63,037 bases of DNA, filler included, from Octopus bimaculoides (GCF_001194135.2; 7 parts of 5 records of this genome joined end to end with filler, not necessarily neighbours in it); one strand, 5' to 3'. Shown: positions 1-63,037, counted from the first letter of the whole stretch. Program-made: numbers and translations. The notes: generated from the sequence alone by a model not told the origin.

Positions 1-36
<36 letters not shown>

Positions 37-60
37 TGTGTGTGTACGTGTGTGTGTGTG
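1..60. repeat. (TG)n microsatellite
   Basis: Direct TG run. It is followed by CA/TA-rich low-complexity sequence to 470. Confidence 0.95.
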
Positions 61-1271
61 TATTATATATGGATGTATACATTAAATTTTGTGCAGCGCT
101 TACGATAGATATACAAATATGTATTTGGGAATATTTGTAAAATGTTTGTCAGAAAATATATACATATACTGAAACATATTCATGCAACTACAACACACAC
201 ACACAAACACACACACATATACACATACACACACATATACACATACACAAAAACACACACACGCATACAAACACACACATACACACACGCGCATACATAC
301 ATTTCACACCAAACGTATACATGTGGACGTATACACGGACACACATGCACGTACAGACATCAAGATAATGAGACATGTTTATATACAAATGTTAATTTAT
401 ACGAACATATATCGATTTTCTGATGCTCACCAGCATTTATATAAATATATCCATATATATATATATATATANNNNNNNNNNNNNNNNNNNNNNNNNNNNN
501 NNNNNNNNNNNNNNNNNNNNNNNNNNNNNNNNNNNNNNNNNNNNNNNNNNNNNNNNNNNNNNNNNNNNNNNNNNNNNNNNNNNNNNNNNNNNNNNNNNNN
601 NNNNNNNNNNNNNNNNNNNNNNNNNNNNNNNNNNNNNNNNNNNNNNNNNNNNNNNNNNNNNNNNNNNNNNNNNNNNNNNNNNNNNNNNNNNNNNNNNNNN
701 NNNNNNNNNNNNNNNNNNNNNNNNNNNNNNNNNNNNNNNNNNNNNNNNNNNNNNNNNNNNNNNNNNNNNNNNNNNNNNNNNNNNNNNNNNNNNNNNNNNN
801 NNNNNNNNNNNNNNNNNNNNNNNNNNNNNNNNNNNNNNNNNNNNNNNNNNNNNNNNNNNNNNNNNNNNNNNNNNNNNNNNNNNNNNNNNNNNNNNNNNNN
901 NNNNNNNNNNNNNNNNNNNNNNNNNNNNNNNNNNNNNNNNNNNNNNNNNNNNNNNNNNNNNNNNNNNNNNNNNNNNNNNNNNNNNNNNNNNNNNNNNNNN
1001 NNNNNNNNNNNNNNNNNNNNNNNNNNNNNNNNNNNNNNNNNNNNNNNNNNNNNNNNNNNNNNNNNNNNNNNNNNNNNNNNNNNNNNNNNNNNNNNNNNNN
1101 NNNNNNNNNNNNNNNNNNNNNNNNNNNNNNNNNNNNNNNNNNNNNNNNNNNNNNNNNNNNNNNNNNNNNNNNNNNNNNNNNNNNNNNNNNNNNNNNNNNN
1201 NNNNNNNNNNNNNNNNNNNNNNNNNNNNNNNNNNNNNNNNNNNNNNNNNNNNNCATATATATATATAGTTT

Positions 1272-1350
<79 letters not shown>

Positions 1351-1670
1351 ATATAAATATATATGTATATATATATACACATGTACGTATGTATATATGT
1401 ATATGTGTATACACACACATATATGGATGCTCACACACATACATATACTTGTATGGAATATCGTACACGCTTAAAAGTATCGATATAAACGTAATTATCA
1501 TCTCCCATATCTTTCCCCTACAATACGACAACATATCGTCAAAAATTTTTTTTTCTTAAATTTGTTTTTGCTTGTTTATGTGTTTCTTGTTGTTTATCGA
1601 AGAGTGAATGGGAGGGGGTAGATGGAAGGAATCATTATATTTAGATTCCTCAACATTTACGTATGCTATA

Positions 1671-1803
<133 letters not shown>

Positions 1804-2324
1804 GTCTTTTNNNNNNNNNNNNNNNNNNNNNNNNNNNNNNNNNNNNNNNNNNNNNNNNNNNNNNNNNNNNNNNNNNNNNNNNNNNNNNNNNNNNNNNNNN
1901 NNNNNNNNNNNNNNNNNNNNNNNNNNNNNNNNNNNNNNNNNNNNNNNNNNNNNNNNNNNNNNNNNNNNNNNNNNNNNNNNNNNNNNNNNNNNNNNNNNNN
2001 NNNNNNNNNNNNNNNNNNNNNNNNNNNNNNNNNNNNNNNNNNNNNNNNNNNNNNNNNNNNNNNNNNNNNNNNNNNNNNNNNNNNNNNNNNNNNNNNNNNN
2101 NNNNNNNNNNNNNNNNNNNNNNNNNNNNNNNNNNNNNNNNNNNNNNATATATATATATATATATACATATAATGTATATTCGTTAGGTAGATACTGTTAC
2201 AGATAACGTTAATAGGCATAGAAACAAAAATACACATATATATTGATAGATAGATAGATAGATAGATACATTCATACATGCGTAGGTACATACATACATA
2301 CATACATATGCATACATATACATA

Positions 2325-2460
2325 TATATATGGGAGAATTTACGAAAAAAACAACAGACGAGGACAGGTGGTGTAAACAACAAAAGGATGTATTAGTTTA
2401 ATGCTCGGGAATAGAGAAAGTCTTTAACGTTTCGAGCTACGCTCTTCAACAGAAAGAAAT
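2325..2460 (-). mobile_element. Penelope-like element terminal (pLTR) remnant with hammerhead-like motif
   Basis: Minus strand reads tttCTGTTGA A GAG cgtag CTC GAAAC GTT aaaga, the layout typical of Penelope termini. Confidence 0.55.
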
Positions 2461-5400
2461 AAGGAGAAAAACAAGGAGAAAAAGAAGTAGAAAAGAAATC
2501 TAAATGTCGTGGTCAGCGGAGACACAGTAATAATGTAAAATAAAATAATAGCAATGATAACCTCCCAGGGGCAACAAAAATAATATACCTACCGGGGATA
2601 ATTAATAGTCATTAAAAAATAAATAAATATTAAAAAATAAATTAATAACTAGATTAATAAATAAATAAATAAATAAATAAAATAAATTAATCTAGTAGAC
2701 ATTCACAGGAAAGCGGTAACAATAGAAAAGATTAACGAGTTACCTCCCCTGTATATCGTTAATTGTGTGTTTTGGTAATTTGTTCTGATGGAAGCCATTC
2801 CTGAGGAAGTGCCAAACGTCAGACATCCAACGGATCAGTCGCTGGATAGAGTTGAGCACAGAAATGTTGACATTNNNNNNNNNNNNNNNNNNNNNNNNNN
2901 NNNNNNNNNNNNNNNNNNNNNNNNNNNNNNNNNNNNNNNNNNNNNNNNNNNNNNNNNNNNNNNNNNNNNNNNNNNNNNNNNNNNNNNNNNNNNNNNNNNN
3001 NNNNNNNNNNNNNNNNNNNNNNNNNNNNNNNNNNNNNNNNNNNNNNNNNNNNNATATTTATATATATATATATGTTAATTGCACCATCTTCGTGGATACC
3101 GTCCTCTTGTTCTTCCTGTTGCTGTCCATGACCTCACAGATCACTATTCAGTCCCGTTGCAGATGTGCATTGTTTGAATTATGACTGATAAAGGAAAGAT
3201 GTAAGTTACTGTTCATTTGTATTAGGTTAAAGTGTGCACACTTCGTCCCTCTTTTATCACCGTAAGACTTTCAGTTGATGGAATGCCAAATGATGTCACC
3301 ATAAATAGACATCTTTACATTATTGGATTAGAGCGATAAACGCTTTTACAACACGTGCCCCACTTTATGTGTCACGTCATAACTATCTATGGACAGGCCG
3401 AAGCGGGATGGTCCCTAATCACGTAAACCCGCAGATTTTACATCAGTGTCCCCTCTCCAGGAAGGAATTTGTGACAACACCCAGGTGTATTCACCTCCAG
3501 TGACTTTACTGCAGGCTTTGAGAACCACAAGGAGTATTTCTTCGTCCCTACGCTGAGATGGATTGTCATCACCCATAGTTCGGATCCTGACGAGGAAGAG
3601 TGGCTAAGAGGCTGTTTCACCTTTATCAAAACCTTGAAACTTGCAAACCAGGGCCTCCAGTCCAGATCCCACAACCATACACACATTTGACACATTGTAT
3701 GTGGGACGCGCTGTTCCAAAATTCTGAACAACTATATTCGTTCTCGTCATTAGTGAACTTCATACGTAACTACAAGTTTCATCCAGTATCTTATTCTTAT
3801 TAGAATTTTCAGTTAAAATTTTCAGCGTAAAATTCATTTCCTACAGGTTTTGCAGTCTTATTCAAGAGAACTGATATCTTTGTTCGGATTTAATAGATGT
3901 AACTTTTTTCCTCGTAAAAGATGTATCAGGGATATGTACCGTGGACATAACTGAATATAATATTTCTTGACTTCAAAGTTAGGATCAATCTATTTCACTT
4001 ATTACAAGCAACTAGATTTAACTGTGGCGTTTCTTTTGAATATTTAGAGGTAACTATTGTTTTAAGTACTAGATTATTTTAGCAGACTAATATTGCATTT
4101 AATATGGTAAACTTTGGATGGTAAAATGAATATTTGCTTAATAGATCAAGGTTTCATTTTAACATTGCAGTGATTTTTGCCTTTACGGCTGTTTCCTCTA
4201 AATGTGAGTAGCGACAATATAGGACAAGTGCTCCGCTTACTGATATGATCTCAGAAATGATTATACTGTATATTAATCATTTTGTTTTATTTATTTATTT
4301 ATTTTTTTGTCTTTGGTCAGTAAGTATTATTTCCTACTTATTTCTATCTAGAAATCGAAGGAATTAACTACTTTTCCCTTCAAGCTTTGCTTTTGTGACT
4401 TGGACATCAATGTTTTGAAACTGACCTATTTTCCATTATATTTCAGCGCTGAGTTACTAAAGCAGAAATATCGTTATAGCAAATATTCTGCTCAATACCA
4501 CAGATTTGCTTGTCACTTGCTTGACCTTAACCACTTGAGTATGTCCCTTAGTGGCTGACAATACGTGCATCTCTGATCATGAGCAGGAGTAGTAGGGGAG
4601 CACCATAGTCATGTGTTGAGAGGAAAGGAATTCTTTGGGGTCTGAATAAATGTAACAAAAGCAAAGTTTGAAGAAAATATTAGCCATTTTTCATACTTTC
4701 TAGTGGTAAGCAAATAGGAAATAACATTTGCTACCCAAGGACAGAAATCATGTTACACAGTGTTATTAGATTCAAGGCCAGTCTCCATGTGTATTATTAC
4801 TGGATATATTTTGTGTTTAAGCTCGATTGCTGCTTACAAATATTCAGTAGTATTTGAAATACAGCTGTAGTTGAGTTTAATATTATTTCTATTAAACCAA
4901 ATATTTCATTTACTTCCAGCAGGGAAGAGCTTAGAGATTTATTTCAGGAAGTTTTTGAAACTTCAGGTGGAGATTGAATAGTTAAACCATATCTCATTTC
5001 AGTTGAGGTTGTATTTTGCTTTTCTTTTCTTTTATTTATTTCGTTTGTTTTCTTTTATTTTTTTAATGGATGAGTTGTTGTCGATGAAATTTCTTTTTGC
5101 AAATGCTTTGATATACTTTGCGACACACACGCGCGCACACCCACCCACACACCCATGCATGAGAGGTTTATATGTTTAAACCATCTCACGTAGGTTTCAT
5201 TAGCACAAGGTGAACATTGGTCATATAATGCAAAATTACACATCACGTATGCTACACTTGCTGCAAAATCGTCAGAAATGTACAATTATTAAACCTAATG
5301 TGACTACAGAGAACATGTGACAGAAGTAGCAACAATCGGAAAAATAGCAACTGTAGTGAATTGGTGGTGGAGAGACTTTATATAGTTATGAAAAGAAATA

Positions 5401-5799
5401 TATATGTATATATGTCTGTATGGTTCTTAGAATTCTTAATAGGATTCAGGCCGGGCGCTAACAGAGAGGATGAGCATAAATGCAGGTGCATACACCTGCA
5501 TATATATGCACCTCTATGTGTGTATGTATGTACGTATGTATGTATACATGCATATATATATATTTATATATACACATATATATATAAATATAGGTATATA
5601 TGTATACTCACATATACATATATGTATATATATATATATATGTATGTCTGTATGTGGGGGTGTATGTATGTATATATGTATGTATGTAAGTGCGTATGTA
5701 TGTATCCATGCATAGATGTATGTCAGGTCAATTGAAACGTTTCTCAAGAGTGCTACAGATATGGAATCCAGTAAAACATGCTGCATGGCTAGGTTTTTG

Positions 5800-6098
5800 G
5801 TGACTAGACTAGCAACCTCACCAGGCTAGCACTTTGAGGATGGCTGCTAGAAACCAGCAGGACTAAAGACAAAAATGTTGTAATGCTCCCGTCTCGCCTG
5901 CAAACCATCTACCTTGAAGGAACTGGACTGAAAGCTGTAGATAAGTTTGTCTACTTGGGCAGCACACTCAGCCATTCACGCTCCTTCGGTGATGTAATAT
6001 CTTTAAGGCTTCTGAAGGCAACTGATTCCTTCAAGATTCTTGAGTGTCGTGTCTGGTTCGAACATGGCATCACAAGGCGAACAAAAGTTGCTGCTTAC

Positions 6099-6139
<41 letters not shown>

Positions 6140-6770
6140 CTGTGTGTGCGTGTGTGTATGCAGATGTCACTCCTTTACTCGTGTGAGATATGGATCTTTT
6201 ACAAGTATCTTGTAAGGTAAATTTTATCAAAGGCTTCCATCACAGAAGTCTGAAACATATTCTGGATGTTGACTGGTCTTTGCGGACTCTAGGTCTTGAT
6301 GACAGTCTATGTCCTGAACATTCAGGTTATGGTACACAAGCACTGTTTATGTTAGACTGGACACCTTTTTTCGGATGAATGATCGGTGGATTCCCAAGCA
6401 AATCCTATACGGCGAACTTGTTTGTGGAAAGCATCTCCAGCAGAAACCAAGACTACGATTTAAGGATTATGTAAAGTCCTCTATGAAAACATGTGAAACA
6501 TGAGATGTCAATTAGAAAAGCAATGTTTGTCATCGCCGCCAATGGAGGAAACGAGGAAAAGAAGGAGTGAATATTTTCGAAAAGTATAAGGAATAGTAAG
6601 CTGCTGGAAAATGCACGACCAGTGAATGAAGAAAACTGGGTCGGTAATATCTGCGGACATATATGTTTATCAAGGGCTGGGATCATTAGTCACCAGTTGA
6701 GCTAAAAATGTAAAGTATAGATTCGTCTGAGTACACAATGTTCTTAATGACATAGCTCGGTTTCGAGTGG
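5800..6770 (+). mobile_element. RTE-clade LINE, decayed 3' part of RT ORF
   Basis: Frames give LKAVDKFVYLGSTLS, GITRRTKVAAY, RWIPKQILYGELVCGKH..KPRLRFKD and a terminal CGHICLSRAGIISHQ zinc finger. There are frameshifts and a (TG)n interruption. Confidence 0.85.
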
Positions 6771-7005
6771 ACAGTCTTTATGTACGCATATATGTATGCA
6801 TGTATGCATGTTATTATTCAGTTTCACTTCAAGATTTCTTGCCAATAACGAAAGAGCCGGTTTCTAACCTAGATCCAAGGCTCCTTCATTGGAATTGGTA
6901 TTTAGGCAGTGTGTTGCATATCCCAGTGCCCAATAATTACAGGTTTAAACCTGAACCTGTAATGTGGATAAAGTAGCTGCAAATTTACGATAGTTCAGCG
7001 TATTT

Positions 7006-7092
7006 TATGTATGTATGTATGTATGTATGTATGTATGTATGTATGTATGTATGTATGTACGTATGTATATATGTATGCATGCATGTATGTAT
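7006..7092. repeat. (TATG)n microsatellite
   Basis: Direct tetranucleotide run. Confidence 0.9.
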
Positions 7093-7720
7093 GTGTTGCT
7101 TATGGAGAAGTTTAAGTTTCTAATGAAATACAAGTTTCTAGTGAAATTTACGTTGAAAGTGAGGTCATTGAAACTAACATATGCTCTGATAAGTCGCATT
7201 CCAGGCTCAGGAAGGAGAAAGATGTATGGTGACCTAAAGGAATAATAATGAGTAACTTTCCTTGCTTAAGGTAATCAATTAATTTCTTAGTACTTTAGTT
7301 CGCGATCAGCTTTGATCAAGCTCATTCATGATAAAAAGCATTCGAACTGTGACCATTACGTTTTATTGTATACCAGAGACAATTCTTCTTATTGAAGAAC
7401 ATGAAGCGCAACTTTTACAGAAGATTTCACTACTATTTCTGTCAATCAAGTTATACGTCGACATAGAGGTTCCCTTGATTTCAGGGTTCTATATCATGAA
7501 CAAAAAAAAACGTTTTACTTGAAATTAGATTTAAAGCCAACGAATAACACATAATAGGCGTCGGCTAATATATTCACGAAAATCAGTGGGTGTCAGTTTT
7601 AGGTGGTGGGTGAGTAGTGAGGTCACGGGTGATTATAATATTAGAGGGTCCGTTATTTAGTCTGCTGGTTAGTTTCCAAGATATTTTTGTAATTACTAGG
7701 TTTCTGGAGAGAAGGAAAGT

Positions 7721-7777
<57 letters not shown>

Positions 7778-7997
7778 NNNNNNNNNNNNNNNNNNNNNNN
7801 NNNNNNNNNNNNNNNNNNNNNNNNNNNNNNNNNNNNNNNNNNNNNNNNNNNNNNNNNNNNNNNNNNNNNNNNNNNNNNNNNNNNNNNNNNNNNNNNNNNN
7901 NNNNACACACACACACAAACACACCTTTGCTTAAATAATTACATGTACATATACGCCCAAGGATATACAGACTCACATACATACCGACACACCTACA

Positions 7998-8037
<40 letters not shown>

Positions 8038-8303
8038 CATGTGTGTGTGTGTGTGTGTGTACGTACATACGTATGTATGTGTGCACGTATGTATGTATGT
8101 ATGTATGTATGTATTTAATTGTTTAGACCTGCTTTATCTAGACTACCGTGCGTCACACACCACAGGAGTTCTAAATGATGTCTCACTGAGCAACGAAAGA
8201 GTCTCTACTTGAATGATGGATGTGCTGAACTTATCTCCCAAATCGCCCTCAAATCTGATCCAACCGATTGGTTAGCGTTAAGAAGTCGATATAGATTAAA
8301 TTA

Positions 8304-9154
8304 CAAGGTGCATTCCAGAAGTTTTGATACTTTTTCAAGAGGCATCAATTTAAAAGTAGTACAGAACTAATCCAAAGTAGGATCTTTTGAGTTCAATGCA
8401 TTTATTGTAGCGCTCCAGACAGTTCATCACAGTTCTCTAAATGACAGCATCCTGCGTCTTTAAAACGACTGCCCGTGACGTCCTTCAGCTTGGGTAACAA
8501 CCAAAAGCCATGGGAGCTAGGTCTGGACTGTAGGAAGGGTGAAAGACAGTTTTGAGGCCCATCTCTATCAAGTATTTTGTTACAAGGATACTCGTCACTG
8601 GACACCCTGAGAACAAATTTGGCACAAAGTGTGCGCATGTTCAAATGTTCATAAATAATTCAGTGCGCAGTTGCCACACCAACTCCAAACTGTGTGATTA
8701 TTGTCTTTATAGACACACAACTTTCTTCATCCAGAAAATTACTAATTTTATCAACTAGCTCAGAAATTCTGACTTCCCTCTTCTGTCCGCCCTCGTCATC
8801 GTCTTTCACTTTCTTTCTAACGTCCTTGAACCTCTGGTGCCAGCAAAAAGTCAATCCATAAGCAGTCTGGAGTGTTTCATAAGTATCTCTCGCATTTTTG
8901 CCCAGTTTAACACAAAACGTTATTGCATAGCAAGCTTCCAAATGTCCCAGCAAAACTCTACAAATTAGTCAGTTGTGACAAGCAGAGTTTAGTAGGATGA
9001 GTTCAAAGTTCTGTTACAGCCGTCTCCTTTAATCTGTAATTGTCGGTAAGCGAGTTTATTAGATGTGTAGTAACGATATGTTAAAATTACTTTAATCTAG
9101 GACAATTATAACTGCTTCTCCTAAAATAGTCTAAAACGCCTGAAATGCACCTTG
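8304..9154 (-). mobile_element. Internally deleted mariner transposon with TIRs
   Basis: TIR pair caaggtgcattccagaagtttt / aaaacgcctgaaatgcaccttg, with TA on the left. Minus frames give YAITFCVKLGKNARDTYETLQTAYG, CWHQRFKDVRKKVKDD, MRTLCAKFV and FWLLPKLK. Confidence 0.88.
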
Positions 9155-9229
9155 TCGTTCTGTCCAGGCAGGATTCTCTTTATTAATAATTTACAGGGTA
9201 AGCAATAACAACAACAATAACAATTATTC

Positions 9230-9560
9230 TCATTGTTGTTGATGTGAAACAATTAGTTGGCTTGTTATACTACTTTTCCATAAGATCTTTAGACGAGGTT
9301 GGATAATATACTGTTTTCATTTTACGAGTAGTTTTAGGCTAGTTGAAGATGAACCTGTCGAGTAATTAAGTTTATAGAATTGAAATACCTGTGCCGTGAT
9401 ACCTCTTTGCAGCACACCATAATCCTTTTATGTCTAATTTCTGAATAAATGCTTGACGATCTTGGTTCGATTGGGTACTAGATAGTATATGTGTAAGTGG
9501 AGTATTGTGTTCTTCGGTCTTCTGAGGGAATTGTACGATACCGAGAGTAGAGTTAGTCGT
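9230..9560 (-). mobile_element. Possible very decayed R4/Dong-like retroelement 3' end
   Basis: Frameshifted pieces KLDIK..LQRG.HGT.IL resemble the LQK..L.GTA.ILR C-terminus. The match is weak. Confidence 0.3.
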
Positions 9561-10139
9561 AATTCTAGCAGTTCAGCAGTTCAGTCAACATTGTATGCTA
9601 CAACACCTCGTTCTGTCACCACAAGAAAATAAGAAAAAATTTGGGACTAGTTGTGCCTTGCAGAAGGCTCCACCCCAAATTTAACCAAGTTTCTTCTACG
9701 TGACTTAATTTTCTTGAAATTTAAGGAACCATATTGCATTGTGTCTGTTGCACAAGGTTTTAAAAGCTATCAAGTTTGTTATATGAGTACAACTTGTCAA
9801 ACAAGACTGGTTGCATGAAATGTTTAGGTAAGGGTCTCTAATCCTGTTTAGCATAGAAATATGTATTACTCTCTAAACGTCTCTAAGACATGGATGCAGC
9901 ATTGAGAACTTTCATATTTATAATGCTAATGATAAAAGAAACAGAATACATACACATATGCACACAAACATGTGTGTGTGTGTGTGTAAGAAAAGAAGGG
10001 GTGTATTTCTACGCAGGAAAAAATATAGAATTTGTTGTTGAAAATGCACCTGAATTTGAAAAACTTATTGTTTTAAATAAATTTATTTACATACGTACCA
10101 AACCAGTTTCAACAATGTTTTCTTTATCAATAGTATAAA

Positions 10140-11085
10140 CGTATGGGAGTTAAAAAATTTAATATCAAAAATGATCGGTGAAGAATATAAAAATGTGAAT
10201 CACCAAAAGTTCGGTCATAATGAGTTAAGAGAGAGAAAAAATAGAAAGTAGAATGTAAAGAAAAAGAGTTTTGTTACAGTTTCTGTTATTTTGGGTCCTT
10301 TTTTCCATTGCGTGCCGAGTTTTTCGCTTGTAACGGAGTGTTTTGGAATCAGTGTATTTATATACGTATTTACGCATCTAGTTTTTGATTCGTTAAAATT
10401 CTGATGACGTCTTATTCTTTCTGGTAGTCAAGTTTGGCGTTCTCTACAGTTGTCTTCCCTGTAGGGAATGGTCATCTACCGTTTCAGTAGATTGATTCTT
10501 TTAAAGAGTCAGTTTATTTTATTTGCTGAAGTTCTGGTTCTGATCGGATGTAAAATTTCATTTATCAAGAGATAGGTGACGTCAGCAGCTGGTGTTTGTA
10601 TGGTGTTATTATATGGAGATTTGGAATTGTGGTTTCGAAACGCATTAGGAAGACTGATACTAAAGTTTTTCGAATTAGGTCTGTTATATCTGGGGTTTTT
10701 TGGTGGCGAAAATTGAGATTTTTTCTTCTTTTTAATGATTTTTTCCTCTTTCTAAAGGATATTTAGCTGTGGTTTATATTTTTTGATGAGTATGCTTTCC
10801 TTATTCAATCGTAATTGGCTTGAAGTGTTTCCGATGCATTGGAAGAAACAGAAGGTTTAGTATTTCGGGTTTATGTTTGCGGGGCTTTGGTCTAGGTGTT
10901 TGCTTACAGGAATTTTCCTGGTCATGGGGTCCCGGATTTGTTGCCTGTGTACCGTCAGTCTGTACCTCAAGGTCAAGCTAGTTTGACCTATGTAGTCTCT
11001 ATCACACCCACCACATATGAGGACATAGATTAAGTTCTTCGATGCACAAGTGAAGTGATTTTTTTATGGTAAAAGTTTGACATGA
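10140..11085 (-). mobile_element. Penelope-like element 3' part, with GIY-YIG endonuclease remnant at 10758-11080
   Basis: Minus frame gives FTCASKNLIYVLICGGCDRDYIGQTSLTLRYRLTVHRQQIRDP...IPVSKHLD...LRLNKESILIKKYKPQLN, with one stop and a frameshift. Confidence 0.88.
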
Positions 11086-11294
11086 CTTAAATTTATATAA
11101 ATAAATTCATTTAAAAACAATTACAAGTTTTTCAAATTCAGATGCATTTTCAACAACAGATTTTATATATATATGTATGTATGTGTTTATGTATGTATGT
11201 ATATGTATGTATGTATGTATATATGTATGTATGTATGTACGTATGTATGTTTGTACGTACGTATGTATGCATGTATGTATGCATGTATGTATGC

Positions 11295-11332
<38 letters not shown>

Positions 11333-11445
11333 TTTTATTTGTTCAGTCATAGTCATATGACTGCAGCCATGCTGGAGAGCACCACCTTAAAGGGTTTTAG
11401 TCGAATAAATCGAGCCCAGAACTTGTTTTTTTAAAGCCTAGTATT
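11333..11445 (-). mobile_element. SINE 3' tail fragment (tail type A)
   Basis: tcttttatttgttcagtcat..gactgcagccatgctggagagcacc matches copies at 15858, 50158 and 62732. Confidence 0.7.
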
Positions 11446-12414
11446 TTGACGATTCTAGATGTAGCTCATGCGGCGGATTTTTAACTAAGAACAAAGATAA
11501 AAGAAATACNNNNNNNNNNNNNNNNNNNNNNNNNNNNNNNNNNNNNNNNNNNNNNNNNNNNNNNNNNNNNNNNNNNNNNNNNNNNNNNNNNNNNNNNNNN
11601 NNNNNNNNNNNNNNNNNNNNNNNNNNNNNNNNNNNNNNNNNNNNNNNNNNNNNNNNNNNNNNNNNNNNNNNNNNNNNNNNNNNNNNNNNNNNNNNNNNNN
11701 NNNNNNNNNNNNNNNNNNNNNNNNNNNNNNNNNNNNNNNNNNNNNNNNNNNNNNNNNNNNNNNNNNNNNNNNNNNNNNNNNNNNNNNNNNNNNNNNNNNN
11801 NNNNNNNNNNNNNNNNNNNNNNNNNNNNNNNNNNNNNNNNNNNNNNNNNNNNNNNNNNNNNNNNNNNNNNNNNNNNNNNNNNNNNNNNNNNNNNNNNNNN
11901 NNNNNNNNNNNNNNNNNNNNNNNNNNNNNNNNNNNNNNNNNNNNNNNNNNNNNNNNNNNNNNNNNNNNNNNNNNNNNNNNNNNNNNNNNNNNNNNNNNNN
12001 NNNNNNNNNNNNNNNNNNNNNNNNNNNNNNNNNNNNNATATATATATATATATATATAATTATATGTACGTATGTGTATATGTATGTATGTATGTATAGG
12101 CATATGTATGTTTATATAGTCAGTGATATGCGAAATATTTAATTAATTTATGACTTTGCCTATAATCTCCTAATCTAATTAGTTCGTCCCTTCATTCACT
12201 CATTATTTCTTTCTTTCTCTCTTTCGTTCTTCTGTTTGTCTCACGTTATTTCTATATTTTTAATCATTCCTTATAAATGCACATATGTATGTACATATAT
12301 GCACACACACACACACACATATAATATATATATAATGCACACACACATACATGTATATATATATATATATATATCCATATATCTCCATATATATACATAT
12401 ATATGTATATATAT

Positions 12415-12944
12415 ACGCATTTCAACTGCTAAAAGGCAAATTCACTGCGGTTACCGTAGAGAAAAATTTTCTCTTATGGTAAAAAGGTGTAAAAGCATCA
12501 TATCTTTTCAGTGTCATCATCTGTGAGGATTCCCAGACATCGATGTTTCCTGCTCTTTAGCTTTCTTCAATGGGAAATACCTAACAGGGGCAACTCTGAA
12601 TAGATCTTATAAAACTATAGCATTATCTAATTTACAATCAAAAACGTTGACTGGTTTGCGCTAATAGACCGCCAGGTTGTGGATATTAACGAAACATTAG
12701 AATCAGGCAGTGTTTAGGCATAAACGAAGTTTAGGTTAGTTGAAATATGTTTGTGATGGATATCAATGTGCTAAAAGGCAAATTCACTGCAGTTACCAAA
12801 AAGAAAACTTTCTCATATGATAAAAAGGAATCCTGATAGATGGCAACACTGAACAGATATGGTGTTTTTGCACCTTTTTACCATAAGATAAAATTCCCTC
12901 TTCAGTAACGGCAGAAAATTTGACTTTTAGCAGTTGAAATGTGT
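12415..12944. mobile_element. MITE with about 90-bp imperfect TIRs and an internal extra TIR fragment
   Basis: Left catttcaactgctaaaaggcaaattcactgcggttacc...tatggtaaaaaggtg is the reverse complement of the right end at 12856-12944. A direct partial copy sits near 12769-12827. Confidence 0.85.
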
Positions 12945-13129
12945 CACAAACATATTTTTACTATCCTAATATTTCGGTAATATATATATATATATATATA
13001 AAAGGTAAGCAGAGTGACTTTATTTACTTATAAGAGGATGGAATAACATGGATTATAATAACACCTTAAAATGAAGTTCTTACCATTCCTTACCATGACT
13101 ATTATATTATTTTTAATTTTATTTTATTT

Positions 13130-13345
13130 CCTTTTACCCTACTCAATTATTTTAACTTACTTTCCCACATGTTTGTTTCCTAAAATTTGCACTCTCTGAA
13201 GAAGCCTTGGGGCTCAACCATTGTCCAACCCCTGTCCAATGTTTGTTCATCCCTGTATATCACTGACGTGATGAGGATAACTTGGAAGATTTGGATGCCT
13301 CAGGCTAGAAACAGCTGTAAGAGTTTAGTATCTGTACACTTATCT
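13130..13345 (+). mobile_element. Penelope-like terminal remnant with hammerhead-like motif
   Basis: actct CTGAAGA A GCC ... GGC ta GAAAC AGCT GTA agagt. Confidence 0.55.
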
Positions 13346-13786
13346 ATTATTATTCATTTATATATATANNNNNNNNNNNNNNNNNNNNNNNNNNNNNNNN
13401 NNNNNNNNNNNNNNNNNNNNNNNNNNNNNNNNNNNNNNNNNNNNNNNNNNNNNNNNNNNNNNNNNNNNNNNATATATCTGTTTACGTATTTATTGGCTTA
13501 TTTCATTCGTTTACTTGAATCACTTACATATATGTTTGTAATCAATAAATAAATAGATATAATTGAATGTTTACTGGCTGATGTTTGTCAATTGTTTATC
13601 CTCTCCATTTTGTAATTTGCCTTATAAATCAAAGGTAAATTTTTAACTTATTCTCACCTCTACCTAGTATTCAATTGCGATATTGCCAAGCAATAGTAAG
13701 CACTTGGTTATAAATACGTAAGTACACATCCAGTGGTATACTGGATATTTAAAATCCCTAAGATGGTTTCTTAACCTCTAACTCAT

Positions 13787-13819
<33 letters not shown>

Positions 13820-14269
13820 CATATATGTAATGTATGTAATATATGTATGTATGTATGTATGTATGTATATATGTAAATGCTGTTAAAAGTCAGATTGAAT
13901 CTTGCTTGCTTACAATGTTACTCAGCTAAACTGGCGCATAATGAGAAAATGTTCTGAAAATAATCTTCATCTAGAAAAGGAAGAAACTCTTATCTTATAT
14001 TAGACACTGAGCTGACAGCGAAAAAATACCATTTTTTTTTACTGTAAATGCTTCTATTGTCGCTTTTGTTAAACACAATATTTTAATCATTTAGAAATAT
14101 GTTTATGTGGAGATGATTTCAAAAATGTAAGTTGTTTGTACAGTAAGTATTTATATCTTAGCTTTCTTCAAACAGACAATATTTTAATGTTCTTTTGTTT
14201 TTTTTTCAAGTGAATACTAATACAAAATTTTTTTGTGGCATATCAAAAACATATTCTGAAGTAAAAATG

Positions 14270-14624
14270 ACTTTAAGAATACAGTAAATATTTCGTAAAC
14301 GACCCGTTTGTAACCTTTATCGAGTGCATTCCACGTATCTCACCGCGAAAGATCTCGCTGCAATTTCTTGCACGCCCTGCTACTACGTAAAAGCTATTCG
14401 TGATAAAGGAACCGAAATACCTGTTACGTGGTAACAGGGTGTGCAAGAGATAGCGGCCAAATCTTTCCTTTCCTGGAGAAAGGGGCCGTTTACACGTGTT
14501 TTCGTTATCACATTCGTTGAAAGTATATGAAATAACCTGGAAAAGAAAAACAGCCACGAAACAAAACTCCATTACTGGAAAACACAGAGTTTCCTGGTGA
14601 CCCAACGGGTCATGGGTAGTCTAG
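14270..14624 (+). mobile_element. Non-autonomous Helitron-like 3' end (5' boundary uncertain)
   Basis: GC hairpin TGACCC-AAC-GGGTCA (14598-14612), then CTAG 8 nt later (14621-14624) followed by T. The upstream segment is CpG-richer than its flanks. Confidence 0.65.
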
Positions 14625-14766
14625 TGTGTGTGTATATATATATATATATATATTCATATATGTATATATACATATATGTATAAGCATATATATGTATATA
14701 TATACGTATATATATGTATATANNNNNNNNNNNNNNNNNNNNNNNNNNNNNNNNNNNNNNNNNNNN

Positions 14767-14778
14767 TTAATTAATTAA
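14767..14778. other. Probable assembly join spacer TTAATTAATTAA within an N run (also 38219-38230, 49572-49583, 54374-54385, 58211-58222, 60996-61007)
   Basis: An identical 12-mer with stops in all six frames is centred in about 100-nt gaps, six times. Confidence 0.9.
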
Positions 14779-15121
14779 NNNNNNNNNNNNNNNNNNNNNN
14801 NNNNNNNNNNNNNNNNNNNNNNGTATGCAACTACATTTATTTTGTTAAATGTATAATAAATTTAATGAACATATACTTAATAAACATATGTTTAATCTCA
14901 CAGTGACAACTGTATCTGTGGACTACTCACAGGAATTTTGGCAGCTGAAAATGAAGTTTATCCCGCTAGTTTTAGCCTTTTTTGAGAATCATTGGGGATT
15001 GCCTAACTGACCTTCCAAAAGGTGAATTTAGGATCAAAGTAGTTTTTAATGAAAAATTCAAGTAAACGCAAGCAAATTATTACTGGTGTAAAAAATATAT
15101 ATGAAAACGTGTATAACATAT

Positions 15122-15171
<50 letters not shown>

Positions 15172-15361
15172 CATCTAAGAATCTATAAGTCAGAAAAATA
15201 TGCAGTTATATATTTGTCAATAGAGTGGGTATATTAATCAAAATATACAGTTTATATATCTATTAAGGCCAGTTTTACCAATCTGTTTATTCTAGGTGTG
15301 TTAAGCACCATCTCTGATATATCCATAATAGACATATTATACTGTACACTTCCATTAATAT

Positions 15362-15402
<41 letters not shown>

Positions 15403-15857
15403 AAATTATAGAGATACAATAGACAATTCCGTAATTTATTTATAAATTTTACATACCCCTTTGAAGGAATTATTTTCCTTACTTTTTTAATATATATAAA
15501 TATATATATAATATATGGAGTTCCTGAAGAGCCATAGCCAAAACAAAATATATTCTATCAGATTAACAAATGTGTGTGCGTCTGCCAATTTGACAAAATG
15601 CTTTGGTCATGTAATTTACATTATGTAACCTTATATTTACCTTATGTTAATAAGAGGTACAAAAGATGATGTAACTAATTATCTTATAAACAATCTCTCA
15701 TATTTTGTTTTGTTTTTTTGCTTATACTCTGTGTAACATTCAGACTCAGGTTTCATAACAAAGGATGCAACACAATTACAATACATAAACAGAAATACAC
15801 ATGGAGTTCTGAAAATTGGTTGTCATGCAGTTTGAGGTTATATATTTATATATATTA

Positions 15858-16068
15858 TTCTTTTATTTGTTTCAGTCATTTGACTGCAGTCATGCTGGAG
15901 CACCACCTTTAGTTGAACAGACCGCCCCCAGGATCTATTCTTTGTAAGCTTTGTACTTATTTTATCGGTCTCTTTTGCTAAACCACTAAGTTACGGGGAT
16001 GTAAACACACCAACATCGGTTGTCAAGTGATGGTGGGGGACAAATATAGACACAAATAACAAACTCAC

Positions 16069-16099
<31 letters not shown>

Positions 16100-16620
16100 N
16101 NNNNNNNNNNNNNNNNNNNNNNNNNNNNNNNNNNNNNNNNNNNNNNNNNNNNNNNNNNNNNNNNNNNNNNNNNNNNNNNNNNNNNNNNNNNNNNNNNNNN
16201 NNNNNNNNNGGGTGGCACATAAAAGACACCATTTCGAGCGTGGCCGTTTTCGTGCGGGTGACACATAAAAGCACCCACTACACTCTCTGAGTGGTTGGCG
16301 TTAGGAAGGGCATCCAGCTGTAGAAACTCTGCCAAATCAGACTGGAGCCTGGTGTTGCCATCCGGTTTCACCAGTCCTCAGTCAAATCGTCCAACCCATG
16401 TTAGCATGGAAAGCGGACGTTAAACGATGATGATGATGATGATGATGATATGTATACGACAGGTTTCTTTCAGTTTCCGTCTACCAAATCCACTCACAAG
16501 GCTTTAGTTGGCCCAAAGTCATAGTAGAAGACACTTGCCCAATGTGTCATGCAGTGAGACTGAACCTGGAACCATGTGGTTGGGAAGCAAGCTTCTTACC
16601 ACACAGTCACTCCTGTGCCT
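15858..16620 (-). mobile_element. tRNA-derived SINE (head 16460-16620, internal microsatellite/gap, tail A 15858-16060) interrupted by an RTE 3' tail
   Basis: Head is the reverse complement of ggcacaggagtgactgtgtggtaagaagcttgcttcccaaccacatggttccaggttcagtc. Head and tail are in the same orientation. Confidence 0.75.
16210..16450 (+). mobile_element. RTE-family 3' UTR with (GAT)n tail
   Basis: ggtggcacataaaagcacccactacactctc...aggaagggcatccagctg...gttaaacgatgatgat, the same as 18980-19187. Confidence 0.85.
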
Positions 16621-16639
16621 ATAATATATATATATATTC

Positions 16640-16757
16640 TTAAACAAGAATATTATTGACAGCGACTTCGAAGTTTTAGTTGGTTAAGCCATCATCCGGC
16701 AATGATGGCTTAACCAACCAAAACTTCGAAATCACTGCCAATAATATTCTTGTTTAA
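16640..16757. repeat. About 118-bp near-perfect palindrome bounded by TTAA
   Basis: 56-bp arms ttaaacaagaatattattgacagcgacttcgaagttttagttggttaagccatcat / atgatggcttaacc...tattcttgtttaa, with loop ccggca. Confidence 0.9.
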
Positions 16758-16976
16758 TCCTTTAACATTCAAGCTACTCTGTCAAAGCAATGCTTATTGA
16801 CTCACATTGTTTTGAATTAATCATGTATTATCTTGTAGCTTTGAGATTTCAATGATGTGATTGTATACTTTTAGAATGACATTCTAGGGTAGATTTGAAA
16901 GGCCAGACCTGGCCGGTTTGAACATAAAACAAGTAAGATATTTTGACTGGATATGACCAGTTTGAATGCTAAAGGG
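16758..16976 (+). mobile_element. piggyBac-like MITE (family 1)
   Basis: TTAA-tcctttaacattc...gaatgctaaaggg-TTAA. A second copy is at 22671-22880. Confidence 0.8.
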
Positions 16977-17159
16977 TTAAGAATAATAAATTTGCACTCT
17001 ACAAAACTATAAAGTAATCCATCAAATTAATGTAAAATTGGTTTTATTACAGCTGAATATAAAAACTATCATATATATATATATAAATATATAAATATAT
17101 AAATATATATATATATAAATATATAATTATTGTCACATATCATATGTCTGCAGGGCATT

Positions 17160-18052
17160 GATGACACATCAACAAAAGTCTTTCTGATTAAGTTCAAGTT
17201 CTCCTGCTGCTTTGCCACTCTTGTCCAGCCAGCTCATGATATTGTCCACCCATTGCATTCTTTGCTTGTCCTCTTGATCTACTATCCTCAACTCTCTCTT
17301 CCATGATAATGTTTTCCAAACCCCTGCTTCTTCGAATATGGTCATAATAGATGAGTTTTTGTTTTTCCACAATGTTCAGAAGTCGTCTTTCACCTTTATG
17401 TTGTAACACCCATTCATTTGTCTGATGATCCTTGTATGAGACTTGTATAACATTCTCCTATCCTCCCACATTTCAAATGCATTGATTATAATCTCTTCAA
17501 ATTTGTTCAGAGTCTGTGTTCCACAACCATAAACACCTATTGGCCAAATGAAAACTTGCACTAGCCTTGTTTTTAAATTAACCCGGGTACTTTTTCTGGT
17601 TCAAATGTTACTAAGCTTTTCCATGGCTGTTCTTGCCATGGCTAGCTGTGTTCTAGTTTCTTTCTTACATGTTGCTTCATCAGAGATATGGGCTCCAGGG
17701 TATTTGTACTATTCAGCCTGTTTGAGCTTCTCACTGCCAAGTTTGATGTTACCATTTACTTTCTCTTCTCCAATAACCATGACATTTATTTTCTCATGGC
17801 TGAGATAACGACCATGAGTGTTTGATACTTTCTTGATTCTCTTTATTATTCTTGGCAAGTGGAGCAGTATCCTCTGCATACCTTTGGTTAGAAATATGTA
17901 AGTCACATATTCTTGATGCCATCCTCTTGCATTGTTTCTAGCATTATCCACTCAGTGTAGATGTTGAACAAATCAAAAGCCTTTCTGTAGTCAATGTAGC
18001 AAAGGAAAGTTGTAAGGTTGTGTGTTCTTGTTTTTTTCTGTATATCTTTCAG
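17160..18052 (-). mobile_element. RTE-clade LINE RT remnant with internal deletion
   Basis: Minus frames give LCYIDYRKAFD, ISNQRYAEDT (YADD-like), LVQVFIWPIGVYGC, NAFEMWEDRRML and MQWVDNIMSW. Confidence 0.85.
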
Positions 18053-18409
18053 AAAGATTTATAGACCAATGCTTTAGTGCTGCTTGTAAATTCATAGCCC
18101 CTATACCTGAAAAACAGCCAAATTTCTACCTAAAGTTATATGACCTCTAAACTTGTAGTATTATTGCTATTTAATTTATTGATAGTGAAGAGCTCTCTGT
18201 GAGATTGATTCCAGCTGATGTCAGCTTTGCCCTTCATCCTTTTGGGGTGCTTCAAATATAGCATATAGCTTTGTACCAAGAAAACCAGCCTAGTACTTTT
18301 TTGGTTATTATCTCACATCTAAGCAGGAACTATATATAAGGAGGAGGTAGATAAAACAGAAACTATACAATGTGTAGAGTGAACAAAACAAAACAGGAAT
18401 TATGCATCA

Positions 18410-19187
18410 TAATCAATGACTAGTGACCAAGACCTTTGGAAATATGCTGTCCGTGAGAAGACCCGGCAAGACAAGTGAAACCGTAACCCGTGGCCTTTAC
18501 CAGGGGTGTAGCCAGCCCACTTATGCGTACCTTTCCTTCTTTGGACACTAAACTCTGTTTGCGAAGACCTGTTGAGGCAAGTAAAATTGAAATCAAACCA
18601 AATTCGACGACTGGCACCCATGCCAACCTTCCTTCATTGGATGCTAAACTCTGCTTGCAAAGACCTGTTGGGGCAAGTGAAATTGAAATTGAACCAAATT
18701 CGATGACTGGCACCAGTGCCAGTGGAGTGTTAACAGCATCATCTGAACGAGATCATTGCCAGAGCAGCTGTCTGGCTTCAGTGCCAGTGGCACATAAAAA
18801 GTACCATTTGAGTGTGATTGTTACCAGTGTCGTCTTACTGGCACTTGTGCCGGTGGCACATGAACAAAACATTCAAGCGGGGTCATTGCCAGTGCCGCTG
18901 GACTGACTCCTGTGCAGGTGGCACATAAGAAACACCATTCGAGCATGGCTGTTGCCAGTACCGCCTGACTGGCCCTCATGCTGGTGGCACATAAAAGCAC
19001 CCACTACACTCTCAGAGTGGTTGGCATTAGGAAGGGCATCCAGCTGACGTTAGGAAGGGTATCCAGCTAGCCATGGAGATCAGATTGGAGCCTGGTACAG
19101 TCATCTGGTTCGCCAGTCCTCAGTCAAATCGTTCAACCCATGCTAGCATGGAAAGTGGATGTTAAATGATGATGATGATGATGATGA
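18410..19187 (+). mobile_element. RTE-family 3' end: ORF terminus, long 3' UTR and (GAT)n tail
   Basis: MTSDQDLWKYAVREKTRQDK*, then a UTR with repeated gtggcacataa units ending ...gttaaatgatgatgat. Confidence 0.8.
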
Positions 19188-19297
19188 ATCACCACTGATT
19201 GCTAGATATATTTACTTTTAGAATAAATGTGTGTGTGTGTGTGTGTGTGTGCAAACTTTCCATGGAAGTCAGTTGTGTGCAAGAGCTAACTACCTAC

Positions 19298-19553
19298 CTG
19301 TGGTCTATGTATGTAAACTTGCCATCAATACTATGTCGAGAGACATACTCTGTGGGCCGCATGTGAATTGCACCGCTTTCAGGTAGATTGTATGGACTAA
19401 ATGCTGGCAATGTCCGACCAACGGCCACCAAACAGCTTAAGTTACACAGTTCGTTGTCATTTTCCACTTCATCCTCACCTCCAATGTCCATTCGTGTTGG
19501 TGGCCAGGATTTCAAGTACCCTGTACAGTGAATTATGCAGAAGTTTTTTCTGT
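19298..19553 (-). CDS. ARNTL: BMAL1/CYCLE-type gene, internal exon (linker to PAS-B start), 256 nt, phase 1-2
   Basis: Acceptor ...ttttttaaatttttacag, donor CAC AG|GTAGGT. Translates (D)RKNFCIIHCTGYLKSWPPTRMDIGGEDEVENDNELCNLSCLVAVGRTLPAFSPYNLPESGAIHMRPTEYVSRHSIDGKFTYIDH(R), matching BMAL1 TGYLKSWPP...CNLSCLVAIGR...EYVSRHAIDGKFVFVDQR. Confidence 0.96.
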
Positions 19554-19643
19554 CTGTAAAAATTTAAAAAAGCAAAAAAGAAATATATATATATATATAT
19601 ACAACCAAAAAGAAACAAATGTTGATTGAAGAAATATGGTAAC

Positions 19644-19817
19644 AAAAGGGTTGAAGTGATCTAAATTAAAACTTTCCATCAAAATTTCCCGTTAATTTAT
19701 GCTCCAAAAACCAGCTTAATTATTGAAAAATTGTTTTACTAAATTCTTCATTATTTTCAAAATTAATGGCAGCAAAGACTGCATATTTCAACAGAAATAT
19801 GATAATAAAAGGGTTAA
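19644..19817 (-). mobile_element. piggyBac-like MITE fragment (family 2)
   Basis: Reverse complement of the element at 33162-33702. Ends aaaggg-TTAA. Confidence 0.7.
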
Positions 19818-20671
19818 AGACGGATGTTCTTCTTAAGTATGTTTTAGAGGGAGAGAGAAACAAAAAGAGAGAGGGGAAGAAAGAGAGAGAGAGAGTGAGA
19901 GATAGTGAGAGAGTGGTGATTCTTCTGGTTAAAGTACTAGTTCTCTTGTATCCACATTTCCATGGCTCTTATAATTTTACTGCCATCCATATTTGCTCAT
20001 TGTTCAAAATGAGCTTTAGTTTTCATGTATATGATTGGCCAATTTATGATGTGACTATCAATGAATTCAACTTCCTCTTAATATCACATGAATATCAATC
20101 AATCAAATCAATCAATCAATCAATCAATCACAGCCTCCTGTTAGTATTGCATGATTAGTTAAACTGTGTCACTGCCTATATTGGTACTCTCATTAGATTT
20201 ATAAAAGGCTGTGAAATCTACTATAGTCATTTAGCCAGTTTTAAAAAGATTAAGTTCTTCAACTGTATTTTTTGTCGCTAGGTAACACAAGTATGTGTGT
20301 GGGTGGGGAGGGAGGAAATTACTCCTCAACAAAAATATTGGAGCCTATCAGAAGAGTATCAATAGAAGACCTCACTTTGCATATACAAAGTGAAAGAGTC
20401 TCTTGATTGGCTAATGTGTGTGTGTATGTCTACGTCTATATATATATATATATATATATATNNNNNNNNNNNNNNNNNNNNNNNNNNNNNNNNNNNNNNN
20501 NNNNNNNNNNNNNNNNNNNNNNNNNNNNNNNNNNNNNNNNNNNNNNNNNNNNNNNNNNNNNNNNNNNNNNNNNNNNNNNNNNNNNNNNNNNNNNNNNNNN
20601 NNNNNNNNNNNNNNNNNNNNNNNNNNNNNNNNNNNNNNNNNNNNNNNNNNNNNNNNNNNNNNNNNNNNNNN

Positions 20672-20720
<49 letters not shown>

Positions 20721-21059
20721 CACACACACATGTATATACATATATATATATATACATTATATACATATATATATGAATATATATGTATATATATATTCAT
20801 GTGTATATATATATATGTATACACACACACATGCACACACAGAAACATACATACATCATCATCAACATCAACATAGTTATATATATAAATCAATGTCATG
20901 ATCACGTAATGGAAAATGGATATTCACTGATGGTGATGATATTCATCTACTGATCTATCTATCTTGATGATGATGTATGTATTCAAATGTATATATATTT
21001 TTTCATATATGTATACATATATAGATATTATAAATAGATAAAAATATGTGCACGTTTAC

Positions 21060-21236
21060 CTGATTTTCGTTTTTTATGGGAATGCTCAGCTTCAACATCT
21101 TTTTCTACCTTGACAGCGCTGGGAACAACATCTGCAGATTTATTGACACATTTCATCCGACAGAAGAATGAGCGTCTGGCACCAGAGCAGAGTTGAGTGG
21201 GTTTCTGAGGTAGTTCTGTTCTCACTGGAAGCATGG
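21060..21236 (-). CDS. ARNTL: BMAL1/CYCLE-type gene, internal exon (PAS-A end and linker), 177 nt, phase 1-1
   Basis: Acceptor ...ttctgttgtgattacag, donor TCAG|GTAAAC. Translates (T)MLPVRTELPQKPTQLCSGARRSFFCRMKCVNKSADVVPSAVKVEKDVEAEHSHKKRKS(D). LCSGARRSFFCRMKC is the BMAL1-type motif, and phases match both neighbours. Confidence 0.95.
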
Positions 21237-21671
21237 CTGTAATCACAACAGAAGATATATTAACATAGCAGAAGAATAAACCCTTCTTTACGAGATATAA
21301 AGAAGAAGGTTTTTTTTTACCTTTTTGTGTTAAGTATGTGGAAGGGTTGAAAATTAATAACATTGTTAATGTCACTGACAACAAACATATATAAAGCAAT
21401 ATGTATGTTAGTCTAAACAAATACTACCTCCTAATATTATCAATGCTATATGAAGAAACTTGGTCAGACTTAAAGTACTTTCGTCCTAAAATGGTTCTTA
21501 AGTGACTGTTATGTAACTTCAGTGCTAAAGTACTTTCTATGACACCAGAAAGTAGCTGGAAGCCTGTAATATTTTCCTTAAGAAACATATTTCTACTGAA
21601 AAGGATTAAGTAACCTTTATAGTTTAATGTTAAATTATTTTTATTTATAACTTAGCATAAAACAAATATTA

Positions 21672-21699
<28 letters not shown>

Positions 21700-21712
<13 letters not shown>

Positions 21713-21932
21713 CCTTTGTCTTGACATCATGTGATGGTTATAAATGAGCATCACTGTCACACAAGCAAAATTGTCATTTCCAGCCTTCCATGAAAAACAT
21801 GTCTGGCCAAGGGGAAATATTTTATTATCTTGCTTGGAAACTGGCATCCAGTTGGAGAAAATCTGCCTCAACAAATTCTATCTAGCCCATGTAAGCATGG
21901 AAGAGTAAACATTAAATGATGATGATGATGTA
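21700..21932 (+). mobile_element. SINE 3' tail (type B, RTE-like end)
   Basis: ...gcatccagttggagaaaatctgcctc...gcatggaagagtaaacattaaatgatgatgat. Homologous to 32040-32240 and 37640-37870. Confidence 0.7.
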
Positions 21933-22124
21933 ATTAGCAGATAATTACGCTGATTACTTGCGGAATTTACCATTTATGAATTTCAGATAACAGATCAACA
22001 CATTGGTTTGTATTTCTGACTCATTGCATATACACCCTCGCAGTAGGTGAATGTAAATATTTATAGATTGATGGAGCTGGTGGAGGAAAGAAGATCTTTC
22101 CAAAGAAAATGTGATTCTACTTAC

Positions 22125-22242
22125 TTTTTGCATCAATGTACCGTTCTCTTGGCGTTAGATCTGAAGAGCTAAGTTGTTCTTTGATTTTGCCAATGTCTCG
22201 TGGATGAAGAATATCAAACAAACTTTGGCCAATTAAATCGGA
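22125..22242 (-). CDS. ARNTL: BMAL1/CYCLE-type gene, internal exon (PAS-A), 118 nt, phase 0-1
   Basis: Acceptor ...tttctatcttcag, donor AAA A|GTAAGT. Translates [39 protein letters not shown](T), matching BMAL1 [40 protein letters not shown]. Confidence 0.96.
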
Positions 22243-22670
22243 CTGAAGATAGAAATAACATAAGAGATTTAAAAACAAAACACAAAAGAATGGTTGAAGC
22301 TACTGTGATGATCTATAGTAATCAAAGATATTATTTCTTGCCAACATAATCAAAATTATGTGTGATGTGAAGGAATTGGTTGACAAATTATTTTTTCTTT
22401 TTGTTTTTCATTAGTTTAACAATCAAAGTTGTTTTCTTTTCAAAACTGTCTTTGATAATTTTGTTTGTTTGGAACTCACTATTTTACTGTTCAGCTTCTT
22501 CATAGCTCAACGCAAACTAAAATTACTAACAACGTTTCTAGGGGAATAAATCACAGAGATGATTAGTAAATATGTCTACCACCAGGAACCAAAATAAGAA
22601 CTTTAGGATTTCTTTGGTTACACTCTATTCCCTTTTATGCTTTTCATAATATATGAAGAACAAAAATTAA

Positions 22671-22880
22671 CCCTTTGGCATTCAAATTATTCTGTTAAGC
22701 AAAATGCTTATTTTTTTATGTTGTTTTGATTTAATCATGCATTATCTCACTGCTTCTAGATTTTTATAATGTGATAATATATTTTTAGGAGGATATTTTA
22801 TAGTAGGTATGAGAGGTCAGTTTGAACATAAAACATGTAGACTATTTGGACCTGATATGGCTGGTTTAAATACTAAAGGG
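22671..22880 (+). mobile_element. piggyBac-like MITE (family 1)
   Basis: TTAA-ccctttggcattc...aatactaaaggg. Body is homologous to 16758-16976. Confidence 0.8.
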
Positions 22881-23039
22881 TTGGAAATGAGTGTTTTATA
22901 AAACAAAGTGTTTATGAGTTCAAGTTTTTGTTTTTTAATTAAAAAAATTTCTATTCATGGATTTCATTGTCACAAGTAATGTGGTAAATGATATTATTTA
23001 TTTGATTTGATTTTTTCACTCTTCCTAATTAGTGGTATC

Positions 23040-24470
23040 AATGTTTTAGCATACTATGTGGGGACCAGCATACCAAAGAACAGACCCAGTGTCTCCTCTG
23101 TGTGGTAGGAGGTTGAAGTAGGATCTGCATTCCAACCTCACAAACCCTCACCAGCAACAATCTCTTGTACAAATGCCAAAAATTCTCTCCTCCAGGGAAG
23201 TACCCCATCAATCTATAAAGCATGTTGCATGAAGTGACTGGGGCAAATCTGTCAAGACCCTCTCTGCTAAACAGAGAAAACTCTGGAGAACTGGAGGGTT
23301 GTTGTCTGAGTTGTACAAAGGTGTCCTCTGTTGGGAATGGAAACCACAGTTCAACTTGAGGAGACTTTTTCAGATGGGGACCTGAAATGTTCTCGCTCTG
23401 ATGGATGATTCCTGTTAGCCTCTAATGTCTTTGGAACTCAACTGTTTGCGAGTTGCTGTGGTGGCCCTATCAGAGGTGCATCAGCCAGGGAGAGGTGACA
23501 TTGCAACCAGTGGTTACACCTACTACTGGTCTGAGTGCTCTGATGGTTGGCATGTTAGTGGGGTTGCAGTTGCAGTGGCAGACTGGCTGGTTCCAATGGT
23601 ATTAGATATAACACCTGTCAATGAGTGTATTATGTGGTGGAGGATTCAACATTTTTCTGGGTGTTGTTTCTCTTTTTGCAGTGTATGTTCCAACTGCTAT
23701 GAGTAACAGGTCAGTGAGGGAGACAGTCTACACCCAGCTGTGCTATGTCGTGGAGAGTATTTCCAGTAGGGACACGTATCTCCTTGGTCATGGGAGATTT
23801 CAGTCCTTCAACTAGAATTGGCAGAATGGGATGCAAGAGTGTTGTCAGCCTTTTTTGATCTGGTACTTGGAACTATAGTGTTGTGATGCTCCTGGACTTT
23901 GCCTAAAGCTATGGACTTCACATTGTTGGCTCCTGGTACCAACGTTCTGAGCTGACTTGGTATTTTAATACTGGCCATGTGACAAAGGAGATTGACTATG
24001 TACATGTAGATGGCCACTGGAAATTCCTACAGAACTGCAGGCTTTTCAGAGAGCTAGTTTCTTAGGCACTGACCATAGACTTGTTGCAGCTGAGTTATGA
24101 TTACAGGCAAAATCTAAGAGGTTGAAAGCAGTCAATCACAGACTGGATGTTGACAGGCTCAAAGTTAACAGTGTAAGCAAGACTTATTCTCAGCAACTTG
24201 GATCTGTGCAACCTGAGGTTGAGTCCCTGTCTCATCCTAAGGGAATGTGGGAAACATATAGGGACACCCTATTATTGATTGCTAGGGAATGTATTGGTTT
24301 CCAAAAATAGGTCAGGGAACATTTCCTTTCCAGGAAGACTGTTCAATGTCTGCATGGATTGGATACTTGACCAAATGGAGGCTCAGTTGAGTTGTGGTGC
24401 ATTCATTGGTGAAACTTGGATTACAGACCTAAATTTTGCTGATGATGCAGTTATCTTTGCAGTTATTCTT
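23040..24470 (+). mobile_element. RTE-clade LINE remnant (APE endonuclease plus short RT piece)
   Basis: Frames give LRVAVVALSEV..PGRG..ATSGYTYYWS, VSLFAVYVPT, VMGDF, TKEIDYVHVD and LFNVCMDWIL...ITDLNFADDAVIF. Multiple frameshifts. Confidence 0.88.
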
Positions 24471-24670
24471 GCTTTTATCTGTTTGTCCTCCCCACATTTG
24501 ATAAACTGATAATGATGATTATGATAACAATAATGATGGTGGTGAAGGTGGTGATGATAATGATGTGGATTACAGTAAGGAAATAGTTATTGACAATATT
24601 AGCAATAATTTGACACTATGAATATGCTATTTGAGAGAGGGAGAGAGAGGGAGGGAAGAGAGAAATGTAT

Positions 24671-24743
<73 letters not shown>

Positions 24744-24803
24744 GAGAGAAGAAAAGAATGTGAGAAAATAAAATGGTGCAAATTGGAAATAAAGAAGCCA
24801 TAC

Positions 24804-24896
24804 CTGTGAAAAGTTTAACGTTCTCTTTACAGACTGTGAGACATATAGTATTTTGCCTCTATCACAGCTTACAACAAACAGGAATCCATCAGCAGC
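24804..24896 (-). CDS. ARNTL: BMAL1/CYCLE-type bHLH-PAS gene, internal exon (start of PAS-A), 93 nt, phase 0-0
   Basis: Acceptor ...tttcatcaatag, donor CAG|GTATGG. Translates [31 protein letters not shown], matching recalled BMAL1 [31 protein letters not shown]. Confidence 0.95.
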
Positions 24897-25185
24897 CTAT
24901 TGATGAAACAAGAGAGAGGTGAAGATGAGTAAAATTAGAGAGAGAGAGAGCAGAGGTCAGAGAGATTTTAACTAAAATTTATATGGTAACACAACATGGG
25001 AAATATGAAAACTGTATTATTTAATAGGCTAAATAGTTTGTTGTTATTATTGTAGAATTGTTTCTAGCTAAGTATGATATTCACCCAAAAGTGGATGTCT
25101 GTATACAATAAGTTGAATTATGGGATGGATGTCCAGGTCCAAAGATAAGGTTGACCAGTGCAATTGAAATATTCTGGTTCTGTAT

Positions 25186-25400
25186 AAGGTGGCAAACTGA
25201 CAGAATCGTAAGCACGCAGGTCACAATGCTTAGTGACATTTTGTCCATCTTTACATTCTGAATTCAAATTTCACTGAGGCTGACTTTACCTTTCATCCCT
25301 TTGTGGTCATTAAGATAAGTATCAGTTGAGTACTGGGTTTGATGTAATCTATGTATCCTCTCCCCCGAAATTGCTAGCCTTGTACCAAATTTTGAAACCA
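25186..25400 (+). mobile_element. tRNA-derived SINE (family C)
   Basis: ggtggcaaactgacagaatcgtaagcacg...ttcaaatttcactgagg...ccttgtaccaaattttgaaacca. Copies at 32920, 33264, 48596, 49225 and 51560. Confidence 0.8.
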
Positions 25401-26174
25401 AAATTTTGATTCTAAATTAATGTTTAAGACCAGAACATTGTTGATATGATGTCAAGGTATCTTGGAATGGTCACTCTATTTCCATCTACAAGTTGTCATG
25501 TGATTTAAACATTGGGATGTCAGGAGAACATTCATTAAAAATATTCATTCAGTGTAAATGAACTGTTTAAATCAAAAAGGCTGATGGTGTCTTAGCATCA
25601 CTCACAAAGACCTTTGTCACCTGCTCACCAGTTATCTATCTAAAGCTATGTATGGCTATGGTACCTCTGAACTTAGAGCTTGCATCTCCTGTTTGTGAGC
25701 TCAAAATCTTAACCACATAGTTACATGCTTTCACACACACACACACATAAATATATATATGTGCATACACACACACACACACACATGTACATACATTTAT
25801 AAATGCATGCACATTTTCATATTCTTTTCTTGCTATAGGGTAAGAAGCTAGATTTTGCATAGAAACATGTTTCAGAAAAACACTCCTCCAAATTACCATC
25901 ACCATTTCCTGTTTTACACATCACCATACTCAAAGCCAGCGAAACTGCAATAATTGGATAAAAAATTTGATTGATTTCCACAAATCAAATGAAGGTGATG
26001 GATATAAATTATATTTTTGTTCTGCAAATATGATTATATAGCCATTTTATTGTGGATTTATTTAGTCATATACAAGCTGTTCAGGCCATGCTTATGGCTA
26101 AGTCTGTTTACATTCATACATTATGAGGAAGCAGTGTATGTGTATTGTTTCAGCACCATATATCCTTTCATAGT

Positions 26175-26537
26175 GGAGGCGCAATGGCCCAGTGGTTAGG
26201 GCAGCAGACTGGCGGTCATAGGATCGCGGTTTCGATTCCCAGACCGAGCGTTGTGAGTGTTTATTGAGCGAAAACACCTAAAGCTCCACGAGGCTCTGGC
26301 AGGGGATGGTTGCGAACCCTGCTGTACTCTTTCACCACAACTTTCTCTCACTCTTACTTCCTGTTTCTGTTGTGCCTGTAATTGAAAGGGTCAGCCTTGT
26401 CACACTGTGTCACGCTGAATATCCCTGAGAACTACGTTAAGGGTACACGTGTCTGTGGAGCAGGCTGTTCCGTTGATCGGATCAACTGGAACCCTCGACG
26501 TCGTAAGCGACGGAGTGCCAACACACACAACACACAA
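26175..26537 (+). mobile_element. tRNA-derived SINE (family D)
   Basis: A box tggcccagtggttagg, B box ggtttcgattccc. The 3' core gagaactacgttaagggtacacgtgtctgtggag is shared with 49815-50130. Confidence 0.85.
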
Positions 26538-26924
26538 CATTCTTACATATCAATACTTTAATATTTGTTTGGTTCTACAGGTGTGGAATCTGAATATAAA
26601 ATTAACAATGAGATATCGAAGTCTTTATTTAATATGATTGTTTTACTTTCACATTGTCCTTGTGTTAGTCATTGAGGTGAATACAAAACCCAGACAAATA
26701 TACAGCAACAATCGTAGTTTCACTTGTGAGTGTGAAAAGGAGAGACAGCATCCATAACTGTTTTATGGTATAGAATAGCTAAGTGCATAGAGATAGTTAT
26801 GTGTGGCTTGTACGATTAAACGTTCAATTTGAAATTTTTGGAAGGTGAAAGAAAATATGGGGTGGCGTTTTTAGAGGGTAGCAATTCAGGAAAAGACATG
26901 TTAAGTAGAGTGTTGTAGTTCAGG

Positions 26925-27587
26925 GGAAGACAAAAAAGTTAACAGAATCAATGACAGATGATTATGTGCAGACCCTTCTGAAGTTCCACATGTTATGCAT
27001 ACAAAATTTCCTGCAACTGTCATGGTTTTAGGGGTTGTCAGCAATGAAGGACATGTGATGCCTCCTTACTTCTTTTCAGAAGGCCTTAGAGTTAACACTG
27101 CCCCTTACATTGAGGTCCTGGAAATAATTGTTAAGTCCTGGATAGACAGTGTATGCAATGGAAGACTCTGCACTATCACACATGGCTTTAGTAACACAGG
27201 AATGGATGGCTGAAAACGTTCATGATCACATAACCCTTAACATTTGGCCTCATAATTCCCAAAATCTCAATTCATTGGATTATTACATGTGGAGCGTTGT
27301 TGAGAGAGAGGTCAATGAACACGCCCATAACACCAAAGATTCTTTGAAAGCTGCCATAGCCAGAGTAATGTCCAAAATGAACCAGGACCACTTGATTCGA
27401 GCATGTAGATGATTTAGATCTCATATAGAAGCAGTTGTTGAAGCTGAAGGTGGCTTTATTGAATAACATTATAGAAAAGAAGGTTTATTTTTATCCTCAC
27501 CATTTTTTGATAAATAAAGTTATTGTCTGTTATTATGTATCTGTATTTTTTTATAAACATAAACCTCTCCTCAAATGTCTTACCCTG
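26925..27587 (+). mobile_element. Tc1/mariner (maT/DD37D-like) transposase C-terminal remnant with right end
   Basis: MHTKFPATVMVLGVVSNEGHVMPPYFF...WPHNSQNLNSLDYYMWSVVERE...IEAVVEAEGGFIE*. The element ends ...ttaccctg. Confidence 0.85.
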
Positions 27588-27879
27588 TTTATATTTATGT
27601 ATTGTTTGCTCATTACCATTGGTTTAATGTTGAATTGTATCTAAATAATACACACACACACACACACACATGCCAAATAATACACACACACACATATACA
27701 TATACATGTATGCACATGCACACACGCACGGGCACACACACACAGAGACACACACACACATCATATTTTCTAATGATTTTTCAACAGCCAATGAGATCTC
27801 AGGCACTAATCATATTTTGATTTGTTTACAAATAATTTTGTTTATATACATTGATGGTGATGATCATGATGGTGACGAT

Positions 27880-27911
<32 letters not shown>

Positions 27912-28019
27912 ATTATTGTGCTACTTCGCTACTTCAGTTGTTTGAATAATTGATCAACAACACAGAACTCAGAGATACAATTACAGAGGCTGTACCTTCT
28001 AATAATATACATACTTACA

Positions 28020-28078
<59 letters not shown>

Positions 28079-28157
28079 NNNNNNNNNNNNNNNNNNNNNN
28101 NNNNNNNNNNNNNNNNNNNNNNNNNNNNNNNNNNNNNNNNNNNNNNNNNNNNNNNNN

Positions 28158-28199
<42 letters not shown>

Positions 28200-28209
28200 G
28201 AATCATTTG

Positions 28210-28474
28210 TAGAAATACATAAATCTGGAGAAGCACACTCTAAGATGTAGAGCAGTTAATATTATAGTGGGGTACGCTGGTTTATGGGGTTACCCTGGGT
28301 CTCTCTCTCATAAGGAGTTTAGCCTTACACCATATCTTCAGGCACCAAACACTAATGGCCTGAGACCTCTTTAAAATAGATTTTAAAGAGGTCTCAGGTT
28401 ACCAGTGTTTGAAGTCAGAAGATACACCGTAAGGCTAAACCCCTTATATGCAAGAAACTGGCCTGCCCCACTAT
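28210..28474. mobile_element. Foldback element (211-bp palindrome 28264-28474) plus a unique flank
   Basis: atagtgggg...ccccactat termini and a perfect 19-bp central arm pair cctgagacctctttaaaat-ag-attttaaagaggtctcagg. A partial homologue is at 52461-52606. Confidence 0.85.
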
Positions 28475-28498
28475 GATATATATGTACATATATATTTA

Positions 28499-28708
28499 CA
28501 GTAGAACCTCGGTTTTCAAACAACTCTGATCAAGAATAAATTGTACTTTATTTCCTGTCTTTCTCATATTCATTTAATACAGTAGTACCTCAGTTTAAGA
28601 ACACCTCTGATCACGAATAAATCGTGCTTTATATATATCTATATTATCTATATATATAAAGCACGATTTATTCGCTATCAGAGTTGTTTGAAAACCAAGG
28701 TACTACTG
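28499..28708. mobile_element. pogo/Tigger-like palindromic MITE (28580-28708) with an extra TIR copy at 28499
   Basis: TA-cagtagtacctcagttt...aaaccaaggtactactg-TA, with arms extending to cgaataaatcgtgcttta. Confidence 0.8.
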
Positions 28709-28807
28709 TATATTTAACATCCAACATATATTTTTATTTTTATTCTCATACTTCCTATATCTCTCCCTTTCCAAAATAACTTCTTATACTGAACTCTAAT
28801 ATTTCCT

Positions 28808-28851
28808 TCTATGATGATGGGATATCGTTTATCCCTGAAACAGCTGTAAGA
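28808..28851 (+). ncRNA. Penelope-type minimal hammerhead-like motif (variant core)
   Basis: tct ATGATGA T GGGATA tcgtt TATCCC T GAAAC AGCT GTA aga. Confidence 0.45.
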
Positions 28852-28969
28852 CTATCATTCTCTTTATAAATGTCCTAGAAATTTCACACTGCTTTGGCTT
28901 TGTTATCACATTTTATTTTACATATACATGCTCACACATGACTCATGTTAGAATCCTCGCTCATACTAT

Positions 28970-29192
28970 TATCGAACCAGGAGTCTAACAATGGTACTTC
29001 CACAGCACTTACATAGCCTTGAAGGAAAATGTTCTCTATGTGGCTTGTGTGTTTTCTGTACTCTGGTTATTATTATTTTCTTGTCTACGTTTTGTTTGCC
29101 ATGTCCTGTACCCAGATATGCACCTATATATACAGGTAGACGTAGGTATGCACATACCTGTACGTATATATGCATATACTCATTTATTATTT
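28970..29192 (+). mobile_element. Penelope-terminal-like repeat, homologous to 58855-59060 (opposite strand)
   Basis: Shared atgttctctatgtggct...gtcctgtacccagatatgcacctata...gcacatacctgtacgtatatatgcatatactcattta. Confidence 0.7.
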
Positions 29193-29309
29193 GNNNNNNN
29201 NNNAGAAGGAATAGACAAAATCCAAACCACTATAGTCTATTGACTAATTTTTCTACATGCTAGGCCACTGGTAGTAAAAATTTCTAAAATTTTTATTACC
29301 CTGATAATA

Positions 29310-29359
<50 letters not shown>

Positions 29360-29889
29360 TACACACATATGTATGTATACACATGCACACACACATATAA
29401 ACATGTAAATATATACATATATCTGCAACACAAAGTATGGGTAGGCAACATAAAGCAGTGTCTCTCCAGACTAAAACTATAAATATTAATAATATAAATA
29501 TTAATTATTAATCTGGAAAAAAAAATGATTTCCAGTTCATTGTATGCATGTTAATTTAATGAAAGGAATTCAGTGTGTAATTCAATAAATGATTACTCTA
29601 TTGATGTGAGACAGACACAATTTCCATAGCCTTTCAAGTTCAGTGTATAAAACTACATGTACAGCGTATTAAATCCATATGCTGTGATTTCATCTCCAGG
29701 ATGAATGAAATGTAAGTGTGTGGAAAGCAGAAATTACTCTGCTTTCTTTCTGTATCAATACAGTATGATCAGTGTATGTGAGTGTGTAGTTATATTGAAA
29801 TAATGATTGCATGTATGTGTGTGTGTTACATTGAAAGGTTGAGCGGGTTGGGGATGCATACAAACCACTGAGCATATTTATTCCTACTG

Positions 29890-29921
<32 letters not shown>

Positions 29922-29936
29922 ATATAATATAATATA

Positions 29937-30187
29937 GGATAAATTCTTTATAAGAATTTATCAAGTAGTCAGCGTGAAAAAACCTCATAATGAAAAAATA
30001 ACGAAAAATTTCGTAATGAAAAAATTCATCGTTTCTTCATAGATATATTTAATTATATATAAAGGGCATTAACTGTGTATTAATGCCTCACGCTATCGAG
30101 GGACTAAATAAGTAAAAAAACTACCAAAAATAAGCAACATATTTACCGAAAGCGACTACTTGATAAATTCTTATAAAGAATTTATCC
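29937..30187. mobile_element. MITE with perfect TIRs that each contain an internal hairpin
   Basis: TA-ggataaattctttataagaatttatcaagtagtc ... gactacttgataaattcttataaagaatttatcc-TA. Confidence 0.88.
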
Positions 30188-30835
30188 TATATATATTATA
30201 AATAATTAGAATATATTCAGTGCTGAATATCATTCTGTATAAGCACATGTTACCGAGATGCAACTGGATAAATTCAAATCTCTTTCAGGGATATATAATT
30301 GTGAACAAAAGTCATCGTTACTGTGATGGCTACATCGTGGTAGGTTGATTCTTGTTTATTTTTATATATCTTGACCATACGTGTACTGATGAACAAAAGA
30401 ATACAGGTTACTTCACAGTTTTTTCTGTATTTGATTGAGAAACCAGTGGTCTACCGTTGAGTTAAATGTTTTTAAGAGATAAATTTTGAAAAGCTGCATT
30501 CCCTCGCTTTTGGTAAATATGTTGCTTATNNNNNNNNNNNNNNNNNNNNNNNNNNNNNNNNNNNNNNNNNNNNNNNNNNNNNNNNNNNNNNNNNNNNNNN
30601 NNNNNNNNNNNNNNNNNNNNNNNNNNNNNNNNNNNNNNNNNNNNNNNNNNNNNNNNNNNNNNNNNNNNNNNNNNNNNNNNNNNNNNNNNNNNNNNNNNNN
30701 NNNNNNNNNNNNNNNNNNNNNNNNNNNNNNNNNNNNNNNNNNNNNNNNNNNNNNNNNNNNNNNNNNNNNNNNNNNNNNNNNNNNNNNNNNNNNNNNNNNN
30801 NNNNNNNNNNNNTATATATATATATATATATATAT

Positions 30836-31296
30836 ATGGTCATCCTGGCTGAAGAAAGTTGCTGCTCGAAGGCCATATGTATGGCAGCAGGATTCGGCTC
30901 CTTGCCATACCTCCAGAAAGAGTCAAAAGTGGTGGCTGGAGAATTTCTACAAATTCACCAGCCCCAATTTCTGGCCTTTTAATTCCCCCAATTTTAATCT
31001 CATAATTTACTGTGTGTAGGGAGCAGTTGAGAAAGGCACCAACAACACCAAGCTGGTGGCCAAGATCAAGGAGGTGTTCAAAGATCTTCCCATGGACACA
31101 GTGAAAAATGCATGCATCAAGTTTCAGACCCATCTTCAGACTATGGTGGAAGCTGAGGGTGACTGTTTTGAGTATCCTGTTATCTCCCAGCCATAGTTGC
31201 TATTCTGGATTTTTTTAAATACTTTTATTTTTGTATGAGATATTTTGTTTTCTTTTCCTATTTATGCAAACTGTTAAATTTATCTCGAACACACTG
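30836..31296 (+). mobile_element. Second maT/DD37D-like transposase remnant (different subfamily)
   Basis: RPYVWQQDSAPCHTSRKSQKW...FWPFNSPNFN...MVEAEGDCFE. The element ends cacactg-TA. Confidence 0.8.
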
Positions 31297-31784
31297 TATA
31301 TACATATGTATGTATGCACATATGCATGTAGTTATGTACATATGTATGTATGTATGTATGTATATATGCATATATGTATGCATGTATGTATGTATGTATG
31401 TATGTATGTATGTTTGCATGTATGTATGTACATATGCATGTAGTTATGTATGTATGTATGTATGGATGTATGTATGTATGTACATACACATTTCATTTCT
31501 TTCTTTCCACACATTCTCCGCATTCAGTGCCCATGTATTGCTACCATGCAATATGTAGTTTCACTAAGAAGAAGCCAGCAGTGGTGCAAATCTGAACTAA
31601 ATCCCATTTAAGCTAATTCTCTTCCTAATTGTTCCAGTGTACTGCACCATCTTCCATTACTAAGGGCATATTGGTCAATGTAGTTATAGATACACAAAAC
31701 AAGTTATTTATGGCAACAACAACAACAACTGATAATCATTTAATATCAGCATATCCTATATATTTAACCATTTATAATGGTATG

Positions 31785-32240
31785 GGTGCCTGGTTAAGAA
31801 GGTCACTTCCAAACCATATGGTTTGTGTTCAATCCTGCTGTATGACATAATGGGCAGATGTCTTCTACTACAGGCCCTGGCCAACCAAACTAGCCAAAGT
31901 ATTGTAAGTTTATGTGGTAGGCAGAACCTGATTGAATACCATCATATATACATATTTAATGTGTGTGTGTGTCACGGGTTATGTGCTTGTATGTGTTCGT
32001 AGTTCCTTGTTTTGATATTGCAGGATAATTGTAAACAAACATCATTGTTGTACAAGCAGTGTAATTCCTTTCCAGTATTCCATGAAAAACATCTAGTAAT
32101 GAGGAAATATAAGCTTACTTGGAAGCAGGTGAGGGTTGGTGACAGGAAGGTCATCCAGCCATTGAAAATCTACCTCAATGAATTTCATCTGATCCATGCA
32201 AGCATGGAAAAGTAGACATTGAAGTGATGGAAAGGATGAC
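31785..32240 (+). mobile_element. Diverged composite SINE: tRNA head, microsatellite, tail B
   Basis: The head is homologous to 38323, and the tail ends aggaaggtcatccagcc...gcatggaaaagtagacattgaagtgatg. Confidence 0.6.
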
Positions 32241-32430
32241 ATTTGAGGAAGATTTGACTGCAATAACTTACGAGTCAAGCAACTAAAGAGCGGCTTTTTT
32301 GTTAGCATATGTTCCCTCACTAAACATGTACACACACAAACAGCCACGATATTAACAGCCTCGTGATTGCATGTTAGCATGCATACATGCTGGTATGTAT
32401 GTATGTATGTATGTATGTATGTATGTATGT

Positions 32431-32715
32431 TATTCTGATTATATGTCTGTGCACACGTTTGAATGTGGTGTGTGCCAGAGGGCTTGCAAATCCAATGGGG
32501 GTCTTAAAAGACATGTTAGGATTCACAATGAGCAGAACTTACCTGCAGCTATTGGTAGTACAAATCAGAGGTACAATCTGTGTGGGTGTTTTTTCAAAAC
32601 ATTGTCTGGTTTAAAAAGTCACATCAGACACCATGAAAGGGCTAAGGTGTATGTGCAGGAGGTAGTCAAACTCTGTGTAAGGAGTAGACAACCACCACCA
32701 TGTATGTATGTAAGT
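32431..32715 (+). mobile_element. Probable RTE-type LINE 3' end with two C2H2-like fingers
   Basis: FECGVCQRACKSNGGLKRHVRIH...RYNLCGCFFKTLSGLKSHIRHH, embedded in (TATG)n. The finger style resembles the RTE end at about 6650. Confidence 0.55.
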
Positions 32716-32919
32716 ATAATAAAATAATGATGAGCTTATTGTATACAGTGCATAGGTGCACCACAACTTGTTGGAAAAGGGTAAAAGAGGGGACTGGAAC
32801 AAGTTGCATAAAGAAAGATGGCAAGAAAAAACAAAAGTACATGTGCAACCATTTACACTCATAAGAAAATTGATTGGTGAACACTTCTGACCTTTGATTT
32901 ATAGAACTAAAACATAGAC

Positions 32920-33115
32920 AGCATATTAGTTTCAAAATTTTGGCATGAGGTTGATTACATCGACCCCAGTGTTCAACTGGTACTTATATCATCAACCCTG
33001 AAAAGATGAAAAACAAAGTTAACCCTGGTAGACTATGAACTCAGAACATGAAGATGGACAAAATACCACTTAGCATTTAGTGTGCATGCTAATGATTCTG
33101 CCAGCTTGCCACCTA
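32920..33115 (-). mobile_element. SINE family C
   Basis: Reverse complement of the 25186 family (gattacatcgaccccagtgttcaactggtac...ctgccagcttgccacc). Confidence 0.75.
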
Positions 33116-33161
33116 AAACACAGATAACATTGAAAATTGTTACAGTCTAGGTCAGAATTAA

Positions 33162-33702
33162 CCCTTTTGTTATAATATTTCTGTTGAAATATACTACCTT
33201 TATTTCAATTTATTCAGAAAATATCGAAGAATTTATTGAAATAACTGTCATTATTAAGCTGATTTTAAGATGGTGAGCTGGCAGAATCACTAGTACACTG
33301 GGCAAAATGCTTAGCAGCATTTCATTCATTTTTACATTCTGAGTTCAAATTCCACCAAGATTGACTTTGCCTTTTATCTTTTTGGGGTCAATTGATTAGT
33401 TGTCTCCCACAAATTTCAGGCCATGCGTCTATAGTAGAAAGGATTTTTAAACTAATTTTCACTGAGGTTGACTTTACCTTTCATCCTTTTGTAATTTGAT
33501 AAATTAGGTACTAGTTGGGCACTGGGATCAATGTAATAGACTCCCAGCTACTGAACTTGCTGGCCTTGTGCCAAAATTTGAAACCATTATTAAGCTGATG
33601 TGTGGAGTATAAATCAACCTGTAATTTTGTTAGGTTTTAATTTAGATCACTTTAAAATAGGAACTGTGTATCATAGAGCCAGGCAGGCTGGTATCAAAAG
33701 GG
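33162..33702 (+). mobile_element. piggyBac-like MITE (family 2) carrying a nested family C SINE dimer (33264-33584)
   Basis: TTAA-cccttttg...caaaaggg-TTAA. The insert is flanked by the direct repeat cattattaagctgat (33249-33263, 33585-33599). Confidence 0.82.
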
Positions 33703-33859
33703 TTAAGCAGTAAATTAACTTCTCATCAATTCACAATTTTGATAGAACATCTGATCTACTAAAACTGGCGTCTGCATAAGTAACATGCACACACACAAAA
33801 AAAGCCTAAAAAGTCTAAAAAACAGAAAAATTTTTTAAAACCTCCCTATTCATATTCAC

Positions 33860-34378
33860 AGAGGCATGTGGCCCAGTGGTTAGGGTGTTGGACTCATGAT
33901 CGTAAAATTGTGGTTTCAATTCCTGGACCAGGTGACATGTGTTTTTGAGCAAAACAATTCATTTCACATTGATTCAGTCCACTCAGCTGGCAAAGATGAT
34001 TAATCCTGCGACAGACCAGCATCCCATTCAGGTGGGGAATATATACATCATGAAACCAGGAAACCAGCCCTTGAGTGTCAGCATGACTCAAGAAGGTAAC
34101 TTTACCTTTACTTTTCTAGGGTGTTATACTCATGATCATAAGAACATGGTTTCAGTTCCAAGACTGGGCAGTGCATTGTGTTCTTAATGAAAACACTTCA
34201 TTTCATGGTGTTCCATTTCCCTCAGCTGTAAATGAGTTCCAGCAATGACTGGGAAAATTTACCCTGTGGGAGATTGGTGTCTTATTCAGGGAGGGAGTGT
34301 TGTTATCCCAGTCACTTACACTCTATGGAAACTGGGCTAAACTCCAGTGTTATGGGCGCTAGGGCTCATAACAGACCT
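33860..34378 (+). mobile_element. Two adjacent diverged tRNA-derived SINEs
   Basis: tggcccagtggttagggtgttggactcatgatcg...ttcaattcctgg...ttgagcaaaacaattcatttcacattg, then a second decayed head near 34112. Confidence 0.65.
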
Positions 34379-35453
34379 AAATAAGTCTCATACACATATA
34401 TGCATAGAGCTTACATGTATGATAATAAGGTTATAAGATAGCAAGATGATGTAAAAGTGATTGGATTAACAGACCACAAGTGCAATGAGCTAAATCCCAG
34501 CTTAGTAAAAGGCGAGATTTCATTCATTTCAGGTTTTTATTTACAATAGTGCAGCTTAGAGTAGCATAAATCAATAGATAGGAATTGTATGTTGAGTGAC
34601 AACAAGGGTTGGGTGGTGAATGTGGTGTTTGTGTCTGCATGTGGATATGTGTGTATATAAGGTAGCACATTATATGTGCATGTATGTGTGCGTGTGATGT
34701 GTGTGAGTGTGCCAGTATATGCAAGTATGTGTTTGAATATGTGTGTGTGCCAACATATGCATAGCTGTGAGTGTGTGTGTGAGTGCAAAAAGATGAGAAT
34801 TGCATGTATGATGTCTAGGAATAAAATGTGTATATGTGTACCACCATATGCATGTGTGAGTATGTGTATGTATATATATACACACATAAATGCACAAAAA
34901 ATTATATACATATATATAAAAGTAAAGAGGGAAGTGAAAAGGAGGTTAGGGTGCTGTGAGGAAGGAAAGAGAAAAGGAAAAGATGTTGAGAGTGAGAGAG
35001 AGAAGATGAGATAGAAAAAGAAAGAAATGTAAAAGTAGTTAAAGAGAGGGAGTGAGAGAGAGAGATGGAGAAAGGTTCAAACCAAAAGTGTGTATGCGAC
35101 CAGTATGGGTGGGTGTGTCAAACATGCCCCTCCTACCAGTCAAAGAAGAAGATCACATAATACAAGGGTGGAACTGTTTGTGTCGGTGAGGTAGTGGTTT
35201 GTAATCATGGAATAGAGATAGGGAAGTGAACTGTGAAGTATAGATAAAAGAATATAATTCTGTGTGTATGTGTGTGTGTATATGTGTGTGTGAATGTGTG
35301 AGTGCGTCTGTGTGTTTGTGAAAGAAAGATAGAGACGACGACAAGAATGTTGTGAGGGATTGTGGGAAGGTTGAGCAAAAGGGTTATGTAGAAGAGTGGT
35401 AGTGGTGGTGGTTGTAGTAACAGTGAGAGAGAAAGACAGTGAGAGAGAAAGAC

Positions 35454-35491
<38 letters not shown>

Positions 35492-35605
35492 CAGTCAATG
35501 TAAACATCACCAGTGTCTTTACTAGATGTAGTAAAAGTACATACCTGTCATTTCTACTTGTATATCAAACATACACATGTACACACTCATTTACCTTGGT
35601 CTTTG

Positions 35606-35652
<47 letters not shown>

Positions 35653-36141
35653 TTACATATACACACATGTCTAGACAAACACACATAGATATACATATAT
35701 ACACTCTTATTTTGAGCAGAAAGATAATTAACTTTTAAGCACATATACATACCTAGCTTAGAGTCTCTTTCTTTCTCTCTTACGCTCTTCTCTCTTTCTC
35801 ACCCTCTGTTTCTCTCTCTCTCTCTCTTTCTCACATACAAATATAAAACCCATAGAAACACATGCATACATACACATACATACATTCATACACACATACA
35901 TGCATACAAACTAGTCATAGCTAGACATGGTTCATGGTAATATACATATTTACACACTAAATCACAAGCAATACACACTAATACGAAGTACATACTTACA
36001 CACACACACACACACTGATACCAACACAAACAGCTTACACATTTAGTAACACACATAAACACATATGCATACCCTTGTACATACAAACATATGAACACAC
36101 ATATGTATACATGCAAATAGGTAGCTACTAAGTCATAGAAC

Positions 36142-36189
<48 letters not shown>

Positions 36190-37281
36190 ATGCATACGTA
36201 CATACATACATACATACATATATNNNNNNNNNNNNNNNNNNNNNNNNNNNNNNNNNNNNNNNNNNNNNNNNNNNNNNNNNNNNNNNNNNNNNNNNNNNNN
36301 NNNNNNNNNNNNNNNNNNNNNNNNNNNNNNNNNNNNNNNNNNNNNNNNNNNNNNNNNNNNNNTATATATATGCATACATATATATCTATGTATGTATGTA
36401 TAATATACACACACACACACACACTCACACACACATATATATATATATACGCATAGTAAGCAATACTTACAGACAGTGCCCTGGAGCTAAATGAAAACAA
36501 AACATAGCAAAAACACGCATGCACACACATACATACACATACACATATACACTTACTGACACACACATACACACAGACACATGCACACATCCACATTGAG
36601 ATTTTCACATATGAGCGAACAATAATACAAACAGAAATATCAACAGAGCTAACAACACACCCCAAACTATATATGCAAGCATATATGCAGACAGACCTAC
36701 ACATACAAATATATACCAAATGCTTATATATCATACATAGACACTCACATAGATACAGGGAGCCACATAGTAAAACAGACACACACACACACACACATAC
36801 AGTAATATACTAAAACACCCAAATACAGTGACATACCACATACCAAAACACACACATACTCATGCAGATATGTATAATGACATACAAAAACACATACATA
36901 CAAACATAGATGTATTATAATCACATGCAAAACACACATACATGCACTGACATACACAGTAACAGTAAAACCTCACACATACGTAGACATATTGATGCTT
37001 ACAAAAACATTCAAATACACACATTAACAGTTAAATACACACACACGTAAAAGCAAACACACATATGGACACAAATGGTCACATAATGTAACACATACAT
37101 AGATATACAAATGCACATATAAATTGACGAGGTGGGGTGGAGGAGGAAAAGTGGAATAATGGAAGAAAGAAGCAATTATCACCTGTAGTGTTCCTGTCCA
37201 CCCCACCTCCTGCTACTGTCACCTCTCTCTCTCTAAAAGCTCTGCAATAATAACACTGCCATTTCTGAGACTATCTCCATG

Positions 37282-37297
37282 CTATATTGCACCTTGT

Positions 37298-37381
<84 letters not shown>
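37282..37381. repeat. Long (TG)n microsatellite
   Basis: Uninterrupted TG run starting near 37302. Confidence 0.85.
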
Positions 37382-37383
<2 letters not shown>

Positions 37384-37639
37384 ATGTGCGTGTGTGAGTG
37401 CGTGAAAATAAAAGAGAAACATTCAGAGGTACAGAAGGGTAAAAATTATCTCTGACTTCTCTGAACACACACATCCACATGCACGCGAGCACACACAAAC
37501 ACACACATGCACAAACACATACAAACATATAGTCAGAGCTTTGTTTTTATCTCAAATTAGGGCTTATGATGTGTAATATATATACATATACAAACACACA
37601 CACACATACGTGCATTTATATATATGTGTATGCATACAC

Positions 37640-37870
37640 ACACACACACACACATATCATCATCGTTTTAACAGACACTTTTTCATGCTTGGATGGGTTA
37701 GACAGAAATTGTTGAAGCAGATTTTTTTTATAGTTGGATGCCCTTCCTGTTGCCAACCATCACATGTTTCCAAGTTAGGTAATATTTTCTCCAAGGCAAG
37801 ACATTTTTCAAGGAAGACTGAAAATGAAGGACATGGCTTGTAGGTCAGTGACACTTGACAGATTTGAAGA
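37640..37870 (-). mobile_element. SINE tail B
   Basis: catcatcgttttaacagacacttttcatgcttggatggg...ggatgcccttcctg. Confidence 0.7.
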
Positions 37871-38015
37871 TGAGAGGCACATACATAGATGCGCATGAAC
37901 CCATACAGACACATACCCAAACATATATATGTATGTATACATATGTTGTGTGTGTGTATATATATATAGATACTATCCCTTAGTGGGTTGTACCCCCAAC
38001 CCCTAACTCTCTCAC

Positions 38016-38057
<42 letters not shown>

Positions 38058-38322
38058 TATGGTGATGTAAACAAGAAAAATAGAACTCAAAATATGAGTA
38101 TATGTATATTTTTATTAATCTTTAGCAGAAGCAATGGAGTGATCCAAGGGCTGAGAGATTTATGTGTTGGCACTNNNNNNNNNNNNNNNNNNNNNNNNNN
38201 NNNNNNNNNNNNNNNNNNTTAATTAATTAANNNNNNNNNNNNNNNNNNNNNNNNNNNNNNNNNNNNNNNNNNNNTATATATATATGTGTATATATATATA
38301 TATATATATACATATAGGTATA

Positions 38323-38442
38323 GGCGTAGGAGTGGCTGTGTGGTAAGTAGCTTGCTTGCCAACCATATGGTTCCGGGTTCAGTCCCACTGCGTGGCACCT
38401 TGGCCAAATGTTTTCTACTATAGCCTCATGCTGACCAAAGCC
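38323..38442 (+). mobile_element. tRNA-derived SINE head
   Basis: ggcgtaggagtggctgtgtggtaag...ggttcagtcccactgcgtggcaccttgg. The same head is on the minus strand at 16460, 39240, 53341 and 55820. Confidence 0.85.
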
Positions 38443-39094
38443 TATATATATATATATATATATATATAGATATAGAGATAGATAGATACTTAGCTATTTA
38501 CCCCCTCTCTCTCTGTTACATGTTTATCTGTATGTATGCATAGTTTATATGGATACAAGCAAATGTCTATAACTAGACGGGTAGAAGATACACGATGACA
38601 AACATTCATATTGATTAAACAAATGACCGTATGGGCTTACATTTTATATAAGGCATAACCTAAACATATGACTAATATCGCAGCTAAAAGCCCAGATATT
38701 TTTGATTTCTATGGATGAATACGCGACATTCGCCCACCGCTTAGAAATCTATTTGGTCCCTTCTTATGTTGATGGTTTACTTGTAGATGACTTATCGAAG
38801 TTATTGTAGTGTTACTTATGACCAAACCTTGATCTAGATATAGAAATCTGAGAACTTTTAACAAGCTATATTTTATCATGCATGAAGTATTAATAAAGAG
38901 TTCAGTGTGTGAAAACTAATGGAATATTCATATAAAAAATATATACATATTTCTGTATATATGTATGTCTGCTTGGATATGCATATACATAATATATATG
39001 AATATACACATACATACACACATACATACTACATTCATACACACACACATACAAACATACATACATACGTACATACATATATCTTTAACTTTTA

Positions 39095-39355
39095 TCTTTT
39101 ATCTTTCACTGGTTTCAGTCATTTGACTGCGCCCACGCTGGAGTATCGCCGCCTTGAATGGTTTTAATCGAACAAATCGACCTTAGTCGAACAACTCGAA
39201 CATGGGTTGTTAGGTGGTGGAGTACAAACACAGATATAGAGTCACACACCGAGGCTAAGGTAGAAGACACTTGTCCAGGGTGCTACGTAATGCGACTGAA
39301 CTCGGAAGCATGTGGTTGGGAAGCAAACTTCTTACTACCCAGCCACTCCTGCGTT
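39095..39355 (-). mobile_element. Internally deleted head + tail A SINE
   Basis: Tail A (tttcagtcatttgactgcg) and head (cagccactcctgcg) are both present. Confidence 0.75.
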
Positions 39356-39599
39356 TATATACATACACACACGCACGAACGCATGTACGCACACACACTC
39401 ACATACACACATATATATGTATGTATATATATATATATGTGCATACTGAGAGCGGGAAAGTGAAGCAGACAAATATTTATGTAAGTAGATATGTCAGTCT
39501 ATGGACTCACGCTTGATTTTGTGTACTTGTATGCTTCTGCGATCAATAATAAATTAAAGTTGTATGGTGTATAATTCAAAATACCCATGAAATCCATGG

Positions 39600-39830
39600 A
39601 ATATTTTAGAATAGTAGTTCCATGTTGTTTCTGAAATGAATTATCTGTAGATCCAATATTTCAAAATGGCTGCTTTGTTTCGTTTTATAAGTGAAAGATA
39701 GTGATGGTGTTTTTGCCCCAAACACACCTATTAGGATATTATAGACAATATTTTTCGGAAACTTCACACTAATTGCCAATCTAATGTCTTTCCAATAGTA
39801 TTTGTTAAATGTCTTGGAATATATCATATT
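39600..39830 (-). mobile_element. Possible decayed Penelope RT fragment
   Basis: PSLSFTYKTKQSSHFEILDLQIIH resembles the Penelope PSIKFT.E.E....L.FLDI.I motif. The match is weak. Confidence 0.35.
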
Positions 39831-40589
39831 TTGAAAAAGAAATGTGCTGAAGATGTGTCGATTTGTACATATGTCTGTTATTACAAACGTTTACATATCT
39901 GTCAGCAAAAGACTAATTGGAAGTCGCCATCTTAGTCTTACCGATGTCTGTAAAAATGACCTTTTAGGAGATTTTCTTTCACTTAAAACATTACGGGATA
40001 AAAAATATCCTTTGGTAATCAAAAATAACGGTTGGTTTTCAAGCGTTCGAGCAAAATAATATAAAATGAGAAAAATGTGGCGAAAAATAGTCTTCAAATA
40101 TTGTCCAATTTCCATTTTTCACATTCAAGAGATACTAAAGATTATGAAATTCAAAACATGATTTAGTCCTACTACAGTACAATCCATTTTAAGTTCTACA
40201 TAGTTTTCACACTCTATCAGGCGATGGATATCAACTTTCTCATTTCATAATACTTGGTCGATACTTGTGTATATACTAATGTACACTGAATTACTATATA
40301 CCTTCCTCGCAAGGAAAACCAACGAGAATGTTTAGAACTGAGTAGAACTTCTCAGCAAAGCTTATCCTATTCAATTGGTAGGAGTTATAAATGATTAGCG
40401 TATGTAAGAATTGACGAATCATAGCGATTCTGATTATAAATATTAACTACAATGCTTCCCATCAGAATCTCTGTGAGATTGCTTTATTGAAGCCCTTTAT
40501 TGAACACTGACGAGAAAATGCAACAAGCACGAGACATGGTTCTGGCCATTTCAACCGGTTGATTCCTTTCTTTACGTCCTTTCTCTCTT

Positions 40590-41470
40590 TCAATTTCTCT
40601 TCACTTCCCACTTCTACTAACCACGTGACCAATGAGCTGACATGTTCTTTGCACACTAGTCATGGTTCTGCATACGAAATCGTCCACAAGCTTCGCTTCC
40701 GTAAAATGTGTGCGAGATGGGTACCAAGAGAGCTTACCAAAGCGCATAAGCGCAATCGTGTGGAGATCTATCAGCGCTTGATCGACTGCGACGAAGAAGA
40801 AGACGAAAATTGTTAGGTGAGAATAGTCACAGAAGATGGAACATGGGTCCACCACTTTGTGCCTGAATCCAAAAGGTAGATTATGGAGTGGAAACACTCA
40901 CAATTGCAATCGAAAAAGAAATACAAGACTCAACTTCCCTCAGAAAAAGTGATGCTAACCGTTTTTTGGCACGCAACATTGGAACATTACTTGGAAAGGG
41001 GGCCTGCTTTCACCAGTGTAGGCACAGTGAAACCAGCCATCCACACAAAACGCTGTGGCGAAGCAACTGTTGTTATTGTCGAATCAAGTGTTATTATTGC
41101 ATAGCAATGCACGCCCACATACGGCTGCCCACACATTTGAAAGCATTGAAAAATTGGGTTTCGAATTGTTGGTGCACACTTTATACAACGCAGATCGCAA
41201 CACTTCTGACTATTATCTATTTGGATCGCTCAAATATCCTTTACGATGCCGTCAATTTGCTACGGAGGAAAATGCGCAGGAAGACGTGCATAAATGACTG
41301 TGCCATAATCCGAAAACTTTCTTCTTCGATGGAATAAGCAAGCTTGTGGAAAGCTGGGAGAAATGCATCGGTAAGCAAGGAGACTGTCAGAAAATGATGC
41401 AATTGTTTAACCCCTGCTTTCGTTTCAATCAATTACAGGATGCGTACAATTTTTGATCTACGCTTCTATG
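40590..41470 (+). mobile_element. mariner (DD34D-type) transposase remnant
   Basis: GSAYEIVHKLRFRKMCARWVPRELT, IVTEDGTWVHHF.PESK, KVMLTVFW, LLLHSNARPHTA, SDYYLFGSLK, LVESWEKCI. Confidence 0.9.
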
Positions 41471-42409
41471 TATATATATGTGCCTCACATAGCATATCGT
41501 GTATCGAAAACCTGCAAGCAGGAGTCAAAAAATCTCCCACCAGTAGTTATTAAATGTAGAAGACCGCAAGCAAGAGAGGTAATTATAAGGTTATCAACTT
41601 ATCCATGACATTTAGCTGAATCGAGACTAGGTTATCATTGCTTTATAAGAAAGTAAATGTCGTTTGTTTCTCAACTGATATTCTTACATAATTCTGCTTT
41701 TAAAGTGATAGGTAGGGTCTTTTAGTTCATTATTTGCGATTACAAAAGAAAAACAATGTTTTGGTATTTTCTTAAATACAGTCATACGCATACGCACACA
41801 CATGTGCATGTATTCCCCACCCCATACATATTGTATATANNNNNNNNNNNNNNNNNNNNNNNNNNNNNNNNNNNNNNNNNNNNNNNNNNNNNNNNNNNNN
41901 NNNNNNNNNNNNNNNNNNNNNNNNNNNNNNNNNNNNNNNNNNNNNNNNNNNNNNNNNNNNNNNNNNNNNNNNNNNNNNNNNNNNNNNNNNNNNNNNNNNN
42001 NNNNNNNNNNNNNNNNNNNNNNNNNNNNNNNNNNNNNNNNNNNNNNNNNNNNNNNNNNNNNNNNNNNNNNNNNNNNNNNNNNNNNNNNNNNNNNNNNNNN
42101 NNNNNNNNNNNNNNNNNNNNNNNNNNNNNNNNNNNNNNNNNNNNNNNNNNNNNNNNNNNNNNNNNNNNNNNNNNNNNNNNNNNNNNNNNNNNNNNNNNNN
42201 NNNNNNNNNNNNNNNNNNNNNNNNNNNNNNNNNNNNNNNNNNNNNNNNNNNNNNNNNNNNNNNNNNNNNNNNNNNNNNNNNNNNNNNNNNNNNNNNNNNN
42301 NNNNNNNNNNNNNNNNNNNNNNNNNNNNNNNNNNNNNNNNNNNNNNNNNNNNNNNNNNNNNNNNNTATATATACATATATCTATATGGATATATATATAT
42401 AGATATATG

Positions 42410-42478
<69 letters not shown>

Positions 42479-43160
42479 GTGTGCATATGTGATGTACGTA
42501 TGTACTTATGTATGTATATGCGTATATATACAACATTTTGACAGTTGGATTCATAGGTAAATATATTGGAAGAGACAGGCGTAAATAAAAAGAAATAGAT
42601 AGACTATGACGCAGACATGTAGATCGATCTGTGTAAATGTATGTTTATAATGTTTGTATGCATATCTGTGTGTGTGTGTGTGTGTGTGTATACTTGTATA
42701 TGTATCTATGTATATTCATATGCATGCATGTTTGTATATATGTATGTATGTATGTATGCATGTGTGCATGTATGTATTTTTGTATGTACGTATATGTATT
42801 TATACACAGACAAAGAGAAGTGGGTGTGGAAAATAGAGGTGGCGATAGGCAAATTGAGATTAGAGCAAAAATATTGATGTACCTATGTGTTCAAATGGAA
42901 GCAAACTAATTCAAAATTTCTCTTAAAAGGAGAAAGAAACCTTCTGAGATTTTGTAATTTTGTTTTTCTTTTTTGTAAAAATCAAAATAGCACGAAACTT
43001 GATAAAGATTGATTGTTTAATTTTCTCTGCATAAAACAGAAACGACGCAAAATGTGTGCATTTGTATGGTTGTGCATTTTGTGAGTGTATACATGCGTGT
43101 GTTTTTGTGCTTGGAGAATAAACGGAAAGTAAAGAAAAGCAAGAGAGAGAGAGAGAGGGA

Positions 43161-43198
<38 letters not shown>

Positions 43199-43928
43199 GA
43201 AAGGGGGAGATGGAAAGAGAGAGAACTAAAGAGAAAGAATGAAGCTTGATTCGCGCGTAAAAGCGATAGGAGGGGAAAATGGCGGAATTTAGGTTTGTAC
43301 CGTGTTGTGGATAGCAATTAGGCGGTGTGACTCTAATTATGGAGCTGTTGAATTGATTAAAATCAGTTGTCGTAGATTGCATTTTGTTTCAAATATATTA
43401 AATCGGGTCACAAGATGGGTTTGGTGAGCGTGAGTTTGTGTGTATGCGTGTTTGTGTGTGTATCCGTAGGTATTTGTGCGCGTGTCTGTGCGCTTGTGCT
43501 TGTGTATGCGTTTATGTGTGTGAGTTGATGTGTGTTTGCTTTTGATTTCTTCATTTTTTTTTTTGTCCTTGTTTNNNNNNNNNNNNNNNNNNNNNNNNNN
43601 NNNNNNNNNNNNNNNNNNNNNNNNNNNNNNNNNNNNNNNNNNNNNNNNNNNNNNNNNNNNNNNNNNNNNNNNNNNNNNNNNNNNNNNNNNNNNNNNNNNN
43701 NNNNNNNNNNNNNNNNNNNNNNNNNNNNNNNNNNNNNNNNNNNNNNNNNNNNNNNNNNNNNNNNNNNNNNNNNNNNNNNNNNNNNNNNNNNNNNNNNNNN
43801 NNNNNNNNNNNNNNNNNNNNNNNNNNNNNNNNNNNNNNNNNNNNNNNNNNNNNNNNNNNNNNNNNNNNNNNNNNNNNNNNNNNNNNNNNNNNNNNNNNNN
43901 NNNNNNNNNNNNNNNNNNNNNNNNNNNC

Positions 43929-44521
43929 ACCACCACCACCACCACTACTAGCATTATCACAGCCATCGTCTTCTAGATAGTCATCATCAACATCGTCGTC
44001 GTCGTCGTCGTCACCACCACCACCACCACCACCACCACCATCATCATCATCATCGTCATCCACCAACATCATCGCGATCATCATGCTGATAATTGTTGTT
44101 ATCGTAATCGCTAGTGTCGCCGTCATCCTCCCAATTATCATCACTGGCTGCTGTCGCCATTACTATAATTATCATCAACCCCATCAAAGCCATCAGCTTC
44201 ACCATCTCCATCATCAGGAACATCGCTAATGCCACTAGTATTACCATCACCTTCACTACCACAAATACCACCACCACCACCACTACCACCACCACTTTCA
44301 TCATCATCCTCATCATCCTCATCGTCGTCGTCGTCGTCGTCATCATCATCAATACCACCACCACCACCACNNNNNNNNNNNNNNNNNNNNNNNNNNNNNN
44401 NNNNNNNNNNNNNNNNNNNNNNNNNNNNNNNNNNNNNNNNNNNNNNNNNNNNNNNNNNNNNNNNNNNNNNNNNNNNNNNNNNNNNNNNNCCAACAACAAC
44501 AACAACAACAACAACAACAAA
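43929..44521. repeat. Mosaic trinucleotide array (CAC/CAT/CGT/CAA)
   Basis: Interleaved triplet runs adjoining gaps. Confidence 0.85.
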
Positions 44522-44659
44522 CAAACAAAATTATTAACATTTTTCAGGAGTCACACAGTGACTACATCCTATCTCTACGCTACCGAGCGCGTCTCTCTGC
44601 TAGTTTTGGTTGTATGCAGTGTTTTGTTTTGGCCGTGTATTATATTTTAATTCAAGACT

Positions 44660-45440
44660 CTATATAATAAGTGAGCAATGCCTGGGCTGGGGGCAGTGGG
44701 GATTCATTATGTATTTCTCGGCCTGATTTTAATCATGTCCAAGGTAACTACTATTCTAAAGATTGTTTCTGTTTTCATTAACTGTTTTGGGGTTGTCTCT
44801 CTAGAACTTTATATCTACCACAATTTTAAGAGGCATTACTGTCCGTCGGGACTGATACATCGATAGGATGGATAACTTCATTTCCAAGTGGTCCTTGACA
44901 GAAGCTCTAATCGATTAGCGCTGATCTCCCTCTTAGGGTGAACTGCCATATTCCAGGATTTGGTCGCTTTGTTATTCTATGAGATCTTTTCTCGTGTATG
45001 TTTATGTTACCTATTGGAGACTAACAATACCTGTATGTCATCCTGTATGCGAAAGCTCTCAATCTGATTAGGCAGTACATATGATGTAGCATTTTTCGGT
45101 AAAGACTGAGCACCCGAAGTCGTGATTGTTCTTTCCTCTCCTCCAAATATTTTGCACATGCTTAATATTTTCTGCTGCATTACATACTTTTTTGAGGTTT
45201 CTAATAGGAAAACATTGATGATTTGTCACTATGAAGAATCTTTTAGTCTCAGTTTTGAAACATGTCCTGCTCACACACTGTTACAATTTTCCGCTCTGCT
45301 CATTTTTATTTAAGTATTACCTATTTAGCGGCTTTTATACCATAGCTTTCGCGTTCAATTATGTAACTTCATTTTTACAATTTCTGTTGTTTGGCATTTC
45401 CCCTCACAACTGAAACCACCAAGAATCTTTCTCCTTGCTC
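44660..45440 (-). mobile_element. R4/Dong-like (RLE) retroelement C-terminal remnant
   Basis: Frameshifted pieces FKTETKRFFIV..HQCFPIRN, SGC, WNMAVHPKREISANR, IDVSVPTDSNAS and MKTETI. Confidence 0.7.
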
Positions 45441-45499
45441 TCTTCCTTCAACAAAGAAAACAGTTTTTGTTTTGCATGTGTTTCTTTGCTTTTACGTTT

Positions 45500-45839
45500 G
45501 TAGTGGCTCAGTGGTTAGAGCGTTGTGCTCATAATCATGAGGTTGTGACGTCGATTTCTGGACCGAGGTGTGAGTTGTGTTTTTGAGCAAGACACTTTAT
45601 TTCACGTTGCTCCAGATCACTTTACTGTAGAAATGAGCTGTCATGTTACTGGTGCGAAGCTGTATCGGCCTTTACCTTTCCCTTGGATTACATCGGTAGC
45701 GTGGAGAGGCAGGTATGCATGGGTGTTTACTAGTCTTTCATAAACAACCTCGTCTGCACTTGTGCCTCGGTGGGTAACTTTCTAGATGCAATCCCATGGT
45801 CATTCATGACCGAAGGGGGTCTTTATGCATTACCCTTTA
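45500..45839 (+). mobile_element. tRNA-derived SINE with a distinct 3' domain
   Basis: gtggctcagtggttagagcg...ttgagcaagacactttatttcacgttgctccag...cccatggtcattcatgaccgaagggggtc. Confidence 0.8.
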
Positions 45840-46009
45840 CATAGTGTAGAGTAATACCAAGGCGACAGTTAAAAGAGATAGTATTCTGTGACTCGTTGCC
45901 ATATTTGTAGAAAAATTTGGGCGAATGGTATGTGTACAGTTAATTGCCCAATGGTTTGAAATTGCTATTTACTGGTAAGGGTTAATGAGTAAAAGAAGAT
46001 GATAATGTT

Positions 46010-46260
46010 AAGTGCAGGTAATGCAAGCAGTAACATGAGATGGCTGACTGCTTCATCTCCAGTTGTTCGATCTTTTCCAAGTCCATATCAAGAATATATT
46101 ACAAGCATGGATGTACACGCCTTTATCCCATAGCTCTGCCAGATAGACTTTTTTCTCTTTGAGGTAATTTATATTTAGGATCCGTGCATTGTAGGCTGTG
46201 CCAGTTAAAGGGGAATGACTGAAACTGCTTTCCTCATTTCTTCAATTAGGTTTTTTCTGT
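46010..46260 (-). mobile_element. Second R4/Dong-like fragment (zinc-knuckle region)
   Basis: MHG...WQSYGIKA...GDEAVSHL, heavily decayed. Confidence 0.4.
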
Positions 46261-46631
46261 TTGGCAAAAAGTAGGTGTATCGGTTATTACCGCCGTTTTA
46301 GTTGTTATCCTTAATAGTTTTGCTTAAATTGTCCAAATGATTTATTTTGTTGTTAAACACATCTTCCTGTTGAGGAGTTGAATTTTTCTTTGTTTATTCG
46401 TTTTACTATGACGCGTATTCGTTTTCACTCGAATTTTGTAGAGCGTTTCTGCGTCAAGTAGCCAATTTGTTAGCTTATGAGTCGATGAAAAAATATATCC
46501 TATTCTCAAACGGAGTAAAATAATACAAGGAATTATATTTCTATCTCTCTGCGTAAAACCTTAATTTTACTTGGTAAGAATCTCCGATGGTGAGAGAGCG
46601 AAGCGAAAACAAGTTTAATCTCATAGAAGTA

Positions 46632-46830
<199 letters not shown>

Positions 46831-48595
46831 GTATTGCCCTTGTGGCAAATAAGGAAATCATCGTCATCTTTATCGTCATCATCATCATCATCATCATCAT
46901 CATTATCATTATTTTAGAGTTCTAAATTAACTTGTGTTGTTGTTTACAATTTGCAATTGCAGGTCACCTAAAATTCAATAAGGCAGGTGTTATTTTAAAC
47001 AATCTGAACCGTTGCCAAGGGTTTTGGTGCGGAGCTTCTTTCGATTTTATTATGTATTTGTTTTATTTCTTGTTTTTTTTTTTTGTCTTTCTATTTTCTT
47101 TTTTCTGTTTTCTTTTTCTGAAGCAATTTTCAAAATTAGTAAAGATATGATCTTTAAAACTGGAATGACAGCTGAGTCGTCGTCATTTCTTCTGTCACTC
47201 CATCATTTCATCATGATCTCTTGCCGGGACTTCACATTTTCGTTAAAGGGAAGTTAGCAAAAGGGGATTCTGAACGAAGATGCGGTTGGGGTGGAACCTG
47301 AAAGGTGTTGGGTTTAGGTCTTCAAAGATTATAATTGAATATTTTAAGCAGTGAATGAATAAATAAATGGAGGAAGGAATAAATGGATGAATATTAGTAC
47401 CAGAATCGGCAACCCATGATATTTTTGTTGTTTTAATTTTATTTTTAAATGTTTATTTAATTTTTCTTTTGAGATTTTTATCCCCACCTACAAATCTTTT
47501 TTATATGTTTTGAAAAATGTTATATATGTGTATGTGTATACATGCACACATAAACCCACACACACACAATTACACACACAAATGCTTATACACACATCCA
47601 CACATATTTACAGATACACAAATATACACGCACACTTACAAACACACGTTCACATGCACACACACAAAATTTTATACACTGGTACACACACTGATACACA
47701 CACATGCACACGAACACAAACGTTTCTGCAACACAGACACACACGTATACATTCACACCTACAAAGTTACACACATACTGACACATACACACGTGCACGC
47801 GCATACATACACATGCACACACACACACACACGCTCGTTTAGTACACTTTTCATTAAAGAAAATTGTATTTTACATTTTTACGTTTTCTTCTCTTTTAAG
47901 CGTGTGTACATGAGTATGTGTGTGTGTGTATGTGCTTATGTGATTATATGCGTGTAGTGTATTTTTGACTTTTTATCTTTTATTTTCGAAGACAGTTGCT
48001 AATCATTTATTTTATTATCTTTATGCAAACTTTCTTTGTAAAAGATTGTTCATGGTTTCAGTTGTTCAAGGTAAAAAAAAAAAGAAACGATGTCTGACAC
48101 TGACAATGTATTTCGCTATTATGAAAACACTCAAATTGTTGGATCAAGTAATTTCTTCCCCCTGCATGCATACGTGTGATGTTTTGTTGAGACGATTCCT
48201 TTATTCTTTTATTCGTTTATTGGTTTATTGATTTATTGCCTCATTCGTTTGAATGCTTATGGAGCAAATTAAATCCTAAAGATTCCGATGCAAGCAATAA
48301 TTATACGCCAATACAGAGAACCGAATCACATTGAAATCACTATGCAGTAATTTACAGTTAGTTTAGTGTTCAGTAGCCTAACCTAAACCCTACCACTATC
48401 ACCCAATCACCACTATAAACCCAACTAACTACCATAATCCTTCATTCTCTTAATTTTTGAAAAGAAAATTTTTACGTGTTCTGCAGCATATAGTTCTACC
48501 CACGTCCGCTGTTTTTCTATTTTCTCTTGTTGTTCTTATCGTAACAACAACAATAACAACAACAACAACATCGACGATGATGATTATAATAATAG

Positions 48596-48725
48596 TTTCA
48601 AATTTTGGTACAAGGCCAGTACTATCGAGGAGGGTTAAAGTCGATTGTATCGACACCTGTGCTCAACTGATATTTATTTTATGGATCCCGAAAAGCTAAA
48701 AGGCAAAGTCGACCTCGGTGGAATA
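48596..48725 (-). mobile_element. SINE family C fragment
   Basis: tttcaaattttggtacaaggccag...aaaggcaaagtcgacctcggtggaat. Confidence 0.75.
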
Positions 48726-48747
48726 GCTACAACAACAGTAATAATGA

Positions 48748-49220
48748 TTTCTTTTATTAGCCACGGGGGCATAAATGTGGGGGAACATTACAAGGACAGA
48801 AAAGTTATTTGTGTGGGGATTTACATATAGGATCGGATAAAGAAATGGAAAAAAGACAGTGAAATACGATAAACGTCTACATAGCATACAAAGTATGTGA
48901 TGACATGAATGATGCAATCCTCGTGATGCAGGAAAGTTTCAAGTAGGGACAGTCAAGGAACCCCACAAATCCAGAGTTACCCTGTCCACCAAACGTACAA
49001 GCCCTCTCTCCTGCTCTTCGATCTACAAGCGCTTACTTAGAATAGGGCCATTCACATTTCTGTCACAGTCACCCATAATTTTATATACTCACTGAAAGGT
49101 AGCACTTCCCTTTTCACTTTCACTTTCCATTTCCAGTTGAGCTATAAAAAGTTGAGAGCTTGATCGAAGAGGCAGGTGTTTTTCTTCAATCCTTTTAGCC
49201 TCGTCCATCACACGACCTCA
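48748..49220 (-). mobile_element. Tx1/L1-like LINE 3' end
   Basis: WTRLKGLKK...KVKREVLPFSEYIKLWV, ending gtggctaataaaagaa. Homologous to 61883-62325. Confidence 0.55.
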
Positions 49221-49224
49221 GTCC

Positions 49225-49340
49225 TTTCTATTATAAGCACAAAGCCTAAAGTTTTGGGGAAGAGGCTAGTTGATTACATTGACCCCAGTACTCGACTGGT
49301 ACATATTTCATCGTCTCTGAAAGGATGAAAGGCAAATACT
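49225..49340 (-). mobile_element. SINE family C fragment
   Basis: gattacattgaccccagtactcgactggtac...aggatgaaaggcaaa. Confidence 0.7.
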
Positions 49341-49639
49341 GTAATGATGCCTTCGTAATGTTGAAATAAATGCCCGATGATATCTATTACATACTAGAGA
49401 AAAGGTTGATTGTCTCTTGTTCAACGTCAGAGAACTTTTTGGAGCTAATAGGACACTGTGGTGGGTCGGTCCTCTACGACAGACTCACAACACTGTGCAG
49501 CCGATTCTGAGATATAGATAGATAGAANNNNNNNNNNNNNNNNNNNNNNNNNNNNNNNNNNNNNNNNNNNNTTAATTAATTAANNNNNNNNNNNNNNNNN
49601 NNNNNNNNNNNNNNNNNNNNNNNNNNNAAACACATATAT

Positions 49640-49757
49640 ATATATCCAAATCAGATTGGAGCCTGGTGTAGCCTTCGGGCTCCACCAGTCCTCAGTTCAA
49701 TCGTCCAACCCATGCTAGCATGGACAGCGGACGTTAAACGATGATGATGATGATGAT

Positions 49758-49760
<3 letters not shown>
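49640..49760 (+). mobile_element. RTE 3' tail
   Basis: caaatcagattggagcctgg...gcggacgttaaacgatgatgat. Confidence 0.85.
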
Positions 49761-49788
<28 letters not shown>

Positions 49789-49814
49789 GGATATATGTAT
49801 ATGTGTGTGTGTGT

Positions 49815-50130
49815 GAAGGCACACCCTTAGCAGCTAGGGCATTCGGTTCACGATCGTGAGTTCAATTCCTGGCGACGCATTGTGTCCTTGAGCAAGACAC
49901 TTTATTTCACATTACTCTAGTTCACTCAGCTGGCAAGAATGAGTAATATCTGTATATCAAAGGCCAGTCTTGTCACATTCTGTGGCATGCTGAATCTCCC
50001 TGAGAACTACGTTAAGAGTACACGTGTCTGTGGAGTGCTCAGCCACTTGTACATTAATTTTATGAGTAAACTGTTCCGTTGATCATATCAGCTGGGACCC
50101 TCATTGTCGTAACCGACAGAGTGCTCCAAT
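49815..50130 (+). mobile_element. tRNA-derived SINE (3' core shared with 26175)
   Basis: ttcaattcctggcg...ttgagcaagacacttt...gagaactacgttaagagtacacgtgtctgtggagtgctcagcc. Confidence 0.85.
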
Positions 50131-50157
50131 ATATATGTATATATATCATTATATCAT

Positions 50158-50360
50158 TTTATTCTTTTATTTGTTTCAGTCATTTGACTGTGGCCATGCT
50201 GGAGCACTGCCTTTAGTTGAGCAAATCGACCCCTGGACTTATTCTTTGTAAGCCTAGTATTTATTCCATTGGTTTCTTTTGCCAAACCGCTAAGTTACAG
50301 GGACATAAACACACCAGCATCATTTGTCAAGTGATGTTGTCAGGGAACAAACACACACAC
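50158..50360 (-). mobile_element. SINE tail A
   Basis: tcttttatttgtttcagtcatttgactgtggccatgctggagc...gggaacaaacacac. Confidence 0.85.
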
Positions 50361-50363
50361 AGA

Positions 50364-50413
<50 letters not shown>

Positions 50414-50613
50414 NNNNNNNNNNNNNNNNNNNNNNNNNNNNNNNNNNNNNNNNNNNNNNNNNNNNNNNNNNNNNNNNNNNNNNNNNNNNNNNNNNNNNNN
50501 NNNNNNNNNNNNNNNNNNNNNNNNNNNNNNNNNNNNNNNNNNNNNNNNNNNNNNNNNNNNNNNNNNNNNNNNNNNNNNNNNNNNNNNNNNNNNNNNNNNN
50601 NNNNNNNNNNNNN

Positions 50614-50651
<38 letters not shown>

Positions 50652-50684
50652 CACACACACACATACATATATATATAACTATAT

Positions 50685-50729
<45 letters not shown>

Positions 50730-50919
50730 CATACACACAAATATATATATATATATAAATATATATATACATACATACATATATATACATATATTAATAT
50801 ATTACATATGTGTATGTGGGTGTAGGTGGTTAGGAATATCAATATATATATATATCTATTTATATGAATGATACATATATATATATATGTATATATGAAT
50901 ATATATATCTATATGAATG

Positions 50920-51014
<95 letters not shown>

Positions 51015-51843
51015 AATGTGTGGGTGTATATGTACGTTTGTGTATATTCCCCTGTTCAGTTCTGGTTATAAACCTCCACCACTCACTCTCTCTTTTTCTC
51101 TCTATCTCTCTTTCACACACACACATGCACATACACACACGCAAACACCCACACCATTTCTCTGTATTTCTTATTTCCCATTGAGATATCTTTGAATAAT
51201 TCTTCTTTCAGATCACTACTGCATTCTCTCATTCCGCTATTCTTTTATTCTTTCACTCTCCCATTCACCAATATTTTCCAATTCCTGTCAGCATCACATT
51301 ATCTCCAGTCACTTGTCTGACTCTATTTTCCATTCACATCTAACTCTATTTTACCTCCCATTCAGAATCTATTTTTGGTGCAAAGATTGCGTGGGCGTAC
51401 AATTTACTATTAGATCTGACACATATGATAGGATAACAATCTAAAAGGCAAAATGAAATGGAATTATCCACCCATATCAGTGTAAATATAATGAAATAAT
51501 GTTATCAATACTGCTGTATGCTTTGAAGTATTTGCTTACATCCCATAACAGCCATCATGAGTTCAAATCTTACCTAGGTCAGATTTAACATTCGTCCTTT
51601 TCTCGGTTCATAAAGTAAAGCACTTGTCAAGTATTGGAGTTGATTTTATTGATACTACACCTCCACAAAATTTGTGACATATGTTGATGTTTTGAATCAA
51701 TACTATCACGTGCCTTGTGGTATTGAGTTACAACAGTCCCTTTGGAAATCAATATTATTATGGATAACTTTTAGTTTCGCTATGATTTTTACATTTCCAA
51801 ATTAATGTACATTTCTAGTTATTTTTCACTTTCAGTTTCTAAT

Positions 51844-51876
<33 letters not shown>

Positions 51877-52460
51877 GTGTGTGTGTGAATGTGTATGAAT
51901 GTCTGTATGCGTGTATGTGTGGGCATGTGTGTGTATGAATGTGTACATGTGGGCATGTGTGTATGTGTGTGTATCAATATGTCTATGTGAGTTTGTATAT
52001 TTGTGTTTGTGTAAGTGAAATTACTAAAAGACATATTGAATGTGGAAAATATGTGGAAAATATTTATGTACACCCACCAATATGCTTTCATGGTAGGATA
52101 TATGCACACACACATATACATACATATAAACTCACACACATATGAATATATATACATGTACATACATATATATGTGTATATATTTATGTGACTTTGTGTG
52201 TGTGTGCGTGTGTGTGCATGTGTGTGTGTATATATTTTAACATGTGAACATGTTGGGTGTGCATGTATACATATGCATATCTATCCAGTTATTTCTCTCT
52301 CTCTCTCTCCTCTCTCTCCTCCTCTACCCCCTCTCTCTCTATATATATATATTTATATATTGAATTGATTGTTTATTTGAATGGACTATATATATGCATA
52401 CACGTGCGCGTGCACACATACACACACACATGTACGCACGCACACACACACACACTTATC

Positions 52461-52606
52461 ATAGTGGGGTCGGCCGGTTTATGGGGTTACGCAGGGTTTC
52501 TCGTTCATAAGGAGTTTAGCCTTACGGTGTATCTTCAGACCCCAAACACAATATTAACTGCTCTACATCTTAGAGTGTGGTTCTCCTCTGGATTTATGTA
52601 TTTCTA
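52461..52606 (+). mobile_element. Deleted copy of the 28210-28474 foldback family
   Basis: One arm (atagtgggg...ataaggagtttagccttac) is fused to aatattaactgctctacatcttagagtgtg. Confidence 0.8.
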
Positions 52607-53340
52607 AAAATAATATATATATATATATATATATATANNNNNNNNNNNNNNNNNNNNNNNNNNNNNNNNNNNNNNNNNNNNNNNNNNNNNNNNNNNNNNN
52701 NNNNNNNNNNNNNNNNNNNNNNNNNNNNNNNNNNNNNNNNNNNNNNNNNNNNNNNNNNNNNNNNNNNNNNNNNNNNNNNNNNNNNNNNNNNNNNNNNNNN
52801 NNNNNNNNNNNNNNNNNNNNNNNNNNNNNNNNNNNNNNNNNNNNNNNNNNNNNNNNNNNNNNNNNNNNNNNNNNNNNNNNNNNNNNNNNNNNNNNNNNNN
52901 NNNNNNNNNNNNNNNNNNNNNNNNNNNNNNNNNNNNNNNNNNNNNNNNNNNNNNNNNNNNNNNNNNNNNNNNNNNNNNNNNNNNNNNNNNNNNNNNNNNN
53001 NNNNNNNNNNNNNNNNNNNNNNNNNNNNNNNNNNNNNNNNNNNNNNNNNNNNNNNNNNNNNNNNNNNNNNNNNNNNNNNNNNNNNNNNNNNNNNNNNNNN
53101 NNNNNNNNNNNNNNNNNNNNNNNNNNNNNNNNNNNNNNNNNNNNNNNNNNNNNNNNNNNNNNNNNNNNNNNNNNNNNNNNNNNNNNNNNNNNNNNNNNNN
53201 NNNNNNNNNNNNNNNNNNNNNNNNNNNNNNNNNNNNNNNNNNNNNNNNNNNNNNNNNNNNNNNNNNNNNNNNNNNNNNNNNNNNNNNNNNNNNNNNNNNN
53301 NNNNNNNNNNNNNNATATATATATATATATATATATATAC

Positions 53341-53477
53341 GACGGGCTTCTTTCAGTTTCCGTCTACCAAATCCAGGCTATAGTAGAAGACACTTGCCCA
53401 AGGTGCCACGCAGTGGGACTGAACCCAGAACCATGTGGTTGGTAAGCAAGCTACTTACCACACAGCCACTCCTGCGC
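53341..53477 (-). mobile_element. tRNA-derived SINE head
   Basis: Near-identical reverse complement of 38323. Confidence 0.88.
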
Positions 53478-53486
53478 TTATGGGAC

Positions 53487-53520
<34 letters not shown>

Positions 53521-53784
53521 GTATGTTACAAATAACATGTTATATTATATTCCCCCTTTGCTGTGGTAGAACTCAGTAGACTTATAATCCACAATATTAC
53601 TATGCTGTAGCAGCTAGGTTGTATGAATTAACAGATATATTCAGCTCTAGACTGTTATATAAACAAGGAAATCAGTGCAGAGCATAGTAATTAAGAAATG
53701 GATGACAAAAGAATAGGAGTTATGTAATCATATATTTATATGTATGCCTATATAAATATACACATGTGCATAAACGTAAATATT

Positions 53785-54035
53785 CATCATCATCATCATC
53801 ATAATACTTTTTTGATATCTGTTTTCCATGCTGGCATGGGTTGAACGGCTTCACTCTAACTGGCAAGGCTAGGGGTCATACCAGATTCTGTAGTTTGTTT
53901 GGGCTTGGTTTCTGCAGTTGGATGCCTTTCCGAATGCCAGTCACTCTACAGAGTAAACTGGGTACTTTTTATGTGGCACCGTCAACAGTGCTTTTTATGT
54001 GGCACCAGTGCTTTCTACATGGCACCAACATCTAG
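53785..54035 (-). mobile_element. Diverged RTE 3' UTR tail
   Basis: catcatcat...ttccatgctggcatgggttgaacg...ttttatgtggcacc units. Confidence 0.7.
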
Positions 54036-54278
54036 GCTTTTTACTGATCTCTGTGCACCCAGAGATCTGTAATGGTTTAATATCTTGTAACTATCAGCCC
54101 CAATAATTCTTTGCAACATTTCCCAGTGGCTTCTCACTGCTGACACCACCAGAGGGGAGTAACATTATTGTTTGAAGGTATGAAATTGTATTGATTCTTT
54201 GGCTGATAACTGACAAGAATTTTGGTAACTTCCTGTGTCTGTTTTCTATTTGTTTGTGCATTTATTATGTGTTTATAT

Positions 54279-54329
<51 letters not shown>

Positions 54330-54579
54330 NNNNNNNNNNNNNNNNNNNNNNNNNNNNNNNNNNNNNNNNNNNNTTAATTAATTAANNNNNNNNNNNNNNN
54401 NNNNNNNNNNNNNNNNNNNNNNNNNNNNNGGTGTGTGGGGCTGATGGATCCGGTGTCAAAGACAATGACAGTAGCGTGTGGAATTGTTATTTGGGTAAGA
54501 TAGAGAGTGGGGTGGGGTAGGGAGAGAGAGAGAGAGTGAGAAAGAGAGAGAGAGAGAGGGGGGAGGTGGCGATAAGGAT

Positions 54580-54687
54580 GACGATGACGATATTCCTGAT
54601 GATGGTGATGATGATGATGATGGCAAGGAGGAGATTAATGCTACTGACGACGATGATGATGATGATGATGATGATGATGATAATGAT

Positions 54688-54719
<32 letters not shown>

Positions 54720-54769
54720 CGACGATGACGATGACGATGATGATGATGATAATGACAATGATGATGATA

Positions 54770-54812
<43 letters not shown>
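54580..54812. repeat. (GAT/GAC)n mosaic microsatellite
   Basis: Direct triplet run into a gap. Confidence 0.9.
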
Positions 54813-55472
54813 NNNNNNNNNNNNNNNNNNNNNNNNNNNNNNNNNNNNNNNNNNNNNNNNNNNNNNNNNNNNNNNNNNNNNNNNNNNNNNNNNNNNNNNN
54901 NNNNNNNNNNNNNNNNNNNNNNNNNNNNNNNNNNNNNNNNNNNNNNNNNNNNNNNNNNNNNNNNNNNNNNNNNNNNNNNNNNNNNNNNNNNNNNNNNNNN
55001 NNNNNNNNNNNNNNNNNNNNNNNNNNNNNNNNNNNNNNNNNNNNNNNNNNNNNNNNNNNNNNNNNNNNNNNNNNNNNNNNNNNNNNNNNNNNNNNNNNNN
55101 NNNNNNNNNNNNNNNNNNNNNNNNNNNNNNNNNNNNNNNNNNNNNNNNNNNNNNNNNNNNNNNNNNNNNNNNNNNNNNNNNNNNNNNNNNNNNNNNNNNN
55201 NNNNNNNNNNNNNNNNNNNNNNNNNNNNNNNNNNNNNNNNNNNNNNNNNNNNNNNNNNNNNNNNNNNNNNNNNNNNNNNNNNNNNNNNNNNNNNNNNNNN
55301 NNNNNNNNNNNNNNNNNNNNNNNNCGTCGTCGTCGTCGTCGTCGTCATCATCGTTCCACCCCCTCCCCATTCCTCCTCTTCATCCCTCATCAAATGCCTA
55401 TTGTCGCATTCTTCGTGTCATTGATTCTTTATATCTTTAATCATTCCAGGGACAATGCAAAAATAGCACCGG

Positions 55473-55580
55473 CAACAACAACAACAACAGCTATAACAGC
55501 AACAGCAGCAGCAGCGGCAGTAGCAGCAGCAGCAGCGGCAGCAGCAACAACAACAACGACCACAACAACAACAACAATAA
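55473..55580. repeat. (CAG/CAA)n mosaic microsatellite
   Basis: acaaca/gcagca triplet array. Confidence 0.85.
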
Positions 55581-55754
55581 CAGTAACACCATTGTTACAA
55601 ACGTTTGTATGGAATATGTGCTGAAGAGTTATTTTGTTGATGTTGTTATTGTTGTTGTTGTTGTTGTTGTTGTTTACATCCTGATCAGCTCAGATGAAGC
55701 AATTTTCTCGCTAAATTTTACCGAAGCGCTACGTTAGGGGACGTTATCAAACAA

Positions 55755-55975
55755 CCATTATTGGTTTTCAAACGGAGGAGGGTGAAAACACAAAAACACA
55801 CACACACACACACATATGTGACGGGCTTCGGCATGGTTTCCGTCTACCAAATTTACACGTAAGGTATTGGTCAGTACGGAGCTAGAGTAGAAGACATTTG
55901 GACAAGTGTCACGCAGTGGGACCGAACACGAAACCACGTGCAGTAAAACGAAAGTCTTCGCCACACGGTCGCATA
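55755..55975 (-). mobile_element. Diverged SINE head plus microsatellite
   Basis: gacgggcttc..gtttccgtctaccaaattt...gtgtcacgcagtgggaccgaac. Confidence 0.75.
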
Positions 55976-56112
55976 TATTAATTATTAGCGAACAGTACAG
56001 TTCCCAACACATTCTAATTATAGTTATTTCAGTTTGAAGAAGAGTGTTTGCTTCTTTAAAATAATCTTATGTTTATAATATGTTAACCTTCGTACGTCTA
56101 CTTTTGACTTAC

Positions 56113-56392
56113 TGTATACGGTCATTATGCAACCTAGTTTGATATTTAAGTCTATGCAAATATATGATTTTTAAAATCATTCCTTGTGTATCAATTGCTA
56201 TTAATAGAGTTATATATTTATCTTCTTTATTCATATTCCATGTCTTGGGTATTTCAATTTCGCGGCTTCTTGTGCTGTTCGATAGCTTTTTCGACCTTAG
56301 CAGTGTGTTCACTGTGATGACATGCTTGGAAAATTTCAAGATGGCTATCAGAATGCATTGCCCGTAAGGGAGGTCGACAAATTTGATTCTCG
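56113..56392 (-). mobile_element. R4/Dong-like RLE-domain remnant
   Basis: CILIAI...KKLSNSTRSREIEIPKTWNM...GMI resembles EKLSKYKDLEIEI..MW...GALGMI. Confidence 0.5.
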
Positions 56393-58513
56393 CTATAAAA
56401 AAAAATTAAAAAAATTTCCTTCACATCTTTCCCACTTGACTGCAAGTAAGCAGCTTCAAATACATCAAGTAACGCAGGCCAGCAAAGATCTCTTATATAA
56501 ACTCAACATACATTTTAATACTTTCTCAGCAAAATTAATAACAATTTTGGAGAAAAACAACGTCTTCAATAATGTAAAATTTTCATCCAAAAGGAAGAAA
56601 GAAGAGATAATCAAACGTGTGAAGCCCGTCCCACGATCAGTAGTTTTCCTTTCTCTCGTTAATTATCGTATCTGAAAGATTCGAGTCACTTTCAATTATT
56701 AGCAGTTCAGAGGTCGGAATCGTAGAGTAACGTATTACATCTCTCTCTNNNNNNNNNNNNNNNNNNNNNNNNNNNNNNNNNNNNNNNNNNNNNNNNNNNN
56801 NNNNNNNNNNNNNNNNNNNNNNNNNNNNNNNNNNNNNNNNNNNNNNNNNNNNNNNNNNNNNNNNNNNNNNNNNNNNNNNNNNNNNNNNNNNNNNNNNNNN
56901 NNNNNNNNNNNNNNNNNNNNNNNNNNNNNNNNNNNNNNNNNNNNNNNNNNNNNNNNNNNNNNNNNNNNNNNNNNNNNNNNNNNNNNNNNNNNNNNNNNNN
57001 NNNNNNNNNNNNNNNNNNNNNNNNNNNNNNNNNNNNNNNNNNNNNNNNNNNNNNNNNNNNNNNNNNNNNNNNNNNNNNNNNNNNNNNNNNNNNNNNNNNN
57101 NNNNNNNNNNNNNNNNNNNNNNNNNNNNNNNNNNNNNNNNNNNNNNNNNNNNNNNNNNNNNNNNNNNNNNNNNNNNNNNNNNNNNNNNNNNNNNNNNNNN
57201 NNNNNNNNNNNNNNNNNNNNNNNNNNNNNNNNNNNNNNNNNNNNNNNNNNNNNNNNNNNNNNNNNNNNNNNNNNNNNNNNNNNNNNNNNNNNNNNNNNNN
57301 NNNNNNNNNNNNNNNNNNNNNNNNNNNNNNNNNNNNNNNNNNNNNNNNNNNNNNNNNNNNNNNNNNNNNNNNNNNNNNNNNNNNNNNNNNNNNNNNNNNN
57401 NNNNNNNNNNNNNNNNNNNNNNNNNNNNNNNNNNNNNNNNNNNNNNNNNNNNNNNNNNNNNNNNNNNNNNNNNNNNNNNNNNNNNNNNNNNNNNNNNNNN
57501 NNNNNNNNNNNNNNNNNNNNNNNNNNNNNNNNNNNNNNNNNNNNNNNNNNNNNNNNNNNNNNNNNNNNNNNNNNNNNNNNNNNNNNNNNNNNNNNNNNNN
57601 NNNNNNNNNNNNNNNNNNNNNNNNNNNNNNNNNNNNNNNNNNNNNNNNNNNNNNNNNNNNNNNNNNNNNNNNNNNNATATATATATATATATATATATAT
57701 ACATACATATGTATATGAATGTGTATGTATACACAGATGGGTCTGTATATATAACTATATAAATAATTTCATATACATACCTACATACATACATACATAC
57801 ACATACACGCGTATGCATTTTCCTTAAAAGATGCATGTTTTGCGAATATAAAACGGAATTAACACATGAATGCACCAGTAACGCATCTGTGGTAATTGGG
57901 CATAGCACCTTATGCATGAGTTCCGTGCATATAGCATATGCATGAGCTTGTTGCACGCTGCAATAAAAATCCCCTTGAAGGCCATTTGCACACGGGAAAC
58001 GTTGGCGAATATGTTTGATTGCAGCCATGCATTTTGGCATAAATATGGACTTGAGGATTCTAACGCTGCTGCTATATATAAATATATAATATATGGTACA
58101 CCATATATTATGTATATATGTATACAAATATATATATATACATACATATATATATATATATATATANNNNNNNNNNNNNNNNNNNNNNNNNNNNNNNNNN
58201 NNNNNNNNNNTTAATTAATTAANNNNNNNNNNNNNNNNNNNNNNNNNNNNNNNNNNNNNNNNNNNNCATGTATGTGATTGATATTGGTCTTTAGTAATTT
58301 AATAAAGTATTAAATCTAAGATTCGCTACAAATAACTGACCCCGTGACCTCTGTCCTAGCAGCGTGTAACTAAATTTGTTGGGTTGTCGATTGTAAAACT
58401 CGTTTAGCGCACACAAACACATCCCTACATCTCACCCACCTCTAGCGCTTGTATCTTCAGCCCACTTTTGAAATCGAAAAGCCCTCATACATGCATATAT
58501 ACACACATACACA

Positions 58514-58556
<43 letters not shown>

Positions 58557-58798
58557 GCACACACATATATATATGTACATGCATGTGTATGTATGTATGT
58601 ATGTATGTCCTATATGCCTCAATTCTTAGGCTAAAAAATGTTTACACGCGCAGTTATATATTTGCGGTGTTTAAATCACGCAAATATACGTAAATAGAGA
58701 TATACTGTATATATACCGAAAAAGAGATTGCATACATATATAAATCTGAATATATATTTAAATACGCGCGTGCCTGTGTTTTGGTACATATAGATACT

Positions 58799-58848
<50 letters not shown>

Positions 58849-58854
58849 TATATA

Positions 58855-59060
58855 AACAAAAGTAAATGAGTATATGCATATATACGTACAGGTATGTGCA
58901 TACCGACATCCACCTGTATGTATAGGTGCATATCTGGGTACAGGACATTGCAAACAAACGTAGACGAGAACACACGAGCCACATAGAGAACATTCTACTT
59001 CATCAACTACCCACGTTTTAACACCGGCGTTTCGACGAGCTTATATATATCATCATAAAT
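58855..59060 (-). mobile_element. Penelope-terminal-like repeat
   Basis: Homologous to 28970-29192. Minus strand carries tgatga...cGAAAC GCCGGT GTT. Confidence 0.65.
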
Positions 59061-59672
59061 ATAAGGGATTAGCAATTGAGTTGCTTCTCCAACATACTGA
59101 AAATNNNNNNNNNNNNNNNNNNNNNNNNNNNNNNNNNNNNNNNNNNNNNNNNNNNNNNNNNNNNNNNNNNNNNNNNNNNNNNNNNNNNNNNNNNNNNNNN
59201 NNNNNNNNNNNNNNNNNNNNNNNNNNNNNNNNNNNNNNNNNNNNNNNNNNNNNNNNNNNNNNNNNNNNNNNNNNNNNNNNNNNNNNNNNNNNNNNNNNNN
59301 NNNNNNNNNNNNNNNNNNNNNNNNNNNNNNNNNNNNNNNNNNNNNNNNNNNNNNNNNNNNNNNNNNNNNNNNNNNNNNNNNNNNNNNNNNNNNNNNNNNN
59401 NNNNNNNNNNNNNNNNNNNNNNNNNNNNNNNNNNNNNNNNNNNNNNNNNNNNNNNNNNNNNNNNNNNNNNNNNNNNNNNNNNNNNNNNNNNNNNNNNNNN
59501 NNNNNNNNNNNNNNNNNNNNNNNNNNNNNNNNNNNNNNNNNNNNNNNNNNNNNNNNNNNNNNNNNNNNNNNNNNNNNNNNNNNNNNNNNNNNNNNNNNNN
59601 NNNNNNNNNNNNNNNNNNNNNNNNNNNNNNNNNNNNNNNNNNNNNNNNNNNNNNNNNNNNNTATATATATAT

Positions 59673-59705
<33 letters not shown>

Positions 59706-59719
59706 GAATATATATATAC

Positions 59720-59965
59720 GTGGGTGCAGACTTATGTAACTTGCAGATCGTTATGTACATGGATTGTTGGCGATTTTCTCTCCGTCTTCCTCTTCCCTTG
59801 GGCATTCCTCAGTCACCGGTTTCTGAAGAAGGGCTTTTCTCGAAACGTAAAACTCCCGTTTGTTTTACATTCCCTAAAAGTCTGGTAATAGTTTGCATAT
59901 CCCAAATCTTTACGTTGTTGTTTTTTCCTCTGTTTTTTCTCCGTTTTCCTTTTGTTTTATAACTG
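59720..59965 (+). mobile_element. Penelope pLTR remnant
   Basis: Contains ctgaagaagggcttttctcgaaacgtaaaac, followed by a T-rich 3' segment. Confidence 0.65.
59818..59854 (+). ncRNA. Minimal type I hammerhead-ribozyme-like motif
   Basis: ggttt CTGAAGA A GGG ctttt CTC GAAAC GTA aaact. Helix I ggttt/aaact, helix II GGG/CTC, cleavage triplet GUA. Confidence 0.55.
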
Positions 59966-60476
59966 TGTGTATATATATATATATATATATATACAGAGAG
60001 AGAGAGAGATAGGAACAGACAGACAGATAGATGGATAGACAGATAGATAGATAGATACAAATTTATATACTTGCAAAATTTTTTACAACCACATTCATAT
60101 GCTGTTTGTGTTTGTGTGTGTGTGTGTGTGTGGAGAGAGTGAGAGAGAGAGAGTGAGCGAGAGAGAGAGTGAAAGAGAGAGAGTGAAAGAGAGAGAGTGA
60201 AAGAGAGAGAGAGAGAGAGATACAATAGTCGCATATATAAACACTCAAGTATACATATATATATAAAGACAATGCGTGTATAAATATATATGTGTGTGTG
60301 TGTCTATTTAATTATATATGATGTATATAATAATGTTTTTCTTTGAGGTACTTCTGAAAGGAATAGGGATACAAAATATCAAAGAAGGAACGAGTTGTAA
60401 AAAACGTGATAATGTGATATATGTAGGGGGGGGGTGACAGAATGAAAGCCTGTGTGTGGTTGTGTATATATGTGGG

Positions 60477-60507
<31 letters not shown>

Positions 60508-60603
60508 TCATAAATACTACATATATGTATATATACGTATATATATATATATATATATACGTGTATATATATATATATTTCTATATATATGTATATATAC
60601 ACA

Positions 60604-60659
<56 letters not shown>

Positions 60660-60901
60660 TATATATATATAAGTATATGTGTGTTTGTATGTTAGTATAT
60701 GTATATGTATTCCAGGATCATGTTTTGTACAAGACAGATTATGCCATTTCATGTTACCCCACTCAAAACAGGATAGTGGCACCATTTGTGGGCGAGATTT
60801 AAACTTGCGAGTGACTAGCGTTCTATCCAGATGTAATTAAATAAATCTCATAGCATAACATAAACAAATACACACAGACTAACACACTGGCAAACAAGTA
60901 C

Positions 60902-60951
<50 letters not shown>

Positions 60952-61051
60952 NNNNNNNNNNNNNNNNNNNNNNNNNNNNNNNNNNNNNNNNNNNNTTAAT
61001 TAATTAANNNNNNNNNNNNNNNNNNNNNNNNNNNNNNNNNNNNNNNNNNNN

Positions 61052-61080
<29 letters not shown>

Positions 61081-61087
<7 letters not shown>

Positions 61088-61502
61088 TACATATTTCTTG
61101 TGTTGCCCTCCAATATTTATGTTATCACATCTAGTGGTAGAGCAATGGGTATAGTCATTTTTAGTATGAGTTTTTTAGGTGGATTCATGCAAGTTACTTG
61201 TTGATCAGAAAAATAACAGAAACTAATACAGTATTTTGGTCACTACCTGGAGTTTTACTATCTTTAGTGCCAGCCGCTATCATAACTATTAATATAAACT
61301 TTCACCTCCAAAATTGAACCATACTCTCAAACCCTCAACTGAAGACATATTGTATATTTATATATGTAAGCAAAATACGAACCACTGCATGAATCCACCC
61401 TTCCTACAAAAACTCGTACTAAAAATGACTATACCCATCGTTCCACCACTAGATGTGATAACATAAATATTGGACGGCAACACATGAAATATGTATGTGT
61501 CT
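61081..61502. mobile_element. MITE with about 105-bp TIRs
   Basis: tatttcttgtgttgccctccaatatttatgttatcacatctagtgg... is mirrored by ...ccactagatgtgataacataaatattggacggcaacacatgaaata. Confidence 0.88.
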
Positions 61503-61511
61503 ATGTATATG

Positions 61512-61552
<41 letters not shown>

Positions 61553-61882
61553 CCTTTCATATACCTTTTCCTTTCAACAAAGTTGTACTCCTCTCAAACT
61601 CTATTACTTGCTCTACAATGTCTAACAGTTGATGTATACTATTTCTGTTTCCTTTCTGTTTTCTTCTTGCCATATAAATTAAGGGTAAACCTCTTTTTAC
61701 CCTTACTCATTTATTACACGCATTAGTGAAATTGCTATGCGATAACCAGCACTAGGGTATTAATAATTGGGTACACTACCAGCAGCATATTGGATAGGTA
61801 CTATCCCTTAGTTGGTTAGAGTCACAACCTCTAACTCTCATGGTATGTATGTATGTACGTATAGATAGATAGATAGATATGT

Positions 61883-62325
61883 TCTTTTATTAGCCACAGA
61901 GGGGACAAGTTACAAAGTAGAGCTTTACTTTTGGGGAAGAGAAGGAGGGGAAAAAAAGTGGGGTAGATTTTCGATCAAAAGGGATCACAAAAAAAAAAAC
62001 GATCAATAGGGATCGTGTATCACAGAAATGTCATGATGTAAAATGTAAAGGGGGAAACAAAAAAGACCACGGTAACCTTGGCCAATAATGTCATGCAGTG
62101 AAACACATTACAGTAAGTGACTCTCTTTTTATCTTTTTTTTCTGGTTCATAGGGTTATGCTCAAGGTGGCTCCGTCATTCACACGTGCCATCCTTGCTAC
62201 ATTCACCCATCTTTTCTTGAAGCATTCAGTAGACAGAACTTCCCTCGCTACTCTTACCTTCCTCGACCTCTTTTTGATCCACGACTGCAGTTCGGTCATA
62301 AAGATGAGTTGCAGGAAAGCATAGA
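61883..62325 (-). mobile_element. Tx1/L1-like LINE 3' end
   Basis: WIKKRSRKVRVAREVLSTECFKKRWVNVARMARVNDGATLSITL*, ending gtggctaataaaagaa. Confidence 0.6.
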
Positions 62326-62332
62326 TAGATAT

Positions 62333-62667
62333 AGATGTGTACAAGAAATATAAATATTATTAAAAATAATATTACTATCCAGCAAGAATAAAGCACGATA
62401 AAAGGTAGAATTATAAATATACAAAGGTGATGTACACGAAGTACAATCATTGCTAGAAAGTTTCCTATATTCACCACCCACAAACATCTCTGTCTGTAAA
62501 CATTCAGTGAAGCTCTTCATAGTACTGATAGCTTACTGGCTGCAATTTCTAGCAATGCTTGTACTTAATGTACATCCGTTTTGTATATTTATAATTCTAC
62601 CTTTTATGGTGCTTTATTCTTGCTGGATAGTAATATTATTTTTAATATTTATATTTCTTGCATATCT
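62333..62667. mobile_element. MITE/foldback with about 125-bp arms
   Basis: caagaaatataaatattattaaaaataatattactatccagcaagaataaagcac... is mirrored at 62545-62665. Confidence 0.88.
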
Positions 62668-62731
62668 TTTCACTGATCTTGATTCTTATTTTAACTGGGG
62701 ATTTCAGCCGAGTAAACAGGCAGAGATGTAC

Positions 62732-62862
62732 TCTTTTACTCATTTGCTTCAGTCACTTGACTTCGGCCATGCTGGAGCATCACCTTTAGTCGAACGAATC
62801 GACCCCAGGACTTATTCTTTGTAAGCCTATTACTTATTCTATTGGTTTCTTTTGCCGAACTG
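62732..62862 (-). mobile_element. SINE tail A
   Basis: cttcagtcacttgacttcggccatgctggagc...cgaccccaggacttattctttgtaagcc. Confidence 0.85.
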
Positions 62863-62880
62863 TATATATATATATATATA

Positions 62881-63037
62881 TCATCATCATCATCATCGTC
62901 TAACGTCCGCTTTCCATGCTAGCATGGGTTGGACGATTTGACTGAGGACTGGTGAAACCGGATGGCAACACCAGGCTCCAGTCTGATTTGGCAGAGTTTC
63001 TACGGCTGGATGCCCTTCCTAACGCCAACCACTCAGA
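62881..63037 (-). mobile_element. RTE 3' tail (runs off the window)
   Basis: catcatcatcgtctaacgtccgctttccatgctagcatgggttggacg...ggatgcccttcctaacgccaacc. Confidence 0.88.

What the first reader, a model, noticed from the sequence alone, without database searches (positions are those of the whole stretch)
19298..24896. Hidden four-exon block of a BMAL1/CYCLE clock gene among repeats
Seen: four minus-strand segments with canonical GT-AG sites whose phases chain (0-0, 0-1, 1-1, 1-2) into one open frame. Two of them are absent from the ORF track. Established: the motifs GQSLFD.LHP, LCSGARRSFFCRMKC, GYLKSWPP and NLSCLVA.GR are BMAL1-type rather than ARNT/Tango-type. Inference: this is the core positive-limb clock gene of a probable cephalopod.
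Basis: partly seen in the sequence, partly recalled or inferred. Interest (0 to 1): 0.7.

Follow-up and report, generated by a model that had tools for sequence, protein, structure and literature searches.

The report
Octopus BMAL1 clock gene exons
These are four real, intact exons (the PAS-A part) of the ordinary BMAL1/CYCLE circadian-clock gene in an octopus genome, lying among transposon debris and microsatellites; it is the expected orthologue and nothing about it is unusual.

Summary
Four minus-strand exons (24896-24804, 22242-22125, 21236-21060, 19553-19298) have AG/GT borders and phases 0-0, 0-1, 1-1, 1-2. They splice into an open 644-nt frame of 214 aa.

The peptide matches crystallised mouse and human BMAL1 at 273 bits, against 162 bits for the best ARNT. 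In a labelled NJ tree it falls in the BMAL/CYC group, apart from ARNT/Tango, in 200 of 200 bootstraps. Its closest relatives are gastropod, annelid and nemertean BMAL. All five intron positions match those of the BMAL1/cyc genes of a snail and a beetle.

The N gap (20462-20671) lies inside intron 3, within a (TA)n microsatellite. It touches no reading frame, and homologues show no residues missing across the E3/E4 junction.

Octopus origin is supported. One unrelated 20.5-kb stretch of Octopus bimaculoides chromosome shares 53 repeat matches with the piece, including a SINE-like element at 99.2% identity. A snail locus used as control shares only exons and a microsatellite.

Only the PAS-A part of the gene lies in the piece. 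The bHLH, most of PAS-B and the C-terminal exons lie beyond it.

Verdict: a correct reading of an ordinary, conserved gene. Low interest.

The parts
24804..24896 (-). Exon E1 (93 nt, phase 0-0): [31 protein letters not shown], the start of PAS-A
   Evidence: AG|..|GT borders and open frame. tblastn E 1e-8 to 1e-11. Same intron positions in snail and beetle genes.
22243..24803 (-). Intron 1 (2561 nt). It carries plus-strand ORF debris at 23425-24509 that reads like a decayed LINE.
   Evidence: Flanked by the E1 donor GTATGG and the E2 acceptor ..CTTCAG. The LINE reading is mine, from motifs seen; Pfam found nothing.
22125..22242 (-). Exon E2 (118 nt, phase 0-1): [39 protein letters not shown](T)
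   Evidence: tblastn E 1e-12 to 1e-19. Pfam PAS hit over residues 2-47 of the spliced peptide.
21237..22124 (-). Intron 2 (888 nt)
   Evidence: Donor GTAAGT, acceptor ..GATTACAG.
21060..21236 (-). Exon E3 (177 nt, phase 1-1): (T)MLPVRTELPQKPTQLCSGARRSFFCRMKCVNKSADVVPSAVKVEKDVEAEHSHKKRKS
   Evidence: 77% DNA identity over 96 nt to the snail exon.
19554..21059 (-). Intron 3 (1506 nt as assembled). It contains the assembly gap N 20462-20671, which abuts an (AT)n array at 20672-20821.
   Evidence: No residues are missing across the E3/E4 junction compared with homologues.
19298..19553 (-). Exon E4 (256 nt, phase 1-2): DRKNFCIIHCTGYLKSWPP...NLSCLVAVGR...EYVSRHSIDGKFTYIDH(R). It covers the end of PAS-A, the linker and the first strand of PAS-B.
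   Evidence: tblastn E 1e-12 to 1e-29. Residues 195-214 also match ARNT PAS-B crystal constructs at their N-terminus.
24897..38174 (-). Upstream intron, cut off by the end of the piece (more than 13.2 kb). No bHLH or pre-PAS exon was found. It is filled with microsatellites, two mariner remnants, a C2H2 ORF and four N gaps.
   Evidence: tblastn with 12 homologues at E up to 20 finds no further BMAL exon..
14823..19297 (-). Downstream intron, cut off by the end of the piece (more than 4.4 kb). The next exon (ATxILGYLPQELLGTS..) is not present. It holds SINE-like and tandem repeats and one N gap.
   Evidence: The homologous snail intron is 10 kb.

Best explanation
The block is exons of the single-copy-type BMAL1/CYCLE (ARNTL) orthologue of an octopus, either Octopus bimaculoides or a very close relative. 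The four exons encode nearly all of the PAS-A domain, the PAS-A/PAS-B linker and the first beta-strand of PAS-B.

Shown: exon structure, open frame, orthology group, conserved intron positions, and octopus-type repeats around the exons.

Inferred from orthology with mouse BMAL1 (crystal structure of the CLOCK:BMAL1 bHLH-PAS-AB heterodimer, PDB 4F3L) and with insect CYCLE: the full protein pairs with CLOCK through its bHLH, PAS-A and PAS-B domains. It binds E-box DNA and drives transcription of the negative-limb clock genes. The PAS-A segment encoded here would form one of the three dimerisation interfaces.

The surrounding repeats are ordinary intron filling. The N gap is an assembly break in an intronic (TA)n microsatellite.
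For: - Exons, phases and splice sites.
- Pfam PAS / PAS-A families.
- PDB: BMAL1 273 bits (query 1-213 against positions 94-294 of the 4f3l_B chain), best ARNT 162 bits.
- Best named hits are molluscan BMAL1 and insect CYCLE.
- Representative search and cluster names: Platynereis Bmal, Bulinus, Bradybaena and Lineus BMAL1 are closest; the ARNT, BMAL2 and CYC clusters were labelled.
- NJ bootstrap: ARNT against the rest 200/200; window + gastropods 136/200; window + gastropods + Platynereis + Lineus 124/200. Tree and identity table.
- Motif columns are BMAL-type.
- The five intron positions are identical in the Candidula unifasciata BMAL1 gene and the Diabrotica cyc gene.
- Octopus origin: 53 blastn matches covering 3465 of 23352 bp with one unrelated 20.5-kb O. 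bimaculoides stretch. These include a 237-bp SINE-like element with a (GAT)n tail at 99.2% identity. None overlaps an exon. The snail control gives only exons and a microsatellite.
Against: - Only 214 of roughly 600-750 residues are in the piece. No bHLH exon lies within 13.2 kb upstream and no PAS-B exon within 4.4 kb downstream, so a complete gene is not demonstrated here.
- No octopus BMAL1 protein or transcript could be retrieved for a direct match. Best identity in the databases was 65%, and exon ORFs were not on record.
- No expression data are available, so the junctions are predicted, not observed.
- Placement within Lophotrochozoa is only moderately supported (62-68% bootstrap).
- Species assignment rests on shared repeats with a single O. 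bimaculoides stretch. No other cephalopod was available as a contrast.
Confidence: 0.93

Rival explanations
1. The exons belong to the ARNT/Tango gene, the general bHLH-PAS partner of AHR, HIF and SIM, rather than to BMAL1/CYCLE.
For: ARNT is the closest paralogue and still matches at 162 bits over the whole peptide. The 'WPP' of GYLKSWPP and the CLVA.GR core are shared with ARNT.
Against: There is a 111-bit deficit relative to BMAL1. Identity is 39-42% against 63-67%. The ARNT clade excludes the window peptide in 200/200 bootstraps. ARNT-type residues (CMGSRRSFICRMR, GYIKAW, G(S/T)TLYD) are absent.
Confidence: 0.01
2. The block is a partial duplicate or decaying fragment of BMAL1 (PAS-A only) stranded among transposons, and not part of the functional full-length gene.
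For: No neighbouring BMAL exons occur in 13.2 kb upstream or 4.4 kb downstream. The surroundings are dense with transposon remnants and microsatellites.
Against: All four exons are open, all eight splice sites are canonical with pyrimidine tracts, and the phases chain. Conservation is as high as between functional orthologues: 65-67% identity to snail and frog, with the most conserved motifs intact. Long flanking introns are normal for this gene: the homologous snail introns are 20 kb (between its E1 and E2 counterparts) and 10 kb (after its E4 counterpart). None of the repeats overlaps an exon.
Confidence: 0.04
3. Chance open frames with fortuitous GT-AG sites in AT-rich repetitive DNA.
For: GT and AG dinucleotides and short open frames are abundant in any 23-kb stretch. 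262 ORFs of at least 30 aa are listed.
Against: Per-exon tblastn E-values reach 1e-29 and the whole peptide reaches 1e-80 to 1e-84. The exons are collinear with the homologues, and the borders fall on the same residues as the introns of snail and beetle.
Confidence: 0

Closest known systems
Mouse/human BMAL1 (ARNTL), crystallised with CLOCK (PDB 4F3L, 8OSJ)
   Same: Same orthology group. The match is 273 bits, collinear over query residues 1-213, with BMAL-type residues at every diagnostic motif. The expected mechanism is the same: a CLOCK partner and E-box activator.
   Different: About 63-67% identity to vertebrate BMAL1. The loop between LCSGARRSFFCRMKC and DRKNFC is longer (VNKSADVVPSAVKVEKDVEAEHSHKKRKS). 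The window gene predates the vertebrate BMAL1/BMAL2 duplication. Only the PAS-A part is visible here.
Gastropod BMAL1 genes (Candidula unifasciata, Bulinus truncatus, Bradybaena similaris, Littorina saxatilis)
   Same: They are among the closest named relatives, at about 65% identity; frog BMAL1 is as close at 66.7%. The five intron positions are identical in the Candidula gene. They group with the window peptide in 136/200 bootstraps.
   Different: The three gastropods used in the tree form their own clade, excluding the window, in 200/200 bootstraps. The gastropods have GYLKSWSK and ILNCLVA where the window keeps the ancestral GYLKSWPP and NLSCLVA.
Platynereis dumerilii Bmal (U5NDP5) and Lineus longissimus BMAL1
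   Same: Lophotrochozoan orthologues, at 63% and 56% identity, in the same subtree.
   Different: Different phyla. Support for the joint grouping is only 62%.
Insect CYCLE (Diabrotica, Colletes, Nilaparvata, Drosophila)
   Same: Same orthology group, with the same five intron positions in the Diabrotica gene. Identity is 50-57%.
   Different: Drosophila-type CYC lacks the C-terminal activation domain (stated in 10.1101/2024.12.25.628932). Whether the octopus protein has that domain cannot be seen, because those exons lie outside the piece.
ARNT / ARNT2 / Tango
   Same: Same bHLH-PAS class II partner fold and domain order. The match is 162 bits.
   Different: A separate clade in 200/200 bootstraps, at 39-42% identity, with different residues at all four motifs. 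The window gene is not a member.

Membership tests
BMAL1/CYCLE (ARNTL) orthology group | PAS-A domain with BMAL-type sequence | tested here: met
   Pfam PAS (PF00989) 1.1e-6 and Per3-like PAS-A 2.7e-6. PDB BMAL1 273 bits against ARNT 162 bits. Motif columns are BMAL-type.
BMAL1/CYCLE (ARNTL) orthology group | Phylogenetic grouping with BMAL/CYC to the exclusion of ARNT/Tango | tested here: met
   NJ tree of 30 labelled sequences over 209 columns. The ARNT clade separates from the rest, including the window peptide, in 200/200 bootstraps. This is NJ only; no ML tree was built and no cephalopod references were available.
BMAL1/CYCLE (ARNTL) orthology group | Gene structure shared with known BMAL1/cyc genes | tested here: met
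   All five intron positions bordering E1-E4 coincide with those of the Candidula BMAL1 gene and the Diabrotica cyc gene.
BMAL1/CYCLE (ARNTL) orthology group | N-terminal bHLH DNA-binding domain | tested here: inconclusive
   No bHLH exon lies in the 13.2 kb upstream that the piece holds. The piece ends there and contains four N gaps, so absence from the gene is not shown.
BMAL1/CYCLE (ARNTL) orthology group | Complete PAS-B domain | tested here: inconclusive
   Only its first strand (EYVSRHSIDGKFTYIDH) is present at the end of E4. The next exon is not within 4.4 kb downstream.
BMAL1/CYCLE (ARNTL) orthology group | C-terminal transactivation domain (BMAL1-type as opposed to Drosophila CYC-type) | not testable with these tools
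   The C-terminal exons lie outside the piece.
BMAL1/CYCLE (ARNTL) orthology group | Heterodimerises with CLOCK, activates E-box transcription, needed for rhythmicity | not testable with these tools
   Functional property, inferred from orthology only.
ARNT/Tango | Groups with ARNT and carries ARNT-type PAS-A residues | tested here: not met
Cephalopod (Octopus) genome | Lineage-specific interspersed repeats shared with a reference octopus genome | tested here: met
   53 blastn matches to one unrelated 20.5-kb O. bimaculoides stretch (GCA_001194135.2, CM046616.1), the best being 237 bp at 99.2%. The 54-kb snail control shares only exons and a microsatellite.

The most novel reading that the evidence does not exclude
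The four-exon block might not be part of the canonical full-length gene. It could be a PAS-A-only partial paralogue, or an alternative transcription unit lacking the bHLH, which could act as a non-DNA-binding competitor for CLOCK. The evidence does not exclude this, because no flanking BMAL exons are visible within the piece.
Probability: 0.03. Interest if true: 0.45.

Novelty: already known. Interest (0 to 1): 0.1.

Why it matters
It matters little beyond correct annotation. BMAL1/CYCLE is present throughout Bilateria, and molluscan Bmal1 has already been studied functionally, for example by RNAi in abalone (PMC9189711).

From my own knowledge, not checked here: the O. bimaculoides genome is public with an automated gene annotation, which should already carry this gene.

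My searches of the held library found no paper dedicated to cephalopod BMAL1. The exact exon coordinates could therefore help someone designing probes, primers or guides for octopus chronobiology. The finding also shows that exon-level reading recovers genes that a prokaryote-style ORF track misses.

Tried and rejected
Exon E4 alone was used instead. The best hit had only 63% identity, so no cephalopod sequence could be pulled out. Representatives are clustered at 50% identity.
- The first homologue search listed only proteins of 375 aa or fewer, so full-length BMAL1 entries, octopus included, never appeared.
- Exact look-ups of the ORFs containing E4 and E3 in public assemblies found nothing on record.
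- Rfam and tRNA scans of the piece found nothing. The SINE-like element was not recognised as tRNA-derived, and no A/B-box pattern was found.
- Pfam on ten repeat-derived ORFs gave only a weak DDE_3 hit and a C2H2 hit. The LINE-like readings remain unverified.
- A mariner composite peptide was tried as a species marker. Hits were 62-71% to a moth, an ant, O. bimaculoides and unnamed contigs, so it did not discriminate. It did provide the handle (P0294) for fetching true octopus DNA.
- Seven literature searches and one supplement look-up found no cephalopod BMAL1 study or sequence.
- Considered and rejected: ARNT/Tango; BMAL2 (a vertebrate-only paralogue); a retrocopy (the block has introns); and chance ORFs.
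Full report
**Observation.** Translating the minus strand of 19200-25300 shows four open segments carrying the quoted motifs. Reading the borders base by base gives the following exons.
- E1 24896-24804: 93 nt.
- E2 22242-22125: 118 nt.
- E3 21236-21060: 177 nt.
- E4 19553-19298: 256 nt.

Each is preceded by a pyrimidine-rich tract ending in AG and followed by GT (GTATGG, GTAAGT, GTAAAC, GTAGGT). The phases are 0-0, 0-1, 1-1 and 1-2. Spliced, they give 644 nt, or 214 codons plus two bases, without a stop.

In the mechanical ORF list, E1 lies in no ORF at all. E2 lies in a 53-aa ORF, below the default 60-aa threshold. E3 and E4 lie in ORFs of 130 and 73 aa. This explains 'two absent from the ORF track'.

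**The assembly gap.** The N run at 20462-20671 lies between the E3 donor (21059) and the E4 acceptor (19554), so it is inside intron 3. There are 388 nt and 908 nt of read intron on its two sides. No reading frame crosses it. It abuts a 150-nt (AT)n array.

The other gaps for which a repeat was called are also flanked by microsatellites. These are breaks typical of a short-read assembly.

The peptide runs ..HKKRKS|DRKNFCIIHCTGYLKSW.. across the E3/E4 junction. It aligns without a missing residue to mouse BMAL1 and to the snail and beetle proteins. Those genes have a single intron at this very position and no intervening exon. The join across the gap is therefore supported by gene collinearity. 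A small alternative exon in the unread bases cannot be formally excluded.

**Identity of the gene.** Pfam finds PAS and PAS-A families in the spliced peptide. Against all PDB chains, the best matches are as follows.
- Mouse BMAL1b from the CLOCK:BMAL1 crystal: 4f3l_B, E 1.3e-80, 273 bits, query 1-213 collinear with chain positions 94-294.
- Human BMAL1: 270-272 bits.
- Best ARNT: 162 bits.
- ARNT2: 152 bits.
- CLOCK: 32 bits.

In the large protein collection the best named hits are BMAL1 of the gastropods Candidula and Littorina (65% identity), a frog BMAL1 fragment (63%), beetle CYCLE (57%) and zebra-mussel BMAL1 (58%).

A search of 1.84 billion cluster representatives with exon E4, followed by cluster look-ups, named further relatives. 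These were Platynereis Bmal, Bulinus and Bradybaena proteins, Lineus BMAL1 and a Solemya protein. The look-ups also labelled separate clusters for vertebrate BMAL2, lamprey BMAL1, insect, barnacle and mite CYCLE, and seven ARNT/ARNT2/Tango proteins.

On 209 aligned columns of 30 labelled sequences, a neighbour-joining tree separates the ARNT clade from everything else, the window peptide included, in 200 of 200 bootstraps. The window groups with the three gastropods in 136/200. It groups with gastropods, Platynereis and Lineus in 124/200. Identity is 63-67% to frog, gastropod and annelid BMAL, and 39-42% to the ARNTs.

Vertebrate BMAL1 and BMAL2 form their own clade. The invertebrate gene is therefore co-orthologous to both.

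Column by column, the window has the BMAL-type state at each motif.
- GQS.FD against G(S/T)TLYD.
- C(S/P)GARRSFFCRMK against CMGSRRSFICRMR.
- GYLKSW against GYIK(A/N)W.
- (L)SCLVA against (F/Y/C)CLVA.

None of the four exact strings occurs in any of the seven ARNTs. The exact strings are not universal within BMAL/CYC, however, and the final PP of GYLKSWPP is shared with ARNT. The motif argument is right in direction, and the tree carries the weight.

**Gene structure.** In the Candidula unifasciata BMAL1 gene, the introns fall at N|VADGF, YSQ|SDLIG, DVK|T, RKRKS|ERK and VDER|ATVIL. In the Diabrotica cyc gene they fall at ILQ|AADGF, YSQ|GDLLG, DAK|T, KYNS|DKKY and IDQR|STLV. These are the five positions that border E1-E4 in the window, so the exon calls rest on ancient, conserved introns.

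The snail introns after its E1 and E4 counterparts are 20 kb and 10 kb. It is therefore not surprising that the piece holds no further exon. tblastn with twelve homologues, at permissive settings, finds no bHLH exon in the 13.2 kb upstream and no PAS-B exon in the 4.4 kb downstream.

**Organism.** The protein databases returned nothing closer than 65%, so the taxon had to be tested another way. A decayed mariner in the window (26931-27576) led to a related transposase annotated in Octopus bimaculoides. From it I fetched 20.5 kb of that genome at an unrelated locus (GCA_001194135.2, CM046616.1).

blastn of the piece against this single stretch gives 53 matches covering 3465 of 23352 bp. None overlaps an exon.
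- The best match is a 237-bp SINE-like element with a (GAT)n tail (window 16210-16446) at 99.2% identity.
- Further copies match at 88-94%.
- A 532-bp repeat matches at 78%.

The control, 54 kb of the snail BMAL1 locus, shares only exons E1 and E3 and a microsatellite. The piece therefore comes from O. bimaculoides or a very near relative. The frequent estimated-length N gaps and about 36% G+C are, from my own knowledge, what a short-read octopus assembly would look like.

**How it works.** Three things are shown: an intact, conserved, intron-containing coding block for BMAL-type PAS-A; the A/B linker; and the first PAS-B strand.

The rest is inferred from orthology with mouse BMAL1 (PDB 4F3L) and from established knowledge of the animal clock. 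The full protein would dimerise with CLOCK through its bHLH, PAS-A and PAS-B domains. It would bind E-boxes and activate the negative-limb genes. The segment encoded here would supply the PAS-A interface.

Whether the octopus protein carries the BMAL1-type C-terminal activation domain cannot be seen from this piece.

**Rivals.**
- ARNT/Tango is refuted.
- A stranded partial duplicate is not excluded but is unlikely, at about 4%. All frames and splice sites are intact, and conservation equals that between functional orthologues.
- Chance is excluded by E-values down to 1e-84.

**Novelty and value.** This is the expected orthologue of a universally conserved clock gene in a published genome. Molluscan Bmal1 has already been cloned and knocked down (PMC9189711). 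The held literature has no dedicated cephalopod BMAL1 study, so the coordinates have modest practical use. There is nothing surprising in sequence, structure or context.

Noticed in passing
window 16210-16449 and 18976-19187: SINE-like retroposon of about 240 bp ending in a (GAT)n tail. The first copy abuts the N gap 16100-16209. The two window copies are 81% alike. The first is 99.2% identical to a copy on O. bimaculoides chromosome CM046616.1, which implies a very young family. ARAGORN and Rfam did not recognise it as tRNA-derived.
   Followed up: partly
window 18533-18996: Two adjacent tandem arrays, 96 bp x2 (87% matches) and 66 bp x3.7 (70%). They begin about 300 bp downstream of the E4 donor. 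The whole 18649-19179 block recurs in the O. bimaculoides stretch at 78%, so it is part of a dispersed composite repeat.
   Followed up: partly
window 26931-27576 (+) and 30813-31196 (+): Two decayed Tc1/mariner transposase remnants with frameshifts and stops, showing only a weak Pfam DDE_3 hit. The second abuts the N gap 30530-30812. Related transposases at 62-71% identity occur in a moth, an ant, O. bimaculoides and many unnamed contigs, the scattered distribution typical of mariners.
   Followed up: partly
window 23425-24509 (+) and 17169-17561 (-): ORF debris that reads like LINE endonuclease and reverse-transcriptase fragments (for example ..NFADDAVIF.. and a C-terminal ..YKDHQTNEWVL..RRLL.. 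motif), antisense to BMAL1 in intron 1 and in the downstream intron. Pfam found nothing, so this is my reading only.
   Followed up: partly
window 32371-32727 (+): A 118-aa ORF with C2H2 zinc fingers (Pfam zf-C2H2 9.7e-6; FECGVCQRACKSNGGLKRHVRIH). It begins inside a (GTAT)n microsatellite, in the upstream BMAL1 intron on the opposite strand. It could be a remnant of a zinc-finger gene or of a transposon protein.
   Followed up: no
window 20672-20821, 28022-28196, 36140-36220 and elsewhere: The N gaps at 20462-20671, 28079-28157 and 36224-36362 directly abut microsatellites ((AT)n; (AC)n and (TA)n; (ACAT)n). 32 tandem-repeat rows were called in 23 kb. The assembly evidently broke at simple repeats.
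   Followed up: yes
window 35823-36822: A strongly strand-asymmetric stretch (GC skew -0.49, AT skew +0.33) made of degenerate (ACAT)n/(AC)n-type repeats. It produces a spurious 302-aa Cys/Val/Tyr-rich minus-strand 'ORF' at 35886-36794.
   Followed up: no
L001 (Candidula) and L003 (Diabrotica): The introns flanking the PAS-A exons of BMAL1/cyc sit at identical codon positions in a snail, a beetle and the octopus window, so these five introns predate the protostome radiation.
   Followed up: yes
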